IMG/VR virus record: IMGVR_UViG_2531839130_000007
Coordinates: 1 to 45,691 of that record
Length of the DNA stretch: 45,691 nt
Direction: 5' to 3' (one strand)
Origin: a virus
Taxonomy: Duplodnaviria > Heunggongvirae > Uroviricota > Caudoviricetes
In this document: positions 1 through 45,691 of the stretch, in pieces
Position numbering within the stretch: the first letter of the stretch is position 1
How the letters are laid out: every line of letters starts with the position of its first letter
Notes under the pieces: generated by a model
What the model was told of the DNA's origin: nothing
What the model saw: only the letters and a program-made list of their open reading frames with translations
The model's database searches: none
Program-made: the position numbers and the translations under genes

Positions 1-95
1 AAATATTTGTTCACATCCTACACAAACAAGAGCGTTTCGTTGCAGGTCTGTATTCTGGTTCATTTTGTTGATACCCTTACATAGCCAATCAGCAC
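1..95 (-). pseudogene. 5' portion of a second pin-like invertase copy, partial at window edge, out of frame relative to pin
   Basis: Inverted duplicate of the pin start region (3277..3369); carries a 2-nt insertion (caacaaaatgaacc versus caacaaatgacc). Whether a full gene continues beyond position 1 cannot be seen. Confidence 0.4.
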
Positions 96-149
96 GCTGA
101 ATCTCCCGTTTAAAAGCGCAAATCATGCCATGCAGGCCGGAAACGGCCA

Positions 150-175
150 TTATCTAAAACCTTGGTTTACAGGAA
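150..175. other. gix/pix/hix-family 26-bp crossover site (left)
   Basis: ttatctaaaaccttggtttacaggaa is an imperfect dyad closely resembling the Mu gix site as remembered; an exact inverted copy lies at 3197..3222. Confidence 0.6.
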
Positions 176-1120
176 ACGGTAAATCAGGCTTCTGGCGCAT
201 TACAGAAAAACCAGAACGGCGCAGATATTCCGGGAAAAGATACCTTCACCAAAAATATTGGTGCCTGCCGCGCATATAGCGCATGGCTGAATATTGGTGG
301 CGATAGTCAGACCTGGACAACCGCACAATTCATTTCGTGGCTGGAGAGTCAGGGGGCATTTAACCATCCTTACTGGATGTGCAAAGGCTCATGGGTTTAT
401 GCAAATAATAAGGTCATTACAGATACAGGTTGCGGAAATATTTGTCTTGCAGGTGCTGTGGTGGAAGTTATTGGCACTCGCGGCGCAATGACCATACGCG
501 TTACCACGCCGAGCACGTCCAGTGGTGGCGGAATTACTAACGCTCAATTCACCTATATTAATCATGGTGATATTTATGCTCCTGGCTGGCGACGAGACTA
601 CAACACGAAAAACCAGCAGCCTGCATTTGCTTTAGGGCAAACAGGAGGCAGGGTTGCAAATGATAAAGCTGTTGGCTGGAACTGGAATAGCGGTGTTTAT
701 GATGCAGATCTCAAAGACGCAACAGCATTAATACTCCACTTCAATATGAATACGGGGAGTTGCCCTGCCGTACAGTTCCGCGTGAATTACAGGAACGGCG
801 GTATTTTTTATCGTTCAGCGCGTGATGGTTATGGATTTGAGGCTAACTGGTCAGAGTTTTACACCACGACCCGCAAACCCTCTGCGGGAGATGTTGGTGC
901 ATACACGCAGGCAGAATGTAACTCAAGGTTTATTACAGGTATTCGCCTTGGCGGTCTGTCATCTGTTCAGACATGGAATGGCCCCGGCTGGTCTGACAGG
1001 TCAGGTTATGTCGTTACGGGTTCAGTTAACGGAAACCGTGATGAATTAATTGATACAACTCAGGCAAGGCCAATTCAGTATTGCATTAATGGAACGTGGT
1101 ATAACGCGGGGAGTATTTAA
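158..1120 (+). CDS. Tail-fibre C-terminal variable cassette (Sv-like); no independent start, frame opens inside the left crossover site
   Basis: Frame is open from the TAA at 155-157 to 1120 (first ATG at 377). First 25 codons are encoded by the inverted repeat and shared with the opposite cassette. Ends ...INGTWYNAGSI, the motif shared by the other fibre proteins here. Confidence 0.65.
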   Translation, partial: NLGLQETVNQASGALQKNQNGADIPGKDTFTKNIGACRAYSAWLNIGGDSQTWTTAQFISWLESQGAFNHPYWMCKGSWVYANNKVITDTGCGNICLAGAVVEVIGTRGAMTIRVTTPSTSSGGGITNAQFTYINHGDIYAPGWRRDYNTKNQQPAFALGQTGGRVANDKAVGWNWNSGVYDADLKDATALILHFNMNTGSCPAVQFRVNYRNGGIFYRSARDGYGFEANWSEFYTTTRKPSAGDVGAYTQAECNSRFITGIRLGGLSSVQTWNGPGWSDRSGYVVTGSVNGNRDELIDTTQARPIQYCINGTWYNAGSI

Positions 1121-1122
1121 TT

Positions 1123-1656
1123 ATGATGCACTTAAAAAATATTACTGCTGGCAACCCTAAAACAAAAGAGCAATACCAGCTAACGAAACAATTTAACATC
1201 AAATGGCTTTATACAGAGGATGGGAAAAACTGGTATGAGGAACAAAAGAATTTCCAGCCAGACACTTTGAAAATGGTCTATGACCATAACGGCGTTATTA
1301 TTTGTATTGAAAAGGATGTTTCAGCAATTAATCCGGAAGGCGCAAGCGTCGTTGAATTACCTGATATTACAGCAAATCGCCGTGCTGACATTTCGGGTAA
1401 ATGGATGTTCAAAGATGGCGTAGTGGTAAAGCGAACTTATACCGAGGAAGAGCAGAGGCAGCTGGCGGAAAATGAAAAGCAAAGCCTGCTACAGCTCGTC
1501 AGGGATAAAACCCAGCTATGGGACTCACAGCTACGGCTGGGCATCATTTCCGACGAGAATAAACAAAAATTAACCGAGTGGATGCTCTATGCGCAGAAAG
1601 TCGAATCTACAGACACTTCCGGTCTGCCAGTAACGTTTCCCGAACAACCAGAATGA
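1123..1656 (+). CDS. Tail fibre assembly chaperone (Tfa / Mu U-like)
   Basis: 177 aa; N-terminus [20 protein letters not shown] is paralogous to the ORFs at 1685..2212 and 42015..42563; sits directly after a fibre-tip cassette. Confidence 0.8.
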   Translation: MMHLKNITAGNPKTKEQYQLTKQFNIKWLYTEDGKNWYEEQKNFQPDTLKMVYDHNGVIICIEKDVSAINPEGASVVELPDITANRRADISGKWMFKDGVVVKRTYTEEEQRQLAENEKQSLLQLVRDKTQLWDSQLRLGIISDENKQKLTEWMLYAQKVESTDTSGLPVTFPEQPE

Positions 1657-1684
1657 GAGAAGGCCCGCTATCGGGCCTTAATTT

Positions 1685-2212
1685 TTACTCTGGTTTTTGT
1701 GGCCATTCAGGATTTGCCGTATCCACACGGCTGACCAGAACACTGTAGCGTTCCCATGCTTCCAGTCGTGTGCGTTCCTCGTCTGTTGCCATATTCAGCC
1801 TGACAGCGCGTTCCAGCGGCTGGATGACTGATTCAGCTTCGGAAAGCAATGCGGCCTTTTGTGATTCGGCCTGTTGTTGCTGTTCGTCTGCTGTATAAAT
1901 CCGCTTAACCACAGTTCCGTCCTTAAACATCCACTTCCCTGAATCATCGGCACGACGATTGACTGTTATATCTGGAATCTCAACGACACTAAAGCCTTCG
2001 GGATTAAGCGTTGAGGCATCTTTGGTTATGGCAACAATAATATTATTTTCGTCGTAAACAATCTTTATGGTGTCTTCCTGAAAGTTATTTACTTCCTCAT
2101 ACCAGTTTTTACCGTCTTCTGTATATAACCAGATAACATCAAAATTCTTTGTTAGCTGATATTGCTCTTTTGTTTTTGGATTTCCTGACTTAATATTTTT
2201 TAAATGCTGCAT
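1685..2212 (-). CDS. Tail fibre assembly chaperone, alternative copy (U'-like)
   Basis: 175 aa, [20 protein letters not shown]...; convergent with its paralog inside the invertible segment. Confidence 0.8.
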
Positions 2213-2215
2213 AAT

Positions 2216-3214
2216 TTACACCTGTGCGACGTTATACCATGTGCCATTGATGTATTTTTGTATTGGTCTGAAGATGGCTTCATCATCGCCATCTACTTCA
2301 CCAATGATTCTTAATCCGGTAATTGCGTGTCCGGCTTTTTCATAACGACCACCACGCGCCATCAATTGAACAACACGCGTACCCAGGCGAACATCTTTCA
2401 CATAACGGGAATCAAAGTTACCGTAATCTGAGGGATTAACACGACCTGTAATATTTATGGTTTTATTACTTTGAATACTGCCGGAGACAAAGCGCATAAC
2501 ATGGACGTTATTAGCATAAACATCCAGATACCCGTCGCCATTTTGTTTAAATCCCGTGTCATTATCACCCAAAACAATCGAGTTACCACCAAGAGCACTG
2601 GATGTTCCGATGCCCAGTGCACCATTCAATTGACCGCCAGATAATGACAACGCCCCAACCTCAGCAGCAGTCGGTTTAATGTGCGAACTGTAAATTACAT
2701 ATACAGTTCCATCTGTCAGGCCTGTTGGTTTATTCGCTGTATAAGTTGGTGATGTATGAATCGTTACACTGGCGTTACTGGTATAATCCCACTGAATATT
2801 AACACCTGTGGCGTAATTACCTATTTCTACATAAATGTCATAGGTATCACCTGATGTATTCACCCATGCAAAATTAGTAAATCCAATCGAGGTCCGTCGC
2901 CATAATGCACCAGTAATACCTTTTGGATTCCCATTTCCGGCACGCAGAACCAGCTCAGAGATGCCTGCTTGATGCGAGGAGCCAACGTTATACCCTGCGC
3001 CACCAATCAGGCTTATGTAAACCACGGAACTGGCTTGTGGCATTGTTACAGTTGCCAGTTTGAACCATCCAGCACCACCACTAAAAGACATGGTTGTTGA
3101 ATTTGTTGTGCCGATATTACGCAGGAATAGTTTTTTATCGGGAATATCTGCACCGTTCTGGTTTTTCTGTAATGCACCAGAAGCCTGATTTACCGTTTCC
3201 TGTAAACCAAGGTT
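2216..3214 (-). CDS. Tail-fibre C-terminal variable cassette, alternative copy (Sv'-like)
   Basis: Frame open from the right crossover site (stop at 3215-3217) to 2216 (first ATG at 3091). Contains ALGIG..ALGGNSI.LGDNDTG.KQNGDG.LDVYAN block shared with the fibre gene at 40501..42012; ends ...INGTWYNVAQV. Confidence 0.65.
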   Translation of the reverse strand, partial: NLGLQETVNQASGALQKNQNGADIPDKKLFLRNIGTTNSTTMSFSGGAGWFKLATVTMPQASSVVYISLIGGAGYNVGSSHQAGISELVLRAGNGNPKGITGALWRRTSIGFTNFAWVNTSGDTYDIYVEIGNYATGVNIQWDYTSNASVTIHTSPTYTANKPTGLTDGTVYVIYSSHIKPTAAEVGALSLSGGQLNGALGIGTSSALGGNSIVLGDNDTGFKQNGDGYLDVYANNVHVMRFVSGSIQSNKTINITGRVNPSDYGNFDSRYVKDVRLGTRVVQLMARGGRYEKAGHAITGLRIIGEVDGDDEAIFRPIQKYINGTWYNVAQV

Positions 3215-3369
3215 TTAGATAATGGCCGTTTCCGGCCTGCATGGCATGATTTGCGCTTTTAAACGGGAGATTCAGCGTGCTGATTGGCTATGTAAGGGTA
3301 TCAACAAATGACCAGAATACAGACCTGCAACGAAACGCTCTTGTTTGTGTAGGATGTGAACAAATATTT
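3139..3369. repeat. Right arm of the inverted repeat; contains the right crossover site and the first ~93 nt of pin
   Basis: Same alignment as the left arm; identity is lost left of 3139. Confidence 0.85.
3197..3222. other. gix/pix/hix-family 26-bp crossover site (right)
   Basis: Reverse complement of the left site, 55 bp upstream of the pin start. Confidence 0.6.
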
Positions 3370-3792
3370 GAAGATAAATTAAGCGGGACAAAGACTGACC
3401 GACCGGGATTAAAACGCGCTTTAAAGCGCCTTCAACAAGGTGACACGCTGGTTGTCTGGAAACTGGATCGCCTCGGGCGAAGCATGAAACATCTGATTTC
3501 TCTCGTCGGAGAACTACGGGAGCGAGGGATTAATTTTCGCAGCCTTACTGACAGTATTGATACGTCATCCCCAATGGGGCGTTTTTTCTCCCACGTTATG
3601 GGTGCCCTGGCTGAAATGGAACGAGAACTAATCATCGAGCGAACAATGGCAGGACTTGCTGCCGCCAGAAATAAAGGCCGTATTGGTGGGCGACCACCTA
3701 AACTAACCAAAGCGGAATGGGAGCAGGCCGGGCGTTTATTAGCACAAGGAATCCCCCGCACTCTGAATCACGGGCCATCAGTTATGCACTGA
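3277..3792 (+). CDS. pin: Serine DNA invertase, Pin/Gin/Hin/Cin family; C-terminal DNA-binding helix appears missing
   Basis: [23 protein letters not shown]...[24 protein letters not shown] matches remembered Pin/Gin nearly residue for residue, then diverges ([10 protein letters not shown]-stop) where the recognition-helix region should follow. GTG start. Confidence 0.8.
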
Positions 3793-4136
3793 AAACCATA
3801 AGGTTACTGTATCCGTCAGTGGAGTGGGTTCAGTCCTTTGCAGACGAACGCTGCGGACGTGCAGGCGTTGTGTATCAGGCGTCGAATTTTGATTTTATTG
3901 GCAGTCATGAAAGCACGTTCTACGAGCTGGATGGTGAGTGGTATCACGAGATAACGATGAACGCAATTAAACGCGGTGGACAACGAGGCGTGTATTTACG
4001 GGCTAATAAAGAGCGTGCCGCAGTGCACAAATTTAATCAGTATCGCTGCATCAGATTCCTGAACAAGCGAGCAAGGAAGCGGCTAAATACTAAACTATTC
4101 AGGGCTCAGCCATACCCCAAAAGCAGTTCGGATTAG
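3717..4136 (+). pseudogene. ORF fused downstream of the truncated invertase; possibly the C-terminal remnant of a Mom-like gene
   Basis: Overlaps the pin 3' end in another frame with no convincing start. Mom assignment rests on Mu gene order (G segment, gin, com, mom) and a weak recollection of the family; not verified. Confidence 0.25.
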
Positions 4137-4225
4137 TGTTAGATAAATTCAATGAGCTTATTAACTAGACATGACATTATAGTATGGAAAACTTGATATC
4201 TTTATCCATACACGGAGCATATTAG

Positions 4226-4672
4226 ATGAAAAAAGCAAAATTGCTAATCAGTGCCATCATCGGCTTATTTGTACTAACCGCCCCTTCAGTCAGTCATGCT
4301 CAAGAAAAAGATTTTGATCCTGAAGTTGCAGCTGATGCAATCTTAAGGTCGGCAGGGATAGATCCAGATAAGAATATTGTCAATAAAGCTCCTGCCTCTG
4401 GTTTTTGGGCCTGCCACGGTATTCGTCTGCATATGGGTGTTGATATGGGGTCATGGACTGATCTTGATACTGGTGAACTATACACTCAGACAGAAACAGG
4501 CCAGATTGATGAGCAAGACAAGGATGAAAAGATTAAAGGGACTGATTATCTATATGCTTCAACCAGAAACCCTGCGGTTGTAAAGTATTTTATCGTTGAT
4601 AAATCTGGAAAAAATCTTTATATCCGAGATGATATAAAGTTCTTCAAAACATATAAATGTAAACGAAACTAA
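4226..4672 (+). CDS. Small secreted protein of unknown function (AT-rich cargo gene)
   Basis: 148 aa with typical signal peptide MKKAKLLISAIIGLFVLTAPSVSHA; locus is visibly AT-richer than its flanks, with its own AT-rich upstream region and a downstream hairpin. Confidence 0.6.
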   Translation: MKKAKLLISAIIGLFVLTAPSVSHAQEKDFDPEVAADAILRSAGIDPDKNIVNKAPASGFWACHGIRLHMGVDMGSWTDLDTGELYTQTETGQIDEQDKDEKIKGTDYLYASTRNPAVVKYFIVDKSGKNLYIRDDIKFFKTYKCKRN

Positions 4673-4701
4673 TACTGGTATACCCAAAACTGTCTCAGTT
4701 G

Positions 4702-4751
4702 AAGCGCGAAAGTTTGTATTTTCGTGTTTTGTTTGAAACGCTTTCGCGCTT
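4702..4751. terminator. Candidate bidirectional hairpin between convergent genes
   Basis: aagcgcgaaag (4702-4712) pairs with ctttcgcgctt (4741-4751), followed by a T-run; the loop is long (28 nt), so weak. Confidence 0.3.
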
Positions 4752-4764
4752 TTCATGAGCCGGC

Positions 4765-6222
4765 TCAGTCAACAAATTCACCACGTGATGCAGCAAGCAA
4801 TTTGTCGGCATCGACAGGATTTTTTGATGGATTGTTTTTCCGGGCTTCATGGAGTTCTTCCCGCAGTTCCTGATATTTCGCATCAACAGAATTTACCTGT
4901 GACTGAGCATCCAGCGGCTGCGTGTCCTGATGATGTTCAGTTGCATCCGGTTCCACTGTTTCAGCCGTTGCCTGTTCATTTGCCATTGCGCAAGATGGTT
5001 GCGGTTTTTCTTCATCATCCTGTTTTTCTTCTTCTGCTACACGCTGCGGCATTGGGGCAGAGGAGCGACCGCAGGCAATATCCACGATTTCCGGATCAGG
5101 GTTGGCATGATCGGTTTCAGTCAGCACCCTGCTCAGATATTCGGTGACACGGTGGTGGGTAGCCTCGATACCAATTGGTGCTTCTTTTACGGACGCAACC
5201 ACAATGGCGCGGGAATAATCCAGCCCGCCAGGCATGGTGATGAATTTGTCGCGGAAAACAGAAAAGGGCGGTTTATTTTCAGCGATAATTTCCTCAATGC
5301 GTTTAGCGTGTGCCGGATGAAGGTTATAGATGTCCACGTCCATTGAACGGGCCAGTACGCCAGTGGCTACGTCGCGCGCCAGTGACGTAAGATCGTGGAC
5401 GAAACCTTCGCCGCGATCGGTGAGGTTCCCGCCGCCAGCATTAGCACCGGAAGCCGTGCGAGTGATGCGTGAAACACGATTCCCTTTTCGCCATTCTTTT
5501 GTCAGAAGACCGCGATCAATGTGTTCGGTATCCAGCCAGGCTGAAATGAAATTCTTAAATTCATAGGGCTGATGTTTTTTCGTGATAGAGAAAACTGCCT
5601 TAATTGCATCAGTCAGGCGGAGCAGGGCGGCATTATCCAGAGTTGTTGGCTCTGCCATGCCGCGTATGGCCAACAGCAGATTCTGGACATAGCTGTTTTC
5701 CTGGTCCATCTCAAGAGCAGTAATGTGTTCGCGTTGTTCACGGGTGGCATGATGCAGGTATTTCCGATCCCCGGCCGCATACGTAAAAATGTGCAGAAGA
5801 CGCTGTGTGAACTGCAAAGTGGCTACAGAGACTTCGCAATCCTGGCAATCCCCGTGGGCGTCTGCCTGCGCGTTTTCTTCCTGGCCTACCGCCAGTTCTT
5901 TGGTTTCCTGAGCATTATCCTGGTGGTGAACGTCGTCTGGCGCTGCTCCCGGTTTTAGTTCCCAGGTCATGGAGTCTTTGCTGAGTTGATAGCGTTCACT
6001 CCAGGTAAAATCGATCTCACCTTCAGGGGGCAGGTCATTAACGACAGGAAAATTAGTTGCAATAGCTTTAAAATAGTTGCTCAGTTTTTTACCTGACTTA
6101 ACGATCAGGTAGTCCAGAGTGGCACAGGTTGATTCAAAATCGTCGCTTGCCCACAGGACGACGTCAGGCTCACCGGATGATTTTTTCGCTTTCCGTAAAA
6201 GGAAGAGTGGTTTTGTGCTCAT
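4765..6222 (-). CDS. recE: RecE (exonuclease VIII) N-terminal region only; nuclease domain absent
   Basis: N-terminus [46 protein letters not shown] and later blocks ([30 protein letters not shown], ...[11 protein letters not shown]) match remembered Rac RecE; ORF stops where full-length RecE continues. Gene order fits Rac. Confidence 0.6.
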
Positions 6223-6321
6223 TGTTTTTTAACCTCAACTCAGATTAAAATTACTGCGAGTGATGAATAAATGTCCCAGGTTCTTCACTCAGGCCTGCAC
6301 ACAGTGCAGGCTTTCTTTTTT

Positions 6322-6598
6322 TCAGATTTCACCGTTTAATTTCATTGCGATCAGAGTTGCCAGAAATCCGGCTTTTTTTTCTGCGGGCAGATTCTTTCCG
6401 ATGTGAACCAGGCTCATTTTTGTGACACCTTCATCAAGTGTTTTTACGTTGCCTGATGGACCATCGATATCAACCACAGTGAATGGGGTTTCTTTATTTT
6501 CTGTTTTAATTACGTAGCCAATGCGCTTTCCTTCCAGATTCACCTCGTGAACAATGTCATCGGTAGTTACAACAGTGGTTTCATAATTGGTAATCATG
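6322..6598 (-). CDS. racC: RacC-like early protein
   Basis: Start moved to the internal ATG at 6598 preceded by AAGGAGAAAAAC; gives 91 aa (MITNYETTVV...), the length and operon position of Rac RacC. Sequence identity not verified from memory. Confidence 0.45.
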
Positions 6599-6671
6599 TT
6601 TTTCTCCTTAATTAAGGTTGAGCGAATCCCTGCCATTTCTGGCATAAATTCAGTTTCGAATAGTCAATTAA

Positions 6672-6848
6672 TTAAAGTTCGTGTGCCATCTGGTCTTTTT
6701 CGGCACAAGCTTCACTGCAATATTTTCTCGGTTCGTCTTTTGATAAAGTCCCGTGCATGAAGTGAAGCATTCTTTCAATAGCTTTGCTTTCTTCAACGTC
6801 TTTTTTGCAAAGGTGGTAAGCACATTTTATTTTCTTAGTCATCACCAT
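6672..6848 (-). CDS. ydaE: YdaE-like small zinc-binding protein (not in the ORF track)
   Basis: 58 aa found by hand: [58 protein letters not shown], with CxxHxC and CxxxC pairs; start overlaps the upstream stop (ATGGTGATGA). Confidence 0.55.
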
Positions 6849-7063
6849 GACTCCGCCTTTACAGGTAAACCATCACGACCGAGGAAGACTTTAATCATGC
6901 GGTCAGTAATGCATGTTTTTGTGGTCAGGTTACGAATATAAAGTTTTCGCTTTTTAATATTGTTTGCCGAGGCAATATATGTCCGGCCTTCATGAAGAAC
7001 ATAATCGCCAGGAGTCACACACTGACGTGGTATTTCATCAGTTCCAAAGTGATGAGCAATCAT
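6842..7063 (-). CDS. kilR: KilR-like small early protein
   Basis: Internal ATG at 7063 with GGAG 6 nt upstream gives 73 aa ([15 protein letters not shown]...), matching KilR length and its position upstream of ydaE in Rac. Confidence 0.45.
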
Positions 7064-7483
7064 AATTATCTCCATTTTTACAAATGAACTTTGTCGATGC
7101 GGTGCCTGGTGCCTCCAGGTGACTGTAACCAGTTAACAATTACAGTCGGCTTTCCCACCCAAACCAATAAGGACTAACATGACTTTTAACTGTGCCGCGT
7201 GCGCTTAGCCGCATTCACCGCATCACAAAATTCACTTTAAAAAGGGCGGACATCAGCCGAACTTCAAGAAAAAAACTGATGCCGCTAGGATACACACAGC
7301 AATGTCGTTATTTACAACCGGAGGCGCACTCCCACCATTTAAATTTAACAGACAAGACCGACTCTTTATGGATATCGGAAATGCGCCTTCGTGTTGTGCC
7401 CAGTTTTATTTCACCACCTCCGGGCTTTGGTGGTTTCTGCTATACCCCTACAGCGAGAATATTGAATTAATCTAAATAATGGA

Positions 7484-7636
7484 TTAGCAAGTATTTCTGG
7501 CAAGCCAGCGACGTGCGCCCGTTTCAGTTTTGAATGTCTTGCTTTTGGCATAAGTCATGGCGGTGAACGTTCCATCCTGGTTGGGGAACACGCCACATAC
7601 CAGAGATTCGTTGTTGCCAAGATCGATAGTATCCAT
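7484..7636 (-). CDS. ydaF: YdaF-like small protein (not in the ORF track)
   Basis: 50 aa found by hand: MDTIDLGNNESLVCGVFPNQDGTFTAMTYAKSKTFKTETGARRWLARNTC; GAGGT Shine-Dalgarno upstream; first gene after the leftward promoter. Confidence 0.45.
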   Translation of the reverse strand: MDTIDLGNNESLVCGVFPNQDGTFTAMTYAKSKTFKTETGARRWLARNTC

Positions 7637-7707
7637 GTTGACCTCATTTCCCCTTAACGCCGGGTGGCGGAACTAAAACCTACAGCGCCGTGCTGTTCTT
7701 GATATAA

Positions 7708-7736
7708 ATATTAGTAACACGGATATTTTAAGTCAA
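7708..7736 (-). promoter_or_regulatory. Leftward early promoter (PL-like), sigma70-type
   Basis: Minus strand reads TTGACT - 17 nt - TAATAT, about 65 nt upstream of the ydaF-like start and downstream of the repressor terminator. Confidence 0.45.
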
Positions 7737-7833
7737 CAGTATGGCGTATGATATTTTTGATTTAGTAATTAAGTAAATGTTTTTTCAAGGGAAAAATATT
7801 AGTTATACAGCTGATTTGCAGAAGTTATGGCAC

Positions 7834-7864
7834 AAAAAAACCGACTAAGAAGTCGGTTTTTTTG
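7834..7864. terminator. Bidirectional intrinsic terminator after the repressor gene
   Basis: A-run, stem ccgact/agtcgg with loop aaga, then T-run; reads as a terminator on both strands. Confidence 0.7.
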
Positions 7865-7890
7865 TTGTGGATGGGGGTAGTGAGCGGTGG

Positions 7891-8352
7891 CTACTGGTTG
7901 CGTTTCTTTAGTGCCAGCATGTTCTCGAAAGCTTCCTCGTAGAGCTTGTTTAGTCCACGTAGCTGGTTAAGGAGTTTGGCTTTTTCTGACGCAGGTAGAA
8001 TCTCGAAGAGGTTAAGTAACTCTGCCTGTTCTTCATTGACCAGCCTCCATCCTTTGCCTGAAAAGCTATCATCATAAGTATCTGATGATCTTACATAATT
8101 CATTAAGTCTTTAAGGTCTTCTCGAATGTCCTCTGGTTTTACCTTTAACAGAGCCGCAAATTTTAGCGCAGCGTCGGTATTTACCGGTATCTTGCCGTTC
8201 AGATACTGACTAACGGTGCCTTGAGATTCGAATCCCAACAACTCAGCCGCCAGCTCTTGAGTCAGCTTCAGCTCTTTTTTTCTTGCATTCCATGCGGCTT
8301 TTAAATTCTTGCTCGCTTCTGGAGTTGCAATCACTTCGCGTGTTTTTTTCAT
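7891..8352 (-). CDS. Prophage repressor, XRE-family HTH (RacR-like)
   Basis: 153 aa with N-terminal HTH (LTQELAAELLGFESQGTVSQYLNGK); divergent from a Cro-like gene across a 100-bp intergenic region. Confidence 0.7.
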   Translation of the reverse strand: MKKTREVIATPEASKNLKAAWNARKKELKLTQELAAELLGFESQGTVSQYLNGKIPVNTDAALKFAALLKVKPEDIREDLKDLMNYVRSSDTYDDSFSGKGWRLVNEEQAELLNLFEILPASEKAKLLNQLRGLNKLYEEAFENMLALKKRNQ

Positions 8353-8453
8353 ACATAGAGTTTATTTGTTTTACCAATATTATCAAAGATAGTCTGACTA
8401 TTGATCTTTAAAATTAGTGGAGCTAATATTTGCTCGAAGCATAACGTAGAAGG

Positions 8454-8735
8454 TTGGCTATGAACTTAAGAGACTATTTAAAAGAGAAACATATCACCCA
8501 GCTACAGTTTGGGAAGCTAACGGGTTTATCTCAGGTGCATGTAAGTCGAGTGCTGGGGGGCCATGAAAGATTCAGCCCTGAAAAAGCATTACGTGTTGCT
8601 GAAGTAACGAATTTCGAGGTTACACCTCATGAACTCCGTCCTGATATCTACCCGAATCCGACCGATGGTTTACCTGTTGGATGTAAGGCTAACACACAAA
8701 ATGCACAGGAGTTGATTCATGAAAATCAGGCATGA
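8454..8735 (+). CDS. ydaS: Cro-like HTH regulator (YdaS-like)
   Basis: 93 aa, HTH ITQLQFGKLTGLSQVHVSRVLGG; divergent from the repressor and immediately upstream of the YdaT-like gene. Confidence 0.6.
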   Translation: MAMNLRDYLKEKHITQLQFGKLTGLSQVHVSRVLGGHERFSPEKALRVAEVTNFEVTPHELRPDIYPNPTDGLPVGCKANTQNAQELIHENQA

Positions 8736-9141
8736 GCACATTGAATCAGTGCTGTTAGCCCTGGCCGCTGAAAAAGGGCAGGCATGGGTAGCCAATGCAA
8801 TTACTGAAGAATATCTGCGCCAGGGGGGCGGCGAATTGCCCCTGGTACCAGGCAAGGACTGGAACAATCAGCAGAATATCTATCACCGTTGGTTGAAAGG
8901 TGAAACGAAAGCGCAAAGGGAAAAAATTCAGAAACTGATCCCTGCGGTTTTGGCAATTCTTCCGCGCGAGCTGCGTCACCGACTCTGCATCTTCGATACC
9001 CTGGAACGCCGTGCATTACTGGCGGCGCAGGAAGCGTTGAGTACGGCAATTGATGCGCATGATGATGCAGTCCAGGCCGTTTACCGGAAAGCACATTTCA
9101 GCGGCGGCGGTTCGTCCGGCGATTCTGTTGTTGTTCATTAA
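8719..9141 (+). CDS. ydaT: YdaT-like protein (CII-position regulator or toxin-like)
   Basis: 140 aa, MKIRHEHIESVLLALAAEKGQAWVANAITEEYLRQGGGELPLVPGKDW... matches remembered Rac YdaT in length and sequence. Confidence 0.6.
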   Translation: MKIRHEHIESVLLALAAEKGQAWVANAITEEYLRQGGGELPLVPGKDWNNQQNIYHRWLKGETKAQREKIQKLIPAVLAILPRELRHRLCIFDTLERRALLAAQEALSTAIDAHDDAVQAVYRKAHFSGGGSSGDSVVVH

Positions 9142-9160
9142 GTGAATAGGGTAACTAACA

Positions 9161-9574
9161 ATGAAAATCAAACCGTTTATCAATGCTGGAAATCTTACTC
9201 CCGGCGAACTACGAGACTGGCTCCTGAAACTTGCAAAAAATGCAGAAATTGCGGGTTGGGGTACAGAAACTTCGGTTCGGAAGCTTCAGAGCGCAGAACT
9301 TAGCCTGCGCTCAGTTATGGACGATTTATCTCCAAGAATTAATTTTCTGGGGTCAGAGCAAATAATTCGTTCGGAAGATCACTCCAGCGAAGTTGCGGAA
9401 GTTCTGAATACTCTGAGGATAACTTTTGCTGCCGTTCGCGATATTCAACGAACCATTCTCTCATTGATTTCTCAGCTTCAAGAAATTGATAGTCGCATTC
9501 CTGACGGGGGTCATAGAGAGCGTCTTCCAGAATGTGAAGAGCAAGGACAGGGGAAACAGATAAGGGATCAGTAA
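9161..9574 (+). CDS. Hypothetical early protein
   Basis: 137 aa on the rightward early strand; weak Shine-Dalgarno; overlaps an antisense ORF (9339..9794) that has a strong SD, so the true gene is ambiguous. Confidence 0.4.
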   Translation: MKIKPFINAGNLTPGELRDWLLKLAKNAEIAGWGTETSVRKLQSAELSLRSVMDDLSPRINFLGSEQIIRSEDHSSEVAEVLNTLRITFAAVRDIQRTILSLISQLQEIDSRIPDGGHRERLPECEEQGQGKQIRDQ

Positions 9575-9873
9575 TACGTTTTTCACTTGCCTGGTATAGC
9601 AATCTCGCCAGCGAATCATAGCTACTGGGGCTCAGGAGAGAATCCCGTGAGTGATTTGTAAGAATCAGGTGGAAGCGGGTGAGAACTATAGCCCTGCATG
9701 TTACCAGGTTAACCATGTCGTGGTCGTGCTGGTTAATTTTGTACACAGTGCGCATGTGATTTTTAATTTTTTGGCAAACAGCCATTAAAGACATGTCGAA
9801 CCTCCTTTGGTTCTGTTGATTGGGGAATCACAGATTATATCCGGAGGAAGGTTCGACACCAGATGAGGCAATT

Positions 9874-10998
9874 ATGGTTAAGGCTAAAAACATGCCAAAT
9901 CCCATGCCAAAAACTAAGGCAAACAATGAGCCTTATCGCAAGGTAAAAATAACGATATGGGATGATCCCAAATTTAGGGCGTTATCTCCTCTGCCTCCAA
10001 GTGGACAGAGTTTGTTTATTTATCTGCTGACCAGTCCATTTACCGGGATTATTCCTGGGTTGTTTAAAGCCGGGCGGGCAGCAATGGCCGAAGAGTTGGG
10101 GTGGGATATCGAAGCCTTTGACTTAGCCTTAGGAGAAGCCATGAATCTTGGCATGGTGAAAGCAGATATCAAAGCCAGAGTTTTTTGGCTCCCGAATGCT
10201 GCGAAACACAATCCGCCAAACTCGATAAATGTCATTAAATCCTGGGCAAAGGCATTCGCTTTAATTCCTGATTGTCCTCTCAAATGGGAGGCCAGGGAAT
10301 CGCTGAGAGCCGCATCCTACGGGGTTTCTGAGGCTTTGGGGATGGCATTCGATAAGGCAATCCCTTTGCCTGAGGATAAGCCTAAGGATAAGGCTAACGC
10401 TTTGTCATGCGGTATCCAGATAACAGATAACAGATATATAAACCCCACACATAACGCGCGCGTGCGCGAGAGTGCTCCTGCCAGTGAGGCAAATGGCGTG
10501 CCGTTGCAAACAGCGGAACCTGATTACCTGGAAGGCCTGAGCGAACCCATCGGGAAATTTCCGATGACCGATGGCTGGCATCCGTCGCCGGATTTTCGAC
10601 GACGGGCTGCGCTGTGGGGCGTGGCTCTTCCTGAGCCGGAATTTACACCAGCTGAACTTGCCGCCTTCCGGGACTACTGGGCAGCGGAGGGTAAAGTTTT
10701 CACGCAGGTTCAGTGGGAGCAGAAATTCGCCCGTCACGTAAATCACGTCAGGGCGCAGGCTAAACCAGTCAGCAAGGGGGTAAAACATGCAGCAGCACCA
10801 GGTGGCACCGCATCACGGGCAGTTCAGGAAATTCGGGCAGCACGTGAGCAGTGGGAACGTGAAAACGGATTTATCAGCGACGGAAACGGCCTGGAAGCTG
10901 TGGGAACTCATGGGGGAGGTTTATTCGAACCGCTGGACCCAGAAGAACGGGGCCGCACCTTCGAAGCTCTGGATTGCACAGATTGGCGCGATGACTGA
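9874..10998 (+). CDS. Replication initiation / primosomal protein (O-position; DnaT-like C-terminal region)
   Basis: Start moved to ATG 9874 (GAGG upstream). Position after the immunity genes and before a P-like gene; C-terminal block resembles DnaT-type domains. Confidence 0.55.
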
Positions 10999-11452
10999 GC
11001 AGCAAATCCGACAGGTCTGCCGCCAGTGCATGGACCGCTGCCGGGCGGGTGAAACATGGCCTCCGGACCTGGCTGAGTTTGTGGCACTGATTTCGGAGAG
11101 TGGGGCAAATCCATTTGGTCTGACGGTGGATGCTGTGATGGAGGAGTACCGCCGCTGGCGCAATGAGTCCTGGCGATACGACGGAAGCGATAAATACCCA
11201 TGGACTCAGCCTGTGCTGTATCACATTTGCCTCGAGATGCGTTCAAAGGGGATTGAGCGCCAGATGACCGAAGGGGAATTAAAACAGCTTGCAGAACGGC
11301 AGCTGACGAAATGGGCAAAGCATGTTAGTAACGGCCTGAGCGTTCCGCCAGTCCGGCGACAACTGGCGGCACCCAAACGCCCGTCGGGGCCAACGCCAAT
11401 TGAGTTACTGAAACAGGAATATGAACGCCGGAAAGCGGCTGGGTTTGTTTGA
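10787..11452 (+). CDS. Replication protein P-like (helicase loader); start uncertain
   Basis: C-terminal half resembles remembered lambda P (...[22 protein letters not shown]...LSVPPV versus lambda ...ESYPWKSNAHYWLVTNLYQNM...IPEPV). Candidate starts 10787, 10910 or 10991; overlaps the upstream gene. Confidence 0.55.
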
Positions 11453-11486
11453 GTTGAGAAGTAATTTTTACCGGGAGGAAATTTTA

Positions 11487-12239
11487 ATGGAGACCGTTTT
11501 TGACGCACTGAAAGCGATGGGAAAAGCTACGTCGGTAGAACTGGCTGCGCGACTTGATATCAGTCGTGAAGAAGTGCTGAACGAACTATGGGAACTGAAA
11601 AAGGCTGGTTTCGTTGATAAAAGCGCGTACACCTGGCGTGTGGCTGATAACAACGTTCAGCAGGAACAGCCAGCGCCAGAAGAACAGCCGGAAGAAACCT
11701 CCACGGCGACAGTAGCGAAAATCTCAGAGTGCGATTTAACCGCGACGATTGAACAACGCGGACCACAAACGGCTGATGAGCTGGCTACATTGTTTGGTAC
11801 CACATCACGCAAAGTGGCTTCAACGCTGGCAATGGCAATCAGCAAAGGCCGTCTGATTCGTGCTAATCAGGACGGTAAATTTCGTTACTGTATGCCGGGC
11901 GATAATTTACCAGCAGAGCCGAAAGCAGCATCGGTAGCGGAAACTGATGGTAAAGCCTTTCCTCAGCCTGCATGCGTTGCGTTACCAGTACAGGAAGCTG
12001 CAACACAGGAAGATATTAAAACAGAGACTGTGGCGGACATTGTGCAGTCGCTGCCATCGTTTACTGAAACGAGAGCGGATGACCTGGTTTTACCATCGCT
12101 GCATATGGCAAACCGCGAACTGCGTCGGGCGAAAAATCATGTCCAGAAGTGGGAGCGAGTCTGCGCCGCGCTGCGGGAGCTGAACAAGCACCGGGATATT
12201 CTTCGGGATATTACCGCGAACGGAGAGCTGCAGCGGTGA
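11487..12239 (+). CDS. Hypothetical protein with N-terminal winged-helix-like region
   Basis: Start at ATG 11487 (GGGAGG upstream): [43 protein letters not shown]. Confidence 0.55.
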
Positions 12240-12553
12240 GTGGCTGGAAGAAGTGGTACGAGGCTGAAATCATGATACTCCGGCAGTGTGCGGGAACGAT
12301 GACGGTCGAAAGCATTGGGAGGCTGACCGGTCGTACAGGTGATGCTGTCAGAACGAAAGCGCGGGAACTGGGTGTCAGCCTGATGTTACGGGGTGATTAT
12401 CACCAGTCAACAAAATATCCGCAGAGTGATATTGAACTGGCGCGACAGCTGCATCAGCGTGGCGTACCCAGGAGAGAAATCGCCAGAAAATTTGGAATGC
12501 CGTTGCGCACAGTGAATAACTACGTTTATTTCGACAGGAGAGTTCAGGAGTGA
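12236..12553 (+). CDS. Hypothetical DNA-binding protein (two HTH-like segments)
   Basis: GTG start overlapping the upstream stop (GTGA); segments [22 protein letters not shown] and [15 protein letters not shown]. Confidence 0.45.
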
Positions 12554-12957
12554 GGGTGAGAGTTTATATTGCCGGTCCAATGACCGGGTATAAAAATTTC
12601 AACCGTGAGGCGTTCCACAATGCGGAAGAGGAACTGAAACGGGAAGGGCATACCGTCTTAAACCCGGCAGTACTTCCTGACGGGCTGACACAGCCGCAGT
12701 ACATGGATATCTGCATGGCAATGATACGCAGCGTGGATGCGATTTATATGCTGAAAGACTGGCAACGGTCAGCAGGCGCTAAGGCGGAACTGGCGCTGGC
12801 GGAGAAGCTAGGGCATGTGGTTGTTTTTCAGAGGGGAGGGGGCGATATGCCGATTCTCTGGTTTCAGGAGGTGTGGGAAGGTCTTGTGATTGTAGCCGAA
12901 ACAGTTCTTTTATTATGGTCTGTGATTGCGTGTGTTTTTATGATTTATTGTGAATGA
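12550..12957 (+). CDS. DUF4406-like (nucleoside 2-deoxyribosyltransferase-like fold) protein with hydrophobic C-terminal extension
   Basis: N-terminus [13 protein letters not shown]...VLNP...DW.RS.GAKAELALAEKLG resembles the family as remembered; the last ~40 aa are strongly hydrophobic. Confidence 0.5.
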   Translation: MRVRVYIAGPMTGYKNFNREAFHNAEEELKREGHTVLNPAVLPDGLTQPQYMDICMAMIRSVDAIYMLKDWQRSAGAKAELALAEKLGHVVVFQRGGGDMPILWFQEVWEGLVIVAETVLLLWSVIACVFMIYCE

Positions 12958-13061
12958 TGTGAATCTCGCTGTGGCCACTGAATTGCAACCATTACCCCCC
13001 TGTGATGTAATTGTGGGGTAATGGTTGCGCAGGCATAGCGACAGGACTGGATGAGAAAAAT

Positions 13062-13484
13062 ATGACGAAATTTACCAGAGAGCAATTGATTGCTCATGCT
13101 AATGAAAGTGTGAAATCCATGAAATTTGCTGCGCGACAGACCGCGTTTAAGACTTCAAAAGTTGCCATTGAAATGGATCTTGCGCTTGCCCGTATTGCGC
13201 TTGCCTCACTTGAAGCAATGCCAGTTGCATGGTCCTGTGCTCACAATATGGTTTTGTTCAATGCTGAATCTGTCGCGGCATACGCAAAACACTCAGCCAT
13301 TGCGCCAAAACCCCTGTACGCTGCGCAACCGGCATCACTTTCACATGAGGAAGAGTTGACAATGCTGGTTAAACAATTGGTAAGTCAGTTGAAAAAAGCG
13401 AAACCAGATTGCAAATTACCGGATATGGCGATGGAGTATCTGGAGCGGAATGGGCTGATAAGCGCGGAGGATGTTTTACGATGA
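13062..13484 (+). CDS. Hypothetical nin-region protein
   Basis: ORF track entry trimmed to the first ATG (MTKFTREQLIAH...); 140 aa. Confidence 0.5.
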   Translation: MTKFTREQLIAHANESVKSMKFAARQTAFKTSKVAIEMDLALARIALASLEAMPVAWSCAHNMVLFNAESVAAYAKHSAIAPKPLYAAQPASLSHEEELTMLVKQLVSQLKKAKPDCKLPDMAMEYLERNGLISAEDVLR

Positions 13485-13775
13485 CCTGGCCGGAGGCATT
13501 CACAACGACAGGAATTGCAATGGCGTCGGCACTTGTTGTGTATTCGGTTTGCAGATGGGGATAAAAACGGTTTGCGGGGAAATCTTAGTTAAGTAGAATG
13601 ACTGCGGGTGCTTGAGGCTATCTGTCTCAGGCATGAACACCAAAAGGCAGATAGAGAAAAGCCCCAGTTAACATTACGCGTCCTGCAAGACGCTTAACAT
13701 TAATCTGAGGCCCAATCTATGTCTCACAAATGTAGGTTAGCCTCTTACGTGCCGAAAGGCAAGGAGAAGCAGGCT

Positions 13776-13931
13776 ATGAAGCAGCAAAAGGCGATGTTAA
13801 TCGCCCTTATCGTCATCTGTTTAACCGTCATAGTGACGGCACTGGTAACGAGGAAAGACCTCTGCGAGGTACGAATCCGAACCGGCCAGACGGAGGTCGC
13901 TGTCTTCACAGCTTACGAACCTGAGGAGTAA
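13776..13931 (+). CDS. hokD: Hok/Gef-family type I toxin (HokD/RelF-like)
   Basis: MKQQKAMLIALIVICLTVIVTALVTRKDLCEVRIRTGQTEVAVFTAYEPEE: single TM helix plus conserved Cys and RTG...VAAF-like tail; AGGAGAAG Shine-Dalgarno; structured leader and terminator. Confidence 0.85.
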   Translation: MKQQKAMLIALIVICLTVIVTALVTRKDLCEVRIRTGQTEVAVFTAYEPEE

Positions 13932-13999
13932 GAGACCAGGCGAGGGAGAAATCCCTCGCCACCTCTCATGTGTCAGGCATCCTCAACGCACCCGCACTA

Positions 14000-14022
14000 A
14001 ACCCGCTTCGGCGGGTTTTTTG
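14000..14022. terminator. Intrinsic terminator at the 3' end of the hok transcript
   Basis: Stem acccgc/gcgggt with loop ttcg, followed by a T-run; a second hairpin (ggcgaggga/tccctcgcc) lies at about 13941-13962. Confidence 0.75.
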
Positions 14023-14211
14023 TTGTTTATTTTCAGTGAGCATGATGCATCTGGTTGTACTGATGTGGCTGGCTGATTCTGTTATTCAGGTGGCTTATTG
14101 CTGTTGATCGGTATGTCTTCACGGCTAGAATCGAGGCTCTTAAGTAGCGCGCAGGGAGAAGAGGGATGGACCCCGAAGGGGAAGAGCTATTTATCTGGAA
14201 GGATTCTGAAG

Positions 14212-14385
14212 ATGAAAATCGAAGAATTGCGTGAAATTTTTAGTGAAAATGGCCTCTATGCTGTGCGCGTTGAGAATGGGAAAGTTGTCTACACAACGTT
14301 AATCCCTGGTGATCATGTAATTTTATCTATCGAGGCATTCATTGAATACCTTGAAAGGCTCGGTTTCAAGGTGGTTCGCGAATGA
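14212..14385 (+). CDS. Small hypothetical protein
   Basis: 57 aa from ATG 14212 (GGAAGGA upstream): MKIEELREIFSENGLYAVRVENGKVVYTTLIPGDHVILSIEAFIEYLERLGFKVVRE. Confidence 0.45.
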   Translation: MKIEELREIFSENGLYAVRVENGKVVYTTLIPGDHVILSIEAFIEYLERLGFKVVRE

Positions 14386-14432
14386 GTTATAATTCGTAAG
14401 CCAGCCTGAACAACTGGCAACCTACAGCGCCA

Positions 14433-15044
14433 TTGGAGACAGCAATGGCGCATATACAACTGGTCAAACAAACCTCTTCTGGATTACTTCTCCCGGCGAC
14501 GCCGGAGAGTTGCGATTTTTTGCATCAAATCAAAATAGGTGAGTGGATACACGCGGACTTTAAGCGAGTGCGTAACTACGCGTTCCACAAGCGTTTTTTC
14601 AAACTCCTGCAACTGGGATTCGATTACTGGACTCCGGTCGGTGGGGCGATCACGCCTCGAGAACGAGAACTGGTGTCCGGTTTCGTTGAGTATCTGTGCG
14701 AATCAGTTGGTCGGGAACACACTCCAGCCCTGAGTGATGCCACAGAGCAATACCTTAATACAGTTGCGACATGCAGAACCCGGGATACGGCATTGCTAAA
14801 GTCGTTTGACGCTTTCCGCGAGTGGGTAACCATTCAGGCCGGATTTTACACCGAGCATATTTATCCTGATGGTAGTCGTGGGCCCAGGGCAAAATCTATC
14901 GCATTTGCGAACATGGACGAAACCGAGTTTCAGCAGGTTTATAAATCTGTACTGAATGTGCTGTGGAACTGGATCCTGTTCCGTAAATTTTCCTCTCCGG
15001 AGGAAGTCGAAAATGTGGCCGCGCAGTTACTGGAGTTTGCGTAA
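14433..15044 (+). CDS. Hypothetical nin-region protein
   Basis: 203 aa; stop overlaps the next start (TAATG). Confidence 0.55.
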   Translation: METAMAHIQLVKQTSSGLLLPATPESCDFLHQIKIGEWIHADFKRVRNYAFHKRFFKLLQLGFDYWTPVGGAITPRERELVSGFVEYLCESVGREHTPALSDATEQYLNTVATCRTRDTALLKSFDAFREWVTIQAGFYTEHIYPDGSRGPRAKSIAFANMDETEFQQVYKSVLNVLWNWILFRKFSSPEEVENVAAQLLEFA

Positions 15045-15334
15045 TGGTGGATTTACGTAAAGCGGCGCGGGGGCAGATGTGCACCGTCAGAATTCCTGGC
15101 TACTGCAATCACAATCCCGAAACTTCTGTGCTGGCGCATTACAGGCTGGCGGGGACGTGTGGAACAGCGACAAAACCACACGATATGCAGGGGGCAATTG
15201 CCTGTAGCTCATGCCACGATTTAATCGACGGGCGGGTAAAAACCAGCGATTACACCAAAGAAGAATTGCGCCTGATGCATGCAGAAGGTGTTTTTCGCAC
15301 ACAAGAAATCTGGAGAAAGGAAGGTTATTTATGA
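15044..15334 (+). CDS. Small Cys/His-rich protein (YbcO/DUF1364-like putative nuclease)
   Basis: 96 aa with CxxxxxxxC...HxxxxxC...CxxCH pattern; sits just upstream of the presumed late regulator. Confidence 0.45.
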   Translation: MVDLRKAARGQMCTVRIPGYCNHNPETSVLAHYRLAGTCGTATKPHDMQGAIACSSCHDLIDGRVKTSDYTKEELRLMHAEGVFRTQEIWRKEGYL

Positions 15335-15873
15335 TTTACCCAACAAATACAGGAAAAAGCGGGGAACACCTTCGTCTCACCACGCTGGAAAGAGTCTGGA
15401 TTCAGGGAAAACTGCGCATGTGGGGGCGCTGGTCGTATATTGGCGGCGGTAAGATGGGAAATATGTTCAACCAGTTGCTGACCTCTAAAAAGCTGACAAA
15501 AACGGCAATTAACGAGGCGCTCCGGAGGATGAAAAAAGCAGGTCTGGACAAACCTGAACTTGAGGCTTTTTTGCGGGATATGATCAACGGTAAGCAAAAA
15601 AGCTGGCTGGTGCATTGTAATGATGCAGAGGCGTTATGCATTGATCGTGTGATTAGTGAAGTACTGGCAGAACACCCAGGATTGATTTTTATCCTCCGAC
15701 AAAGATATGAAGGGCGGGGGATGAGTAAGCTGAAAATGGCACAACAGTTAAATAAGTATCGCCCTGGCTGGAGCTTGAAAACTTGCAGAAATCGCATTGA
15801 TGCATGGTTGGGTGTTGCTGAACACATTCTGTATATACCAATGAAATTAGCGTTATGCGGAGAAAGCCAATAA
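15331..15873 (+). CDS. Putative late-gene antiterminator (Q-position protein)
   Basis: 180 aa from ATG 15331 (AGGAAGG upstream). Assigned by position only (last gene before promoter-like region, tRNAs and lysis cassette); no recognisable Q zinc-finger. Confidence 0.35.
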   Translation: MIYPTNTGKSGEHLRLTTLERVWIQGKLRMWGRWSYIGGGKMGNMFNQLLTSKKLTKTAINEALRRMKKAGLDKPELEAFLRDMINGKQKSWLVHCNDAEALCIDRVISEVLAEHPGLIFILRQRYEGRGMSKLKMAQQLNKYRPGWSLKTCRNRIDAWLGVAEHILYIPMKLALCGESQ

Positions 15874-15968
15874 AAAAGTTATTGCATTTTTGCCAATAAA
15901 CTGCTTCAATTTTGCTACGCTTCGCAAAGCTGTATCGCGAGGCGAATCAAGCGCATGAACTTTACCAG

Positions 15969-15997
15969 AACCCGCCATTGAGCGGGTTTTGTTGTTT
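15969..15997. terminator. Intrinsic terminator downstream of the Q-position gene
   Basis: Stem cccgc/gcggg with loop cattga, then ttttgttgttt. Confidence 0.55.
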
Positions 15998-16129
15998 CTA
16001 TGGTGTGATATAAGAAACGACATTTAATAATTGCCTTCAAAATAAATTTGTTTATATATTGTTGTGTATGTTTTAAGTGAAAGTTAAATGTTTGCATAAA
16101 ATAAAAACACATAAATAAATTTACATAAC

Positions 16130-16165
16130 TTGACGTAAAGTGTTGTTGCGATTGGAATATTAAAT
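16130..16165 (+). promoter_or_regulatory. Candidate late promoter (PR'-like) in AT-rich region
   Basis: TTGACG at 16130-16135 followed by AT-rich -10-like hexamers (gaatat/taaat) at plausible spacing; assignment is weak. Confidence 0.25.
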
Positions 16166-16243
16166 CGTATCATCGAAAACGGTTCTGAGGGGGGGGGAGG
16201 AACTCTTCTTTGCTCGGTGATATCGCTCCCCTGAAGAACCAAT

Positions 16244-16319
<76 letters not shown>

Positions 16320-16322
16320 TAT

Positions 16323-16397
<75 letters not shown>

Positions 16398-16763
16398 GCA
16401 TTTGAAACAAGCCTTATTGTATTGCGGCACTGGCGTATTTTTTATTACGTGGGGGCAGGTTGTTTTGAAAAAGCATTCTGTTCTCTGGCTATGATTTGAG
16501 GCCAGGTGTAGCCTCAGTGCTGATTTTTTTACGACAGCAGAATGGTGCATTATCGGTGGAGATTTTGTATTTCCTGGCAGGGTAGGTGATGCATCATTCT
16601 GGTGTTGTAAATCGCACCAAAGAGGCGCACCTCAGTGCGAGGGTGGTTTAAAGAGTCGGTTTAGCGGGAAACCACAGTATCCATACAGCACGGAATACTT
16701 CGGGAGACACCCGACGCCTCGGTTTAATAACAATTAAAAAAAATCATCCCTTGCATTGACCAA

Positions 16764-16788
16764 CCGCCATATCTGGCGGTTTTTTTTA
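16764..16788. terminator. Intrinsic terminator in the tRNA-to-lysis intergenic region
   Basis: Stem ccgcca/tggcgg with loop tatc, then T8. Confidence 0.6.
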
Positions 16789-17114
16789 TTCCTTTCTCAG
16801 GACGAAAAAAGACACGAGCATCCAGGAATACTCGTGGGACAACGTCCTTTGGATAGCAATTTGCGAGAGGGTGAAAAGTAGCGCGGTCGTCGGATTAAGA
16901 CCGCGGGACAAAGTCCATGAAGAATAATAAGTATTGGCCCCCTTCCGGGGACATGTTCATACTACCAAGATTCAGAAGTGGTTTAAATCCTCAAATTAAC
17001 CTTAATTTCCGATAAGTCTTATTTCATTTCTTTGCGCCACATCTGGAGCTCATCAAATAACGCCACGCAAAGGGCGTCTGCGGATGCCGGTGCTTTTGAC
17101 GGGGTGTTTTTTAC

Positions 17115-17137
17115 GGGCCGCTGGTGGCCCTTTTTTT
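17115..17137. terminator. Intrinsic terminator immediately upstream of the lysis cassette
   Basis: Stem gggcc/ggccc with loop gctggt, then T7; 20 nt before the holin-like start. Confidence 0.6.
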
Positions 17138-17156
17138 ATTTACAGGAGAAAAAAGT

Positions 17157-17549
17157 ATGTCTGAACCCTTATCCGGTTCCGGCACGGCTGCGGCGCTCGG
17201 CGGGGCGACGGTGTACGGGCTGTTTACCGGGACGGATTTCGGGATTGTGTTTGGTGCGTTCGCCGGGGCGTTATTTGTGGCAACGATGCCGCAGGCGCTT
17301 TCAGCCTGGCGTGTGGCGGCGCATTTTCTGGTGTCGTTCATTATCGGCGTGCTGGGGGCAGAGGTTCTGGCGTCCTGGCTGGTAAAGCATACAGGGTTTG
17401 ACGGTGCACCTGTCGACGCACTGTGTGCAGTGCTGGTGTCAGTGGTGTCGGTGAAGATTCTGTCGTTCATCCACCAGCAGGATATTGCATCACTGGTGTC
17501 CGGTGTGTTCTCCCGCCTGCGGGGCGGAGGAGGCGGCAATGTTAAGTAA
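17157..17549 (+). CDS. Putative holin (multi-pass small membrane protein)
   Basis: Start at ATG 17157 (AGGAGAAAAAAGT upstream); ~130 aa with 3-4 hydrophobic helices; first gene of the lysis cassette. Confidence 0.45.
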   Translation: MSEPLSGSGTAAALGGATVYGLFTGTDFGIVFGAFAGALFVATMPQALSAWRVAAHFLVSFIIGVLGAEVLASWLVKHTGFDGAPVDALCAVLVSVVSVKILSFIHQQDIASLVSGVFSRLRGGGGGNVK

Positions 17550-17814
17550 CCTTCCCGGATTGCTGAATGTGGCGTTATGCACGGTTATCGTGCTGACGCT
17601 CTTTTTTTATCGTCGTCGTGACTCCAGACACAAACCGCTGATGTCATGGCTGGCCTGGCTGCTGATGCTGCTGTATGCCTTTACGCCCCTCAGCTATCTG
17701 TGTGGTCGCCCGTTAGCGGCGAACTGGCTGGCGGTGGGGCTTAATCTGCTGTTCTGCGTGCTGGTGATACGTGCACGCGGGAACGTTTCAAAAATCCTTT
17801 CATTCCGGAGGTGA
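17539..17814 (+). CDS. Second small membrane protein of the lysis cassette (antiholin or accessory)
   Basis: Start at ATG 17539 (GGAGG upstream), overlapping the holin stop; 91 aa with two hydrophobic segments. Confidence 0.4.
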   Translation: MLSNLPGLLNVALCTVIVLTLFFYRRRDSRHKPLMSWLAWLLMLLYAFTPLSYLCGRPLAANWLAVGLNLLFCVLVIRARGNVSKILSFRR

Positions 17815-17816
17815 GC

Positions 17817-18194
17817 ATGTCGGGTAAATTCAGATTCAGTCGTCGCAGTGAAAAAAATCTGGGGGGCGTCAAACCACAGCTGGTTGCTGTCGTTCGCCGT
17901 GCCCTTGAGCTGACGGAGGTTGATTTCGGTATTACGGAAGGCCTGCGCAGCAAGTATCGCCAGAAACAGCTGGTTGCAGAAGGTAAGAGCCAGACCATGA
18001 ACAGCCGCCACCTGACCGGTGATGCGGTGGATGTTGTGGCCTACGTTGGCAGCCAGGTGTCATGGGACTGGCCTCTGTACGAGAAAATCGCACAGGCATT
18101 TAAGCAGGCTGCCGCAGAGCTGGGAGTCGCCATCGAATGGGGCGGGGACTGGAAAACGCTGAAGGACGGGCCGCACTTCCAATTGAAACGCTGA
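17817..18194 (+). CDS. Endolysin, peptidase M15 family (zinc L-alanyl-D-glutamate peptidase type)
   Basis: Motifs SRHLTGDAVD, WGGDW and DGPHFQL fit the M15 H-x6-D...H zinc site; ATG 17817 with GGAGG upstream. Confidence 0.7.
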   Translation: MSGKFRFSRRSEKNLGGVKPQLVAVVRRALELTEVDFGITEGLRSKYRQKQLVAEGKSQTMNSRHLTGDAVDVVAYVGSQVSWDWPLYEKIAQAFKQAAAELGVAIEWGGDWKTLKDGPHFQLKR

Positions 18195-18208
18195 TAGCCG
18201 GGTGAGTT

Positions 18209-18391
18209 ATGAGTCGAAAGCACTGGACACACAGAACGCCGCGAACTGCGGCGAAATGGGCACTGGTAGCGATACTGGTGCCTTTTTTATTGGTGGGATG
18301 CGTCAGCCTGGATAAGGCGCGCCAGCTTTTCGATACGGCTTCTCAGGTCTGTGAAATTGTCGACGGTGTTCGGCAGTGCCTGCAGAACTGA
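18209..18391 (+). CDS. Small lipoprotein (outer-membrane spanin-like lysis component?)
   Basis: 60 aa with lipobox-like FLLVGC after a hydrophobic stretch; directly follows the endolysin. Confidence 0.4.
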   Translation: MSRKHWTHRTPRTAAKWALVAILVPFLLVGCVSLDKARQLFDTASQVCEIVDGVRQCLQN

Positions 18392-18517
18392 TCTCCTGTA
18401 AGGGCAGAATATTTCGCTGAAAAATGAAAGGGCGCCATTGTCCAAGAGGCATGAAATTCTGTTATCTAATCTGGTTGATATATGAATGTGGGGGATGCTC
18501 TTCTCCCCCACTGAAGG

Positions 18518-18730
18518 TTAGCCTACCTTACGGTATGGATACACATTTTTAATGAATTGGTGAAAATACTGGCCTTTTGAACTGGCATTCATAAGACCCT
18601 GATAGATCCTGGATGGAACACCAGAGTATTGATAGATACCTCCATTGTGAAAGGCTATTTCCAGTGTGAGAGTTGCTGAATCATACCCAACTGACTGGAG
18701 ATTTGATGATGAAACATAATTACGAATCAA
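18518..18730 (-). CDS. KTSC-domain protein
   Basis: 70 aa with pattern SSNLQSVGYD...LEIAFHNGGIYQYSGVP..YQGL..ASSKGQYF..IK typical of KTSC domains; TTG start with GAGGA upstream. Confidence 0.5.
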   Translation of the reverse strand: MIRNYVSSSNLQSVGYDSATLTLEIAFHNGGIYQYSGVPSRIYQGLMNASSKGQYFHQFIKNVYPYRKVG

Positions 18731-18885
18731 AACAATATCCTCATATTGCGGGGAAAAGTCCCAATGAAATTATTGATATATTTCGGCGTTATAACTTTGT
18801 CGATGATCATGGTCATCGTCTTGAAATGTGCCAGGACTTCATTGACTTAGTTAATGCGAAATCACAACAACATCAGGATGGTTAG
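18706..18885 (+). CDS. Small hypothetical protein, divergent from and overlapping the KTSC gene start
   Basis: 59 aa from ATG 18706 (GGAG upstream); head-to-head overlap of 25 bp with the KTSC start, so one of the two starts may be wrong. Confidence 0.35.
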   Translation: MMKHNYESKQYPHIAGKSPNEIIDIFRRYNFVDDHGHRLEMCQDFIDLVNAKSQQHQDG

Positions 18886-19151
18886 GCATTACAGCAGCTC
18901 TTCTGTGAGGGGCTGCGATAATGCCAAAGCTCGTCATCGGCACCCGCCGCGCACCCAGCGCACTGGCCGATAGCGGGCTTTTTTATTCATAAAGCGAGGC
19001 TGTATGAGCGAGAAATTTTTATGCGTCCATCCGTAAGGGCAGAGCGAAAGGTGAAGCCGAGCTACGGGCGGCATTGTTTAAGCTTGCCAGAAAAGGGGAT
19101 GCCTTTGCCCTGCGCGAACTACTCAGGGTGGATAAAAATCAGGACTAACTG

Positions 19152-20243
19152 ATGAGCAGACCGGACTGGGGGGCGTTGCAGCAGGAGTATATTGCTGAAT
19201 ACACCCGCTCCGGTATATCTCCGGTGGCATGGTGTGAAGCAAGGGGACTGAATTACGCAACGGCCCGTCGTTACATCAAAAAACCTCCGAAAAATGCGCA
19301 GACAGAAATGCGCAAAACTGCGCAAAAAAGTGCGCAGAAAAAATCTGCGCAGACTGCGCAAAAGCAGAACGGAAAATCTCAGAAAAAAAAGCCAGTATCC
19401 GATGCGTGCCTGAATAAGGGCGACACGGAGGAATTTTCGTTCTGTCCCGATGAATTCGGCATCTCAGAGCAGCAGACGAAATTTGCGATGCTGGTTGCAC
19501 AGGGGAGAAAACTCGTTGAGGCATATCGCCTGGCAGGATACGAGTCAGAGGGGAATGCGGCCTACGTCACTGCCAGCCAGCTCCTAAGAAATCCTAAGGT
19601 TTATCGGGCTATCTCATGGTTCCGCAATCAGTACCAGAAACGCTATACCGCAGACCTAGATTTACTGGTGAGTCAGTTGATGGCCATTGTCCAGGCCGAC
19701 CCCAATCAGTTGGCACAATTTCGCCGTGTTAACTGCCGTTATTGCTGGGGCGAGAATCATCTCTACCAGTGGCGTGATATTGCAGAATTCGATAAGGCAG
19801 CAGCACAGGCCTCCAGAGATGGCAAACCCGAGCCGGAATATGGAGGCCTCGGCTTTGTTGATAACGCCATACCCAATCCGGATTGTCCGAAGTGCTGCGG
19901 TGAGGGAACGGGACAGCTTTATATGGCTGATACCACTCTGCTTGATGGGGATGCGCGACAATTATATGCAGGGGCAAAGCTCGGGAAATTTGGTGTTGAG
20001 ATCCTGCTGGAGGATAAGGCTGCCGCCCGGCGCGAACTTATCAAGCTGATAATGGCGACGAAAGGAGGTTCTGCTAGTGGTGCAACTGACAGTCGCAATG
20101 ATCTGGAGCTTGAAGGACTGAGGCTTCGCAACGAAAAGCTGCGCACTGAGATTGAAAACCTCAAAAAAGGCGTGGGTGGTGAGAATAACGAAATAATTAT
20201 CCACAACTCTCTGCCGATGCCGGGAGTGGATAATGTCGATTGA
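19152..20243 (+). CDS. Terminase small subunit
   Basis: 363 aa immediately upstream of and overlapping the large subunit; HTH-like N-terminus; contains a basic low-complexity stretch encoded by a TGCGCA repeat array. Confidence 0.65.
   Translation: MSRPDWGALQQEYIAEYTRSGISPVAWCEARGLNYATARRYIKKPPKNAQTEMRKTAQKSAQKKSAQTAQKQNGKSQKKKPVSDACLNKGDTEEFSFCPDEFGISEQQTKFAMLVAQGRKLVEAYRLAGYESEGNAAYVTASQLLRNPKVYRAISWFRNQYQKRYTADLDLLVSQLMAIVQADPNQLAQFRRVNCRYCWGENHLYQWRDIAEFDKAAAQASRDGKPEPEYGGLGFVDNAIPNPDCPKCCGEGTGQLYMADTTLLDGDARQLYAGAKLGKFGVEILLEDKAAARRELIKLIMATKGGSASGATDSRNDLELEGLRLRNEKLRTEIENLKKGVGGENNEIIIHNSLPMPGVDNVD
19295..19360. repeat. Array of six TGCGCA hexamers at 9-15 bp spacing inside the terminase small-subunit gene
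   Basis: TGCGCA at 19295, 19309, 19319, 19331, 19346 and 19355; the hexamer is its own reverse complement. Confidence 0.8.
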
Positions 20244-21561
20244 AATCTACCTCCCAAAACCTCATGAGGGGCAAATAGCTGCATGGACGGCGGCAATAGA
20301 GGAACGCTTCCACGCGGTATGCTGTGGTCGTCGCTGGGGTAAAACGGTGATGCTGGTGAACATCGCTACCAGTTTCGCTACGCGGAAATTTGCCGTTCCT
20401 ACCACCGGGCAACTTATCGCGGGTAGGGTGGGGATTTTTACCGCTCAATACCGCCAGTACCAGGAAATCTGGGATGAAATTAGCGCCGTTCTGCAACCGC
20501 TGATCCTCAGTCAGTCAAAAAATGAAAAGCGCATCATTCTCCGTAATGGGGGGCGCATCGACTTTTGGGTAACGGACAATAACAAACTGGCCGGGCGTGG
20601 GCGTAAATATCACGCTGTGCTGATTGATGAGGCCGCATTCACTAAATCGCCGGAAATGCTCGAGGAAATCTGGCCCCGAGCGATACGCCCGACGCTTGTC
20701 GATTACCGCGGCTGTGCGTGGGTATTTTCCACACCAAACGGTATCGACGAGAGCAATTTTTTCTACGCGATATGCCACGATGAATCCCTGGGATTTGTCA
20801 TGCACCATGCGCCAACTTCATCGAATCCGTATATTCCGAAAGAAGAACTGGAGGAAACGGAGAAAAAATCCGATCCGCGCGTCTGGCAGCAGGAATATCT
20901 TGCAGAGTTCGTAGACTGGTCCAAAGACGCGTTACTCGATGTCGATAAGCTGCTGGTGGACGGTCAACCAATTGAGATGCCGCCGTACTGCGACATGATT
21001 TTCGCAGTGATGGATACGGCGCTGAAAGGCGGGACCGAAAATGATGGTACTGGCGTGGTGTATTTCTCTTATGAGTCAACGTATTCGGACGAGCCAAAAC
21101 TGACGATTATTGACTGGGATGTGACGCAAATTAAAGCGTCATTGCTTCCTGAATATATCCCCGGCGTTTATGACAACCTCGAGCGCCTCGCGAAATTATG
21201 CCGTCCGCGTCTGGGCAGTCAGGGAATTTTTATGGAAGACGCCGCGATGGGGGCAATCCTCAACCAGAAGGCGGAAACCGAAGGCTGGGATATGACGCCG
21301 ATTAAATCGACACTAACCAGCAAGGGCAAAGACGAACGGGCGGTGATGGCATCCAGCTACCACTATCAGGGGATGTGCAAAATCGTCCGGGAGGCTTACG
21401 ACAAGACCGTTTCATTCAAACGTACCACCGCAAACCACCTCATTAAACAAATCGCCGGGTTCCACCTGGCAGACAAAGACGCGCATAAACGTGCTGATGA
21501 CCTTTTCGATTGTTATACCTATGGATTGATCATCGCACACGGTAATTACGCGGCGTTGTAA
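20233..21561 (+). CDS. Terminase large subunit
   Basis: 442 aa; Walker A-like CCGRRWGKT, Walker B-like HAVLIDEAA, nuclease-like C-terminal half. Confidence 0.85.
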   Translation: MSIEIYLPKPHEGQIAAWTAAIEERFHAVCCGRRWGKTVMLVNIATSFATRKFAVPTTGQLIAGRVGIFTAQYRQYQEIWDEISAVLQPLILSQSKNEKRIILRNGGRIDFWVTDNNKLAGRGRKYHAVLIDEAAFTKSPEMLEEIWPRAIRPTLVDYRGCAWVFSTPNGIDESNFFYAICHDESLGFVMHHAPTSSNPYIPKEELEETEKKSDPRVWQQEYLAEFVDWSKDALLDVDKLLVDGQPIEMPPYCDMIFAVMDTALKGGTENDGTGVVYFSYESTYSDEPKLTIIDWDVTQIKASLLPEYIPGVYDNLERLAKLCRPRLGSQGIFMEDAAMGAILNQKAETEGWDMTPIKSTLTSKGKDERAVMASSYHYQGMCKIVREAYDKTVSFKRTTANHLIKQIAGFHLADKDAHKRADDLFDCYTYGLIIAHGNYAAL

Positions 21562-21576
21562 AAAATCAGGATATTT

Positions 21577-23016
21577 TTGATGGCAGAGATCGAGATTACT
21601 GGCGGCCTCGGTTCAGCACTGATGCATATTCTTGAGGCTGAAGAAATTAAGCCGGGAACCGACACTGGCTATGAATTGTGTAAGCAGCTGTGGCAATTCC
21701 ATCCTCTGGGCGGAAAACTTGTCGAAAAACCCATACTGATGGCAATGTGTAAGCCGCGCCAGTATAACGTGGAGACAGATCCTGACGAGCGGGTTGTGCG
21801 GCGTTTTCAGGAGGTATGGGAACGTATGAAGGTCAACGAGAAGATTAAAAATCTGTTTTTTCTGTCTCGTTGCTACGGTGCCGCAGCGATCGGCGTGGGC
21901 ACCGACAGCGTTCCATGTCGTGAACCGCTTCCGACGTTCGGACTGACAGAAGATGACGTGTATATCAACGCGTGGGACCCGTTGAACGCTTCCGGTTCGA
22001 TGGTGACTGACCAGAACCCCAACAGCCCGTTTTTCCAGGAAGCCAATAAAAAAATGAAGATTGGTGGGAAAGACTGGCATCCGTCACGCACACTGAAAAT
22101 CTTCAACGGCACACCGATTTATCTGGAGTTTCAGAGTTCATCGTTCGGATTCACCGGACGAAGTGTGTTTCAGCGCGTTCTTTATTCCCTGAAATCCTAT
22201 ATCAACACGATGGAGGCGAATGATCTCGTCAGCCAGAAGGCAGGCGTACTGGTGGCTAAAGTTGTGCAGAACGGTTCGAAACTTGACGGGATCATGGCTG
22301 CCGCCACGGGACGAAAAAGGGAAAATGTCAAAGAGGCAAAAAATAAAGGTGTGCTTAGTATCGGGAAAGATGAGGACGTTACCTCGCTGAATTTACAAAA
22401 CATCGATGGCGCGCTAAATGCCGCCCGCGACAACATTATTTCCGATATTGCATCAGGTAGCGATGTTCCCGCGATTCTCATCAAGGAGGAGGCTTTCTCG
22501 AATGGTTTCGGTGAAGGAACTGAGGACTCGAAAGCTATCAGCCAGTATATCGATGGTGTGCGCCAGCAGATTGAACCCGTGATGGATTATTTCGAACGCC
22601 TGGTGCAGTACATCGCCTGGAACGAGGAATTTTATCAGTCGCTGAAAAATGATTACCCGGACATCATAACTGACGACTATAAAACCACGTTTTACCAGTG
22701 GCGACGTGAATTTACCGCGACGTGGCAGGAGCTGGTGGAGGAGTCGCCGGACAAACGCCGGGAAAGCGACAGTAAAGTGATTCAACAGGCGATAGCACTT
22801 TTCTCTGCCGTGTCGCCACAGGTTGATCCTGAAAACCGTGCCGCCGTCACTGAATGGCTGGCAAGCCTTGTTAATGCCACGCAAACCTATGGCGCAGCTC
22901 CACTCATCATTGATGTGGACGCGCTGGCGAATTATGAACCACCGAAGCAGGAGACGCCTGATGGCAATTTCCAGCCGGGCGGTGAGGAAGAAGAAACGGA
23001 TCAGAACGCTGTATGA
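21577..23016 (+). CDS. Portal protein
   Basis: 479 aa directly after the terminase large subunit; acidic C-terminal tail. Confidence 0.65.
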   Translation: MMAEIEITGGLGSALMHILEAEEIKPGTDTGYELCKQLWQFHPLGGKLVEKPILMAMCKPRQYNVETDPDERVVRRFQEVWERMKVNEKIKNLFFLSRCYGAAAIGVGTDSVPCREPLPTFGLTEDDVYINAWDPLNASGSMVTDQNPNSPFFQEANKKMKIGGKDWHPSRTLKIFNGTPIYLEFQSSSFGFTGRSVFQRVLYSLKSYINTMEANDLVSQKAGVLVAKVVQNGSKLDGIMAAATGRKRENVKEAKNKGVLSIGKDEDVTSLNLQNIDGALNAARDNIISDIASGSDVPAILIKEEAFSNGFGEGTEDSKAISQYIDGVRQQIEPVMDYFERLVQYIAWNEEFYQSLKNDYPDIITDDYKTTFYQWRREFTATWQELVEESPDKRRESDSKVIQQAIALFSAVSPQVDPENRAAVTEWLASLVNATQTYGAAPLIIDVDALANYEPPKQETPDGNFQPGGEEEETDQNAV

Positions 23017-23794
23017 GGTTCTGACGGATGCCGTTAACTACTACGTAAATCACGGGTGGGATAGCGAAAAATCATTGCTCGAATGGTGCCGGAAACTCCG
23101 TGTAGCCGCTCAGCGAGAAACCCCTGATGATACCGTAGCCAGAAAACATCTCACCGCTATCTACAGCCGTCTTGTCATCGACGGCGGGGCATTACGGGAT
23201 CAGCCTCCTGACGGCCCTAAAAAAATCACTGTTGAAAAACTGAAACCTGAGTTTCGCAAGGAACTCGACAGGCGAATTTTCGCCAGTGCCAACCTGATAA
23301 AACTCAACCGCGAACAGGCTATCGAGAAAACCATACAGCGTTTTCAGGGGTGGGTTACGTCCATTCCCCCTGACGGGGTGAGCGAAATTGATCGCCGGGA
23401 AGTGAAGGCCGGGTTTCAGAAATCCGTGAAGGATATGGATTTTATCAGTCGTCGGGTGGCAATTGACCAGGGGCATAAGCTGGCAAGCAACGTTAAGTAT
23501 CTGCTGGCTGTTCAGAGTGGAGCGATTGCTCTGCGCTGGCATTCGAACTGGCGGCGTCCGGGCTACAAATACCGACAGGACCACAAAGAGCGCGACGAGA
23601 AAATTTATCTCCTCCGCGATTCGTGGGCACTGGAGCAGGGACTGATTAAGCCCGTATATGGTTTTTATGACGAAATCACTGCTGCCGGGGAGGAGGTTTA
23701 TTGCAGTTGCGATGCTCTGCCGATCTACGCCCCTCAGAAACTACCCGACGAATTTTTAACGGAGAAGGGCAAACGTGAGTTTAACAGAACTTGA
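22961..23794 (+). CDS. Head morphogenesis / minor head protein
   Basis: Start at ATG 22961 (AGGAG upstream), overlapping the portal 3' end; 277 aa; position matches Mu F / SPP1 gp7-type proteins. Confidence 0.5.
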   Translation: MAISSRAVRKKKRIRTLYEVLTDAVNYYVNHGWDSEKSLLEWCRKLRVAAQRETPDDTVARKHLTAIYSRLVIDGGALRDQPPDGPKKITVEKLKPEFRKELDRRIFASANLIKLNREQAIEKTIQRFQGWVTSIPPDGVSEIDRREVKAGFQKSVKDMDFISRRVAIDQGHKLASNVKYLLAVQSGAIALRWHSNWRRPGYKYRQDHKERDEKIYLLRDSWALEQGLIKPVYGFYDEITAAGEEVYCSCDALPIYAPQKLPDEFLTEKGKREFNRT

Positions 23795-25097
23795 AGTGGC
23801 AGAACGCATCAGGGACGGAACCGTACCGTCTCCGGTGAAATTTTCCAACATGTGGCTGGTGAATTTGCGAATAACCGGAACCGGGCTTGCCTATCGCGCC
23901 GGGGAGAAAGAGCACGTCTGGCGTGATCCAAAGCTCTATCTGAATGAGGAGTTTTTAAGGCGATGCAATGGCCTTCCGGTTATCGCAAACCATCCTGATG
24001 ACGCAGTCCTGACGGAGGAGGATTTTAAATCGCGGATCGTCGGTAGTGTCATGCTGCCGTATATCCGGGGTGACGAGGTATGGGCAGTGTGCCGTGTTTA
24101 CCTTCAGAGCATTGTTGAAGAAATCACTGAGGGGGGTGTTTCGACAAGCCCGACGGTGGTGTTCAACAGCACATCAGGAAATGTGGAAGTACAGGAAGGT
24201 GACACCAATTTTTTAATTGAAGGTGTTCCTTTCCTTGTTGATCACATCGCCCTGGTGACGAAAGCCCACGGCTCGCTGGGCGTGTGGGATAAAGACCGGA
24301 TCCCCGCAGGGGTTGAAGTGACAAACACAGGTGAAATCGAGATGAAAAAAGAAGAACTCCAGGCCCTGTTACAGGGGGTGGTGAACGATGCCCTGAGCGG
24401 CATTAATCAGAAAATCGATGGAGTAGTCACGCGCATGGACTCACTGGAACAGCGGGACAAAGCGCGGGCGGATGCCGAAGAGCAGGCGAAAAAAGAGGAC
24501 GAAGAAAAGGCCAAAGCCGATGAAGCCGCAGAGGAACAGCGTAAAGCTGATGAAGATGCGACAAAGAAGGCGGAAGAAAAAGCCAAAGCTGACGAGGCAG
24601 CAGACAAAGATGCTGAGGAGAAAGCAAAGGCTGATTCCGAAGCAGAAGAACAGCGTAAGGCCGACGAGGAGGCAGAAAAAGAACGCAATGATTCTGCCCT
24701 GGCAGAAGCACAGGCAAAAGCCGACTCCGCATTCAGTGCCTGCGGTAAAAACGCGCCAGCACCGTTTTCTGGCGAAAATGCGCTGGACTACCGTAAGCGT
24801 GCGCTAATCGCTATGCAGAAACACTCTCCGGCACATAAGGACGTCAATATTCGCGCGATAGCGGATTCTGCAACGCTGGCTGTGCTTGAGGACGCAATTT
24901 TCAGTGCCGCCCGTCAGTCCATCGAAAAAGAAATGATGAGCACGCAGGGGCAACTGCATAAACGTATCCGCAGCGACGAAGCCGGACGTCGCATTACTGA
25001 ATATCAGGGTGATCCGAACGTCTGGTTGGGTGCCTTCAAAATTCCGGGGCGTCGTCTGGCAAAAATTAACACTCAAGGGAGCCTGAACAATGGCTGA
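23775..25097 (+). CDS. Putative scaffolding (possibly protease-scaffold) protein with K/E/A-rich repeats
   Basis: 440 aa; central tandem AEEKAKADEAA-type repeats (24470-24690) typical of scaffold proteins; lies between portal/minor head and capsid genes. Confidence 0.5.
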   Translation: MSLTELEVAERIRDGTVPSPVKFSNMWLVNLRITGTGLAYRAGEKEHVWRDPKLYLNEEFLRRCNGLPVIANHPDDAVLTEEDFKSRIVGSVMLPYIRGDEVWAVCRVYLQSIVEEITEGGVSTSPTVVFNSTSGNVEVQEGDTNFLIEGVPFLVDHIALVTKAHGSLGVWDKDRIPAGVEVTNTGEIEMKKEELQALLQGVVNDALSGINQKIDGVVTRMDSLEQRDKARADAEEQAKKEDEEKAKADEAAEEQRKADEDATKKAEEKAKADEAADKDAEEKAKADSEAEEQRKADEEAEKERNDSALAEAQAKADSAFSACGKNAPAPFSGENALDYRKRALIAMQKHSPAHKDVNIRAIADSATLAVLEDAIFSAARQSIEKEMMSTQGQLHKRIRSDEAGRRITEYQGDPNVWLGAFKIPGRRLAKINTQGSLNNG

Positions 25098-25707
25098 TAT
25101 TAACTTTCATCCGTTTAAAAACCGTGGAGCATTTGGTGGCCTTTTTAACGTCGAATCCCGTGGGCTGATGCAGGGGGATGCGCAGGATGATCCGGCAATT
25201 CGTCTGCAACTTTGCTCCGGTCGACTGGACAGCAAAATCACTGATCCGGTATGGGGTGGCGTTGGAGTTATGGAGTGCATTGCTCCCGCGAAAGACAGCG
25301 TTAACGGCGCGGTAATTAAGCAGGCTACACAAAACGCATGTAACGCCTTTACGGTCTTTAATCAGGCATTTCATGGTATTACCACGCCGGATAATCCGGT
25401 GCCGTTATATCTCGCGGGTGGCTTTGTTCACTATTACCGCGTTGGCTCAGGCGCCCGCATTCCTCTCCCGGTCAGTGCAGAAGTTGTTGCGTTGGCTGAT
25501 GGCAATAACACCGTTGCTGCCAGTGGCTTTGTGTGGGACCTGACGAAAAACATGGTTGATGTTTATTCGGGATCACCCGGCGCTAATCCGAAAGTGGATA
25601 TTAAGCTGCTGATGGTTTCAGTTGACGGAAACCTGACGGTGAAAAAAGAGGATGGCGGTAACGTTGTCTGGGAAATCGGCAAACCGTGCGGCCTGTTTTT
25701 AATTTAA
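25090..25707 (+). CDS. Hypothetical head protein
   Basis: 205 aa between scaffold and major capsid genes. Confidence 0.4.
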   Translation: MADINFHPFKNRGAFGGLFNVESRGLMQGDAQDDPAIRLQLCSGRLDSKITDPVWGGVGVMECIAPAKDSVNGAVIKQATQNACNAFTVFNQAFHGITTPDNPVPLYLAGGFVHYYRVGSGARIPLPVSAEVVALADGNNTVAASGFVWDLTKNMVDVYSGSPGANPKVDIKLLMVSVDGNLTVKKEDGGNVVWEIGKPCGLFLI

Positions 25708-25721
25708 GGGGATATTAATTA

Positions 25722-26750
25722 ATGAGTGCATTTACTCCTGCGACTACTATTGTGTCGCCGTCAATGGTGCTGCCGGAAATGATCGTGCAACAGAGCATGG
25801 CTTCCGGTGCGTTTGAAGTCCTGGCTGGCGGTGCTCCAGCGGTAAAAATTAGTTCCAGTGATTTGATGGTCTATCAGAAATATCTGCGCATGACCTCGCA
25901 GGCGCAGGTCGGCCAGTCTCTGCCGGGCCAGTTACCGTCTTCCAGTATCTCTGGCGGCTATGACGGGATGATGACTTACCGAATTTCTTCCCGCTCGCAA
26001 TACAGCTATCTCGATACTGATGCAGCAGATCGCTGGGGCTATTCTCTGATTGAAGGCCTGCGCCTGGCTAACCGTCAGGGACACGCTCAAATGTTGCGTA
26101 ATATGCTGCTGTATGGCGTGAATGCAGCTAATAACGAGGGGATCACCAACTCCCCGAACGCAGTGACGCTGAATCTGGGCAACGACAGCAAAGGGAATGA
26201 TTCATATACCACCTGGGATTCCGGTGAGATGGCTAAATTTATGCTTGGCCTGATTGCTGACCAGAAAACCCGCATGTTGCTGCTGGGACAGCCATTAACG
26301 ACTGTTATTCTAAGCCCACAGCGATTCATGAAGGCGCTGGAGTGGACAGGAATTGTTGAGCTGACCAGTTACCAGCGTCCTGGTGGTGGTACCGGAACGG
26401 TGGGAACGATGGTTAAAGACGTCGCCGATAAGGCGACAGGTGATGACATCATTTTCTGCCAGGACGACACGCTGATTGGTAAAGGCGCTGGTGGTAATGA
26501 CCTGATCATCGTTACGAACCCGACGATTGAGGTTCCGGAAGCGCGTCACACCATTAACACCAATATTTTCTCCACGCTGGTACCTAACCAGCAGGCCGTC
26601 AACGTGATGTTCTGTGATATGGCAGCGCCGACGGAAATTCCGTCCCCTATGCCGGATGGCGGCATGACCACGTTGTATACCATGCGTGCGACGCCGGGCT
26701 GGAACTTCCGCCCTGAGGGGATCACCCTGTTGTCTGCCAAATACGCATAA
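25722..26750 (+). CDS. Major capsid protein (putative)
   Basis: 342 aa, strong-looking SD (GGGGATATTAATTA ATG), located after the scaffold. Confidence 0.6.
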   Translation: MSAFTPATTIVSPSMVLPEMIVQQSMASGAFEVLAGGAPAVKISSSDLMVYQKYLRMTSQAQVGQSLPGQLPSSSISGGYDGMMTYRISSRSQYSYLDTDAADRWGYSLIEGLRLANRQGHAQMLRNMLLYGVNAANNEGITNSPNAVTLNLGNDSKGNDSYTTWDSGEMAKFMLGLIADQKTRMLLLGQPLTTVILSPQRFMKALEWTGIVELTSYQRPGGGTGTVGTMVKDVADKATGDDIIFCQDDTLIGKGAGGNDLIIVTNPTIEVPEARHTINTNIFSTLVPNQQAVNVMFCDMAAPTEIPSPMPDGGMTTLYTMRATPGWNFRPEGITLLSAKYA

Positions 26751-26765
26751 ACGTTCAATCTGATA

Positions 26766-27278
26766 ATGCGGGGAGCTAAATGCTCCCCTTTTTTGTGGGA
26801 AAAATTTATGAAGCTCTACATCGCTAACTGCTCACGTCAGCCGCACACGTTCAACTACAAACTCCCCGAAAAAACGCAGTCGTTCGGTGTGACAATTCCG
26901 TCCGGACGTCAGCATATGATCGAAAATCAGTCCGATATTATCGACCACATCATCCGACAGCATGAGCCTTATGGATTCCAGCGTTGTGACAAGGTGGACA
27001 AGAATTTTTCCGGTATCTGCTATTCCATCGATAAACCTGTGAGCGTCGGTCGCATTGAGGATTGCGCGGAGCAGAAAACGGAAAATCTGGAATCCCTGTC
27101 AGAAGAAATTCTCGCAGCCAGCGCCGTATCGCTGAATAACGCAGTGGATCAGGCAGTGATTCAGAGTGGCGAAAAACCTCAACCGGGTGGTATTGAAATG
27201 GAAATCACCGGGGAAGCGATTAACACTGAACAGGAAAATCCGCCCAGCACAAAGCGAAATATTAAGGTTAAAAAATAA
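26766..27278 (+). CDS. Hypothetical head-tail region protein
   Basis: ORF track; likely true start at ATG 26808. Confidence 0.4.
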   Translation: MRGAKCSPFLWEKFMKLYIANCSRQPHTFNYKLPEKTQSFGVTIPSGRQHMIENQSDIIDHIIRQHEPYGFQRCDKVDKNFSGICYSIDKPVSVGRIEDCAEQKTENLESLSEEILAASAVSLNNAVDQAVIQSGEKPQPGGIEMEITGEAINTEQENPPSTKRNIKVKK

Positions 27279-27718
27279 TGACCTTGCGTCCGTCACTGGA
27301 GGGATTTATTCGCTTTGTTCGTGACGACATGAAAGTACCGGTTCATGCTATTGCTGACGATGATCCGACGCTGGAATGTTGCTTTCAGTCTGCGATGGAG
27401 CTAATCCCTCATGATCAGGGGCTGGAGCGTTTACCCATCATCTATGTGCGAACGGTTTATAACGCTGCCGCCTCATTTCTCCTGAATTTCGCTCCCGGCT
27501 CGTGGTTTGCCGACCTGAGAAAAAAACTCAACATTGGGAAACTGGCTACTGGGCTTGTCAGTGCGGCAGCAGACCAGGGGACATCGGGTTCGATCACCAT
27601 CAGCGATGCGCTGAGTAATCTGTCTTTGCTGGATTTGCAGATGTTACAGGATCCGTATGGACGACAGGTTGTTGCGGTGCTGATGCAGATGGGCACGGTA
27701 TGGGGTTACACGCCATGA
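27278..27718 (+). CDS. Hypothetical head-tail joining protein
   Basis: 146 aa, start overlapping the upstream stop. Confidence 0.4.
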   Translation: MTLRPSLEGFIRFVRDDMKVPVHAIADDDPTLECCFQSAMELIPHDQGLERLPIIYVRTVYNAAASFLLNFAPGSWFADLRKKLNIGKLATGLVSAAADQGTSGSITISDALSNLSLLDLQMLQDPYGRQVVAVLMQMGTVWGYTP

Positions 27719-28155
27719 AACTTTGTTTTGGGGTTATCGACCAGCCGTATGACTACGGCGACGAGCCGGGAAAAACCACGTTTGACGTAGCCTGTGACCT
27801 CGAGGAGCGATACGAAATTTTTACGCACTTCTGGGAAATGCATAAGGACGAGATTATCCAGGAGGCAGGTACTGAACTGGCATACCAGTTGGTCAATCAC
27901 TTCAAGTATAAGGCTCCGCTACCTGGCGAGCATTTTCTGGAAGGGAGCGGGAAGATTTTCCATATTTTTCTTGAAACTGAAGAAATGGCCGGGATGACGA
28001 TTAACGGAAACCCTGTGCCAACTCAGGCCGCGCTACTGGGCGTTAACTCCAGGCTTAAGGATAAATATACCGGAGAGCGGCGTCCGTCATTCATAGACGG
28101 CGGCCTGTTTAAGGGCAGCTTTATAGCGTGGATAGATAATAATGCCGAGTCTTGA
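27700..28155 (+). CDS. Hypothetical head-tail joining protein
   Basis: 151 aa in the packed late operon. Confidence 0.4.
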   Translation: MGLHAMKLCFGVIDQPYDYGDEPGKTTFDVACDLEERYEIFTHFWEMHKDEIIQEAGTELAYQLVNHFKYKAPLPGEHFLEGSGKIFHIFLETEEMAGMTINGNPVPTQAALLGVNSRLKDKYTGERRPSFIDGGLFKGSFIAWIDNNAES

Positions 28156-29086
28156 GGAATTAGCCGAACAGCACAGTTCGCAGCTCTCGTCCGTTCTTAA
28201 ATCCGCAGTTGAAACCATCTCGTCAGACCAGGAAATCACGTTCAGGCTCTATGTCCGGCAGGTTCTGCCGCTGGATGGCTTTGTCTATTGGGTTAATGCG
28301 GAAATCATCAGTTGCGATGAACTGTGTCGCCTGAATATTGAGTCACCAACTCGTCTGAAAATCAAAGGCAGCCTGCATCGTCAGGTTATTGCGATTCAGG
28401 ACGAGTCTGTCTCGAAGGATGTGAACAACATTATTTTCACGCCTGTTCAGCAGGTTGATGATTTTAATGTGGAAAATCCCGATGCGATCTATCTCGGTGA
28501 GTACGGAGGCGTCCAGTTCGCTTTTTCACGAATGGAGAGCCGTTATCAGCAGTCGGGTATTTTTCATTATCGCGGCATGGCGATTTTGCCAACCATGCGT
28601 TCCCAGATTATCGACTGCGAGGAGGATATCAGCGACGAGCAGATCATCTCTAACAGCATCCCGATCTGGCTGCAAATGAAAGATGCCGCGACCGTGTATC
28701 CGTCTTACCTGGTACCGCAGAACCTTCGCCCACCGTATATCGCGGTGGATGTTCGCAACAGTATTCCGTTGCAGGTGGCTCCCGTTGTTTTCGGCGGTGA
28801 GCGGTTTCAGCTCGTCCAGGATTCGGTTCGCCTGACGCTTTACGGATTCAGCAACAAAATGGCGCTGGATCTTGTCGACTCGGTGGTGAACAGGGCGCTG
28901 GAGGAGGAAAGGTTTGGTGTAACCAATATTCCGGTGGTTCAGGACGCAAAGTCGGGACAGGTTGAAATCAACGCTCTGGCGAAGAAAAAGATTGTCGATT
29001 TTGACGTGAATTACTACCAGAGCACCGCCCGGGAAATGTCCCGGCAGTTGATTGAAAAAGTTATTTGTAAATATGAGGTTAAATAA
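28142..29086 (+). CDS. Hypothetical neck / tail completion protein
   Basis: 314 aa immediately upstream of the sheath gene. Confidence 0.4.
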   Translation: MPSLEELAEQHSSQLSSVLKSAVETISSDQEITFRLYVRQVLPLDGFVYWVNAEIISCDELCRLNIESPTRLKIKGSLHRQVIAIQDESVSKDVNNIIFTPVQQVDDFNVENPDAIYLGEYGGVQFAFSRMESRYQQSGIFHYRGMAILPTMRSQIIDCEEDISDEQIISNSIPIWLQMKDAATVYPSYLVPQNLRPPYIAVDVRNSIPLQVAPVVFGGERFQLVQDSVRLTLYGFSNKMALDLVDSVVNRALEEERFGVTNIPVVQDAKSGQVEINALAKKKIVDFDVNYYQSTAREMSRQLIEKVICKYEVK

Positions 29087-30423
29087 TGGGATTTAATATC
29101 GTCACGGTGAATGTGTCCCAGAGCATCGGGGCCATTCCCTCGAATTTGCAGCAGATGTCTGCGGTTCTCTCGTTTGGTTCCACGACTCATGAGCCGGGAA
29201 AACCCGTATTACTCACCCGTAATCAGGACATTAACGAACTGGTTAAAAATCCGATTGCTGCCTTGTCGGCGGCTGCCGCAGGAAAATCTGCGGCAAACGT
29301 CACCGTTACGATGACGCTTCCGGAAGGGAGCAACATCCGACGCGAAAACAGTTCTGAGGTGAAAATTGTTGTTTCCGGGTGTTCGCCCGACGCGTGGAAT
29401 GGCGAATATACTGCTACCGTCACGGATGAAAAAACACTGACCTGGACTATTACTGGTTCTCAGCTTTCCGGTTCGCCAGTGACACTGGGGCAGTTTTCCA
29501 TTGCTGGCAGTGAAAATCTGGTGACGGCAGTAAACACGTTTTTTGCCCAGGGAAATTCAGTTGGAATTTACCTGCTGGAGCTGGGAGTACAGAAAGGCGG
29601 AGTCAGTAAGGAAATCGCTGCGCTGAAATCTTATATGGAAGATCCGCTCCTGCGTTTTTATGCGTATCTGGTGCCGCAGCCGTGGGATGGTGACGCAGAA
29701 TTTATCAGTCTGGCAAAACTCCACACCGCCAACGAAGCGATGCAGTATTTCTTCGTGCTGACGAAAACGCCGGACGACATGAATTACGTTTCGCCTTATG
29801 CCGGTATTAAGTCGGTTATTGCAACGGCGGATGATACGTACCCGGCGACAAACGCGGCAGCAGCCGTAATGTGGAACTATGTTTCCGCATCACCTTCAGA
29901 AATCAACAAGGTGCCGCCGATGGCATTTCGCTATCTGCAGGCGGTAAACGCCCACAAGGGCAAAAATTCCATTCTGGCCACGATGACAAAGCAGAATATT
30001 AACTACGTCGATACGGGTGCTGAGGGTGGAATTTCCAACACGATTCTGGTGAAAGGCGTTACCAGTGACGGTAACGATATGACGTACTGGTATTCCGTAG
30101 ACTGGGTGCAGATTAACGTCGATATGCAGCTCGCCAACACGGTGATCAACGGCAGCAATAACCCAATTAACCCGCTTTACTACAACCAGGACGGAATCGA
30201 CCGTCTACAGCAGGTCGCACAGGCGGTGTTCAATACGGGCGTATCTTACGGCCTGGTCAACGGCCAGCCTGTCGTCGATGCAGTGCCTTTCCGCCAGTAT
30301 ATCAACACTAATCCGAATGATTACGGTATCGGGCGTTATGCAGGCCTTTCGGCCTCCTATACGCCGATGCGCGGATTTGTCGAAATCATTTTTAACATCA
30401 ATGTGACAATGCAGCTTTCGTGA
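29086..30423 (+). CDS. Contractile tail sheath protein
   Basis: 445 aa followed by a 147-aa tube-sized gene, a frameshift-type chaperone pair and a tape-measure gene: the canonical myovirus order. Confidence 0.6.
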   Translation: MGFNIVTVNVSQSIGAIPSNLQQMSAVLSFGSTTHEPGKPVLLTRNQDINELVKNPIAALSAAAAGKSAANVTVTMTLPEGSNIRRENSSEVKIVVSGCSPDAWNGEYTATVTDEKTLTWTITGSQLSGSPVTLGQFSIAGSENLVTAVNTFFAQGNSVGIYLLELGVQKGGVSKEIAALKSYMEDPLLRFYAYLVPQPWDGDAEFISLAKLHTANEAMQYFFVLTKTPDDMNYVSPYAGIKSVIATADDTYPATNAAAAVMWNYVSASPSEINKVPPMAFRYLQAVNAHKGKNSILATMTKQNINYVDTGAEGGISNTILVKGVTSDGNDMTYWYSVDWVQINVDMQLANTVINGSNNPINPLYYNQDGIDRLQQVAQAVFNTGVSYGLVNGQPVVDAVPFRQYINTNPNDYGIGRYAGLSASYTPMRGFVEIIFNINVTMQLS

Positions 30424-30434
30424 GGGACTGAACC

Positions 30435-30878
30435 GTGCCTAATCCAATGATCCCCGTTGGCACCCTTAACCGGGTTCGCGCCAGCGTTAAATTCACCTCT
30501 CATTCCGAACTGAATGTGTCCGCCTCATTTCTGGCAAAAGAAGGCGTCGAATTGTCCTTTCAGGGCAATATCACGGAGTTTTTACCCGCTATGACGGGAG
30601 CTGTGCAGTCGCCGCAGCCATACATGATTTTACAGGCGCGTGTTCATCTGCTGCGTAGCCAGGCGCTGGGAAAACAATTCAAGGCGCAATGGGAAAAAAA
30701 CGCCACGATCGGCGACGCAAAAGTGTATAGCGACAGCACGGTATTCGGTGACTTCGATATCTATAACACGGCGATCACCAACGTGCAGGATATGACCTTC
30801 GCTGGGGGCGAGCCGGGTGTGGCCATCACCATTACCGGTACGTATTACATCAACTCTGAAATGTGGGATCTGGTATGA
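30435..30878 (+). CDS. Tail tube protein
   Basis: 147 aa directly after the sheath gene. Confidence 0.55.
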   Translation: MPNPMIPVGTLNRVRASVKFTSHSELNVSASFLAKEGVELSFQGNITEFLPAMTGAVQSPQPYMILQARVHLLRSQALGKQFKAQWEKNATIGDAKVYSDSTVFGDFDIYNTAITNVQDMTFAGGEPGVAITITGTYYINSEMWDLV

Positions 30879-31492
30879 AAATCTCCCGAAATCTGAATCT
30901 GATTATTCCTGTCCGGACAGAAAAGGGTAACGGCTGGATCCATGCCACGCCGATCAGCAAAGAGGTGTTTAAAGAGCATTTCTTCATTCTGAGTAAAACT
31001 TTTTCTGCCATTTTTTCTGAAGGTCTTGGCGTCGTTGCGGGTCCGCGTATCGCCTGCCTTATGCTGGAACGGATCTCCTCAGATATGAACATCTGGGATG
31101 GCGAAAAGGGCGTTCGTAATACGCTCGTGAATGAAATCATTCGCCTTGCGAATCTGGTTTACCCAGTCGAAGGGAAAGGTTATGACACGCTCCCGCTTGA
31201 TATGGCGCTGGAGCGCGGCATCGTTGAATTTGATGATGTGGCAGGTGAACTCGTTTTTTTTACATGCGTCTCGTCGATAAACACACCGGAGCAGACGGAG
31301 CAGATGATGCTGGCAGTCAGTGGAATGTGGAACAGTCGCACTTCATCCTTGAGTCTTACGGAATGGATTGCTTCATTGCCGACATTGAAGCCTGTCGCCA
31401 GTTCTGGCGCGACGGCGAGCACGTTATCAGCGACATCCTCGACTACTCAGCCGGAGACGGATTCAGCGACATCTGGGCAAATTCCGGTCTGA
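30875..31492 (+). CDS. Tail assembly chaperone (G-like)
   Basis: Start ATG 30875 overlapping the tube stop (ATGA); contains a T8 slippery tract at 31254-31261 with a second frame open downstream. Confidence 0.5.
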   Translation: MKISRNLNLIIPVRTEKGNGWIHATPISKEVFKEHFFILSKTFSAIFSEGLGVVAGPRIACLMLERISSDMNIWDGEKGVRNTLVNEIIRLANLVYPVEGKGYDTLPLDMALERGIVEFDDVAGELVFFTCVSSINTPEQTEQMMLAVSGMWNSRTSSLSLTEWIASLPTLKPVASSGATASTLSATSSTTQPETDSATSGQIPV

Positions 31493-31566
31493 ATGTAAAA
31501 ACAGCAGCTCAGTTTCGTGAGCTGCGTAAATGCACGACGCCGGGAGGTGTATTGAATGTCAGGTAA
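31249..31566 (+). CDS. -1 frame extension of the tail chaperone (GT-like product)
   Basis: Frame -1 relative to the chaperone opens at 31249 inside the T8 tract and runs to 31566, overlapping the tape-measure start. Confidence 0.35.
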   Translation, partial: TRFFYMRLVDKHTGADGADDAGSQWNVEQSHFILESYGMDCFIADIEACRQFWRDGEHVISDILDYSAGDGFSDIWANSGLNVKTAAQFRELRKCTTPGGVLNVR

Positions 31567-33544
31567 TCAGATGCCAGTTCTGACACTGGACGTTAATGAA
31601 GAACATCTTAAGCGACTTGAGGCGATATTTGAAAAGTATCGCAACGGGCTGATGATTGGCCCTGCCGGTACGCCTCTTAAAATACCTTCAAATATAGATC
31701 CGGGAGGTGGCGTCCGGCAGACAACTACAGGCGGAGATGCCAATCAGGCTCCCAGGAAACCATCTTCACCCGCGCCAGTTTCGGCTGCTTCCACTGATGG
31801 ACGTTTAAGGGATGAAAAAGGGCGCTTTGTTGGAAGCGGGAAAACACCTGATTCGCTGGTGAGCAACTATAAAGGTCGCGGCGAAACGATGTTTGATAAG
31901 TACCTCAGCGGGCTGGGTAAAAACGCTCAGGGGACGCTGAAAACTTACAAACAGATCAATTCAACGCTTAAAACGACTAATTCCCGGTTAAAAAGCCTGT
32001 TTAAAACCACGGTTTCGTGGGGGGCGAAAATAGCTGCAATAGGGGTTGCGGGGCCGTTTGGCTACGGCTATATGGCAAGTAAAGTCGCAGCACAGTATAG
32101 CGTGGCTCAGGGGTTAGGGGTGGAAACCGCCCAAATGCAGGCCGCACGTGCCACCTATTCGCCATATTTTTCTGGCACAGAAGATCTGGTTCAGCATCTG
32201 GCTAACGCACAGAAAAACCCGAACGATCCAAACTATGCTGGCCTGGTTAGTCTTGGAATTGATCCGCGAGATGGTGCTGCAAAGAATCTGCCCAAACTTA
32301 TGAGCGCGCTTGCATCTCTCGTTAAGCGATATAAAGGTTCAGGACTTACTCAGGGGATTCTCAACGGACAAGGGCTTGGATTTGTTGATGTCGCGACAAC
32401 TAACCAGGTGGAAGCGAATCTGGACAAGATCCCCCAACTGAACGAGAAATTTGCATCAAATACCAGGTTGCTCGGTGCTTACCTCACGCCAGCTATGCAG
32501 TCAGGTTATCAGGACACGGTGAGTAACCTGATGGTAAATGGAAACAGAATATCAAATTCCTGGTATGCAGCTCTCGCCAGATATAACCCACTAATCACAG
32601 GTGCATCTGATGGGCTGACATCCAATATTGAAGGTTTTCTGAATGGTGGAAATTTTCAGAAAATTCTCACTGAGGCTGGCGAAGGGCTGGAGAAACTTGG
32701 TAAGTGGCTGAATAGCGAACAATTTAAAAATGATCTTGACGATTTTTCTCTGGCGGTGAGCCGGATTGCAAAAGCAATATGGTCAGCTATCAAATGGATC
32801 GGTGGGGAAGATAAATATCTCCCCGGAACCGGAGTTGGTGCTGAACAGGCAGATCCAGTTCTTGCGGCATTTGGAAATAAATATCTCAGTGGTGCGTTGC
32901 CGGGAGCAAACCCGATGACAAATCAGTATACGGGTGAGTTTTATAAACAGGATGATGTATATAAAAATTACCGTATGCCTAATGATTTAAAGAGAAATAT
33001 TCAGAACTTTGTAGAGCAAGCCAATAATACTTATCGACTTCCTAAAAATATGATGTCAGCTATCGCAGAAGTTGAATCTTCGTGGAATCCTCTGGCAAGA
33101 GGAACTCCAGATGAAAAAGGTAGATTCGCTAAGGGGTTGTGGCAATTCTGGGATAGCACCGCAAAACAGTATGGTCTGGTGGGTGATGATGTTTATGATC
33201 CAAATAAATCCACTCTTGCGGCTGGCCGCTTTTTAAATGATCTGAATCGGCGTTATAAAGGCGATGTGGCAAAAATGCTTACGGCATATAACGGAGGTCG
33301 TATTGATAGAGATGGAAATCTAAGTTTGAGAATGGAGACTGTAAAATATTTAATTAAATTATTGCCTCAGATTCAGGGAGCCTTGGATCAACACCCTGGT
33401 ATTATGAGTCAGCTAAGAAATGCCAGAGATAACCTTCAGGGTGCTGGCAAAAATGCCCGCGCAATAATTGAGCTTCAGGTGCGACAATCGCCGGGTTCCG
33501 ACATACTGGCACAACTCGCCGGAACGCAACAAATACCGGGGTAA
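31556..33544 (+). CDS. Tail tape-measure-position protein with C-terminal lytic transglycosylase-like domain
   Basis: 662 aa; C-terminal motifs AEVESSWNPLA, GLWQFWDSTA and AYNGG resemble SLT domains. Confidence 0.55.
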   Translation: MSGNQMPVLTLDVNEEHLKRLEAIFEKYRNGLMIGPAGTPLKIPSNIDPGGGVRQTTTGGDANQAPRKPSSPAPVSAASTDGRLRDEKGRFVGSGKTPDSLVSNYKGRGETMFDKYLSGLGKNAQGTLKTYKQINSTLKTTNSRLKSLFKTTVSWGAKIAAIGVAGPFGYGYMASKVAAQYSVAQGLGVETAQMQAARATYSPYFSGTEDLVQHLANAQKNPNDPNYAGLVSLGIDPRDGAAKNLPKLMSALASLVKRYKGSGLTQGILNGQGLGFVDVATTNQVEANLDKIPQLNEKFASNTRLLGAYLTPAMQSGYQDTVSNLMVNGNRISNSWYAALARYNPLITGASDGLTSNIEGFLNGGNFQKILTEAGEGLEKLGKWLNSEQFKNDLDDFSLAVSRIAKAIWSAIKWIGGEDKYLPGTGVGAEQADPVLAAFGNKYLSGALPGANPMTNQYTGEFYKQDDVYKNYRMPNDLKRNIQNFVEQANNTYRLPKNMMSAIAEVESSWNPLARGTPDEKGRFAKGLWQFWDSTAKQYGLVGDDVYDPNKSTLAAGRFLNDLNRRYKGDVAKMLTAYNGGRIDRDGNLSLRMETVKYLIKLLPQIQGALDQHPGIMSQLRNARDNLQGAGKNARAIIELQVRQSPGSDILAQLAGTQQIPG

Positions 33545-33547
33545 AAG

Positions 33548-34216
33548 ATGTCACTTAATTACTTTGGGCAGGCTTTCAAACTGGCGTTTGAAGTCTCGCC
33601 CATTCTTTTGGTTGACGGCATAGCGTCGAAAATTCCCGGCGGGGTAATGCCGATTGCTGTTTTGACCGAAGGCCTAAGCATAGCGAACGGTCTGCTGCAT
33701 GGAGAGATTCATACACGCTCGATGGTGGCATTCACGCCAATGGCCGGGACAACGCTGGTACAGCAGGATATCTGCAACCTGAATTTCTATAACCAGGTAA
33801 CGGCAGCGAATGCGACCGTCAGGAAGCCTAACCGGGTAGTCATGCAGATGATCCGTCCGGCATCAACGGAGGACGGTGGCTACACCACGAAGGGGATGAC
33901 GTTTACGGCGCTGAAAATGGCGCTTGATATGCATAACCAGTATGGCGGTTGCTACACCGTTCTGACTCCCTCGTTTATCTACACGCGCTGCCTGATGCGG
34001 TCGTTTATCGATACATCCGGTTTCTCTGAGCAGAACAAGCAAGTGCAGCACACCTGGCAGATTGAGTTTGAGCAACCATTGTCGTCTGTCGAACAAACAG
34101 TAAAGACGCTGGCGAGCGTTCTGGATAAATTTGATAAAGGGATGCCGTCAGACGGGCCGCTATCGTGGTCAGGTATTAAGAACCAGGTCGTGCAGGAGTT
34201 TGGTATTGGCTTATGA
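33548..34216 (+). CDS. Tail / baseplate assembly protein
   Basis: 222 aa; position only. Confidence 0.4.
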   Translation: MSLNYFGQAFKLAFEVSPILLVDGIASKIPGGVMPIAVLTEGLSIANGLLHGEIHTRSMVAFTPMAGTTLVQQDICNLNFYNQVTAANATVRKPNRVVMQMIRPASTEDGGYTTKGMTFTALKMALDMHNQYGGCYTVLTPSFIYTRCLMRSFIDTSGFSEQNKQVQHTWQIEFEQPLSSVEQTVKTLASVLDKFDKGMPSDGPLSWSGIKNQVVQEFGIGL

Positions 34217-34479
34217 CAACGTTAATTCCTTTCAAACCGGACGGGCGAGGTCCGTTTCAGTTCACGGCCAGAATCGGAGAATATGAAACATTCGCCCGCG
34301 TTCCGTTTAATCTGTACGCAAACCGTTACTATCTGGAACTGAAAGACAGTTCTGGCAAGGTCATTGTATATACGCCTCTGATTGCTTCCCCTGATGGTTA
34401 CGATATTAATCTGGCGCTTCTATTTGCGCCGGGAAGGCTCATTTTTCGTGAAAGTACTAATCAGTTTGAGGTTTCGTAA
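34213..34479 (+). CDS. Small tail protein
   Basis: 88 aa, translationally coupled to neighbours. Confidence 0.4.
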   Translation: MTTLIPFKPDGRGPFQFTARIGEYETFARVPFNLYANRYYLELKDSSGKVIVYTPLIASPDGYDINLALLFAPGRLIFRESTNQFEVS

Positions 34480-35486
34480 TGCGTTATTACCGCCTGGAAA
34501 TCATTAACCCTAAAACAGGCAAGCCGCCAGTGGATAGCAACGGAAAACCTATCGGGCCTTTTGATACCAGTAAGACACCAGGTTGTGGGTTACATGTTGA
34601 ATTTGACTTTGAAGTAACCGGCCTGGATGTAGTCAGGTCTGGCACGATGCTGACGATCTACGGATTACCAATCGAGATGTTGAAGCAAAGTGTGAATTTG
34701 CAGGGGTGTCTGGTCCGTATGAAAGCGGGCTTTGTTGAGGGATTGCCTTTGGCAAACCCGGAACAACAGGGTGAAGTAATCTATGGTGAAATTTATCTGG
34801 CCTACGCCAACTGGATTGGCACAAACCAGACTTTAAATCTGGTCATTAACCCCACCATACGCAAAACCGATGACGGTAAACCGTTCTTTATCAAGGGCGA
34901 AGGGCGAACCGGGGAAAAGGTGGGTGATGTTATCTCCCGCGCGTTGCAAAAGGCATTTCCGAATAAATTGATCGATTGTACCGTCAGCGACAGCCTCGTT
35001 TTGCCAGAGCCGTGGAATGGAACCTACGAAGACATTGGTTCGCTGGCGATGGTTCTCCGTAGTGCTTCAATCGCAATGATACGCGATGAGAAATATAGTG
35101 GAGTTACCATCAGCATCCTTTCAGACAGAATACGAATTTACGATAACGCGTCAGCAAAGTGGGGAGAGCCCAAAACAATTCATGCCCATGAACTGATTGG
35201 GCAGCCGACCTGGATAGCGCCGTTTACTGTCAGTTTCAAATGTCCTCTGCGGGGCGATATCAGGTGTGGTGATGTGGTTAAATTGCCGGAGGGGCTTTAC
35301 TCCGGCGCTGCGTCGATTGTGATGGCTAACACAACAGCCCCCAGTGTTATCTCCAAAAATTCGACCACGTTCACCGGAAAATTTCTGGTTAAGTCTGTCA
35401 GACACATTGGAGCATATCTTACTGCTGACGGCGATGCCTGGGTGACGGTTTTCGAGGCATATGCTGAGAACTGGGTGAGGGGGTAA
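34479..35486 (+). CDS. Baseplate hub-like protein
   Basis: 335 aa immediately upstream of the spike gene. Confidence 0.4.
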   Translation: MRYYRLEIINPKTGKPPVDSNGKPIGPFDTSKTPGCGLHVEFDFEVTGLDVVRSGTMLTIYGLPIEMLKQSVNLQGCLVRMKAGFVEGLPLANPEQQGEVIYGEIYLAYANWIGTNQTLNLVINPTIRKTDDGKPFFIKGEGRTGEKVGDVISRALQKAFPNKLIDCTVSDSLVLPEPWNGTYEDIGSLAMVLRSASIAMIRDEKYSGVTISILSDRIRIYDNASAKWGEPKTIHAHELIGQPTWIAPFTVSFKCPLRGDIRCGDVVKLPEGLYSGAASIVMANTTAPSVISKNSTTFTGKFLVKSVRHIGAYLTADGDAWVTVFEAYAENWVRG

Positions 35487-36199
35487 TGTCAAACGCTCAA
35501 AAATTACCGCTTCTCCGAACGTTGTCGGAGATGATGACCAGCTCTGGTAACCAGCAAGCCGAGCTGAAAGGACGGGAATTACCCTGTCATGTGGTGGCGG
35601 TGAACGGTCAGATAGTCACTGTTCAGTTCGATATGTTGCCAGAGGGGATCACCTTTCCTCAGATAACAATACCTGTGGCCACGTTCCCGTATATCCGTTT
35701 CCCGATACAACCAGGAGATCAGGGAGTGACGATCGCCGCCGATGTATCCCTGCGCGGTGTGTCCGGATTAGGGACAGGAATGGCGACTCTTTCCTACTCG
35801 ATGTCGCTGACACCGCTGTTTTTCGTGCCTCTGGCAAACAAGGAGTGGTCCGAAGAAGATCCGCGAAAAATTGTGTTATACGGTCCTGACGGCGCAATTA
35901 TTAAAACAGAGGACGGAAGCAGCTCGGTAACGGTGGCGCCGGAAGAAATCAGGCAAAAGTCGAAGGTAGTTTACCTCGAGGCCGAAGATATTTTCCTGAA
36001 CGGTCAAATTCACCTCAACGGACCGATCGTCCAGGACAAAGCCCAGATGAAGGATACAACCGCTTCGCTGATTGGTCCTCTTAAGGTCGAGAAAGATGCA
36101 GTTATCAACGGCGTGAGCGCCAGCAGCCACAGTCACGATGTGACTGGTGTTCAAAGCGGTGGCAGTACGATCACGTCGAAGAAACCAAATCCGGGTTAA
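35486..36199 (+). CDS. Baseplate spike protein (gpV-like)
   Basis: 237 aa; Gly-rich C-terminal segment with SHSH histidine motif typical of spike apexes. Confidence 0.55.
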   Translation: MSNAQKLPLLRTLSEMMTSSGNQQAELKGRELPCHVVAVNGQIVTVQFDMLPEGITFPQITIPVATFPYIRFPIQPGDQGVTIAADVSLRGVSGLGTGMATLSYSMSLTPLFFVPLANKEWSEEDPRKIVLYGPDGAIIKTEDGSSSVTVAPEEIRQKSKVVYLEAEDIFLNGQIHLNGPIVQDKAQMKDTTASLIGPLKVEKDAVINGVSASSHSHDVTGVQSGGSTITSKKPNPG

Positions 36200-36241
36200 T
36201 ACCGGTTCATTTCACTTTAAATACTACCCATAAAACGAAAA

Positions 36242-36278
36242 CCCCGACTGTTGGCCCAGTCGGGGTTTTCTGTTTCTG
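36242..36278. terminator. Strong intrinsic terminator after the spike gene
   Basis: 9-bp stem ccccgactg/cagtcgggg with loop ttggcc, then ttttctgtttctg. Confidence 0.7.
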
Positions 36279-36303
36279 ACCTTGAATAAGGCAAGGAGAA
36301 GTC

Positions 36304-36441
36304 GTGTTTGATTTTAGCAAACTGATTCGGGAGATTCGAGTTATGGCTGAAAAATTATCCACCTGGAAGTTTTTGCTTATTTGGTTGGTCTTTCTGATTC
36401 TGGCGTCTGGGTATTTTGTTGGCCAGATCCGATGGTGGTGA
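36304..36441 (+). CDS. Candidate small membrane protein (45 aa, not in the ORF track)
   Basis: GTG start 3 nt after AAGGAGAAG; product VFDFSKLIREIRVMAEKLSTWKFLLIWLVFLILASGYFVGQIRWW has one hydrophobic helix. Speculative. Confidence 0.25.
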   Translation: MFDFSKLIREIRVMAEKLSTWKFLLIWLVFLILASGYFVGQIRWW

Positions 36442-36448
36442 GGGCACG

Positions 36449-36796
36449 ATGAGAACATGGGGCCGCGTAACCGACGCGAACGGCAACAAAAAATGGGTTG
36501 CTATAGAATCTGACGCCAACGGTGATTTCTCCTACGGCTGGCTGACGACGCTCATTCAGACGTTAAAGCTGGGGTTGGGGGAGTCGCCGTTTTACGCGAA
36601 TTACGGCATTCCAGCGCAGCAGTGCATCGTGCAGCAGATTTACCCGGACTACTATGTGAACATGGTTCAGCAACAGTATGCCGGGTATTTTGCATCGCTG
36701 GCAATTTCAAAAGTGGATGGGGCAGAGAACCCCACCTATAACATCGATGTTGTGTTTTTTAACGGAACCAGTTACCGGACGCAGGTTCCGGTTTGA
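36449..36796 (+). CDS. Small baseplate protein (gpW-position)
   Basis: Start at ATG 36449; 115 aa, the size and position expected for a gpW-like wedge protein between spike and J-like genes. Confidence 0.4.
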   Translation: MRTWGRVTDANGNKKWVAIESDANGDFSYGWLTTLIQTLKLGLGESPFYANYGIPAQQCIVQQIYPDYYVNMVQQQYAGYFASLAISKVDGAENPTYNIDVVFFNGTSYRTQVPV

Positions 36797-37335
36797 GGCA
36801 AGTTTTCGGGCATCAATTGGGCCAGTGGCGTATTAAGAAGTTCATCGCGTGGCATGACAATCCATCCACTTTTGCGTAGTAAGTGAATTGCCCATTCTGT
36901 GGTTATAACTGAGCCTGATTTGTGATGCTCAATGTGGGTAACCGATCCGTTTCTGACGCGCATGATGATGTCAACATTCAGAGGGGATTGTGTGCTGGTA
37001 GTTTCTTTGCGTAGTTTCTTTTCGCACTCGATGAAGTATCGGCGGATCTGGCGTCCTTTTTCGTTGCGCTCGACCATTGCCAGTTCTTTGGCGGTGTCCA
37101 GGGTGAGGTGGTAGTCCTTGCGGTTGTGGCCTCCCCGGCCTTTTGCTTCCCGAATTTGGGAAGCAATCACATAGTCCTGATTTTCTACGAATTCATACTC
37201 GCTAAGTCGCTCGGTGATCCAAGTGGCAAAGCGCTTACCTACTTCGAGAAAGGCATGCAGATCGCGAGCGTTGCATAGAAGGGTGGTTTCGTTTGAGATA
37301 GTTCCGTTGAAAACGGGGATCAGTTGGGTTGTCAT
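36772..37335 (-). CDS. Phage antirepressor (Ant, KilA-C-type domain)
   Basis: 187 aa; block DYHLTLDTAKELAMVERNEKGRQIRRYFIECEKKL matches the antirepressor C-terminal domain as remembered; AAGAGG upstream of ATG 37335; opposite strand to the tail operon. Confidence 0.65.
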   Translation of the reverse strand: MTTQLIPVFNGTISNETTLLCNARDLHAFLEVGKRFATWITERLSEYEFVENQDYVIASQIREAKGRGGHNRKDYHLTLDTAKELAMVERNEKGRQIRRYFIECEKKLRKETTSTQSPLNVDIIMRVRNGSVTHIEHHKSGSVITTEWAIHLLRKSGWIVMPRDELLNTPLAQLMPENLPQTGTCVR

Positions 37336-37614
37336 GATGACCTCTTGTATCTTTTTCGAAGAAGAACCAAAGTGGCGTCGGGAGGTTCGAAACGGCTACA
37401 AGTACCGCGGACTTATTCCCCTTTCGGGTGTTGTATTCGTCGCCCTCCCGACATTGATCGGGGATGTGGTTGCACATGATGCAACCACTGAAAAAATAGG
37501 CATAAAAAATCCAACACTGACGGGGTTGGTTGCGTACCGCTTGTAAGAGGTTTCGACGCCTCAGTTCGGATTGTAGCCAGAGTTGGATGCCGTAGTCAAT
37601 TTAATGATAGTGCA

Positions 37615-38088
37615 TCATATCTTTTTGCCCTCAAGATGGCACTGGTAAGACGTTCCGCCGTGTTCATAAATCGCCCAATCAATAGCTTCTCCAGAAATCC
37701 GATTAATAGTTACGTGAGATTGAGGAATCCAATTAACTTTATCCCTAGATGCCTCGACAGTATATTCTATACGTAGGTCATTAATTGTTGGGCGATTGAC
37801 TCTAAACCAAGTATCATCACGGCCTAATGATTCGTTGTTTTGCATTATAATTACTGATTCAGTAAACCACGTTGTTTTTTTACCATCGGCAACACATGCA
37901 TTTCCAGAGTCAATTCTAATATTAAAGCATAATTTATCATTTAAAAGGTAAGGTTGGGGCCAGATTGCGGAGGTTGCGGTGTCGTTGCTATTAGATGGCT
38001 TACATATTATTCTTGATATGTTAGATGAGTGTGAAGAAAAACTCACAAAAAGAAGTAGGGATAAAAATTTCAATTTCATAAATATCAC
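37615..38088 (-). CDS. Secreted protein of unknown function (AT-rich cargo gene)
   Basis: 157 aa with N-terminal signal-like segment (M)KLKFLSLLLFVSFSSHS, several Cys; local sequence clearly AT-richer than the tail genes. Confidence 0.55.
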   Translation of the reverse strand: MIFMKLKFLSLLLFVSFSSHSSNISRIICKPSNSNDTATSAIWPQPYLLNDKLCFNIRIDSGNACVADGKKTTWFTESVIIMQNNESLGRDDTWFRVNRPTINDLRIEYTVEASRDKVNWIPQSHVTINRISGEAIDWAIYEHGGTSYQCHLEGKKI

Positions 38089-38097
38089 CGCCTGATT

Positions 38098-38646
38098 TTA
38101 CATGTTTTCTTTACAGGAATTGATTGCAGCTTTATATGCTTCCGGGAGGCCATCTAATGGGAAGAATAGTTTTTGTGGTTTTTCTTTGCTTTCAGCTGGC
38201 GGAGTGTACCAAAAAGAAAAACTACCTTTCCCTTTAGCTTTTAACAAATCACTAATCTTTAATGAGCTAATAGGACTGAACAAGTAACCCTCATTGATAG
38301 ATGGGGTTGTTATAGAGTCCTGCTTTTGTTGTCCGCTGATTTTATAACTTACAGGAAGGAACGGTGGTAAATCCATTTGTTTATATCCAATAAAATGATT
38401 GATAGTTACATCACCGGGCTCACATTGAGTTAATGGTGATATATCAATAAATAAAGTTGATTTATCCTGTGGCAATTTGGATTCAACACCAATACGATAA
38501 GCCATAGTGGTAGGCATGGTAAATTCAGCATAATACCATTTACCGAACTGTTGAATGTCATTCATTCTCTCTGTGGCATCAATTGCATGAGAAACACCAG
38601 AAAATAGCAGTGAGCTAATCAAAATCCCTAATGAGTTAAATTTCAT
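38098..38646 (-). CDS. Secreted protein of unknown function (AT-rich cargo gene)
   Basis: 182 aa with signal peptide MKFNSLGILISSLLFSGVSHA; AGAGGA 4 nt before the ATG; 10 bp upstream of the next gene in the same orientation. Confidence 0.55.
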   Translation of the reverse strand: MKFNSLGILISSLLFSGVSHAIDATERMNDIQQFGKWYYAEFTMPTTMAYRIGVESKLPQDKSTLFIDISPLTQCEPGDVTINHFIGYKQMDLPPFLPVSYKISGQQKQDSITTPSINEGYLFSPISSLKISDLLKAKGKGSFSFWYTPPAESKEKPQKLFFPLDGLPEAYKAAINSCKENM

Positions 38647-38655
38647 AAAATCCTC

Positions 38656-39894
38656 TTGAGATTAATTATGTCAGAAATACCAATTACTATGACCAGTGCG
38701 GGTGCGCAGCCTACGCCACCCAATGATTTGCTTGCGAATCTTATCACCAGAGTTGCTGAAAAAGTACCTGGATATACAGCCAACCTTCCGGCGGGGCTTA
38801 TTACAGACCTTGCCAGCACGGCTGTCGGGGCGCTGGCATTAATAGATCAGGCGCGAGTGGATCTTATTAACTCCGTCAGTCCATACGGCGCGAATATTCC
38901 TCTACTGATGCAACTCGGAAACATTTATGGAGCACAGAAGGGATTAAGTACAAATACGGCGGTATACGTGGTGTTTGAGGCGTTGCCGGGGTTTGGTATC
39001 CCTAAAGGATTTGTGGTTGGAGACGGTAACTACCAGTATGCGGTTTCCCGCGATACGGTGGTGCCGGAAAGTGGGCAGACTGAACCAGTCTACTGTGTGG
39101 CCACTACGTCAGGCTCATGGGCTGTACCGGAAGGGACCGTGACGCAGGTCATTACATCAGTACCCAAAGACCAGCCTGTAAAATGCACCAACCTAACCGC
39201 AGGGATGCCAGGTCAGGAGGCGCAAACGTGGGCATCATACCGCGCCGAAGTCATGGAGTCCGGCATGTTTGGTGTGCAGGGAACACCGGATTGCTTTAAA
39301 GCGATGCTCAAATCAGTAAGCGGTGTGCGAGAAAACCTGATTTCTTTCCGGCAGTCGTCGTTGGGGAAATGGGTTGCGGTTGTTGGTGGCGGTGATCCGT
39401 ATGATGTGGCTTATGCGATTTACAAATCCGTACCGGATATTTCGAAACTGACCAACGATGTAAGCAATCCATCCGGTGCGGCAGTGGAAAAACGCACGGT
39501 TTCAATAACCGTTTCGCCGGACGTTTATCAGGTGCCGTTCGTTATCCCGTCATCACAAAACGTCATGGTGCTAATCACCTGGAACACGGTGTCTGATGAT
39601 TATGTTGATCCGGCGGGTATTGCTATGGCAGTGCAACAAAACGTTGCTGATTACATCAATTCAATTGAAGTCGGACACCCGATAAATCTTCTGCGTATCC
39701 AGGATATTTTTACCAGTTCTGTCAGGTTGCTGGTTGATGCGACGTTGATCTCAACAATCAGTGTGAGCATTGGCATTAACGGCCATATTGTTCCTCCGGC
39801 AAAAGACACAAGCCTGGTTTATGGCGATACCTATTCCTATTTTTCAACGGTGGCATCACAGGTTCAGGTCAACAAGTATGCAATATCTGACTGA
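38656..39894 (+). CDS. Baseplate protein (J-like)
   Basis: 412 aa (or from ATG 38668) immediately upstream of an I-like gene and the tail fibre gene. Confidence 0.5.
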   Translation: MRLIMSEIPITMTSAGAQPTPPNDLLANLITRVAEKVPGYTANLPAGLITDLASTAVGALALIDQARVDLINSVSPYGANIPLLMQLGNIYGAQKGLSTNTAVYVVFEALPGFGIPKGFVVGDGNYQYAVSRDTVVPESGQTEPVYCVATTSGSWAVPEGTVTQVITSVPKDQPVKCTNLTAGMPGQEAQTWASYRAEVMESGMFGVQGTPDCFKAMLKSVSGVRENLISFRQSSLGKWVAVVGGGDPYDVAYAIYKSVPDISKLTNDVSNPSGAAVEKRTVSITVSPDVYQVPFVIPSSQNVMVLITWNTVSDDYVDPAGIAMAVQQNVADYINSIEVGHPINLLRIQDIFTSSVRLLVDATLISTISVSIGINGHIVPPAKDTSLVYGDTYSYFSTVASQVQVNKYAISD

Positions 39895-40504
39895 GAAAAT
39901 TCTCCCTGCTTATCCATTTGTGCAGTACAGAGATGATCCGAATGTTGTTGCGTTCTTTGATGCATACAATGAAATTGCTCAGGAATACCTCGATTCACTC
40001 AACAATCTGGCATTGCCATGCTGGACATCGGAATCAATAACCGGGCAATTGCTGGACTGGATTGCACTCGGGATTTATGGCGTTGAAAGGCCTTTACTAC
40101 AGGTTTCCGAGGAGGCTATTGCACGAGGCGCATACGATACCATTGAATACAATACGATCCCGTATGCAGCAATGCGGAATTATGTTCCGGGGCAGGCATC
40201 GTATGTACCTGATGATTATTTCAAACGAATATTAACGTGGAATTTTTATAAGGCTGACGGTTCGCATTTCTGCATTGACTGGTTAAAGCGACGTGTGGCG
40301 CGGTTCATTCATGGAAAAAACGGAATAGACCCGCCGTTGCAGCACACTTTTGATGTGAGTGTGACAGTATCGGACAGCGTTTTTTCTATTCAGATACCAG
40401 AGTATGGCGATGGTATAGGCTATTTTCTGAAAGATGCCATTGACCAGAAATATGTAAAATTCCCTTTTATTTATTCCTATGCAACAACGGTGATTCAAAA
40501 ATGA
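39878..40504 (+). CDS. Baseplate / tail protein (I-like)
   Basis: Start at ATG 39878 overlapping the upstream stop; MQYLTEKILPAYPFVQYRDD...; 208 aa. Confidence 0.45.
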   Translation: MQYLTEKILPAYPFVQYRDDPNVVAFFDAYNEIAQEYLDSLNNLALPCWTSESITGQLLDWIALGIYGVERPLLQVSEEAIARGAYDTIEYNTIPYAAMRNYVPGQASYVPDDYFKRILTWNFYKADGSHFCIDWLKRRVARFIHGKNGIDPPLQHTFDVSVTVSDSVFSIQIPEYGDGIGYFLKDAIDQKYVKFPFIYSYATTVIQK

Positions 40505-42012
40505 TTCTTGGATTTGGCAATAACGTTGTTTCAGCACTGGCTGGTGATATCACCACGATTCAGACTGATATTCCGGTAATGCCCGGTACAGGGGCTAAAT
40601 TTGCAAAATTGCTTTCTGCCGATTTTGAAAATAAATCGAACGGGCAACGTGTCTATGCAAAAATTACGCTTACCGATAATAAAGAGTCTGCATTTGAGAT
40701 TTGTCACCTGGTATCGGTAAGCGGTGATGTGTTGAAAGTCATTCGTGGGCAGGAAGGAACAACAGCGAAAGGTTGGTCCCTTAATGACGTTGTGGCTAAC
40801 TTTGCCACGCGTGGTTCGGAAAACCATTTCGTACAGATAGCGCAGCTTCAGAGTGGTCATTATATTGCGGGAGTTGCTGGCGGCACTGCAAACGCGCTGA
40901 CTCTGGAGCTTCCCGCGACGTTTTTTGTTAATGGAGGTACAGACTGGACGCTACGAGCCCCGATTATCGTTTTCCCCGTTCAGAACAATACCAATGCCGC
41001 GACACTTCAATTAACACTGGGCGGAAAGGTTCTTGGTACGTTCCCGCTTTATAAGGGGAACAAGTCCGGGCTGGTAGCGAACGATATCATTAAAGGCATT
41101 CCCTTAATTTGTCTTCTTGATAGCGAGAAAAGCTATTTCAGCGTGATAAACCCTGGCAATATCTATTCAGATTTTGATCTGCGATATGTAAAAAAATCTG
41201 GTGATTTGATGACCGGAGAACTAAAAATCCGTGGTTTTAATGCGCTGAGGATTTTCAACGAAGCCTTTGGTCTGATTTTTCGTCGTTCGGAAGAGTGCCT
41301 GCACCTTATCCCTACCAGTGAAGGTCAGGGCGAGAATGGCGATATTGGTCCACTTCGACCGTTCACTATTAATCTGCGGACGGGTGAAATATACATGTCG
41401 CATAAAGTGTATGTTGGCGGCGGTTCTCAGGTCAATGGTGCGCTGGGTATCGGCGTTCAGAACGCGCTGGGCGGAAACTCAATTGCTTTCGGGGATAACG
41501 ATACAGGTATAAAACAAAACGGCGACGGCATTCTGGATGTTTATGCGAATGGACAGCATGTATTTCGTTTCCAGAATGGTGTGGCGATAGCGTTAAAAAA
41601 TATTCAGGCCGGAAATGCTAAAAAATTCACGTTATACAGCTCCAACAACTCCACGAAAAACGCAACGTTTAATTTATGGGGTAATTCATCCCGACCTGTA
41701 GTTGCAGAGCTTGATGATGATTCCGGCTGGCATTTTTACAGCCAGAGAAATACCGATGGCAGTATCACATTCGCTGTAAATGGACAGATGATCCCATCAA
41801 ACTATGGAAATTTCGATGCCCGTTATCAGCAGCGAAATGGCGGCGTGCAGGATGTGCGTCTGGGAGGTGCCATTGGTATTGGACGCGGAGGAAATGCGCC
41901 ATCAGGTCATTTACTGAGTGGTGTTGATGGCGGTCAAAGTGTGGACTGGGCCAATGCACGCCCGGTGCAGGTTCTGATTAATGGTGTCTGGCGAAATGTA
42001 GCGAGTTTGTAA
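40501..42012 (+). CDS. Tail fibre protein
   Basis: 503 aa; C-terminal third shares the ALGIG..ALGGNSIAFGDNDTGIKQNGDGILDVYANGQHVFRF block with the Sv' cassette and ends ...INGVWRNVASL; followed by a chaperone gene. Confidence 0.7.
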   Translation: MILGFGNNVVSALAGDITTIQTDIPVMPGTGAKFAKLLSADFENKSNGQRVYAKITLTDNKESAFEICHLVSVSGDVLKVIRGQEGTTAKGWSLNDVVANFATRGSENHFVQIAQLQSGHYIAGVAGGTANALTLELPATFFVNGGTDWTLRAPIIVFPVQNNTNAATLQLTLGGKVLGTFPLYKGNKSGLVANDIIKGIPLICLLDSEKSYFSVINPGNIYSDFDLRYVKKSGDLMTGELKIRGFNALRIFNEAFGLIFRRSEECLHLIPTSEGQGENGDIGPLRPFTINLRTGEIYMSHKVYVGGGSQVNGALGIGVQNALGGNSIAFGDNDTGIKQNGDGILDVYANGQHVFRFQNGVAIALKNIQAGNAKKFTLYSSNNSTKNATFNLWGNSSRPVVAELDDDSGWHFYSQRNTDGSITFAVNGQMIPSNYGNFDARYQQRNGGVQDVRLGGAIGIGRGGNAPSGHLLSGVDGGQSVDWANARPVQVLINGVWRNVASL

Positions 42013-42014
42013 TC

Positions 42015-42563
42015 ATGATGCACTTAAAAAATCTTACGGCACAAAACCCTAAAACAATTGAGCAATACCAGCTGGCACGACAGCATAAATTTTTATTGTG
42101 GCTGTTCTCCGATGATGGTCAGGAATGGCACGAAGCCCAGGAAAAATTTCAGCCAGACACTCTGAAAGTTATTTATGTTGAAACTGGCGAAGTGGTCTGG
42201 ATCGGAAAAGACATCACCTCAATCTGCCCGGAAAATAAAAGTGTGATTGAGTTGCCGGATATTACCGCTAATCGTCGCATTGAGGCGTCGGGATACTGGT
42301 TTTATCGCAATGATGAATTTGTTTTCGACCACAAACTTAAAGCGGAAGATGAGCGTGATGCACTGTTAAAACAGGCCAGCATCATGACCAGCGAATGGGA
42401 AAAAGACCTGCTGCTGGGATTAATCAGTGACGAAGACAGGGAGAAACTGAAAGCGTACCGCATTTACGCGAAATCGCTGCAGGCGATGGATTTCAACATT
42501 ATCACTGATAAAACCTCATATAACGCCATTGAATGGCCCGTCTCTCCGGAAGCCTCTTCCTGA
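42015..42563 (+). CDS. Tail fibre assembly chaperone (Tfa)
   Basis: 182 aa, MMHLKNLTAQNPKTIEQYQL...PDITANRR, paralog of the two chaperone genes in the invertible segment. Confidence 0.8.
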   Translation: MMHLKNLTAQNPKTIEQYQLARQHKFLLWLFSDDGQEWHEAQEKFQPDTLKVIYVETGEVVWIGKDITSICPENKSVIELPDITANRRIEASGYWFYRNDEFVFDHKLKAEDERDALLKQASIMTSEWEKDLLLGLISDEDREKLKAYRIYAKSLQAMDFNIITDKTSYNAIEWPVSPEASS

Positions 42564-42587
42564 TTTAATTTATCGCGAGAAAAACTA

Positions 42588-45500
42588 TGTCTGTAGTGAT
42601 ATCAGGTGCGCTGATTGATGGCGCAGGCATCCCCATGTCCGGATGCCACATAATTCTGAAATCCCGGGTAAACACCTCAGAGGTGGTGATGCGCACAGTT
42701 TCCGACGTGGTGACAGGAAACTGTGGCGAGTACTGTTTTAAAGCGCAGACCGGAAAATATTGCGTATATCTGAAACAGGACTGGCGCGACGAGTACTGTG
42801 TTGGCGACATTGCTGTATACGACGACTCAAAGCCCGGTACGCTGAACGACTTTCTGACTGCCCTTGATGAAGGTGATTTAAAGCCGGATGTAGTGAAACG
42901 CTTTGAGGAAATGGTGGCGCAGGCGCAGCAGAGCGCGGAAGCGGCAGCGGAGAGCGAACGACAGGCCGGGAAACATGTCGCTGATGCGCAACAAATTAAG
43001 AGCGCCTGCCAGACACTGGCGGATAACGTACAGCAGAATGCAGAATCCGTTGCCGAAGATAAAAATCAGGTGGCATTACTGGCGTCATCTGCCACACAGG
43101 ATGCGGCCCGCGCAGATCAGGCTGTTAAAGACGCAGACAAAATCGTCGATAAGGCTGTTGATAAACTCGATGAAGCCGCAACGCTGACCGGCGAGGCAAA
43201 AGCCAGCGCCGAAGCGGCAGCAAAAAGCGAGCAGAGCGCGAAACAGCACAAGGACGAGGCGCAACGGATAGTTGATGACCTGAAGGGAAGCAATGCTTCC
43301 ACAACAGAAAAAGGCCTGGTGCAACTCTGTAGTGATACAGACAACGACAGCGAGGAACTGGCAGCCACGCCAAAAGCCGTCAAAACCGTCATGGACGAGA
43401 CGAAAACAAAAGCGCCACTGGACAGCCCGGCGTTTACCGGCACGCCCACCACACCAACCCCGCCGGACGATGCGACCGGGCTGGAGATGGCGAACGCGGC
43501 ATTTGTCCGCAAACTGCTTGCCGCGCTGGTTGACTCATCACCGGAAGCCCTGGACACGCTGAACGAGCTGGCAGCGGCGCTGGGAAATGACCCGGAGTTC
43601 GCGACAACAATCATGAACGCGCTGGCGGGTAAACAACCACTAAGCGACGTGTTAACCGCAATCAGTAATCTGGAAGAACGGGCAGATAATCTTCTGTGCT
43701 TTAATCAGGACGGGAATGCTTCGCTGTCTCCACTGTCAGAAAAAGCCCGGTCACTGCTGGCGCAGGCCACAGTGGAAGCCATGCGCAATGAGCTTGAGCT
43801 GAAAAGCGCAGCGGTAAAGGATATCCAGACAGACCTTTACGACAGCACGGAAGGCCGTGTTGCGCTGCCAGGTGCATTTGGTTACGGAATGACGGACGCC
43901 GGAGCGCGTTCAATTATTGCCAGCGATATGGCGACTGTAGCCAGAACCGCTCACAACCTGCACCCGGGACGCTATTACACCTTTGCCACACGAACGGAAG
44001 AAATAACCGGGATAACAGAAATTATCTGGCTGGATAATGGCGGGGGCGACAAAACCAGCCAGACAGCAACAAAGCTGGTTCTGTTTTTTGGAAAAGACGG
44101 ACGGATTCTTATGACCGTTCGTGGCGATAATATCTCCGCCCCGGTCACCTGGACGAATCTGACACCACAACTTGGCAATGCAGCACAGAAGGATGCGCAG
44201 GAGAATATTTACGACCGCACCGAAGGCCGTCTGGCGATTCCCGGCATGTTTGGATTCGGGAAAGTATTTTTCATCGGCGACAGGACCGAGTTTAAAACAG
44301 AGGCCGATTTTCTCCGCTGGGTAAAAACGGCAAATCCCGGACGCTATGCCGTTTATGCAGATACAAATGCGGTAATACAGGGCGTGCTGTTCAAGGGTAC
44401 CGTTGAAATTATCTGGCCGGAACCTCAAATCAGCCATGATACGGCATATGTGGCCAAAATCATTATTTTTTACGGTATTAACGGTCATATTTATTACAAT
44501 CGCTACTGGACTACCGGAGGTGGTTATCTGGTTGGCTGGGAAAACCTGAAAGTCAACGAGGCTTCACTCCGGGCACTGATTGAAACCCGAGCGCCACTGA
44601 ACAGTCCGGCACTGACCGGAACGCCGTCCACGCCAACACCACCGGATGATGCAGCAGGTAATGAAATAGCCAATGCGGCGTTTGTCCGCAAACTGCTCGC
44701 CACGCTGGTTGGCTCATCACCGGAAGCCCTGGACACGCTGAACGAGCTGGCAGCGGCACTGGGCAATGACCCGAACTTTGCGACAACCGTCACTAATGCA
44801 CTGGCAGGTAAACAGCCGCTTAACGATACGTTAACCAGTATCAGCAAGGCAGGGGTGGGACAAAACTCTCTCCTTTATTTTGGTGATAACTTTAAAGCAA
44901 AAGCAATTCCATGCAGCAACAAGGCTCGCTCATTACTGGCACGAAACACGCCTGAATCCATGCGCGCGGAGCTTGAACTGAAAGCGGCTGCGACGATGGA
45001 ACCCCAGACCGATATCCGTGACCGCACACCCGGCAGGCTGGCGCTACCGGGCGCTTTTGGCTTTGGTAAGGCATTCAGTAACACAGAAGCCCTGACATTT
45101 AACGGGCAGGCTGATTTTGCTGAATGGCTGAAGGAAGCCATGCCGGGGCGTTATGCGGTCAGTATTGCGGACTCTTCCACGCTGCTGGCTGGCACAACGA
45201 AATTTAACGGCATCATTGATGTGATGTGGTCACCCTTTGATAACGACGAGTCAGACACAGTGCGTAAATTCAAAACGCTGCTGTGTTTTAACCAGTATTA
45301 CGAAGGTGAGCACAGTATTCATCGCCTGACTTACCGCTGGAGTGGAAACAACTGGAATGCAACAGTAAGCCCCATTATTTACGACGGCGATTCGCTGGCC
45401 TTCCTGCTGTCCAGGACGGCGGGCTCAGGCTCATATTTCAAATACCCGGCAGTGGGTGTTCCTGTGCTGGCTGTTTATCGCGGAACAACTTCCGGGGATA

Positions 45501-45691
45501 AAGAAATCAATATTGGCCTGGGTGATGTGGTGCAGGGGTCACAACTGGGCGGAGTTAATCTTTCGTGCGCAATATCTTCTGCTGGGGTTGGCTCCTACAA
45601 TTCCGCACCGAGTGTAGGAGCTACAGGGTACACTTTCCCGGGGCGTTATATGGCGCTATCCGGGGTCAGGGACTCTAAAGGAATAACCGGT
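42588..45691 (+). CDS. Long side tail fibre protein (Stf-like), 3' end beyond the window
   Basis: Frame read by hand is open from ATG 42588 to the window end (over 1030 codons; absent from the ORF track because no stop). Contains repeated PxFTGTPTTPTPPDDA...FVRKLL...LNELAAALGNDP modules typical of lambdoid side tail fibres. Confidence 0.75.
43412..43670 (+). repeat. Intragenic direct repeat, copy 1, within the side tail fibre gene
   Basis: About 260 bp, ~85% identical to 44591..44847 with a ~45-bp perfect core (catcaccggaagccctggacacgctgaacgagctggcagcggc). Confidence 0.8.
44591..44847 (+). repeat. Intragenic direct repeat, copy 2, within the side tail fibre gene
   Basis: Matches 43412..43670; copies are 1179 bp apart (a multiple of 3). 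Confidence 0.8.

Follow-up and report, generated by a model that had tools for sequence, protein, structure and literature searches.

A Mu-like G-type tail-fibre switch with a truncated gin gene at the end of a draft contig

The sequence analysed here (the window) is a complete draft contig of 45,691 bp (AQER01000007.1) that carries a Mu G-type inversion switch next to a truncated invertase gene, gin'. Positions 150-4767 represent the right end of a Mu-like (Muvirus) prophage, in the order gix-SvA-U/U'-SvB-gix, gin, mom remnant, a gene for a small secreted protein and attR (Table 1). This right end lies in a Rac-type recE and gin has suffered a deletion. We consider it likely that the constant region of the fibre gene (Sc) is located off the contig and that the switch flips in trans. 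The case as a whole is one of ordinary biology combined with an assembly artefact.

Table 1. Features of the Mu-like right end and its surroundings (positions in the window)
Feature	Position	Strand	Basis
Reverse-complement copy of gin' 5' end and upstream region	1..149	-	alignment; contig end; identity to state-B gin-side junction
Left gix-type crossover site, TTATCTAAAACC-TT-GGTTTACAGGAA	150..175	+	site search; comparison with relatives and Mu gixL
Inverted repeat, left arm, 82 bp	150..231	.	pairs with 3141-3222, 96% identical
Fibre tip SvA	158..1120 (ATG-ORF 377-1120)	+	320 codons open from crossover site; weak gp37_C match
Tail-fibre assembly chaperone, U-type, 177 aa, serves SvA	1123..1656	+	PF02413 Caudo_TAP, E=9.9e-36
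GC-rich hairpin AAGGCCCG-ctat-CGGGCCTT between convergent chaperone genes	1660..1679	.	direct reading
Tail-fibre assembly chaperone, U'-type, 175 aa, serves SvB	1685..2212	-	PF02413, E=1.5e-36
Fibre tip SvB	2216..3214 (ATG-ORF 2216-3091)	-	332 codons open from crossover site
Right (gin-proximal) gix site, TTCCTGTAAACC-AA-GGTTTTAGATAA on + strand	3197..3222	-	site search; relatives; Mu comparison
gin', truncated Mu-type serine DNA invertase, 171 aa	3277..3792	+	Pfam; Gin alignment; Mu gin comparison
Deletion junction	3751..3760	+	two-block alignment with intact relative N1286
'mom remnant	3761..4136	+	Pfam Mom positions 73-202 of 202
orfX, 148 aa	4226..4672	+	signal-peptide-like N-terminus; no Pfam match
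Mu-type right end (attR), conserved terminal repeats, ends ...GGCTCA	4673..4767	+	alignment with Mu and Mu_3F6 right ends
recE' of Rac-type prophage, cut after codon 485	4765..6222	-	Rac-SA53 recE homology from 4769

The original prediction of a Mu G-type switch, with two gix sites, two tip and chaperone cassettes and an adjacent invertase gene, is borne out. The 26-bp site TTATCTAAAACCTTGGTTTACAGGAA has exactly two matches in the window, one on each strand, where none is expected by chance. The two gix sites are inverted relative to each other, their central dinucleotides match (TT/AA), and each site differs at one or two positions from gixL (TTATCCAAAACCTCGGTTTACAGGAA) and gixR of Mu, in which the core is TC/GA. 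A repeat search of the window returned inverted-repeat arms at 64-238/3134-3308 (175 nt, 97%) and 1-59/3311-3369 (59 nt, 100%). The inner part of the 82-bp repeat codes for the start common to both tips (NLGLQETVNQASGALQKNQNGADIP), and its arms are perfectly identical over 40 bp (156-195). It should be noted that a small-k assembler could branch wrongly in this perfect repeat without any flipped read.

Between the crossover sites, two opposed tip and chaperone cassettes converge, SvA and U on the plus strand and SvB and U' on the minus strand. Together with the Sc of relatives, the tips make up S proteins of 488 aa in state A (168 + 320) and 500 aa in state B (168 + 332). The two chaperones are identical to each other at 102 of 177 positions, and the hairpin between their genes is likely a bidirectional terminator, as predicted from its sequence. 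Both tips had been described as homologous to the fibre gene at 40501-42012 and stored for its use. The homology is clear for the 291-aa tip ORF of SvB (38% over 205 aligned positions, E=2e-27) and marginal for the other tip (last 39 aa only, E=2e-5), but the storage role falls away because that gene belongs to a different prophage, the Rac-SA53-like one that makes up the rest of the contig. The Rac-type prophage found here lacks the LT-II or pertussis-like toxin cargo that Rac-SA53 carries.

The product of gin' aligns with Mu Gin (PDB 3UJ3, 193 aa) over residues 1-161 (E=5.5e-101, ~96% identical), and the two genes share 96.1% nucleotide identity across 486 nt. Its Resolvase domain is complete (PF00239, E=1.8e-49, residues 3-135) and includes the active-site Ser9 in YVRVSTNDQ. 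The domain layout of the invertase family includes a C-terminal DNA-binding domain (DBD; PMC3575834). In Gin' this helix-turn-helix domain is incomplete, as HTH_7 was matched only at positions 1-25 of 45, the remainder with the recognition-helix region is absent, and the last 32 residues of Gin (162-193) are replaced by 10 unrelated ones, in agreement with the predicted C-terminal truncation 10 codons past AQGIPR. Gin' is a truncated member of the family, but at the DNA level the switch is not affected. In Mu, the Fis-dependent recombinational enhancer is contained in the 5' portion of gin, and 96% identity to Mu gin suggests that it is present in the 5' part of gin' as well.

The truncation can be traced by comparison with the intact prophage of N1286, which aligns with the window in two blocks (3182-3760 and 3751-4762), ~662 bp being skipped and a short microhomology, CCCCGCA, occurring at the join. 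This loss covers the 3' end of gin (last 32 codons), the whole of com and the first ~40% of mom, leaving the com-mom module after gin incomplete, with com absent and mom partial. The 'mom remnant is out of frame with gin', and its nominal ORF (3717-4136) begins within gin'. The Mu-like right end of the window is a deletion derivative, in which a single ~662-bp event took the end of gin with most of the helix-turn-helix domain, com and the start of mom. The 32-mer of the deletion junction has no match in IMG/VR viral contigs or GTDB species representatives, and the contiguous junction was found in none of 5,426 complete E. coli genomes and in no phage record.

Between mom and attR, Mu_3F6 and N1286 share the conserved orfX, which Mu lacks. 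All related prophages lose their homology at ~4767-4772; the window and ten relatives all end in ...GGCTCA and continue into eleven different sequences. The Mu-like element has transposed into recE of a Rac-SA53-like prophage, recE' being the insertion target gene, outside the switch.

An identical 171-aa Gin' is encoded on at least 32 contigs, ten of which were inspected. These ten loci lie in ten different host flanks, five in state A and five in state B, and in nine the sequences on both sides of the segment show 100% identity (0 mismatches over 4173 + 1398 flanking bases). Since identical copies occur in both orientations, the switch has flipped since the deletion and is not frozen, contrary to the original prediction. 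The orientation recorded in each assembly may be one assembler's pick from a mixed culture, in which case flipping is still implied. For the sequenced culture, we infer a mixed orientation from the contig structure alone. Taken through relatives and contig junctions rather than read counts, these observations come close to the result that the original prediction had named as its refutation, both orientations in a population.

The position of the exchange was delimited by markers among the ten loci. In every locus the outer marker (position 155) had remained with its flank and the inner markers (196 and 220) had moved with the segment; therefore, the exchange falls between 155 and 196, the interval that holds the gix core. 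These markers only bound the exchange, and the segment could in principle be flipped within the same interval by RecA-dependent recombination between the arms of the 82-bp inverted repeat, which share the perfect 40 bp within 82 bp at 96% identity. However, homologous exchange over 40-82 bp is a rare event and the 5:5 split in identical copies implies frequent switching, and all ten exchanges fall in the gix-core interval with none past 196 or 220, which makes the RecA route most unlikely.

Because the window is a complete draft contig, its base 1 is a contig end. The extension of the inverted repeat past the crossover site to this base had been overlooked in the original prediction. In state-B relatives, the gin-side junction is identical to bases 1-149, which equal the reverse complement of 3223-3370 apart from two extra T in homopolymer runs at ~60-63. 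None of the ten relatives has these T, and errors of this kind are to be expected where coverage is thin at the end of a contig. By alignment, bases 1-95 are gin' codons 1-31 reversed and bases 96-149 the region upstream of gin, the left arm taking in 94 nt from the start of the invertase gene, as reverse complement. The segment thus adjoins the invertase flank at both of its ends, which cannot be the case on one DNA molecule, and bases 1-149 are reversed gin-side flank rather than a true left flank. Window positions 1-3222 are 99.9% identical to the reverse complement of state-B relatives, and positions 150-4767 are 99.98% identical to state-A relatives, the sole difference being T155 instead of C. 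The contig therefore holds both possible gin-side junctions and no Sc junction. This configuration can be explained if the assembly path, on leaving the segment at SvA, crossed the inverted repeat and continued into the gin flank and not into Sc.

The same explanation would cover the stop codons. As predicted, both tip frames, when extended upstream by direct reading, reach a TAA inside the crossover site (155-157 on the plus strand, 3217-3215 on the minus strand). In the outer half of the left gix site, T155 is the marker of the gin flank and creates this codon, whereas relatives have C at the true Sc-side site, giving CAA (Gln), through which Sc reads in frame. The TAA in the tip frames would belong to the gin-side outer half-site, as follows from an assembler exit into the gin flank.

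Sc comprises 168 codons, precedes the segment in all ten inspected loci with the identical invertase and is 97.6% identical to residues 1-168 of Mu S; Mu gp36-gp48 late genes, including gp45/46/47/48, are found within 10 kb upstream in relatives. In the window, the 3' end of the relatives' Sc has no match anywhere, and tblastn with Sc returned just short motif-level similarities. The predicted lack of a flanking constant region holds for the contig sequence but is not supported for the element itself: the end of the draft contig at this point would be the sole reason why the fibre gene looks absent, and Sc would exist on another contig of the assembly. A long fibre ORF that is cut off by the right contig end (42587-45691) was also considered as the missing constant region, by circular permutation of the contig. 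It is instead a side fibre of Rac type, with 87% identity to Rac-SA53 tail3 as far as 45066, and the idea was rejected because the true Sc is the N-terminus of Mu S, of which the window has no copy.

The original view of a frozen, orphaned switch, with no constant region, a dead invertase and tips stored for the gene at 40501-42012, could appeal to a contig without Sc, a Gin' without most of its helix-turn-helix domain, recognition-helix region included, and TAA codons in both tip frames. It is extremely unlikely, given that base 1 is a contig end and bases 1-149 are reversed gin flank, that relatives with the same Gin' have Sc in frame via CAA and include both orientations between identical flanks, and that the supposed recipient gene sits in a different prophage.

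Alternatively, the contig could be literally correct, with a G segment between two inverted gin' flanks, as the deposited sequence shows; for example, deletion between the gix sites of two inverted Mu-like copies would leave an Sc-less element with two right ends. The contig shape would fit, as an assembler would also halt shortly inside a long true inverted repeat. However, such a structure was seen in none of the ten related loci, mixed orientation is known G-segment behaviour, and the arms are identical save for the two homopolymer insertions, which would frameshift gin and resemble end-of-contig errors. Moreover, Fis/enhancer-dependent invertases strongly disfavour deletion, so we regard a literal structure as very unlikely and retain the fold-back of the contig end into the gin flank.

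In the proposed mechanism, which is that of Mu, a serine invertase dimer would bind each gix site, synapsis would involve the Fis-bound enhancer in the 5' part of gin, and strand exchange would occur at the central TT/AA dinucleotide, joining Sc in frame either to SvA (488-aa fibre, 177-aa chaperone) or to SvB (500-aa fibre, 175-aa chaperone). Gin' itself is probably unable to bind gix, so that inversion would be catalysed in trans by another host-resident invertase of the Gin/Pin/Cin family, using the intact gix sites and enhancer. By analogy with known systems, another resident Gin/Pin-family invertase acting in trans is the most likely cause of flipping since the deletion. There is no second invertase gene in this contig, and among the ten relatives one was seen at a single locus only (L006), a 196-aa PinR-like gene ~6 kb away. 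Precedents for action in trans include Pin of e14, which complements Mu gin and inverts the Mu G segment, and Fin of Fels-2, which inverts the H segment (PMC12529663). The P segment of e14 is flipped by PinE and also by PinQ, which acts in trans from prophage Qin (PMC12529663), the same mechanism as proposed here. The own invertase of e14 is intact, whereas that of the window element is truncated, and trans action would therefore be its only route.

The competing possibility is that Gin' is active alone with Fis and the enhancer in the absence of DBD helices 2-3, relying on the catalytic domain, the E-helix, the minor-groove arm (GGRPPK) and DBD helix 1, and that the switch is autonomous. In Gin/Pin/Hin-type invertases, however, site recognition is provided by the C-terminal DBD, and Gin' lacks HTH_7 positions 26-45, which hold the recognition-helix region. 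Retention of DBD helix 1, which contacts Fis in Hin (PMC3798978), would be consistent with residual activity, and the 5:5 split among sequence-identical copies argues for frequent inversion. The ORF also shows no further damage on at least 32 contigs, but this is uninformative because the copies are almost identical and hence very young. Autonomous Gin' would explain equal orientations in a young, actively transposing Mu-like lineage, yet we find it very unlikely. It is more likely that host-range switching in this lineage has come to depend completely on invertases that other resident prophages supply.

Among known elements, phage Mu (NC_000929) has the same gene order as the window element (S-U-U'-S'-gin-com-mom). 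In both, the inverted repeat extends into the tips, and attR is of Mu type. Unlike Mu, the window element has a gin without codons 162-193, no com, a mom without its first ~40% and an extra 148-aa gene before attR, and its tip sequences are unlike those of Mu. The nearest sequenced relatives, with ~92% identity across the switch, are Mu_3F6 (LR595867), SfMu (NC_027382) and the Mu-like prophage of E. coli N1286. Mu_3F6 and N1286 have the order gin-com-mom-orfX-attR, and SfMu has gin-com-mom beneath the match; in all three, com is present and both mom and the invertase gene are complete (invertase of 205 aa in N1286), and none has the deletion junction. The C segment of P7 (P1/P7, Cin) is 94% identical to tip and chaperone DNA at ~197-2425, an instance of the exchange of tip cassettes that is common among invertible segments. 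Only this cargo is shared with the window, since P1 and P7 are phage-plasmids that lack Mu ends and have cin and cix sites.

These findings call for caution with invertible segments in draft assemblies, where contig ends may fold back into the invertase flank and so give the false impression of an orphaned switch and of in-frame stops. Such ends can be told simply from the marker in the outer half-site (C with Sc, T with gin). As for the phage itself, a Mu-like lineage occurs in nature in which none of gin, com and mom is complete, yet it still spreads to new chromosomal sites and its G segment still flips. This lineage is a ready natural test of how far borrowed prophage invertases can run host-range switching.

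The region 150-3792 holds all parts of a Mu G-type switch, as listed in the table. Among known systems, the Mu G segment is the closest, and Mu_3F6, SfMu and the prophage of E. coli N1286 come nearest among sequenced relatives (~92%). The crossover site (gix) TTATCTAAAACCTTGGTTTACAGGAA occurs twice in the 45.7-kb window versus no copies expected by chance, and the two cassettes between the copies are convergent. The tip and chaperone cargo shares, in part, 94% identity with the P7 C segment.

Components of the Mu G-type switch
Feature	Position	Strand	Remarks
26-bp crossover site TTATCTAAAACCTTGGTTTACAGGAA	150-175	+	exactly two copies in the window
Fibre tip, ATG-ORF	377-1120	+	cassette 1, between the crossover sites
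Caudo_TAP chaperone	1123-1656	+	cassette 1
Chaperone	1685-2212	-	cassette 2
Fibre tip	2216-3091	-	cassette 2
26-bp crossover site TTATCTAAAACCTTGGTTTACAGGAA, second copy	3197-3222	-	exactly two copies in the window
Serine recombinase ORF (gin')	3277-3792	+	right of the segment

The invertase gene had been named pin in the original prediction; it is a gin. Residues 1-161 of its 171-aa product (Gin') align with Mu Gin (193 aa, 3UJ3) at ~96% identity in a search against solved structures. After residue 161, ten residues follow before a stop codon. The domain search found a complete Resolvase domain (E=1.8e-49) and a match to positions 1-25 only of the 45-position HTH_7 model, which, together with the end of the Gin alignment, bears out the predicted C-terminal truncation. 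Gin' retains the catalytic domain, the E-helix and the GGRPPK arm, together with helix 1 of the DNA-binding domain; the remainder of the helix-turn-helix domain is missing (domain layout: PMC3575834). In the intact relative N1286, which served as the reference for the deletion, a 205-aa invertase is followed by com, mom (245 aa), orfX (148 aa) and a disrupted host gene. The window aligns with it in two blocks, 3182-3760 and 3751-4762, skipping ~662 bp that are flanked by a short microhomology, CCCCGCA. The deletion removed Gin residues from 162 onward, the whole of com and approximately the first 40% of mom, leaving a remnant with Pfam Mom positions 73-202. Its junction is common to the copies described below, so the deletion was a single event. 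The contiguous junction was found in none of the 5,426 complete E. coli genomes searched, nor in phage records, IMG/VR contigs or GTDB representatives; so far, the lineage is known from draft assemblies only.

Downstream of the mom remnant, the terminal stretch ending in ...GGCTCA can be aligned to the right ends of both Mu and Mu_3F6, and recE of a Rac-SA53-like prophage begins directly after it (window position 4769 corresponds to KU052037 position 5610), with RecE cut after codon 485. The feature is thus the right-hand terminus of a Mu-like transposable prophage that inserted in recE; the remaining contig is a Rac-type prophage. In this nested arrangement, the Mu-like attR (4673-4767) abuts codon 485 of recE (4765-6222, minus strand), and the identical insertion occurs in two more records, APYJ01000141.1 and a Logan contig of SRR446929. 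The 3' part of recE, recT, int and attL of the Rac-type phage must lie on other contigs, past ~37 kb of Mu-like DNA. The 148-aa orfX (4226-4672, plus strand) has an N-terminus resembling a signal peptide (MKKAKLLISAIIGLFVLTAPSVSHA/QE) and matches no Pfam family. Mu_3F6 and several Mu-like prophages of E. coli conserve it in the interval from mom to attR; Mu lacks it, and it is possibly a moron.

Several features of the Rac-type part were also noted. A hok homologue (13776-13928, plus strand; 96% identity to Rac-SA53 Hok) lies in its early region. In Rac-SA53, the genes for LT-IIa and the pertussis-like toxin (eplBA) surround the lysis genes; tblastn with these proteins gave no match in the window, so the cargo of the corresponding region (~15900-19150) differs from that of Rac-SA53. 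Two minus-strand ORFs (157 and 182 aa, 37615-38646) with signal-peptide-like starts lie within the otherwise plus-strand tail/baseplate module, in the position of the minus-strand rac61 and rac62 of Rac-SA53.

The original prediction also held that the switch lacks a fibre constant region. An exact match to the neighbouring truncated RecE protein identified the window as the entire 45,691-bp draft contig AQER01000007.1 of GCA_000356665.2, so that its base 1 is a contig end, and the constant part of the fibre gene (Sc, the first 168 codons of Mu S) precedes the segment in all ten related loci that we compared, with 97.6% identity to Mu S residues 1-168. Within the 45.7-kb window, there is no copy of Sc and no Sc junction. 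The ORF at 42587-45691 (plus strand), considered as the missing partner, was rejected, being a Rac-type side fibre with 87% identity to Rac-SA53 tail3. It has 1035 open codons and runs off the contig end, carries an internally duplicated block of ~85 aa (APLDSPAFTGTP...AGKQPL, near residues 275 and 665), and its final ~625 nt have no match to tail3.

The repeat search pairs bases 1-59 with 3311-3369 (100% complementary) and bases 64-238 with 3134-3308 (97%); the inverted repeat therefore extends past the crossover site, outward to base 1, which the original prediction had not noted. Barring two extra T, the reverse complement of bases 1-149 matches exactly the gin upstream region and the first 94 nt of gin, so that the left flank of the segment is a second, inverted copy of the right flank. 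The extra T (60-63) lie in homopolymer runs, are confined to the contig-end copy, are absent from all ten relatives and would frameshift gin if real; most simply, they are sequencing or consensus errors at a thinly covered contig end. The left junction of the window equals, base for base, the gin-side junction of state B (Sc joined to the minus-strand tip SvB), and the right junction is that of state A (Sc joined to the plus-strand tip SvA). Because one molecule has a single gin flank, the contig must merge both orientation states, or else two copies that differ in their state. A genuine double-gin structure would also place gin sequence on both sides, and is less likely than such a merged contig.

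The TAA that appeared to block both tip frames has a related explanation. The Mu S 5' end reads ...AATAAGCCGCTGTTTATCCAAAACC, and in the relatives the Sc-side site is TTATCCAAAACC, which keeps the frame open (...FIQNLGLQE...). The gin-side site is TTATCTAAAACC, and the TAA is a harmless part of this half-site, never within an expressed gene. The resulting S proteins comprise 488 aa in state A (Sc plus 320 SvA codons) and 500 aa in state B (Sc plus 332 SvB codons).

An identical Gin' is present on at least 32 contigs on record. In the ten loci compared, its gene is found where a Mu-like prophage has its right end, preceded by Mu gp45, gp46, gp47 and gp48, the S fibre gene, U, U' and S', and followed by the 148-aa ORF and host genes. 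The latter differ in each locus (flhDC, asnS, thi genes, tal/tkt, a P2-like prophage and others), and all ten elements end in ...GGCTCA before unrelated DNA. All ten belong to the lineage that has lost the 3' end of gin, com and the 5' end of mom, and nine of them are mutually 100% identical over ~5.6 kb (4173 bp of Sc-side and 1398 bp of gin-side sequence). The element carrying the deletion thus occupies at least eleven different chromosomal sites essentially without substitutions. This suggests that its transposition is very recent and active although Mom has been lost. In one locus, L005, positions 1005-2621 were called as a sheath-family product of 538 aa; in the other loci, this place is occupied by the tape-measure end and a DNA_circ_N gene. 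The difference suggests an internal deletion in the tail module.

The original prediction of a frozen switch is contradicted by the orientations of these loci. Five are colinear with window 150-4767 at 99.98% (state A; a single difference over 4618 bp, T155 versus C), and five correspond to the reverse complement of window 1-3222, with 99.9% identity in four cases (state B). This 5:5 split postdates the shared deletion. In every case, the outer marker at position 155 remains with the flank and the inner markers (196 and 220) move with the segment, placing the exchange between 155 and 196. This interval holds the gix core (162-163), as expected of site-specific inversion; RecA-mediated exchange across the 82-bp repeat is a less likely route.

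Gin' would be unable to recognise gix, whose intact copies are probably acted on in trans by another resident invertase of the Gin/Pin/Cin family. The enhancer is presumably intact as well, given the 96% identity between the first 486 nt of gin' and Mu gin. Such cross-activity has direct precedents: e14 Pin complements Mu gin, the Salmonella H segment is inverted by Fels-2 Fin, and the e14 P segment by PinQ of Qin (PMC12529663). This contig contains no further invertase gene, and among the ten loci only L006 has one nearby, a PinR-like gene. Inversion by Gin' alone appears less likely than such action in trans; in Hin, helix 1, the part of the DNA-binding domain that Gin' keeps, is the region touching Fis (PMC3798978).

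The tips had further been regarded as a store for the fibre gene at 40501-42012. One tip does share its C-terminal half with that fibre (38% identity, E=2e-27) and the other only the last 39 residues, but the fibre is the Rac-type phage's own, and the likeness reflects the modular exchange that is usual between the fibre genes of different phages rather than storage. The original observations were correct and their explanation was not: this is a switch of a known kind, carried by a Mu-like prophage derivative with a deletion and viewed through an assembly artefact. It is mildly notable that a Mu-like lineage defective in gin, com and mom keeps transposing and flipping.

Follow-up and report, generated by a model that had tools for sequence, protein, structure and literature searches.

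The early-left operon of the Rac prophage of K-12 is arranged ydaF-sieB-kilR-ydaE-racC-recE-recT-ralR-xisR-intR, and in its RecE (866 aa) the nuclease domain comprises residues 564-866 while the N-terminal region is without assigned function (PMC11611040). That the N-terminal two-thirds can be separated from the C-terminal nuclease domain is seen from sbcA-type rearrangements and from the engineered RecE forms 588/602-866 of recombineering. The closest intact relatives of the operon studied here encode a RecE of 1040 aa with a C-terminal region longer than that of K-12 RecE. The nearest of these, the prophage of strain UMNF18 (97.8% DNA identity over 4769-7699), carries recE (1040 aa)-recT-ralR-xisR-intR adjoining ttcA, and no sieB is present between kilR and the DUF1391 gene.

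The DNA analysed, hereafter the window, is the entire contig AQER01000007.1 (45,691 bp) of the draft assembly GCA_000356665.2, as found by exact look-up of the 485-aa protein described below. It has the order ydaF, kilR, ydaE, racC, recE in common with K-12 Rac but is without sieB, ydaG and racR, has a different repressor, and its recE is interrupted. The other part of the locus is like the phages Mu and D108 (Muvirus) in its G segment, gin, mom, D108 gene 56, R3-R2-R1 sites and terminal CA, in the many host sites with N-Y-S-R-N flanks and the 5-bp duplication found in a relative, and in a target gene that is split with its N-terminal fragment ending at the element terminus. It differs from D108 in the right-end tip, being ...CATGAGCCGGCTCA here and ...CGTGCGCCGCTTCA in D108, and in a deletion of ~652 bp which fuses gin to mom and removes com. 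Mu/D108 insertions disrupt host genes, and here the disrupted gene belongs to another prophage, giving a nested prophage.

The early-left operon and its RecE fragment

Five ORFs are found on the minus strand of 4765-7636, and family models assign them in order to ydaF, kilR, ydaE, racC and the N-terminal fragment of RecE (Table 1). The gene order and sizes given in the original prediction (YdaF-like 50 aa, KilR-like 73 aa, YdaE-like 58 aa, RacC-like 91 aa, then RecE) were confirmed by the Pfam and NCBIfam models, and synteny and family matches agree on a Rac-like early-left operon. The ORF at 6322-6645 encodes 107 aa, of which the RacC model PRK09790 covers residues 17-107, that is, the last 91, and the ORF at 6842-7075 encodes 77 aa, of which the KilR model covers residues 5-77, the last 73.

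The relationship of the 485-aa protein to RecE, on which that prediction depended, is documented by a match to Pfam Exonuc_VIII (PF06630) at 5e-68 over residues 2-182 and by an alignment with residues 1-485 of UMNF18 RecE (intact, 1040 aa) at 95% identity. With the NCBIfam exodeoxyribonuclease VIII model (NF007259 equivalog) it scored 733.7 bits over model positions 1-479 of 877 only, below the curated full-length cutoff of 1269 bits. The noted stop at 485 aa is correct, the ORF at 4765-6222 and the profile match both showing the N-terminal part. Judged by its sequence, the 485-aa ORF is a fragment of a RecE gene and not a RecE enzyme. The protein had also been described as stopping right where the exonuclease domain begins, and this was not upheld: by alignment D485 (codon GAC) corresponds to D468 of the 866-aa K-12 RecE and to residue 485 of UMNF18 RecE, and the cut lies ~96 residues upstream of the nuclease domain (564-866, PMC11611040). 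The K-12 protein reads ...SRGEFVD/GISDPNDPKWV... across the breakpoint (slash). Since GEFVD is continued there by GISDP, base 4768 belongs to recE and the stop to Mu; the TGA of the ORF is the reverse complement of the Mu terminal TCA (4765..4767).

Identity to K-12 RecE is 96% for residues 1-96 and 91% for residues 236-485. The region between them, residues 97-235, has 25% identity to that of K-12, exceeds it by 17 residues and matches intact UMNF18 RecE at 96% identity. Of the earlier description of this central region as shorter and divergent, only the divergence holds, and because the region is nearly the same in an intact RecE it is taken as an allelic form and not as decay.

The Mu/D108-like right end

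On sequence grounds, window positions 1-4767 make up the right end of a transposable prophage of the Mu/D108 type that lies within recE. In a DNA search of phage records, 3142-4762 matched the D108/Mu right end (gin, mom, gene 56, attR) with 87-95% identity, and the homology of recE to Rac-like prophages begins at 4768-4769. Of the Mu late gene set, the G segment and gin are 95% identical to those of D108; gin, however, is cut short, com has been lost and the first ~117 codons of mom are missing. The transposase genes A and B are outside the contig. The shortened invertase is without most of its C-terminal HTH, only positions 1-25 of 45 of the HTH_7 profile being matched, and the D108 match stops at 3760. 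The BLAST segments 3141-3760 and 3751-4762 correspond to D108 locus positions 1501-2120 and 2773-3737, and the 3' end of gin, com and the 5' part of mom have been lost in the ~652 bp deletion, with the junction at ~3751-3760. Caudo_TAP domains were found on the 175-aa and 177-aa products of the G segment.

The arrangement of attR is canonical, with R1 and R2 in one orientation, R3 inverted and a terminal CA. The D108 record terminates in ...CGCGCTTTTCGTGCGCCGCTTCA and the Mu-like part of the window in ...CGCGCTTTTCATGAGCCGGCTCA, which is followed by recE GTCAACAAATTC... A hybrid lambdoid phage with a recombined Mu tail-fibre/gin module was also considered, and is ruled out by the true Mu terminus, the MuA sites and the same end base in ten other contexts.

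Table 1. Positions of the features of the Mu/D108-like end and of the early-left operon in the window.
Feature	Position	Strand	Basis or remark
Inverted copy of gin upstream region and first gin codons	1..149	-	Equivalent to 3223-3369; contig end
Mu-type invertible G segment	150..3222		95.6% identity to D108 S'/U' region; D108 repeat_region annotation
gix inverted repeats bounding the G segment	150-185 and 3187-3222		
Tail-fibre/tail-fibre-assembly gene set	377-1120, 1123-1656	+	ORFs in G segment
Tail-fibre/tail-fibre-assembly gene set	1685-2212, 2216-3091	-	ORFs in G segment
gin', serine invertase cut after ~codon 161, 171-aa ORF	3277..3792	+	Pfam Resolvase 1.8e-49
mom' remnant	3717..4136	+	Pfam Mom 2e-39, profile positions 73-202 of 202
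D108-specific gene 56 homolog, 148 aa, signal-peptide-like N-terminus	4226..4672	+	Position and DNA match; last gene before Mu right end
Mu right attachment end	4696..4767		Ends ...GGCTCA at 4767; alignment to D108 right end
MuA site R3, inverted	4696-4712	+	Consensus scan, 1 mismatch
MuA site R2	about 4720-4736	-	By-eye alignment to annotated D108 site
MuA site R1	4741-4757	-	Consensus scan, 0 mismatches to YMYNWRAARYRCGAAAR
485-aa ORF	4765-6222	-	recE' codons and TGA stop at 4765..4767
Putative 5-bp Mu target site, GTCAA	4768..4772		Fits Mu target consensus; duplication expected at left junction, off contig
recE'	4768..6222	-	Codons 1-485 of Rac-type exonuclease VIII gene; N-terminal region, without nuclease domain
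racC-like, 91 aa	6322..6597	-	NCBIfam PRK09790, 9e-59
ydaE-like zinc-binding protein gene, 58 aa	6672..6848	-	NCBIfam YdaE_coli, 5e-25
kilR (FtsZ inhibitor), 73 aa	6842..7063	-	NCBIfam PRK11354, 4e-48
ydaF-like DUF1391 gene, 50 aa	7484..7636	-	Pfam DUF1391, 3e-29
Prophage repressor, HTH_3, DicA-like, not RacR	7891..8352	-	Upstream of early-left operon; family models

The same Mu end at other host sites

By exact protein look-up, an identical 148-aa gene-56 protein was found beside the same end in ten other E. coli contigs. Save for two single-base variants these match the window up to ...GAGCCGGCTCA and then diverge fully at the same base, continuing past the Mu end into ten unrelated host loci which include uspC/flhDC, asnS/pncB, xanthine permease, xylH, a lambdoid lom/tail-fibre region and iaaA/gsiA. 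As the homology stops at the same base in eleven loci, the terminus of the element is window position 4767. With N-Y-(G/C)-R-N used as the Mu target consensus, 7 of the 11 flanking pentamers fit, GTCAA included, against 12.5% by chance. A complete Mu-like prophage with 92% identity resides inside agaC of strain N1286, where both halves of the gene are retained, annotated as pseudogene fragments and flanked by a 5-bp ATAAA duplication.

Although com is gone from this Mu lineage and neither mom nor gin is complete, the lineage is found at many different E. coli sites, and it may merit a brief look of its own. No variant with the gin-mom deletion was found at high identity in the complete E. coli genomes searched.

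The contig ends and the genes absent from the contig

Inverted repeats join the left contig end to the far side of the G segment (1-59/3311-3369, 100%; 64-238/3134-3308, 97%), and the match to D108 is collinear but inverted. The first 149 bases reflect molecules with a flipped G segment, and the configuration is as expected. Since the left break of the contig falls at the invertible G segment of Mu, the assembler stopped there; the right end of the contig is within a prophage tail-fibre gene.

The C-terminus of RecE (K-12 and UMNF18 types), RecT, RalR, XisR, IntR, SieB, YdaG and RacR gave no tblastn match in the 45.7-kb window. A RecE fragment without nuclease domain, as originally described, is therefore confirmed for the window as a whole, and with all frames covered there is no out-of-frame continuation of recE on this contig that could encode the domain. 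The reported absence of recT and int/xis holds in the same sense only, since the contig ends inside Mu and absence from the window says nothing on recT, ralR, xis and int beyond it. The window has no sieB, as had been noted, and because prophages with intact recE, recT, xis and int, such as that of UMNF18, are also without sieB, its absence is a lineage polymorphism.

Recurrence of the junction and searches for the distal half

An identical 40-bp junction was present in GCA_000357145.2 (APYJ01) and in the Logan assembly of run SRR446929. The exact 485-aa protein was read on only 5 contigs, from a few samples and with the same junction, and 0 of 5426 complete E. coli genomes contained the junction. 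The check proposed earlier, whether the same truncation point recurs in other genomes, thus returned only a few related assemblies, and it looks like one insertion event carried by these and not like a recurrent truncation point. The right junction had no exact-pattern match in IMG/VR viral contigs. The predicted left junction, ATCCC-GTCAA-TGTATTGATTCACTTGAAG, in which the left-end sequence was assumed from D108 and N1286, was found in none of the GTDB representatives, IMG/VR and JGI metagenome contigs, collections in which the draft assembly is not expected. With the 555-aa C-terminal part of UMNF18 RecE as protein query many partial RecE were obtained, and those whose N-termini were read, together with three cluster listings, were contig-end partials with none derived from a Mu left end; protein clustering hides fragments within clusters, so that this negative for distal recE does not equal absence. 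A search for literature on the assembly accessions gave none.

Discussion

It is very probable that a Mu/D108-like phage transposed into a resident prophage of the Rac-like lambdoid type, between recE codons 485 and 486 (K-12 D468/G469), and that the distal genes are beyond Mu. Observed directly were the nature of the Mu end and its precise location, the breakpoint in recE, the artefact at the contig end and the reappearance of the junction in a few related assemblies. The original prediction of an operon retaining only the N-terminal part of RecE was accurate in that the ORF ends after this part, but the cause, a Mu-like insertion, was missed. The upstream part of recE runs directly into the Mu right end, the terminal 5'-TCA-3' of which is read as TGA on the recE strand. 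Distal recE with the whole nuclease domain, recT, ralR, xis and int would follow beyond a Mu prophage of ~37 kb, after the GTCAA duplication, probably ~33 kb further on and on another contig. On the plus strand of the window the expected left junction would read recT - recE codons 1040 to 486 - GTCAA - TGTATTGATTC..., and the split gene with a 5-bp duplication seen for agaC in N1286 would presumably apply to recE here. With the break at K-12 residue 468 the distal fragment would still contain the nuclease domain in full, which may be compared to sbcA and the engineered RecE forms, although in those it is the C-terminal part that is kept and expressed, whereas the N-terminal part is what is seen here.

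That the Mu-like phage inserted in or near recE and that the distal part of recE, recT, ralR, xis and int were later deleted, by Mu or otherwise, so that the N-terminal part is truly the sole remnant of RecE, is improbable. Replicative transposition of Mu can produce adjacent deletions. The distal half was not recovered from the protein clusters or by exact scans of three public collections, the C-terminus of RecE, RecT, Xis and Int are not in the window, and since the junction is in none of the 5426 complete E. coli genomes, there is no finished sequence with both of its sides. The window is silent on the far side, however, as it ends inside Mu, and the flanking pentamer GTCAA fits the Mu target consensus, as would be expected of a primary insertion, while the relative in N1286 has retained both gene halves with the 5-bp duplication. 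A chimera, in which the assembler placed the Mu right end against recE although the two are not adjacent in the cell, could be suspected from the artefact visible at the left contig end, the inverted gin flank. It is nevertheless very unlikely because three assemblies, the Logan assembly of SRR446929 being an independent one, share the junction exactly at the Mu terminus; the join is precisely at the terminal CA and in a consensus Mu target, and no shared repeat is present to mislead an assembler.

The chance that the 485-aa protein functions by itself and is under selection, as a natural RecE variant reduced to one domain, is close to negligible. The ORF is intact from its native start, the function of the N-terminal region is unassigned, and in linear-linear recombination the full-length protein does not act like the isolated nuclease domain (PMC11611040), which counts for such a product. 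Against it, the terminal bases of a mobile element provide the stop codon, the exact protein was read on only the 5 contigs with the one junction, and the closest relatives encode full-length RecE. The most fitting interpretation of the product is a gene fragment cut off by an insertion, and not a purposefully retained domain.

With transposition into recE as the preferred explanation, a transcript from the early-left promoter would, from established Mu and lambdoid biology, yield at most the 485-aa fragment and then run antisense into Mu. As early-left transcription yields no more of RecE than this, the RecET module would be disconnected from its promoter. The insertion would be polar, with expression of RecE and RecT from the early-left promoter lost and xis/int uncoupled from it. 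The outer prophage, enlarged by ~37 kb, would probably be too large for packaging as one unit after excision.

A further consequence, which is itself unlikely, concerns the Mu repressor. The repressor gene c of D108 reads toward the left end, in the same direction as recE, and a simple scan of the D108 left end showed nothing like a terminator from c to the terminus. If the left end here is of the D108 type, an in-frame GTG would start an ORF, VNQYID-GISDP..., that extends into distal recE. Read-through from Mu c could then constitutively express an N-truncated but nuclease-complete ExoVIII together with RecT, an sbcA-like activation of RecET, while the early-left promoter would give only the inert N-terminal fragment. 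If true, this would be a natural sbcA-like activation of RecET by a nested prophage.

The locus is an insertion-interrupted recE in a nested prophage, seen in a fragmented draft assembly, and as such an already known kind of event. To list it as a RecE variant, or as a prophage without recT, int and xis, would be incorrect. The locus offers a clear instance of one prophage inside another, the outer of which would probably be left unable to package itself.

The outer Rac-like prophage

In the closest relatives of the Rac-like prophage, the intact RecE is 1040 aa long (strain UMNF18, L002 4332-7454), whereas that of K-12 Rac has 866 aa (L006 4787-7387). The C-terminal, nuclease-containing region of the 1040-aa protein has large additional segments and aligns poorly with K-12 RecE, and RecT of the UMNF18 prophage is also longer, with 350 aa against 269 aa.

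No sieB, ydaG or racR was found within window positions 7076-7483 and 7637-7890, and the immunity repressor of this prophage is a 153-aa DicA-like HTH_3 protein. The same immunity arrangement was found in UMNF18, and the immunity region of this Rac-like group therefore differs from that of K-12 Rac.

An ORF of the hok/gef family adjoins the sok RNA listed in the table below, and a hok/sok toxin-antitoxin locus is thus present within the Rac-like prophage. The tRNA pair is located in the late-regulatory region, and the sRNA-Xcc1 match and the antirepressor-domain ORF are positioned between tail genes.

RNA features and an adjoining ORF of the outer prophage
Feature	Position	Strand	Evidence
sok antitoxin RNA	13606-13781	+	Rfam, 120 bits
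Two tRNA genes, adjacent	16244-16394	+	Rfam tRNA, 74 and 66 bits
sRNA-Xcc1 match	37369-37452	-	Rfam, 78 bits (gathering score 53)
AntA/AntB antirepressor-domain ORF	36772-37335	-	Adjoins sRNA-Xcc1 match

The right contig end reaches into a long prophage tail-fibre gene (window 42500-45691) with 88-91% identity to many E. coli prophages and plasmids. This end is a second assembly break driven by repeats, and the right boundary of the outer prophage therefore also lies off the contig.

The Mu-like prophage and its gin-mom deletion

Relative to D108, approximately 652 bp are deleted in this Mu-like lineage (window 3277-4136, junction at about 3751-3760), by which com is lost and the invertase gene gin, up to about codon 161, is fused to mom from about codon 117. 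The truncated gin lacks most of its HTH.

Both orientations of the invertible G segment are represented (window 1-238 compared with 3134-3369; positions 1429-4866 in L007-L016, the ten other E. coli contigs with an identical gene-56 protein). The flipped-state junction is visible at the left end of the window contig, and among the other ten the tail-fibre ORF to which the constant part is joined measures 500 aa in some and 488 aa in others. The segment therefore inverts even though this gin is missing its DNA-binding end; a different invertase may supply the activity in trans. At the contig end, the copy differs by 2 bp at window 60-63, probably an end-of-contig error.

In one of these contigs (L011 positions 6540-12447, GCA_044906255.1) the same Mu-like phage has as neighbours a lom-like gene and the tail-fibre gene of a lambdoid phage, and this genome is a second instance of its nesting within a lambdoid prophage. 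The 171-aa resolvase ORF is common to all ten contigs, in which the phage occupies ten different host loci; transposition has evidently continued in this lineage, which is Mom-less and has a truncated gin.

What the first reader, a model, noticed from the sequence alone, without database searches (positions are those of the whole stretch)
12550..12957. DUF4406-like protein fused to a hydrophobic C-terminal tail
The first ~95 aa look like a complete small nucleoside-deoxyribosyltransferase-fold protein as remembered, but the ORF continues for ~40 strongly hydrophobic residues. This could be a membrane-anchored variant, or a read-through fusion to a small membrane ORF after loss of a stop codon.
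Basis: inference. Interest (0 to 1): 0.35.

Follow-up and report, generated by a model that had tools for sequence, protein, structure and literature searches.

The report
Frameshift fusion: DUF4406 gene plus membrane mini-ORF
In this E. coli prophage, a few extra bases in a run of G's put a complete small nucleotide-enzyme-like gene (DUF4406) in frame with the tiny membrane-peptide gene that overlaps its end, an uncommon natural variant and not a new kind of protein.

Summary
ORF 12550-12957 (+) encodes 135 aa. Residues 4-93 are a full-length Pfam DUF4406 domain (126 bits), and residues ~104-133 are one strongly hydrophobic helix.

The tail is not part of the family. Other DUF4406 proteins stop within about 8 residues of the domain end or carry unrelated extensions.

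The tail is a separate small ORF, ATG 12847 to stop 12957. It is 36 aa here and 41 aa in relatives, where some annotators call it "putative membrane protein". It has its own GGAGG ribosome-binding site.

A G-rich tract at 12833-12842 sets the frame in which DUF4406 reads into this ORF. The tract is GGGGAGGGGG here and G5 to G8 in related E. coli prophages.
- G6 (majority): a 116-aa DUF4406 plus a separate peptide.
- G5 or G8: a 137/138-aa protein in a third frame.
- G7 and the window's G4AG5: the fusion.

The window's own sublineage also has G4AG6 and G4AG7 alleles in the other two frames.

The fusion is real. It appears in three NCBI assemblies and one independent read assembly.

It is most likely a tolerated by-product of slippage at a mutable tract. 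Interest is low to moderate.

The parts
12550..12957 (+). Fused ORF of 135 aa (GTG start). The GTG overlaps the TGA stop of the upstream HTH gene as GTGA at 12550-12553.
   Evidence: The exact protein is in public collections as P0121, and as P0133/ENA08750.1 with a start two codons later. It lies on contig AQER01000007.1 of 45,691 bp, which is this window.
12550..12834 (+). DUF4406 core (aa 1-95) with a nucleoside 2-deoxyribosyltransferase-like fold. DNA similarity to the great majority of E. coli DUF4406 genes ends at about 12834 (mosaic junction).
   Evidence: Pfam PF14359, 126 bits, aa 4-93. PHROG 355 'nucleoside 2-deoxyribosyltransferase', E 7e-46. AF2 block-mean pLDDT 89-96 over most of the core, with dips at aa 11-20 and at the linker; Foldseek hits to NDT, DNPH1 and MilB. 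Most of the 1284 matching E. coli records and both phage records stop aligning at query position 418-440, which is window 12817-12839.
12833..12842 (+). G-rich tract GGGGAGGGGG that sets the frame of the DUF4406 3' extension. It is length-polymorphic among relatives: G5, G6, G7, G8, and G4AG5, G4AG6, G4AG7.
   Evidence: DNA alignments; tract tabulation; protein tails.
12835..12839 (+). GGAGG Shine-Dalgarno-like motif, 7 nt upstream of ATG 12847, lying inside the tract.
   Evidence: Read directly from the sequence. Other DUF4406 modules have the same layout, with CAGGAGG in the F-Q-E codons followed 6 nt later by the next gene's start.
12847..12957 (+). Small hydrophobic ORF: 36 aa here (MPILWFQEVWEGLVIVAETVLLLWSVIACVFMIYCE), 41 aa in most relatives, 49 aa in a stop-loss variant.
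   Evidence: Intact in all 33 loci tabulated, window included. The 41-aa form P0135 is annotated 'putative membrane protein' or 'hypothetical protein' and seen on 194 contigs. It is called as a separate 36-aa gene next to the 113-aa DUF4406 in L048.
12883..12948 (+). Codons of the predicted transmembrane helix (aa 112-133, LVIVAETVLLLWSVIACVFMIY).
   Evidence: KD peak 2.54; AF2 helix 104-133 with block-mean pLDDT about 73-90; 0 of 695 background open stretches reach 2.5.
12864..12879 (+). Site of a 15-bp in-frame deletion relative to most relatives. TGTGGGAAAAAGAAA is lost between two TGTGGGAA direct repeats, removing EKEMW from the small ORF.

Best explanation
The 135-aa ORF is a natural in-frame fusion of two adjacent, overlapping genes in the early-right operon of a Rac/lambdoid-type E. 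coli prophage.

The two genes are:
- a complete DUF4406 gene, a minimal protein with the nucleoside 2-deoxyribosyltransferase/DNPH1 fold;
- a small ORF for a one-helix hydrophobic peptide, ATG 12847, with its own GGAGG ribosome-binding site.

In this module DUF4406 has no stop near the end of its domain and always reads on into the small ORF. A G-rich tract at the junction (12833-12842) sets the frame in which it does so, and the tract changes length by slippage.
- G6 gives a 116-aa DUF4406 with a short basic, Cys-rich tail plus the separate peptide.
- G5 or G8 gives a 137/138-aa protein in the third frame.
- G7, and the window's G4AG5, give the fusion.

Shown: the anatomy, the alleles, and the reality of the fused allele.

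Inferred: the fused state is a tolerated by-product, not a selected design, because the tract lies after the DUF4406 core and before the peptide's ATG, so neither unit is damaged. In this allele ribosomes would make a DUF4406 carrying a C-terminal membrane helix. Internal initiation at 12847 can probably still make the free 36-aa peptide.
For: - Domain complete at aa 93.
- Of 146 related DUF4406 proteins examined, 67 end within 8 residues of the domain end. Only P0121, P0133 and P0128 have a tail with KD above 2.5.
- In 36 of 5426 complete E. coli genomes the tail DNA is present. Match lengths are 221 (30 genomes), 220 (5) and 222 (1), against 211 in the window. Representatives show G6, G5 and G7.
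- In 33 loci the tract is G6 in 23, G5 in 7, G7 in 1, G8 in 1 and G4AG5 in 1. The small ORF is intact in every one, while the DUF4406 tail takes three frames.
- G6 and G7 occur on identical flanks of about 940 bp. G5 occurs on two different haplotypes.
- The window's sublineage shows G4AG5, G4AG6 and G4AG7 at DNA level.
- The fused allele is on three NCBI assemblies and an independent Logan assembly. The G7 fusion is listed in 41 blocks of the collection (24 contigs read), including metagenomes.
- The SD-plus-start layout matches the 'next gene' slot of other DUF4406 modules.
Against: - The small ORF has no homologue outside this module among 5.8 billion proteins. It also has none in phage or plasmid records or in species-representative genomes, where the only hit was one chance match.
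- Its few substitutions (about 4 conservative non-synonymous to 2 synonymous) do not demonstrate purifying selection, so its status as a real gene rests on indirect arguments.
- Neutrality of the fusion is inferred, not shown.
- No expression data exist.
Confidence: 0.75

Rival explanations
1. The fusion is a selected, membrane-anchored DUF4406 variant. The C-terminal helix tethers the cytoplasmic enzyme domain to the inner membrane as a tail-anchored protein.
For: Strong single C-terminal helix. The fused state is stably inherited in several assemblies and has arisen in two sublineages, G7 and G4AG5.
Against: It is a minority allele: about 25 contigs on record, against about 390 contigs for frame C and about 110 for frame B among the cluster members listed. 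The three frames interchange on near-identical haplotypes. The tail is absent from the rest of the family. No positively charged residues flank the helix in the 36-aa version.
Confidence: 0.1
2. The G tract is a contingency (phase-variable) switch, or a site of programmed transcriptional or translational slippage. It would toggle DUF4406 among three C-termini and tune coupling to, and the ribosome-binding-site spacing of, the membrane peptide.
For: Single-G steps from G5 to G8, and from G4AG5 to G4AG7, on otherwise nearly identical DNA, with repeated independent changes. The tract overlaps the peptide's Shine-Dalgarno sequence.
Against: Runs of 5-8 G are short for high-frequency switching in a mismatch-repair-proficient E. 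coli (established knowledge of contingency loci). No frame switches off the DUF4406 core or the peptide ORF. No within-strain heterogeneity was observed: three assemblies and one read assembly agree. There is no canonical X XXY YYZ slippery heptamer in frame (sequence).
Confidence: 0.1
3. The fusion is a sequencing or assembly error at a homopolymer in a draft genome.
For: The window is a draft contig from 2013-era assemblies. PGAP flags the G5 and G7 alleles elsewhere as pseudogenes.
Against: The difference from G6 is 4 bases and includes an A that interrupts the run. The identical allele is found in GCA_000356665.2, GCA_000356425.2 and GCA_000357145.2 and in the independent Logan assembly of SRR446928; L038 has a different gene upstream (105 aa instead of 93 aa).
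Confidence: 0.03
4. The hydrophobic ORF is not a gene. The tail is T/G-rich spacer that happens to be open, and DUF4406 simply runs on until a chance stop.
For: No homologues anywhere outside the module. Two of the three frames are open through the region. A stop-loss variant of the ORF is tolerated.
Against: The hydrophobic peak is higher than in all 695 background open stretches. Only 0.3% of shuffles are both open and as hydrophobic. The ORF is intact in 33 of 33 loci, including across a 15-bp deletion that is in frame. SD plus ATG sit where the next gene starts in other modules.
Confidence: 0.15

Closest known systems
DUF4406 (Pfam PF14359) proteins of lambdoid/Rac-type prophages of Enterobacteriaceae, e.g. 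WP_001310212.1 of E. coli O157:H7 and rac19 of phage Rac-SA53
   Same: The 95-aa core is the same (84-91% DNA identity). The position is the same, after the replication genes and the DUF1627 and HTH/DUF977 genes. The start overlaps the upstream stop in the same way, and the last codons contain the ribosome-binding site of the next gene.
   Different: Those proteins are 96-101 aa and stop a few codons after F-Q-E. Here the downstream module supplies no nearby stop, so the ORF continues for 41 codons through a membrane-peptide ORF.
Nucleoside 2-deoxyribosyltransferase / DNPH1 (Rcl) / MilB-BcmB N-glycosidase fold family
   Same: The predicted fold matches, with Foldseek probability 1.00 to 2a0k, 6qai, 8pqr, 4ohr and 9da6. 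An invariant S-x-G-x-x-x-E motif (S74, G76, E80) sits at a position that recalls the catalytic Glu motif of that family. The motif's invariance is; the equivalence to the catalytic Glu is inference from memory and was not superposed here.
   Different: The core is only about 95 aa, against 130-160 aa. Sequence identity is 14-23% and TM-scores are 0.5-0.6. There is no Pfam match to the NDT family itself at E <= 0.01. Activity is unknown.
Slipped-strand length polymorphism at homopolymeric tracts (contingency loci of Neisseria, Haemophilus, Campylobacter, Bordetella)
   Same: A mononucleotide G run inside coding sequence changes by single units and shifts the downstream frame.
   Different: The tract is short (5-8). 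It lies after the functional domain, so it changes only the C-terminal appendage and not ON/OFF state. Reversible switching within a strain has not been shown.
Small one-helix hydrophobic peptides of prophages, including type I toxins such as HokD encoded 0.8 kb downstream
   Same: It is 36-41 aa with a single hydrophobic helix and lies in the accessory region of a prophage.
   Different: It has no sequence similarity to Hok/Gef or to any family. No antisense RNA or promoter was detected. Toxicity is unknown.

Membership tests
DUF4406 (PF14359) | Match to the Pfam model above the gathering score over the full model | tested here: met
   126 bits against a cut-off of 22; profile positions 2-91 of 91; aa 4-93
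DUF4406 (PF14359) | Family-invariant residues present (Y6, G13, N18, R19, P39, P43, G45, D53, S74, G76, E80 and others) | tested here: met
   All 22 invariant columns of the 45-sequence alignment are defined on, and present in, the window protein
DUF4406 (PF14359) | Single-domain protein that ends just after the domain (96-101 aa) | tested here: not met
   There is a 41-aa extension. 67 of 146 relatives end within 8 residues of the domain end, and the hydrophobic tail occurs only in P0121, P0133 and P0128. The core is still a member; the architecture of this allele is atypical.
Nucleoside 2-deoxyribosyltransferase-like fold superfamily | Flavodoxin-like three-layer fold superposable on NDT/DNPH1/MilB | tested here: met
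   AF2 mean pLDDT 83.7, with most of the core near 90. Foldseek top hits are 2a0k_A (E 4e-5), 6qai, 8pqr, 4ohr and 9da6, at TM 0.5-0.6.
Nucleoside 2-deoxyribosyltransferase (enzyme family PF05014) | Sequence membership or glycosyl-transfer activity | tested here: not met
   No Pfam hit other than DUF4406 at E <= 0.01. No PDB sequence match. Activity is not testable with these tools.
Phase-variable contingency locus | Simple-sequence tract in or before a gene, with length differing among close relatives | tested here: met
   G5, G6, G7, G8 and G4AG5, G4AG6, G4AG7 on nearly identical flanks
Phase-variable contingency locus | Frequent reversible switching within a clone, with an ON/OFF effect on a functional product | not testable with these tools
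   This needs read-level or culture data. From sequence, every frame leaves the DUF4406 core and the small ORF intact, so there is no simple ON/OFF effect.
Tail-anchored inner-membrane protein | Single transmembrane helix at the extreme C-terminus with a soluble N-terminal domain | tested here: inconclusive
   Predicted helix 104-133 of 135, KD 2.54. Insertion and topology cannot be tested here, and the helix has no flanking positive charges.
Type I toxin-antitoxin | Small hydrophobic toxin ORF plus an overlapping or adjacent antisense RNA | tested here: inconclusive
   The peptide feature is present. There is no Rfam match over 12800-13600 (the only strong hit is sok at 13606-13781, which belongs to hokD) and no promoter-like site on either strand in 12400-13800. 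A consensus scan cannot exclude an antisense RNA.

The most novel reading that the evidence does not exclude
The junction G tract would be a genuine switch. Slippage in DNA, or at low level in RNA or on the ribosome, would distribute one prophage enzyme domain among a soluble form, an alternative-tail form and a membrane-anchored form. At the same time it would alter the Shine-Dalgarno spacing and the translational coupling of an orphan membrane peptide. That would give lysogen populations heterogeneous expression of an accessory (possibly toxic or exclusion) function.
Probability: 0.08. Interest if true: 0.55.

Novelty: new member of a known kind. Interest (0 to 1): 0.25.

Why it matters
The main value is for annotation and for a small point of biology.

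Automated pipelines treat this locus inconsistently. It is called a 116-aa gene, a 133-139-aa "hypothetical protein", or a pseudogene "missing C-terminus", depending only on the G-tract length. The 36-41-aa membrane ORF is usually left unannotated.

Recognising the layout (a DUF4406 core, a mutable junction tract, and an overlapping small membrane ORF) prevents a lineage-specific fusion from being read as a new membrane-bound enzyme family. It also flags an orphan prophage micro-peptide, found here mainly in human stool and ETEC-named E. coli isolates, that could be tested for toxicity or exclusion.

It also illustrates how mosaic junctions at gene ends in lambdoid phages create unconstrained 3' extensions in which indels accumulate freely.

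Tried and rejected
- **Distant homologues of the small ORF.** The word-indexed search of 5.8 billion proteins returned only the ORF itself. tblastn against plasmids found nothing. Sensitive blastn of 12835-13062 against phages found nothing.
- **PDB by sequence.** No meaningful hit. A fold search was needed.
- **NCBIfam.** No model for any of the three proteins tested.
- **Literature.** Three papers mention DUF4406 and none is relevant. Nothing was found on deoxyribosyltransferase in lambdoid phages or on this tract.
- **Promoter and terminator scan of 12400-13800.** Nothing found, so there is no support for an independent transcript or an antisense RNA.
- **dN/dS-style reading of the small ORF.** There are too few substitutions (about 6) to be informative.
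- **Programmed -1 frameshifting.** Considered and set aside, because no in-frame X XXY YYZ heptamer exists.
- **Sequencing error.** Rejected on the evidence of four concordant assemblies.
- **One mis-specified call.** One search used the wrong coordinates for the downstream gene and was repeated.

Full report
**What is at the coordinates**

The window is contig AQER01000007.1 (45,691 bp) of an E. coli draft genome of the P0299917 group. The region is the early-right arm of a Rac/lambdoid-type prophage. Its genes, in order, are:
- a lambda-P-like replication gene, 10787-11452;
- a DUF1627 gene, 11421-12239;
- a small helix-turn-helix gene ending at 12553;
- the ORF in question, 12550-12957;
- a 140-aa gene of unknown function, 13062-13484;
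- a sok/hokD type I toxin-antitoxin, 13606-13931;
- a DUF1367 gene, 14433-15044.

The ORF starts with a GTG that overlaps the upstream stop (GTGA) and encodes 135 aa.

**Check of the observation**

Pfam DUF4406 matches aa 4-93 over essentially the whole model (positions 2-91 of 91), at 126 bits against a cut-off of 22. PHROG 355, labelled "nucleoside 2-deoxyribosyltransferase", matches aa 1-97.

An AlphaFold2 model was built on 45 family sequences. Its mean pLDDT is 83.7, with most of the core near 90. It has the alternating strand-helix fold. Its best PDB matches are nucleoside 2-deoxyribosyltransferases (2a0k, 6qai, 8pqr), DNPH1 and the CMP N-glycosidases MilB and BcmB, at Foldseek probability 1.00 and TM about 0.5-0.6.

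After a low-confidence linker at residues 97-101, the model shows one long helix at 104-133. The Kyte-Doolittle 19-residue mean peaks at 2.54 for residues 112-130.

This is not what chance open frames give. None of 695 open stretches of 30-70 codons in the six frames of the window reaches 2.5. Only 0.3% of composition-matched shuffles of the tail are both open and as hydrophobic.

**Where family members end**

I examined 146 related DUF4406 proteins.
- 67 end within 8 residues of the domain end, typically as ...F-Q-E plus 2-5 residues.
- Others carry unrelated extensions. One example is a recurrent 203-207-aa two-domain form.
- A hydrophobic tail occurs only in the window protein (P0121, and P0133 with an alternative start) and in P0128.

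At the DNA level, most of the 1284 E. coli records and both phage records that match the gene stop matching at about window 12817-12839. A mosaic junction therefore lies at the very end of the domain. The tail is not a conserved part of the family.

**What the tail is**

Thirty-six of 5426 complete E. coli genomes, many of them ETEC-named strains or human stool isolates, carry the tail DNA. In all of them it lies downstream of a DUF4406 gene.

In these genomes PGAP annotates a 116-aa DUF4406 that ends ...FQRGAICRFSGFRRCGKKKCGKVL. The hydrophobic sequence is a separate overlapping ORF in another frame: MPILWFQEVWEKEMWEGLVIVAETVLLLWSVIACIFMIYCE, 41 aa. Some depositors annotate it as "putative membrane protein", and it is on record from 194 contigs (P0135).

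In the window the same ORF starts at ATG 12847. It is 36 aa because of a 15-bp in-frame deletion between two TGTGGGAA repeats.

GGAGG lies 7 nt upstream of this ATG. Other DUF4406 modules have the same layout: the F-Q-E codons (CAGGAGG) act as the ribosome-binding site of the next gene, which starts 6 nt later. The small ORF therefore occupies the normal "next gene" slot.

**Why it is fused here**

Between Q94 and the ATG lies a G-rich tract, GGGGAGGGGG here (12833-12842). Its length sets the frame in which DUF4406 reads on.

In 33 loci (the window, 7 complete genomes and 25 IMG/VR contigs) the tract and its products are as follows:

| Tract | Loci | Product |
|---|---|---|
| G6 | 23 | 116-aa DUF4406 plus a separate peptide |
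| G5 | 7 | 137-aa (135 aa from the second GTG) protein in the third frame, tail RYADSLVSGG...YDLL |
| G8 | 1 | 138-aa protein, same third frame |
| G7 | 1 | 139-aa fusion to the hydrophobic ORF |
| G4AG5 (window) | 1 | 135-aa fusion |

The window's own sublineage is marked by the 15-bp deletion and the interrupting A. Public assemblies of this sublineage also hold G4AG6 (134 aa, third frame) and G4AG7 (113-aa DUF4406 with the 36-aa ORF called separately). Both were verified at DNA level.

G6 and G7 occur on identical flanks of about 940 bp. G5 occurs on two distinct haplotypes. The tract has therefore changed repeatedly and independently, in single-G steps. That is the signature of slipped-strand mispairing.

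The small ORF is intact in every locus. One clade has a stop-loss variant of 49 aa.

No allele has a stop codon between the DUF4406 core and the ATG. The fusion is therefore a frame effect, not the loss of a stop.

**Is the fused allele real?**

Yes. The exact 135-aa protein is encoded in three NCBI assemblies and in an independent Logan assembly of SRR446928, one of them with a different upstream gene. The difference from G6 is 4 bases and includes an A, which is not a typical homopolymer miscall.

The G7 fusion is listed in 41 blocks of the collection, of which the 24 with the longest contigs were read. They include gut metagenomes.

Fused alleles are nevertheless a minority. Among the cluster members listed, contig counts are about 390 for the G6-type frame, about 110 for the third frame and about 25 for the fusions. 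These counts cover only part of the cluster, since 15 of 37 members were listed.

**Most likely mechanism**

Shown:
- There are two coding units joined at a mutable tract.
- The tract lies after the last conserved DUF4406 residue and before the peptide's start codon, so no tract length damages either unit.

Inferred:
- Selection does not police the DUF4406 3' extension, and all three frames circulate.
- The window allele makes a DUF4406 with a C-terminal membrane helix, a tail-anchor-like topology.
- The strong internal ribosome-binding site probably still allows the free peptide to be made.

I put the "tolerated by-product" reading at about 0.75.

Rivals:
- A selected membrane-anchored variant, about 0.1.
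- A true phase or slippage switch that also tunes the peptide's ribosome-binding site and coupling, about 0.1.
- The hydrophobic ORF is not a gene, about 0.15. This overlaps with the main reading as regards the fusion mechanism.
- A sequencing artefact, about 0.03.

**Weak points**

The small ORF is an orphan. It has no relative outside this module among 5.8 billion proteins, phage records, plasmids or species-representative genomes. Its six or so substitutions are too few to show purifying selection.

Its status as a gene rests on four indirect arguments:
- its extreme hydrophobic profile;
- its intactness in 33 of 33 loci;
- the in-frame nature of the 15-bp deletion;
- its canonical SD-ATG placement.

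The function of DUF4406 is itself unknown. No paper in the library addresses it. The match to the NDT/DNPH1 fold and the invariant S-x-G-x-x-x-E motif suggest a nucleotide or nucleoside N-glycosidase or binding role. That is inference.

**Comparison and novelty**

The core is an ordinary member of DUF4406. The fused architecture is a lineage-specific allele already deposited as a "hypothetical protein" (ENA08750.1).

The tract behaves like a short simple-sequence hotspot. It lacks the defining ON/OFF consequence of contingency loci, and switching within a strain has not been shown.

The finding is real and now explained. Its practical value is mainly for annotation: PGAP calls the G5 and G7 alleles pseudogenes and omits the small ORF.

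Interest is 0.25.

Noticed in passing
window 12984-13029: A strong hairpin lies in the gap between the small ORF and the next gene: TGCAACCATTACCCC, a loop of about 16 nt, then GGGGTAATGGTTGCG (14 Watson-Crick pairs plus one G-U). The RNA fold of 12955-13065 has MFE -40.4 kcal/mol, z -4.4, and 0 of 200 shuffles fold as well. No T-run follows, it is not called as a terminator, and there is no Rfam match. It is conserved in the 7 related E. coli loci aligned; the C-run next to the loop varies between C5 and C6. Its function is unknown.
   Followed up: partly
window 13606-13931: A complete sok/hokD type I toxin-antitoxin lies 0.65 kb downstream. Rfam sok scores 120 bits (gathering score 59) at 13606-13781. 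The Hok/Gef ORF is at 13719-13931, Pfam E 3e-23.
   Followed up: partly
window 13940-14021: A sub-threshold match to the IsrK Hfq-binding sRNA (31 bits against a gathering score of 50, E 2.6e-4, full model length) lies just after hokD. It may be a diverged IsrK-like element of the kind found upstream of late-gene regulators in Salmonella prophages. This was not pursued.
   Followed up: no
L006 1251-1541 (E. coli TW10690) and L007 1251-1532 (2014EL-1346-6): RefSeq/PGAP annotates the G7 and G5 alleles of this DUF4406 gene as pseudogenes ('incomplete; missing C-terminus'), although the domain is intact. The 41-aa ORF is not annotated in any of the 7 RefSeq genomes inspected.
   Followed up: yes
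L009 and L019, L021, L034 (small ORF stop): One clade has TGA changed to TGG at the small ORF's stop. This extends it from 41 to 49 aa (...YCEWCESRGGH).
   Followed up: partly
proteins P0067, P0089-P0120 (E. coli, 203-207 aa): A frequent two-domain DUF4406 architecture carries a conserved C-terminal extension of about 106-110 aa (SPTNIECQVAPHIYRELVNALRD...). It is seen on many E. coli contigs and is unrelated to the tail studied here.
   Followed up: no
protein P0136 (50 aa; ECP02999174_1130 of E. coli P0299917.4): Sibling isolates of the source strain also carry a G5 allele without the 15-bp deletion. This implies a second prophage with the same module elsewhere in the genome. There is only one copy in this window.
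   Followed up: partly
window 12149-12553 / 12550: The upstream HTH gene (PHROG 323 'transcriptional regulator, D5-like', E 6e-28) ends in a TGA that overlaps the GTG start of the DUF4406 ORF (GTGA). This suggests translational coupling along the operon.
   Followed up: no

What the first reader, a model, noticed from the sequence alone, without database searches (positions are those of the whole stretch)
13485..14022. Hok-family type I toxin locus embedded in the nin-like region
The 51-aa product is an unmistakable Hok/Gef-type membrane toxin, with a structured leader and a strong 3' terminator hairpin. The expected antisense RNA should lie on the minus strand over the leader (roughly 13650-13780), but I could not place its promoter by eye. 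A prophage-borne hok locus can act in prophage maintenance or abortive infection.
Basis: partly seen in the sequence, partly recalled or inferred. Interest (0 to 1): 0.35.

Follow-up and report, generated by a model that had tools for sequence, protein, structure and literature searches.

The report
Intact hok/mok/sok toxin–antitoxin cassette
This is an ordinary, complete copy of the well-known hok/sok RNA-controlled toxin–antitoxin module, sitting in the early-gene region of a Rac-like E. coli prophage, and the antisense RNA and its promoter can now be placed exactly.

Summary
Window 13776..13931 (+) encodes a 51-aa Hok toxin (Pfam HOK_GEF, 82.9 bits). It is 100% identical to E. coli K-12 HokD/RelF. 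The leader 13606..13781 matches Rfam RF01794 over its full length (120 bits, E 6e-27).

Sok runs 13727→13657 on the minus strand. Its promoter is -35 TTGCCT (13762..13757), a 17-nt spacer, and -10 TAACCT (13739..13734). This stretch is base-for-base identical to the sokW promoter of phage 933W/Sp5, and mutating that -10 abolished antitoxin activity (PMC8621323).

Every regulatory element tested here is present:
- an in-frame mok ORF (13719..13931);
- 5' tac (13606-13617) pairing with 3' fbi (13981-13993);
- ucb/dcb pairing, a Sok-target hairpin, and a terminator (13999-14018).

Across 39 related mRNAs, 87% of cells in the predicted pairs form standard base pairs, against 40-46% in slid controls.

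K-12 hokD has lost its whole leader. This copy has not, so it is not a remnant. The cassette lies between replication genes and the Q antiterminator gene (a nin-type region). At least 2,930 complete E. coli genomes carry a match covering at least 80% of it. Verdict: already known, low interest.

The parts
13572..13599 (+). Putative hok/mok promoter: -35 TTGCGG (13572-13577), 16-nt spacer, -10 TAGAAT (13594-13599).
   Evidence: Read from the sequence. The -10 lies 6 nt before GGGTGC. That is the same position as TAGAAT in 933W and pPE4 and TATAAT in K-12 hokC, and it is conserved in other loci. The consensus scan did not report it. Inferred, not shown.
13606..14022 (+). hok mRNA, about 417 nt. 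The 5' end is inferred from the conserved GGGUGCUUGAGG start. The 3' end is placed at the terminator T run.
   Evidence: Rfam RF01794 model position 1 aligns at 13606. MFE -173.1 kcal/mol, z -8.6. Structure conserved in 39 homologues.
13606..13617 (+). tac element (5' GGGUGCUUGAGG). It has three alternative partners: fbi (13981-13993), a local hairpin partner (13624-13634) and ucb (13659-13665).
   Evidence: Folds of full-length and 3'-shortened RNAs. The Rfam consensus contains the tac-ucb helix.
13661..13667 (+). ucb (GCCCCAG). In the full-length fold it pairs with dcb 13705-13711 (CUGAGGC), which contains the mok Shine-Dalgarno GAGG at 13707-13710.
   Evidence: structure. Helix 4 is 89.4% paired, with compensatory AU<->GC changes at three pairs.
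13714..13738 (+). Sok-target hairpin: a 9-bp stem and a CUCACAA loop, containing the mok AUG at 13719-13721.
   Evidence: It corresponds to the central hairpin of the Rfam consensus. The single-stranded 5' tail of Sok is complementary to 13714-13727.
13719..13931 (+). mok: a 70-codon ORF in frame with hok, sharing its stop codon.
   Evidence: ORF list. The arrangement matches the annotated mokW/hokW of 933W and mokC/hokC of K-12.
13657..13727 (-). Sok antisense RNA, about 71 nt: a 14-nt 5' tail (GUGAGACAUAGAUU), a long hairpin, then UUUUCUCU.
   Evidence: Coordinates transferred from the annotated sokW of 933W through alignment A1. They are consistent with the position of K-12 sokC relative to mokC. 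Fold -32.9 kcal/mol, z -4.25.
13734..13762 (-). Sok promoter: -35 TTGCCT (13762..13757), 17-nt spacer, -10 TAACCT (13739..13734). The -35 overlaps the hok Shine-Dalgarno on the other strand.
   Evidence: Identical to 933W across this stretch. The architecture is conserved across Escherichia, Kluyvera and Photorhabdus and absent from decayed loci. An R1-type plasmid locus has TTGCGC/TATCCT at the same place. The sokW -10 was mutated experimentally with loss of antitoxin activity (PMC8621323, primers YO-421/422).
13776..13931 (+). hok toxin gene, 51 aa, with Shine-Dalgarno AAGGAG at 13761-13766.
   Evidence: Pfam HOK_GEF 82.9 bits. 100% identical to K-12 HokD and to proteins in E. coli, Shigella flexneri and E. 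albertii.
13914..13919 (+). UACGAA at the Tyr47 codon, matching the TadA A-to-I editing motif (Tyr to Cys recoding).
   Evidence: The motif is present at the equivalent Tyr codon in every scanned locus that includes that codon. Editing of hokB, hokC, hokD and hokE is reported in the introduction of bioRxiv 10.1101/2025.08.07.668861. Not tested for this copy.
13981..13993 (+). fbi (fold-back inhibition) element CCUCAACGCACCC, which pairs with tac.
   Evidence: The tac/fbi duplex is -21.5 kcal/mol. fbi lies 45-56 nt after the stop codon in related loci and covaries with tac (GGGUGC/GCACCC against GGGCGC/GCGCCC).
13999..14024 (+). Intrinsic terminator of the hok mRNA.
   Evidence: 8-pair stem with 5 G-C pairs, loop of 4, then a T run. 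Shared with pPE4 and K-12 Qin hokD but not with 933W.

Best explanation
This is a complete hok/mok/sok type I toxin-antitoxin cassette. It is the full-length form of the hokD (relF) locus, carried in the nin-type region of a Rac-like lambdoid prophage.

Proposed mechanism. The elements are shown in the sequence; the dynamics are inferred from the plasmid R1 paradigm.
1. A weak promoter (about 13572-13599) makes a stable mRNA of about 417 nt.
2. In the full-length form, the 5' tac element is locked to the 3' fbi element and ucb pairs with dcb. This occludes the mok Shine-Dalgarno sequence, so the mRNA is neither translated nor an efficient Sok target.
3. Slow 3' trimming removes fbi. tac can then pair with ucb, and the target hairpin carrying the mok start forms.
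4. Sok (13727→13657, about 71 nt), made constitutively from TTGCCT-17-TAACCT, pairs with this region through its 14-nt 5' tail. That blocks mok translation, and therefore the coupled hok translation, and marks the duplex for RNase III.
5. When Sok synthesis stops, the stable mRNA pool is translated. The 51-aa Hok inserts into the inner membrane and kills or lyses the cell.

Biological role, inferred. The most likely role is the one found for hokW-sokW of Sp5: Sok is lost on prophage induction and Hok assists lysis and phage release. Prophage stabilisation and exclusion of other phages are alternative or additional roles.
For: Toxin:
- Pfam 82.9 bits.
- Identical to K-12 HokD. HokD served as a toxic positive control in bioRxiv 10.1101/2025.08.07.668861.

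Leader:
- Rfam full-length match, 120 bits.

Long-range closure:
- 13606-13617 pairs with 13981-13993 in the MFE structure, z -8.6.
- In related loci tac/fbi duplexes are -18 to -26 kcal/mol and show covariation.
- Over 39 mRNAs, 87.0% of cells pair against 40-46% when partners are slid. 39 pairs carry two-sided changes against 11-19 in the slid controls.

Switch:
- With fbi present, forcing tac-ucb costs +12.4 kcal/mol.
- With fbi removed it costs only +0.3 to +4.3 kcal/mol, and the target hairpin forms.

Sok:
- Position from the annotated sokW and sokC.
- Tail-plus-terminator-hairpin fold.
- Promoter identical to the experimentally disrupted sokW promoter and conserved across genera.

Context:
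- Replication genes at 9820-11449, a NinB-like gene at 14433-15044 and a Q-like gene at 15211-15873, all on the + strand.
- Same gene order as hokD-rem-ydfU-ydfT(Q) in K-12 Qin.

Function of the closest studied relative: PMC8621323.
Against: - There are no expression data for this copy.
- Neither promoter passes the generic sigma-70 scan. The sok -10 TAACCT matches only 3 of 6 consensus positions.
- MFE folds of 3'-shortened RNAs usually prefer a local 5' hairpin to tac-ucb. The switch is therefore energetically permitted, not predicted outright.
- Chromosomal hokA, hokB and hokC loci were reported unable to mediate post-segregational killing (summarised).
- Hok here has Tyr47 where a Cys is needed for the disulfide linked to toxicity in HokB. 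Full toxicity may therefore depend on TadA editing.
- In Sp5 the cassette sits near attR rather than in the nin region, so its role may not transfer.
- The NCBIfam Hok models score below their cut-offs (48.5 against 73).
Confidence: 0.92

Rival explanations
1. It is an inactive remnant. The toxin ORF survives, but regulation or expression has decayed, as in several chromosomal hok loci.
For: Decayed relatives do exist. K-12 hokD keeps only the stretch from 14 nt before the ATG to the terminator, with relBE in place of the leader. K-12-type hokC has lost fbi. L007, L028, L044 and L046 lack both tac and the sok promoter. Chromosomal loci were reported inactive for post-segregational killing. The promoters here are weak matches to consensus.
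Against: Every element tested is present and in register: tac, fbi, ucb, dcb, target hairpin, the mok and hok Shine-Dalgarno sequences and start codons, the sok promoter and the sok terminator. The ORF is intact and identical to a toxic protein. The sok promoter is identical to a functional one.
Confidence: 0.05
2. It is an intact hok/sok whose main role is addiction, that is post-segregational killing. Cells that lose the prophage by excision or deletion lose short-lived Sok and are killed by stored hok mRNA, which stabilises the prophage.
For: This is the classical R1 function and the function annotated for hokW in the 933W record ('prophage maintenance'). The stable-mRNA / unstable-antisense anatomy is present.
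Against: Chromosomal single-copy hok loci tested so far did not mediate post-segregational killing. Deleting hokW-sokW had no growth effect, and the phenotype observed was at induction. Many E. coli carry several hok/sok copies (median 2 places per genome), and their Sok RNAs might cross-protect.
Confidence: 0.25
3. It is an intact hok/sok acting as abortive-infection defence. An infecting lytic phage shuts off host transcription, Sok decays, Hok kills the cell early and the phage burst is reduced.
For: R1 hok/sok on a high-copy plasmid reduced T4 plating by 42% and shrank plaques (cited). Prophages often carry defence genes. Hok is four-fold enriched in prophages.
Against: The effect was weak and needed a high copy number. 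[quoted passage not shown] The prophage homologue that was tested helped its own phage rather than blocking others.
Confidence: 0.15

Closest known systems
hokD (relF) of the E. coli K-12 cryptic prophage Qin
   Same: The Hok protein is 100% identical. DNA is 97% identical from 14 nt upstream of the ATG through fbi and the terminator. The neighbourhood is also the same: hok, then a rem-like gene, then further genes and Q antiterminator. PGAP names the close E. coli homologues hokD.
   Different: K-12 hokD has lost tac, ucb, dcb, the mok start, sok and the sok promoter, with relBE in their place. The window carries the complete regulatory leader.
hokW-mokW-sokW of Stx2 phage 933W / Sakai prophage 5
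   Same: 89.5% nucleotide identity over 13485-13998. The layout of mok, hok and sok is the same. The sok promoter and most of the leader are identical. The same 27-aa ORF lies immediately upstream. [quoted passage not shown]
   Different: HokW differs at the C-terminus (VAVFVDYESEK against VAVFTAYEPEE). 933W lacks this terminator hairpin after fbi. In 933W the cassette lies near attR, downstream of int in the circularised genome, rather than in the nin region.
hok/sok (parB) of plasmid R1 and R1-type IncF plasmids
   Same: Same architecture and the same named elements. The 5' ends are GGCGCUUGAGGC and GGGUGCUUGAGGC. The sok promoter is in the same place (TTGCGC-17-TATCCT against TTGCCT-17-TAACCT), and fbi lies after the stop codon.
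   Different: The plasmid Hok is strongly diverged. The hokW paper gives 44% identity between HokW and R1 Hok. The replicon differs, and in the R1 locus as I recall it mok is out of frame with hok, whereas here it is in frame.
hokC/mokC/sokC (gef) of E. coli K-12
   Same: In-frame mok, sokC overlapping the mok start by 9 nt, and the same 5' GGGUGCUUGAGGC. The protein is about 82% identical.
   Different: The K-12 copy has IS186 next to it and no fbi partner. It also lacks the 18-nt insertion in the ucb-dcb hairpin seen here.

Membership tests
[quoted passage not shown] | A toxin of about 50 aa with an N-terminal transmembrane helix and the conserved Hok/Gef C-terminal motif | tested here: met
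   Pfam HOK_GEF 82.9 bits against a cut-off of 22, covering residues 6-47 and the full profile.
[quoted passage not shown] | An overlapping mok reading frame that starts upstream of hok, inside the antisense target | tested here: met
   A 70-codon ORF at 13719..13931 with GAGG 8 nt upstream. The layout matches the annotated mokW and mokC.
[quoted passage not shown] | A cis-encoded antisense RNA of about 60-70 nt with its own promoter, complementary to the mok translation-initiation region | tested here: met
   The sequence-level test is met. The promoter TTGCCT-17-TAACCT is identical to the validated sokW promoter. The fold is a 5' tail plus a terminator hairpin (PMC8621323). Transcription itself cannot be tested with these tools.
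[quoted passage not shown] | Long-range 5'-3' pairing (tac-fbi) that closes the full-length mRNA | tested here: met
   13606-13617 pairs with 13981-13993. The pairing is conserved with covariation in 30 or more loci.
[quoted passage not shown] | Alternative leader pairings: ucb-dcb in the inactive form; tac-ucb plus the target hairpin in the active form | tested here: met
   ucb-dcb appears in the MFE structure. tac-ucb and the target hairpin are in the Rfam consensus alignment. Both become near-isoenergetic with the MFE once fbi is removed.
[quoted passage not shown] | Activation by 3' processing; unstable Sok against stable hok mRNA; RNase III cleavage of the duplex | not testable with these tools
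   This needs RNA half-life and processing experiments. It was partly shown for hokW-sokW (RNase III and Hfq dependence).
hokD as named by NCBI annotation | Protein identity with HokD/RelF | tested here: met
   100% identity to NP_416080.1, as translated from NC_000913.3. The generic NCBIfam Hok HMMs score below their cut-offs, so the name rests on identity, not on an HMM.

The most novel reading that the evidence does not exclude
The cassette may be wired into the phage's own early transcription. It is co-oriented with the delayed-early rightward operon. No terminator-like site lies between the replication genes and the hok leader, and a small upstream ORF is translationally coupled to the preceding gene. 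On induction, read-through RNA polymerase would therefore run head-on into the Sok promoter. That could silence Sok by transcriptional interference and at the same time supply extra hok-sense RNA. This would explain the unexplained RecA-dependent disappearance of SokW in Sp5, where the cassette lies downstream of int on the same strand once the genome circularises. Hok/sok would then act as an induction-triggered auxiliary lysis timer rather than an addiction module.
Probability: 0.25. Interest if true: 0.45.

Novelty: already known. Interest (0 to 1): 0.1.

Why it matters
It matters little beyond correct annotation. The analysis gives exact coordinates for Sok, its promoter, mok and the fold-back elements, none of which standard genome annotation reports; RefSeq lists only 'hokD' at homologous loci. 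This copy is the intact form of the truncated K-12 hokD locus. Such cassettes can affect lysis timing and phage yield on induction (PMC8621323). That is relevant for toxin-carrying lambdoid phages related to this one, such as Rac-SA53.

Tried and rejected
1. Generic promoter scan. It found neither the hok nor the sok promoter, because the sok -10 matches only 3 of 6 consensus positions. Both were placed by homology instead.

2. Thermodynamic folding of 3'-shortened mRNAs, to see the active conformation directly. Most lengths gave a local 5' hairpin rather than tac-ucb. Constrained folds showed that tac-ucb becomes competitive only after fbi is removed. I report this as 'permitted', not 'predicted'.

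3. The 27-aa ORF (13481..13564) as a fourth component of the hok cassette. Homology with 933W starts exactly at its ATG while the upstream genes are unrelated. I rejected the idea for three reasons:
- among the 53 genome loci the ORF was found immediately upstream of hok only in L023;
- in L005 and L010 its C-terminal part (MAVALVVYSICRWG) lies about 400 nt upstream of hok, not next to it;
- the same peptide occurs in phages at places that did not appear among the listed hok DNA hits, next to EaA, Ea22 and DUF551 genes.

4. NCBIfam naming. The Hok subfamily and HokA models score below their cut-offs, so they do not support a subfamily assignment. Identity to K-12 HokD does.

5. The remnant hypothesis. 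It was tested against truly decayed loci and rejected.

Full report
**What is in the sequence.** Window 13776..13931 (+) is a 51-codon ORF encoding MKQQKAMLIALIVICLTVIVTALVTRKDLCEVRIRTGQTEVAVFTAYEPEE. It matches Pfam PF01848 (Hok/gef) at 82.9 bits, E 1.2e-23, over the whole profile. An in-frame ATG at 13719 gives a 70-codon ORF that ends at the same stop codon. This is the same arrangement as the annotated mokW/hokW of phage 933W and mokC/hokC of K-12.

Rfam family RF01794 ('sok') matches 13606..13781 over all 157 model positions at 120.1 bits, E 6.2e-27. The match is on the plus strand and ends at the hok AUG. In practice, therefore, the model describes the hok mRNA leader, not the antisense RNA itself. 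A terminator hairpin with a T run lies at 13999..14018. The one correction is that 13485-13605 is not leader: it holds most of a separate 27-aa ORF and the putative hok promoter.

The locus is 89.5% identical to the hokW region of phage 933W, where mokW, hokW and sokW are annotated. Transferring sokW through alignment A1 puts Sok at 13727→13657 on the minus strand. K-12 sokC has the same relation to mokC, overlapping the mok start by 9 nt.

Upstream on the minus strand lie TTGCCT (13762..13757), a 17-nt spacer, and TAACCT (13739..13734). This stretch is identical in the window, 933W and pPE4. Takada et al. abolished sokW antitoxin activity by mutating exactly this -10. Their primers YO-421/422 replace TAGGTTA on the plus strand (PMC8621323). 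The same architecture (TTGCCT or TTGACC, 17 nt, TAACCT or TAATCT) is conserved in Escherichia, Kluyvera and Photorhabdus loci. An R1-type plasmid locus has TTGCGC/TATCCT at the same place.

The predicted Sok RNA has three parts: a 14-nt unpaired 5' tail, a long hairpin, and UUUUCUCU. It folds at -32.9 kcal/mol, z -4.25. The tail is complementary to 13714-13727, which is the 5' half and loop of a hairpin holding the mok AUG.

**The fold-back elements.**
- In the MFE structure of 13606..14026 (-173.1 kcal/mol; shuffles -124 +/- 5.7; z -8.6), the first 12 nt (GGGUGCUUGAGG) pair with 13981-13993 (CCUCAACGCACCC). This closes the whole mRNA.
- GCCCCAG (13661-13667) pairs with CUGAGGC (13705-13711), covering the mok Shine-Dalgarno sequence.
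- With fbi present, forcing the alternative tac-ucb helix costs +12.4 kcal/mol.
- With the 3' end shortened to 13980 or less, it costs only +0.3 to +4.3 kcal/mol, and the Sok-target hairpin of the Rfam consensus forms.
- Shortened RNAs also show a local 5' hairpin between 13606-13618 and 13624-13634. From memory, this resembles the metastable hairpin described for R1 hok mRNA.

**Comparative support.** A scan of one genome per species found 53 related loci in Escherichia, Shigella, Kluyvera, Photorhabdus, Pantoea, Citrobacter and Erwinia.
- In the intact loci, a tac motif lies 143-170 nt before the ATG (215-219 nt from the recorded match start in three loci whose match begins inside hok). A complementary fbi lies 45-56 nt after the stop codon, with duplex energies of -18 to -26 kcal/mol.
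- The two elements covary: GGGUGC/GCACCC against GGGCGC/GCGCCC, and GAGG/CCUC against GAGA/UCUC.
- On an alignment of 39 distinct mRNAs, the window's MFE structure forms standard pairs in 87.0% of cells, against 40-46% when partners are slid by 1-3 columns.
- 39 pairs show two-sided changes against 11-19 in the slid controls. None of 500 column shuffles reaches the observed values for percentage paired, two-sided changes or covariation score.
- The structure was derived from one member of the alignment, which inflates the paired percentage. It does not inflate the compensatory counts in the same way.

**It is not a remnant.** Decayed relatives provide the contrast. The window's Hok is 100% identical to K-12 HokD/RelF. 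However, homology with K-12 Qin starts only 14 nt before the ATG. In K-12 the whole leader, mok start, sok and sok promoter are replaced by relBE. K-12-type hokC lacks fbi, and L007, L028, L044 and L046 lack both tac and the sok promoter. The window has every element.

**Context.** Bases 4765-25000 resemble Rac-like lambdoid phages: Rac-SA53 at 93.4% and 'Actinobacillus phage pPE4' at 94.7%. All of the following are on the + strand:
- replication initiator and helicase-loader genes at 9820-11449;
- a NinB-like gene at 14433-15044;
- a Q-like antiterminator gene at 15211-15873;
- two tRNA genes at 16244-16397.

'Nin-like region' is therefore correct. The order hok, rem-like gene, further genes, Q matches K-12 Qin. 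The only + strand terminator-like site between the start of the replication genes and the hok terminator is a weak one at 10043-10058. Early rightward transcription should therefore read into the cassette in the sense direction.

**How common it is.** 4,938 of 5,426 complete E. coli genomes have a match, and 2,930 have one covering at least 80% of the query. PGAP annotates these as hokD. 79 phage records match. A recent survey found Hok in almost 80% of Enterobacteriaceae genomes and a four-fold enrichment in prophages.

**Function.** The regulatory mechanism is inferred from the R1 paradigm, as summarised and from my own knowledge of the work of Gerdes and colleagues. For the biological role, the best evidence comes from hokW-sokW. 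[quoted passage not shown] SokW disappears and HokW appears after mitomycin C in a RecA-dependent way, about 1 h before endolysin. Deleting the locus delays growth arrest by about 40 min and halves phage release.

Why SokW disappears is not known. Both cassettes are co-oriented with early phage transcription. In the window it lies in the rightward operon. In 933W it lies downstream of int on the same strand once the genome circularises. This suggests, but does not show, that read-through transcription interferes with the Sok promoter.

**Verdict.** This is a correctly identified, intact and very common hok/mok/sok cassette. It is already known and of low interest.

Noticed in passing
window 13481..13564 (+): A 27-aa hydrophobic ORF (MTWPEAFTTTGIAMASALVVYSVCRWG). 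Its ATG overlaps the TGA of the upstream 157-aa ORF (ATGA). Homology with 933W begins exactly at this ATG although the upstream genes are unrelated, and the changes look like coding-sequence changes (the Arg codon is AGA in one and CGC in the other). It is unannotated in 933W and in RefSeq E. coli. It is not specific to hok: the same peptide follows EaA, Ea22 and DUF551 genes in other phages.
   Followed up: partly
window 13914..13919 and 13870..13875 (+): UACGAA, resembling the tRNA-Arg anticodon loop that TadA recognises, sits at the Tyr47 codon of hok. It is present at the equivalent Tyr codon in every scanned locus that includes that codon. A second copy spans codons 32-33, where editing would be synonymous (GUA to GUG). 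Tyr to Cys editing is reported for hokB, hokC, hokD and hokE.
   Followed up: partly
window 150..4762 against 4765 onward: The right end of a Mu-like phage (tail fibre, invertase, Com/Mom; about 92% identity to Mu and SfMu) directly abuts the start of the Rac-like prophage homology (recE side). This suggests two prophages lying back to back, or a Mu insertion at the edge of the prophage.
   Followed up: no
PP818812.1 (L002) against window 4769..25000: 'Actinobacillus phage vB_Apl-pPE4' is 94.7% identical to this E. coli-type Rac-like prophage over 60% of 25 kb, including the hok cassette. The host given in that record looks doubtful. Likewise, short contigs labelled Xanthomonas pisi (L023) and Acinetobacter idrijaensis (L018) carry identical or near-identical E. 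coli-type hok and are probably contaminants.
   Followed up: no
window 37369..37452 (-): A full-length Rfam match to sRNA-Xcc1 (RF02221) at 78 bits, E 1e-12, in the late region of the prophage.
   Followed up: no
window 13999..14018 and 15966..15991 (+): The hok terminator is the first strong intrinsic terminator-like site on the + strand after the replication genes. It could therefore double as a nin-region terminator that the phage's antitermination system must override before Q is expressed. A second strong site follows the Q-like gene.
   Followed up: no
window 13606..13781 (+), Rfam RF01794: The Rfam family named 'sok antitoxin' matches the sense strand of the hok leader up to the hok AUG, not the antisense strand. 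Annotation pipelines that use it would place 'sok' on the wrong strand and with the wrong extent.
   Followed up: yes

Follow-up and report, generated by a model that had tools for sequence, protein, structure and literature searches.

In the window analysed here, a stretch of 45,691 nucleotides of viral DNA, positions 16398-17156 extend from the 3' end of a tRNA-Gly gene to the start codon of a holin gene. We consider it likely that this region represents non-coding cargo carried in the 'moron' slot of a lambdoid late operon and made up of three structured RNAs on the plus strand (A, H and J), a small RNA (sRNA) gene convergent to them on the minus strand and the tandem terminators T3 and T4. 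The region is conserved among homologues, folds in a strand-specific manner, carries compensatory base changes and terminator motifs, and is linked to tRNA-Gly. Covariation supports A, H and J as well as the minus-strand RNA.

A modular region lacking a conserved open reading frame

The boundaries coincide exactly with those given in a preliminary description of the slot between tRNA genes and lysis cassette: tRNA-Gly(tcc) ends at 16397 according to ARAGORN, and the holin gene, identified by Pfam, has its ATG at 17157. That description saw no convincing ORF, and this was borne out. The longest ORF overlapping the region encodes 54 aa, and single-base indels are dispersed over its entire length among 39 unique homologues of 80-99% identity; a conserved ORF is absent and coding constraint is lacking. 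Proteins that are annotated as hypothetical on the minus strand of phage vB_EcoS-683R6 were considered as candidates and rejected, since their frames are closed in the window.

The stretch is present in 378 of 5426 complete E. coli genomes (~7%), where its annotation is almost nil, and in two GenBank phage records. Its carriers include E. coli W (NC_017664, at ~1515182-1515931) and the mouse isolate M8. When the core was searched by distant blastn against 50,697 phage records, nothing was found beyond those two, and an exact 19-mer scan of genome contigs returned Escherichia ruysiae as the sole organism. For part of the homologue set, exact patterns derived from the H loop and helix P5 of J served as queries, and the conservation of these two segments is therefore ascertainment-biased. 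Among the homologous loci, recombination breakpoints recur at the borders of modules, and the region is a mosaic whose modules are exchanged independently.

The alignment folded with an energy of -180 kcal/mol on the plus strand compared with -120 kcal/mol on the minus strand. Based on z-scores, structure exceeds chance expectation by far at 16420-16531 and 16528-16614 on the plus strand and at 16800-16925 on the minus strand, and no significant structure was detected on either strand at 16925-17050. The z-scores were -4.7 for A, -8.7 for H and -4.1 for the minus-strand segment. A consensus scan of the 2.4 kb around the region gave 11 sites resembling intrinsic terminators, against 2.6 ± 1.4 in shuffled sequences, and a promoter scan gave three promoter-like sites where 3.6 were expected by chance.

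Scans with Rfam 15, at E up to 1 over the 2.4 kb and at E up to 10 over the region, recovered two tRNAs only. All other matches were far below threshold and consisted of miRNA-type hairpins over H and of STnc240, STnc100, STnc560 and isrK over a terminator; within the region, no Rfam cis-regulatory family of known riboswitches or attenuator leaders matched at E up to 10. The sequences of the elements, spelled as DNA and as RNA on both strands, had no match in the literature searched or in the supplements of Tree et al. 2014. Covariance-model scans, which had been suggested as a check, accordingly added no Rfam 15 family besides the two tRNAs, and our own alignments revealed covariation. Comparison of the slot across relatives, also suggested, showed that the folds are kept by compensatory base changes on both strands. 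The earlier suggestion of small RNAs thereby gained comparative support in the form of conserved folds on both strands, and the set appears richer than had been proposed, although the transcripts themselves are predictions from sequence.

Plus-strand modules A, H and J

Module A (16423-16530) was modeled on the plus strand as a four-way, cloverleaf-shaped junction, in which a closing helix (16425-16432 with 16515-16522) encloses the hairpins A1 (16433-16450), A2 (16451-16485) and A3 (16487-16513). The closing helix is followed by U7 at 16524-16530, and we denoted this terminator-like element T1. The folding energy of 16420-16531 was -42.2 kcal/mol on the plus strand and -19.3 kcal/mol on the minus strand. 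Divergent A variants, folded individually, adopt this architecture despite different stem sequences, and the closing helix and a run of 6-8 U are kept in all of them. In a covariance-model alignment, which was fitted to the model, 18 of the 39 pairs of A were changed on both sides, and none of 500 shuffles reached that number. With a closing helix of 7-8 bp and three hairpins, A has the topology of a cloverleaf, a likeness of shape only. The layout is that of a tRNA trailer, beginning at the 3' end of the last tRNA (16398) and running to a terminator-like helix with U7 at 16530.

Module H (16528-16614, plus strand) is a long, irregular and G-U-rich hairpin of ~32 bp, whose stem (16528-16557 with 16582-16611) is capped by an apical hairpin (16558-16563 with 16569-16574); the module contains a conserved bulge, UGGCAGGG. 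Its folding energy was -41.0 kcal/mol, compared with -20.1 kcal/mol on the minus strand. Among 41 variants, the 34 pairs of H were paired in more than 99% of cases; two pairs were changed on both sides, many changes exchanged G-U for A-U or G-C, and one-sided changes consistently passed through G-U intermediates. Nine of the 34 pairs are G-U in the majority of sequences, and therefore the fold is workable only as a plus-strand RNA. Over H and J together, 14.7% of pair cells are G-U, and pairing falls from 98.9% to 84.5% if the opposite strand is read. Seven of the 66 pairs of H and J were changed on both sides (37 cells); shuffles reached this number of pairs in 4 of 500 cases and this number of cells in 0 of 500. 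H lies 141-164 nt past tRNA-Gly(UCC) in 88 of 89 evaluable loci, which were recovered through the H loop sequence, whichever tRNAs precede tRNA-Gly.

Module J (16621-16721, plus strand) forms a five-helix junction that is closed by P1 (16621-16627 with 16715-16721) and contains P2 (16630-16633 with 16639-16642), P3 (16643-16649 with 16669-16675), P4 (16676-16699) and P5 (16700-16704 with 16710-16714). This topology or a close variant of it was the minimum-energy structure of each of the 32 non-empty unique J sequences, which come from diverse prophages. In alignment A6, 12 of 28 pairs were changed on both sides (65 cells), compared with 0 of 500 shuffles and with at most 4 pairs in slid controls. 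In the window, J folds equally well on both strands, and it was assigned to the plus strand, as its probable sense, from wobble changes in P1 and P3 and from its context. J resembles a tRNA in its spacing, in that the 7-bp closing helix P1 is followed by 2 nt, a 4-bp helix and 1 nt, and the last helix abuts the closing strand. J consists of the 7-bp P1 and four hairpins, and the resemblance is one of shape only.

J was also found in other contexts, namely at a promoter, 15 nt past a tRNA, in a second copy that precedes the tRNA promoter and far from holins, and it occurs in prophages outside E. coli. The L103-type unit had no match in the phage records or E. coli genomes. A tie between J and the type of Q gene was considered and ruled out, a DUF1133-type Q being located upstream in 48 loci and not in 26.

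Terminators, candidate promoters and a predicted minus-strand unit

The preliminary description reported two clean intrinsic terminators, and both were recovered by the consensus scan. One of them, T2, follows an AU-rich linker (16722-16761) after J and has its stem at 16762-16781 and T8 at 16782-16789, so that the A-H-J array, the linker and T2 together cover 16423-16790 of the plus strand. The T2 stem is conserved and its loop is variable in all variants, including those with the alternative module J', and compact variants carry an additional terminator-like element, T2b. The other, T4 (17115-17137), consists of GGGCC...GGCCC (17115-17130) and T7; the T-run stops 20 nt ahead of the holin start codon, as had been noted. 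T4 is preceded by T3, a nested hairpin found by folding (17059-17106, with T6 at 17107-17112); in other variants such as L028, T3 has a long hairpin of cleaner shape with T8 behind it. Compared with T2, T4 and the minus-strand terminator described below, T3 and the U7 after A deviate more from the canonical form.

The T3/T4 tandem (17059-17137) belongs to the most widely shared module, denoted q654-763, and always stands directly before the holin. Between the PR'- and tR'-like segments and the holin, four plus-strand terminator-like elements lie within 740 nt. Homology to loci with a lambda-S-type holin ends at 17136, right after the T-run of T4, and different holin cassettes have been exchanged at this point. 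The holin gene has an AGGAG ribosome-binding site at 17144-17148 and the start codon at 17157-17159, and its product matches Phage_holin_8 (E 7.7e-22, Pfam). By Pfam, two holins and an endolysin lie downstream of the region and Q lies upstream. The region had been read as a possible leader of the lysis genes; for most of it this found no support, because the modules recombine independently of holin type, the swap occurs after T4 and J is found far from holins.

The Q-type antiterminator gene (15331-15873; Pfam DUF1133/Phage_antitermQ) is directly followed by a candidate late promoter PR' at 15882-15921 of the plus strand, inferred from a -35 TTGCAT (15882-15887), a 17-nt spacer and a -10 TTCAAT (15905-15910). 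A -10-like TACGCT (15916-15921) after it is a possible sigma-dependent pause element. The segment is nearly invariant among loci with differing flanks and recurs in the L100 group of loci, there upstream of a different terminator. About 50-80 nt past the candidate PR', the consensus scan identified a tR'-like intrinsic terminator (15966-15999, plus strand), which has a 10-bp stem with 6 GC pairs and a T-rich tail and is conserved in the alignment.

Further downstream, an AT-rich tract resembling an UP element (16100-16173, plus strand) probably contains one or more promoters of the tRNA operon, with TTGACG at 16130-16135 and with TTGCGA (16146-16151), a 16-nt spacer and TATCAT (16168-16173). 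The promoter scan gave 9 of 12 matches, and the hexamers are invariant or nearly so in 17 unique variants; in the L100 group, J is directly adjoined by a promoter-like, AT-rich region of similar kind. The operon comprises tRNA-Thr(tgt) at 16244-16319 and tRNA-Gly(tcc) at 16323-16397, both on the plus strand and predicted by ARAGORN, with 73.8 and 65.6 bits, respectively, under the Rfam tRNA model. Related loci have 1-4 additional tRNAs upstream, and some contain tRNA fragments inside the slot.

On the minus strand, a candidate sRNA gene at 16873-16987 was identified, with a -35 TTTAAA at 16982-16987, a -10 TAGTAT at 16959-16964 and a predicted start near 16952. Its RNA would begin with the hairpin SL1 (16937-16952), which has a GGAA loop, followed by an invariant single-stranded stretch, AUACUUAUU.UUCUUCA, and by SL2 (16906-16916) and SL3 (16882-16905). 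A minus-strand intrinsic terminator was found by the consensus scan at 16803-16836 (CACGAGUAUUCCUGGAUGCUCGUG then UCUUUUUU); it faces T2 at a distance of 13 nt, and the gene as a whole (~16803-16987) is convergent to the A-H-J array. In a second allele the terminator has a different stem (CACGGACA...UGUCCGUG), and the hairpin and U-run are kept on the minus strand. SL3 is the terminator in other alleles, because U7 follows it there; in the window the U-run after SL3 is weak, and therefore the RNA probably extends to 16803. Its predicted length is ~80-150 nt.

The segment 16800-16925 folds at -36.3 kcal/mol on the minus strand, with a z-score of -4.06 versus -2.25 on the plus strand, and a U-G wobble in SL1 is valid on the minus strand only. 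Five of 17 pairs were changed on both sides, 96.6% being paired, and 0 of 500 shuffles reached that number. The promoter hexamers do not vary among 33 variants, one of which has diverged surroundings; in the window the promoter scores only 8 of 12. Of 5426 E. coli genomes, 369 contain the module. The region thus contains two oppositely oriented, predicted non-coding units, and structure is strand-specific and covarying on both sides.

Proposed function, alternatives and known systems

The promoters, co-transcription, processing, stability and any trans function of these RNAs are proposed from sequence as follows. The A-H-J array would most likely be co-transcribed with the tRNAs from the AT-rich upstream promoter, and the transcript would end at the U-run after A or at T2. 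A, H and J may then act in trans in the lysogen as stable folded RNAs, with J perhaps at the core of a broader family of prophage RNAs that is able to stand alone behind its own promoter. The minus-strand sRNA would have its own promoter, a structured 5' end and its own terminator, and its conserved single-stranded stretch is a likely base-pairing seed. T3 and T4, together with T2, would bar transcription from constitutive promoters from entering the lethal lysis genes. As a proposed rationale, a strong constitutive promoter would be safe less than 1 kb upstream of these genes because several terminators intervene. After induction, Q-modified polymerase from PR' would pass all these terminators, and holin and endolysin would be expressed. 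The earlier proposal that lysis depends on readthrough thus holds in substance, given the Q gene, the PR'- and tR'-like segments and the four terminators, but not as a novelty, since such readthrough is the ordinary lambdoid mechanism.

More speculatively, A-H-J could represent an undescribed class of phage RNA, in which tRNA-shaped domains are made within a phage tRNA operon and J is a five-helix family widespread in enterobacterial prophages. Rather than ordinary base-pairing sRNAs, these might be mimics or decoys for tRNA-recognising factors (host anticodon nucleases, processing or modification enzymes) or protein-binding RNAs serving the lysogen; we give this idea a rather low probability.

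We consider it unlikely that the region acts in cis alone, as an insulator or leader that only stops transcription before the lysis genes and perhaps shapes the late mRNA, with folds that have no trans role. The four terminator-like elements within 740 nt, with T2b as a fifth in compact variants, the wide sharing of T3/T4 directly before the holin and the promoter-like region with its UP-like AT tract upstream would all suit such a device. However, a short GC hairpin and a U-run suffice for termination, which leaves unexplained the selection on a 39-pair junction, a ~32-bp hairpin and a five-helix junction with compensatory changes. Moreover, J also precedes the tRNA promoter and occurs in further contexts, and a minus-strand promoter and terminator would be useless for insulating the plus strand. 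A still less probable reading is that the region encodes a small protein from a 32-codon plus-strand ORF at 16917-17015 (MKNNKYWPPSGDMFILPRFRSGLNPQINLNFR). This ORF is open at equal length in ~70% of loci, including variants that differ by ~20% in DNA, but it is interrupted by a frameshift or stop in ~28% of loci, most differences alter the amino acid and no Shine-Dalgarno sequence lies at the usual distance. The same DNA also carries the conserved minus-strand promoter, minus-specific G-U pairing, the GGAA loop and compensatory stem changes.

That A and J are decaying tRNA genes of a once longer array, or that the stretch is a drifting, functionless remnant of lost cargo, seems very improbable. 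The cloverleaf-like topology of both modules, the tRNA-like spacing in J and the loci with 1-4 extra upstream tRNAs or tRNA fragments in the slot point in this direction. Nevertheless, within 16398-17160 no Rfam tRNA hit was obtained at E up to 10, and ARAGORN at default and relaxed settings reported no plus-strand tRNA besides the two true ones; in A and J the relaxed search gave noise only, and the pseudo-tRNA reading was rejected. Neutral drift would also break helices, yet 92-99% of pair cells are paired and many pairs are changed on both sides, and copies of the element, 80-99% identical, persist in 7% of E. coli genomes as well as in prophages outside E. coli. We regard as most improbable of all that the inverted repeats act as DNA, in the form of protein-binding or recombination sites. 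Recurrent breakpoints at module borders would agree with such a role, but the nine mostly G-U pairs of the 34 in H would mispair as A-C in a DNA cruciform or if the opposite strand were read, one-sided changes proceed consistently via G-U intermediates, and U-runs follow the stems.

The preferred reading, structured cargo RNAs with terminators, can be compared with several known systems. 3'ETS-leuZ of E. coli is an sRNA sponge of ~50 nt with a single terminator hairpin. As in such trailers, A starts immediately past the CCA of the last tRNA and closes with a helix and U-run; in contrast, A is a 100-nt four-way junction and two more domains follow it. The large, ornate GOLLD and ROOL RNAs associated with phages and the stable 'species 1 and 2' RNAs of the phage T4 tRNA cluster are structured non-coding RNAs beside phage tRNA genes, presumably made from the same transcripts. 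A-H-J shares with GOLLD and ROOL a prophage location adjoining tRNA genes, as seen in the constant distance of H from tRNA-Gly(UCC). Unlike these RNAs, it is ~370 nt long and modular, its parts exchange independently, and the Rfam 15 models of GOLLD and ROOL gave no match. If expressed, it would be a tangible example of structured RNAs lying within the tRNA operon of a phage.

In lambdoid phages, the stretch from Q to the lysis genes is the site of Shiga toxin and other cargo and a known home of regulatory sRNAs that rewire host gene control. What is new here are three RNA elements backed by compensatory changes (A, which is linked to tRNA-Gly; J, which extends beyond E. coli; and the convergent minus-strand RNA) and H as a long hairpin of the plus strand only. 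None of the four is in Rfam 15 or in the literature searched. The region occurs, almost never annotated, in ~7% of complete E. coli genomes. If expressed, they would be new players in prophage-host regulation.

Convergent sRNA pairs, including AgvB, AsxR and other EcOnc RNAs, occupy the PR' moron slot of EHEC lambdoid prophages (Tree et al. 2014, PMC4104026). The predicted layout fits this arrangement, with new RNA families. The slot is the same, downstream of Q and PR' and upstream of the lysis genes; two opposed non-coding units, here predicted ones, have facing terminators; and one RNA is, or here would be, antisense to the late transcript. In contrast, the Rfam models of AgvB (RF02702) and AsxR (RF02703), RNAs marked by a conserved 3' region of ~42 nt, gave no hit on either strand at E up to 10, and the EHEC RNAs are 51-60 nt long, whereas the minus-strand RNA is predicted at ~80-150 nt and the plus-strand array of ~370 nt is joined to tRNA genes. 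In EPEC prophages, PasA, PasC and PasD1 directly adjoin the holin/lysozyme operon, often near tRNA genes (PMC8550237; bioRxiv 10.64898/2026.05.13.724894). PasA, PasC and PasD, like STnc100, are sRNAs encoded in intergenic regions of lambdoid prophages, and their genes have intrinsic terminators. A blastn search at word size 7 against all four pas loci of E2348/69 (L003-L006) gave a best E of 0.067 over 18 nt, and the Rfam model of STnc100 reached 14 bits, against a threshold of 47 bits, over the terminator only.

PR' is reported to fire constitutively, with termination of the resulting transcript in lysogens (PMC7547250). The short PR'-tR' transcripts, such as lambda 6S RNA and StxS of Stx phages (PMC7547250), are paralleled here by the conserved promoter-like segment after Q and the terminator that follows, from which an RNA of ~80 nt (15916-15999) is predicted, and late genes would likewise be reached by antitermination only. 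This PR'-tR' unit lies upstream of 16398-17156, and the region itself is located beyond tR', the second promoter-like region and the tRNA genes.

A non-coding cargo slot between tRNA and lysis genes

Positions 16398-17156 fill the exact gap between the 3' end of tRNA-Gly(tcc) at 16397 and the plus-strand holin ATG at 17157 (a Phage_holin_8 protein by Pfam), which confirms the bounds between tRNA genes and lysis genes given in the preliminary description. Upstream, DUF1367 and YbcO genes, a Q-type antiterminator (15331-15873; Pfam DUF1133 and Phage_antitermQ) and a terminator-like hairpin (15966-15991) were found, with AT-rich DNA, tRNA-Thr(tgt) and tRNA-Gly(tcc) in that order near the gap, and two holins and an M15 endolysin lie downstream. 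These neighbours place the region in the late operon of a lambdoid prophage, at its cargo slot. As that description had also stated, the slot contains no convincing ORF: the longest ORF touching it has at most 54 aa, and 1-base indels are spread over the entire stretch among 39 unique full-length variants, so that conserved protein coding was ruled out. A 32-codon ORF (16917-17015, plus strand) overlapping the minus-strand RNA gene described below is open at equal length in ~70% of loci and carries a frameshift or stop in ~28%, and many of its differences alter the amino acid. An Rfam 15 scan detected nothing but the two upstream tRNAs. STnc560, a Salmonella Hfq-binding RNA, aligned weakly over its full length to 16658-16859 (plus strand; 15.7 bits, threshold 55, E 0.92), probably by chance.

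Of 5426 complete E. coli genomes, 378 contain the stretch (80-99% identity), almost never with an annotation; two GenBank phage records, SerU-LTIIb (two copies) and vB_EcoS-683R6, have it as well. We gathered ~130 prophage loci (L numbers) by pattern scans of IMG/VR, one of which (L066) is identical to the window; the conservation seen in the H loop and in helix P5 of J is biased by the two collections made with patterns. Recurrent blastn breakpoints delimit module A (16398-16530), module H (ending at 16614), module J plus terminator T2 (ending at 16790), module C/D (16792-17050) and module E (17051-17136).

Several loci are rearranged or carry additional sequence. In the LT-IIb toxin phage SerU-LTIIb (L001, KU052038), the block of tRNA, non-coding region and holin is duplicated; copy 1 (1122-2424) terminates in a truncated holin region, and copy 2 (3028-4127) has a diverged A and no C/D module. 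L086 and L040 contain a tRNA 3'-half-like sequence (GGTTCGAGTCC...GGTCCA) in the slot ~330 nt downstream of T2, suggesting past tRNA-gene rearrangements there. A gene for a ~141-aa protein (MFGIFKKKTRKAI...), conserved in many related loci between the RNA modules and the holin, lies downstream of T2 or C/D in L014, L085, L101, L111, L114 and L127. Its product may be the TerB-like protein that is listed beside PasA and PasC in the Pas preprint (bioRxiv 10.64898/2026.05.13.724894).

Predicted folded RNA modules on the plus strand

When the hairpins were compared across related prophages, as the preliminary description had proposed, the folds were conserved and compensatory changes were present. 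Module A is predicted to fold into a four-way junction, in which three hairpins are enclosed by a closing helix (16425-16432/16515-16522) with U7 after it. The plus-strand energy is -42.2 kcal/mol (z -4.7) and the minus-strand energy -19.3. Variants of A that share little hairpin sequence fold by themselves into the identical shape, and the closing helix and U-run are kept in all of them. Counted on a covariance-model alignment that was itself fitted to the model, 18 of the 39 pairs changed on both sides; none of 500 shuffles equalled this, and slid controls reached at most 9 pairs.

Module H is a hairpin of ~32 bp (plus strand, -41.0 kcal/mol, z -8.7) located 141-164 nt after tRNA-Gly(UCC) in 88 of 89 evaluable loci, while the preceding tRNAs vary (Thr; Met-Lys-Thr; Met-Lys-Lys; Met-Arg-Lys; Arg). 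A DNA palindrome was considered for H and rejected: nine pairs are G-U in most sequences, and pairing of H and J falls from 98.9% on the plus strand to 84.5% when read on the other strand, which identifies H as a plus-strand RNA structure. One-sided changes in H pass via G-U, and two pairs changed on both sides.

Module J is a five-helix junction (P1-P5). The MFE fold had this topology or a close variant in all 32 non-empty unique J sequences, obtained from diverse prophages after the second pattern scan, and two-sided changes affect 12 of 28 pairs, among them 6 of the 7 in P3 (0/500 shuffles equal; slid controls, at most 4 pairs). After J come an AU-rich linker, which varies, and T2, whose stem is conserved and loop variable. 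With its helices conserved and its linker variable, J is more suggestive of an RNA that binds protein or acts through its shape than of a base-pairing seed. In some loci J is replaced by J', a shorter module of ~100 nt after H that ends in a T2-type terminator (L050, ~4226-4330; L036, L025, L032, L067). J' holds CCUGGAAAUACA; 11 of its 12 positions are complementary to UGUAUUUCCUGG, a conserved sequence in the apical part of H, and the two may form a long-range or kissing contact.

J is present in further contexts as well. In the L100 group it directly follows an AT-rich promoter-like region, itself after Q, a PR'-like segment and a terminator; in L118 it begins 15 nt after a tRNA, and in L103, L110 and L114 it stands behind other long hairpins. 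No link of J to a single Q type was found. The L103-type unit was not found in any of the 5426 E. coli genomes, and the J family therefore extends beyond E. coli. L021 (2064-2440) and L008 (~2513-2800) carry a second, more divergent A-H-J-T2 copy upstream of the AT-rich tRNA promoter. This copy has no tRNA in front, and the long stem of its H is kept by compensatory changes with a wholly different apical part.

A candidate small-RNA gene on the minus strand

Within C/D, the fold of 16800-16925 is stronger on the minus strand than on the plus strand (z -4.06 versus -2.25). Compared over 33-45 variants, the candidate minus-strand promoter combines an invariant TTTAAA (16982-16987) with a -10 element TAGTAT/TAATAT (16959-16964), the two separated by 17 nt. 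A 5' hairpin with a GGAA-type loop (16937-16952, minus strand) has stem changes on both sides and a U-G wobble that is valid on the minus strand only. In the candidate RNA, AUACUUAUU.UUCUUCA is single-stranded and almost invariant, and after it come a small hairpin and a covarying hairpin CGCGGNN...NNCCGCG. In two of three alleles U7 directly follows this last hairpin, which is thus a terminator there; the U-run is weak in the window. The next minus-strand terminator in the window lies at 16836-16803, where the consensus scan rated a site at 16836-16813 with UCUUUUUU as good, and a second allele keeps it with a different stem. In the alignment of this RNA (A7), 17 pairs were 96.6% paired and 5 changed on both sides, which none of 500 shuffles equalled. 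The module is present in 369 of the 5426 E. coli genomes and is missing as a whole from compact variants, and so behaves as an independently inserted unit. Judged by its sequence, the predicted RNA resembles classical sRNAs that act by base pairing.

Terminators, predicted transcription and related systems

A consensus scan of the surrounding 2.4 kb found 11 terminator-like sites against 2.6 +/- 1.4 in shuffles, and recovered on the plus strand the two clean intrinsic terminators noted earlier: T2 (stem 16762-16781, T8) and T4 (17115-17137; stem 17115-17130, T7). T3 (17059-17112, plus strand) and T4 form the most widely shared module and always lie directly before the holin ribosome-binding site; compact variants have an additional terminator after T2. 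Two promoter-like segments are conserved upstream: a PR'-like segment (-35 15882-15887, -10 15905-15910, then a -10-like TACGCT) and a tRNA-promoter-like segment (UP-like AT tract, TTGACG at 16130, TTGCGA-16 nt-TATCAT). By a generic promoter scan, the promoter assignments are weak.

We infer the RNA part of the following mechanism. In the lysogen, the tRNA promoter would drive tRNA-Thr, tRNA-Gly and A-H-J, plus-strand transcription would stop either at T2 or at the U-run that follows A, and the minus-strand RNA would be transcribed from its own promoter, while T2, T3 and T4 would prevent polymerase from entering the lysis genes. On induction, Q-modified polymerase from the late promoter PR' would read through all terminators; such Q-dependent readthrough is textbook lambdoid biology. 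The earlier interpretation, small RNAs or an antitermination-regulated leader with lysis-gene expression dependent on readthrough, is partly supported: sequence comparison favours conserved folded RNAs, on both strands, and the dependence on readthrough is right in substance. For most of the region a lysis-gene leader is not supported, since J occurs in other contexts and, in loci with a different, lambda-S-type holin, homology ends directly after the T4 T-run.

EHEC prophages carry convergent sRNA pairs in this very slot (Tree et al. 2014, PMC4104026), and Pas sRNAs adjoin the holin operon in EPEC prophages (PMC8550237; bioRxiv 10.64898/2026.05.13.724894). The layout here is the same, but neither sequence nor model comparison relates the RNAs to either group; they are also larger, and those of the plus strand are linked to a tRNA operon. 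Their sequences were absent from all literature text searched. On this sequence evidence, the slot holds new RNA families, while the slot itself is of a known kind in prophages. A-H-J also bears a resemblance to 3'ETS-type tRNA trailers, to GOLLD and ROOL, which lie beside phage tRNAs, and to stable RNAs of the T4 tRNA cluster.

Right after the Q gene, the conserved segment 15882-15999 combines the PR'-like promoter and its -10-like pause element with a terminator. A constitutive short RNA of ~80 nt, analogous to lambda 6S RNA or StxS, is predicted from this arrangement. In the predicted tRNA leader, a G-run (16189-16200) is 6-7 G longer in the window than in related loci.

Follow-up and report, generated by a model that had tools for sequence, protein, structure and literature searches.

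Phage morons are autonomous promoter–gene–terminator units that lie between adjacent genes of the late operon, and lambda bor, a moron found just past Rz, is transcribed against that operon. Mutually exclusive expression is known from the face-to-face promoters of phages 186 and P2 and from the excludon, in which divergent genes have overlapping 5′ transcripts, and antisense control is known from lambda oop/cII and from paQ. BstA with its aba element is a prophage defence module with built-in self-immunity.

The two-gene cassette that we describe here, a KTSC-domain gene and a divergent small gene, shares features with several of these systems. Like a moron, it is placed between genes that are adjacent in relatives, in the same slot after the last lysis gene, and its KTSC gene runs antisense to the late operon and has its own intrinsic terminator in most lineages. 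Unlike a moron, it comprises two genes with overlapping 5′ ends, one sense and one antisense, and it is also found in the early operons of Mu-like and lambdoid phages. As in the 186/P2 switch and the excludon, transcription of one strand of the cassette must cross the initiation region of the other gene; however, in contrast to these systems and to oop/cII, the overlap takes in both start codons and both Shine-Dalgarno sites, and the cassette is accessory cargo rather than the phage's own immunity switch. A looser likeness may exist to BstA/aba, in that a factor putatively expressed in the lysogen would have to be neutralised when its own prophage turns lytic, and to anti-CRISPR/repressor operons, in that a putative small effector would be coupled to a putative nucleic-acid-binding partner. 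Nevertheless, the cassette has no sequence or fold relationship to either anti-CRISPR operons or BstA, and the orientation of its genes differs.

Genomic setting

The window, by which we mean the whole 45,691-nucleotide stretch of DNA that was analysed, is a phiP27/Rac-like E. coli prophage in which the pair sits between the lysis and terminase genes (Table 1). The original prediction had placed it in the junction between the lysis lipoprotein gene and the terminase region, and the open reading frame listing together with Pfam confirms these flanking genes. When the window is compared by blastn with E. coli W, E. coli A17 and phage vB_Apl-pPE4, homology ends at 18461/18462 and restarts at 18884. 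The flanks, 18150–18461 and 18884–19017, are common to all three relatives, which carry different cargo or none in between, and this bears out the proposal that the pair is inserted cargo in a common slot. In one Xenorhabdus locus (L009) the slot also holds a Lar-like restriction-alleviation gene. Of 5426 complete E. coli genomes, 17 carry the cassette itself: 15 have the whole 422 bp and 2 a diverged copy. Judged from these sequence comparisons, the pair most likely forms a self-contained accessory unit of two genes, a ‘moron-like’ cassette carried by temperate phages.

The hairpin sequence of the right flank (18886–18981) is also found in prophages with other cargo. The second of its two hairpins is terminator-like, with an A-tract, a stem and a U-tract, and stands upstream of a ynaK remnant. 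An Rfam search of the cassette region returned no known RNA family.

Table 1 Features of the cassette and its surroundings, in window coordinates
Feature	Coordinates	Strand	Remarks
Two holins			5′ of cassette, lysis module
M15 endolysin	17811–18194		5′ of cassette
60-aa lipoprotein	18209–18391		5′ of cassette
Mobile two-gene cassette, variable cargo slot	18462–18883		422 bp; blastn breakpoints against relatives
8-bp G+C-rich hairpin at KTSC terminator position	18488–18511	−	Fold; 7 nt past KTSC stop
KTSC-domain gene	18518–18730	−	70 aa; TTG start; Pfam PF13619
Small-gene Shine-Dalgarno, GGAG	18697–18700	+	Inside KTSC codons 11–12
Small gene	18706–18885	+	59 aa (58 aa from ATG 18709); phrog_18255
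Head-to-head coding overlap	18706–18730	both	25 nt; 22 nt from ATG 18709
KTSC Shine-Dalgarno, GAGGA	18738–18742	−	7 nt upstream of start; inside small-gene codons 10–12
Two strong hairpins	18886–18981	+	Conserved right flank, outside cassette; RNA fold −51.1 kcal/mol, z = −4.4
Terminase small subunit	19152–20243		3′ of cassette; large subunit next

Both overlapping genes are real

The two frames share exactly the 25 bp, head to head, that had been predicted, and each ribosome-binding site falls within the opposite gene. The register of the overlap is identical in all close relatives. Among distant loci, which were gathered by a degenerate DNA-motif scan, the pairs L113, L127, L161, L174–176 and L203 keep an overlap of 22–25 nt; this length is still seen at about 35–40% protein identity, where a few pairs have a 2-nt overlap or lie 17–38 nt apart. 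RefSeq (PGAP) annotations of E. coli genomes list both genes with the same 25-nt overlap (WP_071702711.1 and WP_001421067.1).

A reading in which one frame is spurious and the other is just an ordinary accessory gene is extremely improbable. Automatic callers do give one long frame in P0003 (89 aa), P0005 (80 aa) and Providencia phage PSTNGR2lys (QPB11333, 100 aa), but these calls are artefacts in which the small frame has been extended through the KTSC antisense frame. The original prediction had named lack of conservation of one frame as the outcome that would undo it, and what we find instead is purifying selection on both: against diverged homologues, dN/dS is 0.06–0.10 for KTSC and 0.10–0.26 for the small gene, and invariant residues of both proteins are encoded by up to six synonymous codons. 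The two products, moreover, belong to independent protein families, and the Shine-Dalgarno sites of both genes are conserved, with GGAG/GAAGG kept upstream of the small gene in homologous loci and the KTSC site kept in all close loci, where the complementary CCT codon of the small gene is invariant at synonymous sites.

Embedded regulatory elements were considered as a further feature of the cassette and rejected, as synonymous positions are conserved solely in the overlap and at both Shine-Dalgarno sites. In the same analysis of the cassette no conserved operator-like repeats were seen.

The KTSC gene

The KTSC product matches Pfam PF13619 with 97.1 bits (cut-off 25; E = 4.7e-28), residues 7–64 aligning to model positions 1–58, the full 58-position model. 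It also matches PDB entries 7x8c (phmmer E = 8.5e-21) and 4rgi, and residues 628–695 of HerA (8wiv), the defence ATPase of SIR2-HerA, whose C terminus is a KTSC domain. Like 7x8c and 4rgi, the protein consists of this domain alone, about 70 aa in length; unlike them, it is phage-encoded, embedded antisense and paired with a specific partner gene. The domain is widespread: phages carry it, jumbo phages among them, and it is part of lysyl-tRNA synthetases and of the HerA ATPase of SIR2-HerA.

The original statement that KTSC function is unknown does not wholly stand. Going by its title, which PMC11237433 cites, Tian et al. 2022 reports an archaeal member to be a single-stranded-DNA-binding protein, and the HerA C terminus is formed by the domain; what stands is that the family carries almost no functional annotation. 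The wording ‘DNA-binding KTSC domain’ is used in PMC9503650, and in the SIR2-HerA paper the KTSC portion of the HerA C-terminal arm goes undiscussed. By analogy with its family, the phage protein probably binds nucleic acid.

TTG serves as the KTSC start codon in 53 of 55 close variants, and across lineages weak starts, TTG or GTG, are usual. In most homologous cassettes a canonical hairpin with a T-run follows the KTSC stop at 5–10 nt, and the stems are non-homologous between lineages. Because an intrinsic terminator with lineage-specific stems is present in most lineages, KTSC appears to form its own transcription unit. A sigma-70 consensus scan of the minus strand found no KTSC promoter, and over 96 loci a weight-matrix promoter scan did not score above shuffled sequence; in 31 of these loci a weak site recurs 57 nt ahead of the KTSC start, with RTGNCC and TATAWY separated by 17 nt. 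Partnerless KTSC genes can also be antisense, as in the early operon of Enterococcus phage phiFL2A and at a locus adjoining a terminase gene (L249).

The small gene and its protein family

The second in-frame ATG of the small gene, at 18709, is the start conserved in homologues. The homology search suggested for the 59-aa protein was productive: the protein aligns end to end with phrog_18255 (E = 5.9e-40; residues 2–58 against profile positions 1–57 of 57), and its family has 119 representatives at E<1e-3 among 1.8 billion proteins. The conserved core reads GKSxxEIxxxFxxYNFVDDHGHRLEMCQDFIDLV, which includes the invariant stretch YNFVDDHGH.L.MC.DF.DL, and the motif of the wider family is F.D..GH.L..C.DF. 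Two AlphaFold2 models reached pLDDT values of 69.7 and 74.5, the latter predicting a helix, a β-hairpin and a helix; when the models were searched with Foldseek against PDB and BFVD, the sole match was an uncharacterised member of the same family. A Pfam search with the small protein and distant members found no family that covers the domain, and a match to HVO_B0008_N was dismissed at 18.9 bits (cut-off 27). From these searches, the small protein is an uncharacterised family absent from Pfam. In 25 of 100 variants its domain stands by itself or is joined to other domains at the N terminus.

Conservation and contexts of the pair

Conservation of the pair in related prophages, proposed originally as a check, proves broad. 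A divergent KTSC gene lies no more than 400 nt upstream in 75 of 100 distinct small-protein variants, and the small gene adjoins KTSC in 54 of 58 distinct close KTSC loci (93%). Seen across these loci, the original prediction under-estimated both the breadth and the depth of this conservation. Of the 129 phage records with a KTSC gene, 128 have it without the partner. Our literature search found no paper describing the KTSC/small-gene pair and no citation of 7X8C.

The pair is found in three contexts, the late region of lambdoid phages, a lambdoid early region and the early region of Mu-like phages, and wherever the context was examined in detail the small gene reads with the lytic operon and KTSC against it. 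In lambdoid prophages, including that of the window, the small gene belongs to the late operon, where it lies between the last lysis gene and the terminase genes. The same polarity is seen in E. coli STEC005 and C7, in E. coli H6 despite a different holin, lysozyme, spanin and terminase, in Xenorhabdus (in a P22-like context) and in Providencia phage PSTNGR2lys. The gene order of the lambdoid early region is cI, a cro-like gene, antisense KTSC, the small gene and a replication gene; that of Mu-like phages is an S24-type repressor, antisense KTSC, the small gene, a ner-like gene and transposase A and B. Over all loci, the nearest long frame on either side is on the small-gene strand in 77–79% of cases. 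In the Mu-like phages and in one lambdoid phage the stop codon of the small gene overlaps the next start (ATGA), an arrangement typical of translational coupling.

Either gene can be lost from the pair. In L246, L253 and L295 KTSC is intact and the small gene has decayed; in L022, L084 and L085 the small gene remains intact and KTSC is deleted or lacks a start codon. A Mantel test of KTSC against the small protein gave r = 0.47 with 25 discordant pairs, a result that is uninformative on physical contact. KTSC variants that are 30% apart accompany one and the same small protein, and partner specificity looks loose on this sequence evidence.

A proposed model of reciprocal expression

We put the probability at roughly 45% that the cassette is a moron-like module with reciprocal expression, in which KTSC would be made in lysogeny and the small protein would act in the lytic phase. 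Leftward transcription of KTSC would start from a putative promoter within or beyond the small gene, and in the lysogen, with the lytic operon silent, KTSC alone would be made. Once the lytic operon is switched on, RNA polymerase would cross the entire KTSC gene in the antisense direction, and the two mRNAs would be complementary over both ribosome-binding sites. Transcriptional interference and formation of the RNA duplex would then turn off KTSC synthesis, and the small protein would be made. More speculatively, KTSC could be a single-stranded nucleic-acid binder that is useful to the lysogen, through phage exclusion or by modulating DNA transactions, and the small protein could be its lytic-phase partner or antagonist.

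The transcripts must be antisense at their 5′ ends because the coding regions overlap. Mutually exclusive or coupled expression, which had been suggested from the divergent overlap, is something we still infer, and the inference is strengthened because the small gene is sense in the lytic operon while KTSC is antisense and mostly has its own terminator. Counted against reciprocal expression are the KTSC promoter scans, which did not rise above shuffled background, the narrow extent of synonymous-site conservation, the loose partner specificity, the decay of single genes and the unpaired small domains, and also, in the window copy, the weak T tract after the KTSC hairpin. Strictly lytic jumbo phages also carry KTSC, which is therefore not intrinsically a lysogeny function.

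A bolder form of the idea, which we regard as doubtful, is that the cassette is a portable sensor of the dormant or lytic state with two antagonistic proteins, the small one representing a new family of KTSC-domain inhibitors. In a silent prophage the KTSC protein would bind single-stranded DNA or RNA intermediates, and it could either keep superinfecting phages out or hide the single-stranded DNA signals by which KTSC-containing defence ATPases, such as HerA of SIR2-HerA, are triggered. Lytic read-through would end KTSC synthesis by convergent transcription and by an RNA duplex across both ribosome-binding sites, and the helix/hairpin/helix protein, with its conserved His/Cys/Asp core, might bind and so neutralise a KTSC domain, be it that of the phage or of the host.

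Alternative explanations

The two may instead be independent accessory genes, the overlap being a frozen accident that forces joint inheritance while expression and function stay uncoupled. The near absence of partners among KTSC-carrying phage records (128 of 129 without one), the occurrence of the small domain alone or behind other N-terminal domains and the decay of each gene singly all speak for such independence, as does the finding that recombination has shuffled KTSC and small-gene variants and that dual coding is confined to poorly conserved N-terminal tails. We nonetheless consider it unlikely. Pairs persist where the overlap is reduced to 2 nt or replaced by a spacer of 17–38 nt, and physical overlap is therefore not what holds them together; the cassette has also moved as a unit into three operon contexts with constant polarity, and the partner is retained in 75% of small-domain variants and in 93% (54 of 58) of close KTSC variants.

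Coupling of another kind would arise if the small protein were a lytic effector, such as an anti-defence or host-takeover factor, whose expression or activity is limited by KTSC as a nucleic-acid-binding regulator or buffer, in the manner of an effector with its repressor in anti-CRISPR operons. It is short, lies outside Pfam and turns up in more than one architecture, traits typical of phage effector domains; the KTSC fold probably binds nucleic acid and is also the C-terminal domain of the SIR2-HerA ATPase, and the slot holds counter-defence-type cargo in relatives, the Lar-like gene of Xenorhabdus being an example. However, the regulators known to accompany anti-CRISPR genes are helix-turn-helix proteins that share their operon and are not antisense, PADLOC matched neither protein and the cassette shows no conserved operator-like repeats. 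We judge such a module less likely still, and grade in the same way its variant in which the small protein might target defence proteins with a KTSC domain, HerA among them. Improbable to a greater degree is a toxin–antidote, abortive-infection or superinfection-exclusion module with the antidote made in the opposite phase of the life cycle. Two very small, tightly linked proteins in a prophage cargo position, with the potential for antisense RNA across both ribosome-binding sites, would suit such a system, but the genes are divergent whereas those of type II toxin–antitoxin systems are co-directional, searches with PADLOC (E<=1) and NCBIfam gave no toxin–antitoxin or defence matches, and no membrane segment or nuclease-like motif is present in either protein. 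Furthermore, both single-gene decay states exist, KTSC-only in L246, L253 and L295 and small-gene-only in L022, which argues against addiction in either direction.

Implications and annotation

Should reciprocal expression hold, the cassette would be a small, portable module that senses from read-through transcription alone whether its carrier phage is lysogenic or lytic. The sensor reading, if true, would make the small protein the founder of a new family of KTSC-domain inhibitors, and if the genes are independent cargo the cassette is one more moron of unknown function. A consistent KTSC partner in fixed antisense geometry, found in very different temperate phages, offers a cheap experimental handle in the form of two genes of about 200 bp each. 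A lesson for annotation is that gene callers often fuse the small frame with the KTSC antisense frame, which hides one gene of the pair.

Coding evidence and conservation of the gene pair

In the window, a phiP27/Rac-like lambdoid prophage of E. coli, a minus-strand gene for a KTSC domain and a plus-strand gene for a 59-residue protein (hereafter the small gene and small protein) lie head to head between the lysis lipoprotein and terminase genes. The KTSC gene starts at a TTG codon 7 nt downstream of GAGGA, the small gene opens with ATGATG downstream of GGAG, and the two overlap by 25 nt, or by 22 nt if counted from the second ATG, which is the sole ATG in homologues. The identical overlap is present in other E. 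coli genomes with both genes annotated by RefSeq (PGAP).

Related loci supplied 59 distinct small-gene and 55 distinct KTSC sequences for a comparison of codon usage. Invariant residues are encoded by many synonymous codons, 4–6 each for Val31, Arg37 and Leu38 of the small protein and 5 each for Leu23 and Leu46 of KTSC, and synonymous variation is lost solely in the dual-coded overlap and at both Shine-Dalgarno sites. The dN/dS ratios (Nei-Gojobori, window against four diverged homologues) are 0.10–0.26 for the small gene and 0.06–0.10 for KTSC. The scenario that would have undone the original prediction, in which one of the two ORFs is spurious, is ruled out by these low ratios in both frames and the many synonymous codons at invariant residues. 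Gene callers often stretch the small ORF upstream via the antisense KTSC frame to give products of 80–100 aa, leaving KTSC uncalled, a systematic annotation artefact of this cassette.

Close relatives of the small protein are few (7 clusters). The homology search proposed for it recovered a PHROG family end to end and, in a profile run against 1.8 billion representative proteins, 119 members of a family sharing the core motif EEI..F..Y.F.D..GH.L..C.DF..LV; no Pfam family was found for it. Among loci gathered by protein pattern and degenerate DNA motif, a divergent KTSC gene lies directly upstream in 75 of 100 distinct small-domain sequences, and the small gene is found in 54 of the 58 distinct loci with close KTSC relatives. 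The 22-nt register is identical in all close relatives (Escherichia, Kluyvera, Atlantibacter, Rahnella, Morganella, Photorhabdus, Xenorhabdus and Providencia), with KTSC starting at TTG or, in a few, GTG. An overlap of 22–25 nt is kept even at ~35–40% small-protein identity (homologous loci L113, L127, L128, L161, L162, L174–176 and L203). Pairs with a 2-nt overlap (L110, L111) or a gap of 17–38 nt (L107, L108, L149) are still divergent neighbours, so physical overlap alone is insufficient to explain the linkage. We judge it nearly certain that the gene pair is a real and conserved module; the original interpretation holds overall, and conservation of the pair is much wider and deeper than could be known from the window.

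Properties of the two proteins

KTSC matches PDB 7x8c, a 70-aa ‘KTSC domain-containing protein’ (E 8.5e-21), PDB 4rgi, and residues 628–695 of the HerA ATPase from the Paenibacillus SIR2-HerA defence system, where the structure paper describes a ‘C-terminal arm domain’ without an assigned ligand. Aravind and colleagues termed KTSC a DNA-binding or RNA-binding domain, and a euryarchaeal KTSC protein is reported, in a title cited in PMC11237433, to be a single-stranded-DNA-binding protein.

The small protein is predicted with moderate confidence (pLDDT 74.5) to form a helix (19–28), a β-hairpin carrying YNFVDDHGH and a second helix (43–58), and structure searches of PDB and BFVD gave no neighbour outside its own family. 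The invariant His, Cys and Asp might coordinate a metal. The domain also occurs alone or fused to a gp49/gp66 domain, zinc ribbons or SH3-like domains; in some loci of Xenorhabdus or Photorhabdus type, it has an 85-aa extension at its N terminus and KTSC is replaced. KTSC-less loci of Xenorhabdus, Photorhabdus or Morganella type include L009, L104, L204, L224 and L226; in these the small domain forms the C terminus of a ~140-aa protein with the new N-terminal part, and the opposite strand of L009 carries a zinc-ribbon-like 64-aa ORF with two CxxC motifs.

A mobile cassette in a cargo slot

Both flanks of the pair are common to prophages of E. coli W and A17 and to phage vB_Apl-pPE4 at 89–96% identity, while the sequence between them differs. 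Like flanks around a different interior delimit the cassette and bear out its proposed insertion into a cargo slot. The slot holds a plus-strand ORF of 35 aa in W and one of 98 aa in A17, each stopping precisely at the conserved right flank. The cassette is present in 17 of 5426 complete E. coli genomes, with both genes annotated every time. The copy in E. coli H6 (77% nucleotide identity) lies directly after the last lysis gene of an unrelated lambdoid prophage whose holin, lysozyme, DUF2514 spanin and terminase are all different. Providencia phage PSTNGR2lys is the only isolated phage with the cassette, there mis-annotated as one 100-aa ORF.

Two hairpins of high stability (−51 kcal/mol, z = −4.4) lie in the right flank; the second, with an A tract and a U tract on its sides, looks like a bidirectional terminator and adjoins the start of ynaK, a ParB/Srx gene, from just upstream. 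Only the first 14 nt of ynaK are left; relative to the prophage of E. coli STEC005, ~1.75 kb is absent (the remainder of ynaK, a hypothetical gene of 310 aa and the greater part of a 69-aa gene), and the endpoints of the deletion have 8 nt in common.

Features of the locus and of related loci (window positions unless a locus is named)
Feature	Position	Strand	Remarks
sok antitoxin RNA match	13606-13781	+	Rfam, 120 bits
tRNA-Thr (anticodon TGT)	16244-16319	+	phage-borne, just upstream of holin genes
tRNA-Gly (anticodon TCC)	16323-16397	+	phage-borne, just upstream of holin genes
Holin	17124-17549	+	
Second holin	17485-17814	+	
M15 endolysin	17811-18194	+	
Left common flank	18150-18461		
Lipoprotein	18209-18391	+	60 aa; phrog_7528
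Cassette	18462-18883		
Hairpin after KTSC	18488-18511		poor T tract
KTSC gene	18518-18730	-	70 aa; Pfam KTSC (PF13619), whole model, 97.1 bits
Small gene	18706-18885	+	59 aa; phrog_18255 end to end, E 5.9e-40
Right common flank	18884-19017		
Two right-flank hairpins	18886-18981	+	
ynaK remnant	19004-19017		
Deletion junction	19010-19017		
Terminase small subunit	19152-20243	+	
Terminase large subunit	20233-21561	+	
sRNA-Xcc1	37369-37452	-	Rfam, 78 bits (gathering score 53); distal prophage
E. coli W slot cargo	L105 1814-2024	+	corresponds to 18462-18883
E. coli A17 slot cargo	L106 1815-2214	+	corresponds to 18462-18883
KTSC-less locus	L009 1986-2417		
Putative operators	L203 1100-1300		
phiFL2A KTSC ORF	L231 3986-4192		
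Solitary KTSC	L249 2710-2883	-	
Solitary KTSC	L298 2710-2886	-	
Over-extended small-ORF call	L004 4001-4270		
Over-extended small-ORF call	L229 3872-4174		
Over-extended small-ORF calls			proteins P0003, P0005

Polarity and transcription signals

In lambdoid late regions the lysis and terminase genes share the direction of the small gene, and KTSC is opposed to them. Locus L113 has the order cI-type S24 repressor (−), cro-like helix-turn-helix gene (+), KTSC (−) and small gene (+), the stop of the last overlapping the start of an HTH_36 replication gene (ATGA). Mu-like loci (L161, L203, L176, L152) run from an S24 repressor (−) through a regulatory gap to KTSC (−) and small gene (+), and a Mu B-like ATPase gene comes after transposase A. 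The gap is ~210 nt in L203; we infer a similar length in L161 only with an internal repressor start, from the position of the helix-turn-helix domain. An ATGA overlap joins the small gene to a ner-like gene in L161 and L176 and to the Mu transposase A gene in L152; L203 has no such coupling. The ~210-nt gap in L203, between the repressor gene and the KTSC terminator, contains three copies of GGTAAAAGTT, which are probably repressor operators.

In all contexts examined in detail, the small gene thus belongs in the sense direction to a lytic operon, whether late or early, with KTSC embedded antisense just upstream of it; on either side, the closest long reading frame is on the small-gene strand in 77–79% of loci. 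KTSC also occurs by itself in this orientation. Enterococcus phage phiFL2A (GQ478084.1) has an unannotated 68-aa KTSC ORF with a GTG start, antisense within the early operon, in the direction of the cI repressor and integrase genes and tail to tail with gp10; the small gene has no homologue at this locus. In L249 a solitary antisense KTSC adjoins the terminase gene. There and in L298 it lies tail to tail, with a 4-nt 3′-end overlap, with a conserved ~57-aa ORF (motif TKELI.EL.KREGV), which may be a second recurrent KTSC neighbour.

Most lineages, Mu-like copies included, have a canonical intrinsic terminator (a G+C-rich hairpin, then a T run) 5–10 nt past the KTSC stop, with lineage-specific stems such as AAGCGAGGC...GCCTCGCTTTTTT, AGCGGGGA...TCCCCGCTTTTT and GGCGGAGC...TCCGCCTTTT. 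KTSC thus appears, judged from sequence, to be an autonomous transcription unit, and the terminator implies a leftward promoter upstream of it, within or beyond the small gene. Consensus and weight-matrix scans identified no such promoter, performing no better than on shuffled sequence; a weak recurrent site (RTGNCC, 17-nt spacer, TATAWY) coincides with the YN...GH codons, 57 nt 5′ of the KTSC start.

A tentative model of reciprocal expression

We tentatively propose the following mechanism for the coupled or exclusive expression originally suggested for the pair. The translation-initiation regions of the two genes overlap. In the repressed prophage, transcription would be limited to the leftward KTSC unit, and the near-universal TTG/GTG start of KTSC in the enterobacterial clade is consistent with a low-level constitutive product. 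Once the lytic operon is switched on, polymerases would cross KTSC antisense, and the two mRNAs would be complementary over ~50 nt, a stretch that takes in the start codon and Shine-Dalgarno site of each gene. Transcriptional interference, together with duplex formation between the two RNAs, could thereby extinguish KTSC expression as the small protein is produced. More speculatively, KTSC may bind single-stranded nucleic acid for the benefit of the lysogen, with the small protein acting as its partner or antagonist in the lytic phase. We give this composite explanation a probability of about 0.45.

Several observations temper the model. KTSC remains intact beside a frameshifted or truncated small gene in three loci (L246, L253, L295), and the small gene remains intact where KTSC is deleted (L022) or its start is mutated from TTG to TTT (L084, L085); this independent decay of either gene speaks against a strict toxin-antidote relationship, and PADLOC and NCBIfam gave no defence or toxin-antitoxin assignment for the cassette. 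The variants of the two genes correlate at r = 0.47 (Mantel), but in 25 pairs identical small proteins accompany KTSC variants that diverge by 30%; recombination has shuffled the variants. Furthermore, KTSC is common among strictly lytic jumbo phages.

The closest functional analogues are phage morons (lambda bor, for example, lies antisense directly after the lysis genes) and convergent-transcription or antisense control devices, such as the face-to-face promoters of 186/P2, excludons, and lambda oop and paQ. The cassette resembles morons in its insertion and, by sequence, in having its own terminator. Unlike either group, it pairs a sense gene with an antisense gene whose coding regions overlap at their 5′ ends, and it moves between the late and the early operons of unrelated phages. 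It is best classed as a moron-type accessory unit with an unusual, conserved head-to-head architecture. No description of the pair or of the small-protein family was found in the searchable literature; its significance would rise substantially if the small protein were an antagonist of the KTSC domain, or if expression were reciprocal.

Elsewhere, the prophage carries two tRNA genes, an sRNA-Xcc1 match and, from its sok RNA match, a hok/sok-type type I toxin-antitoxin locus.
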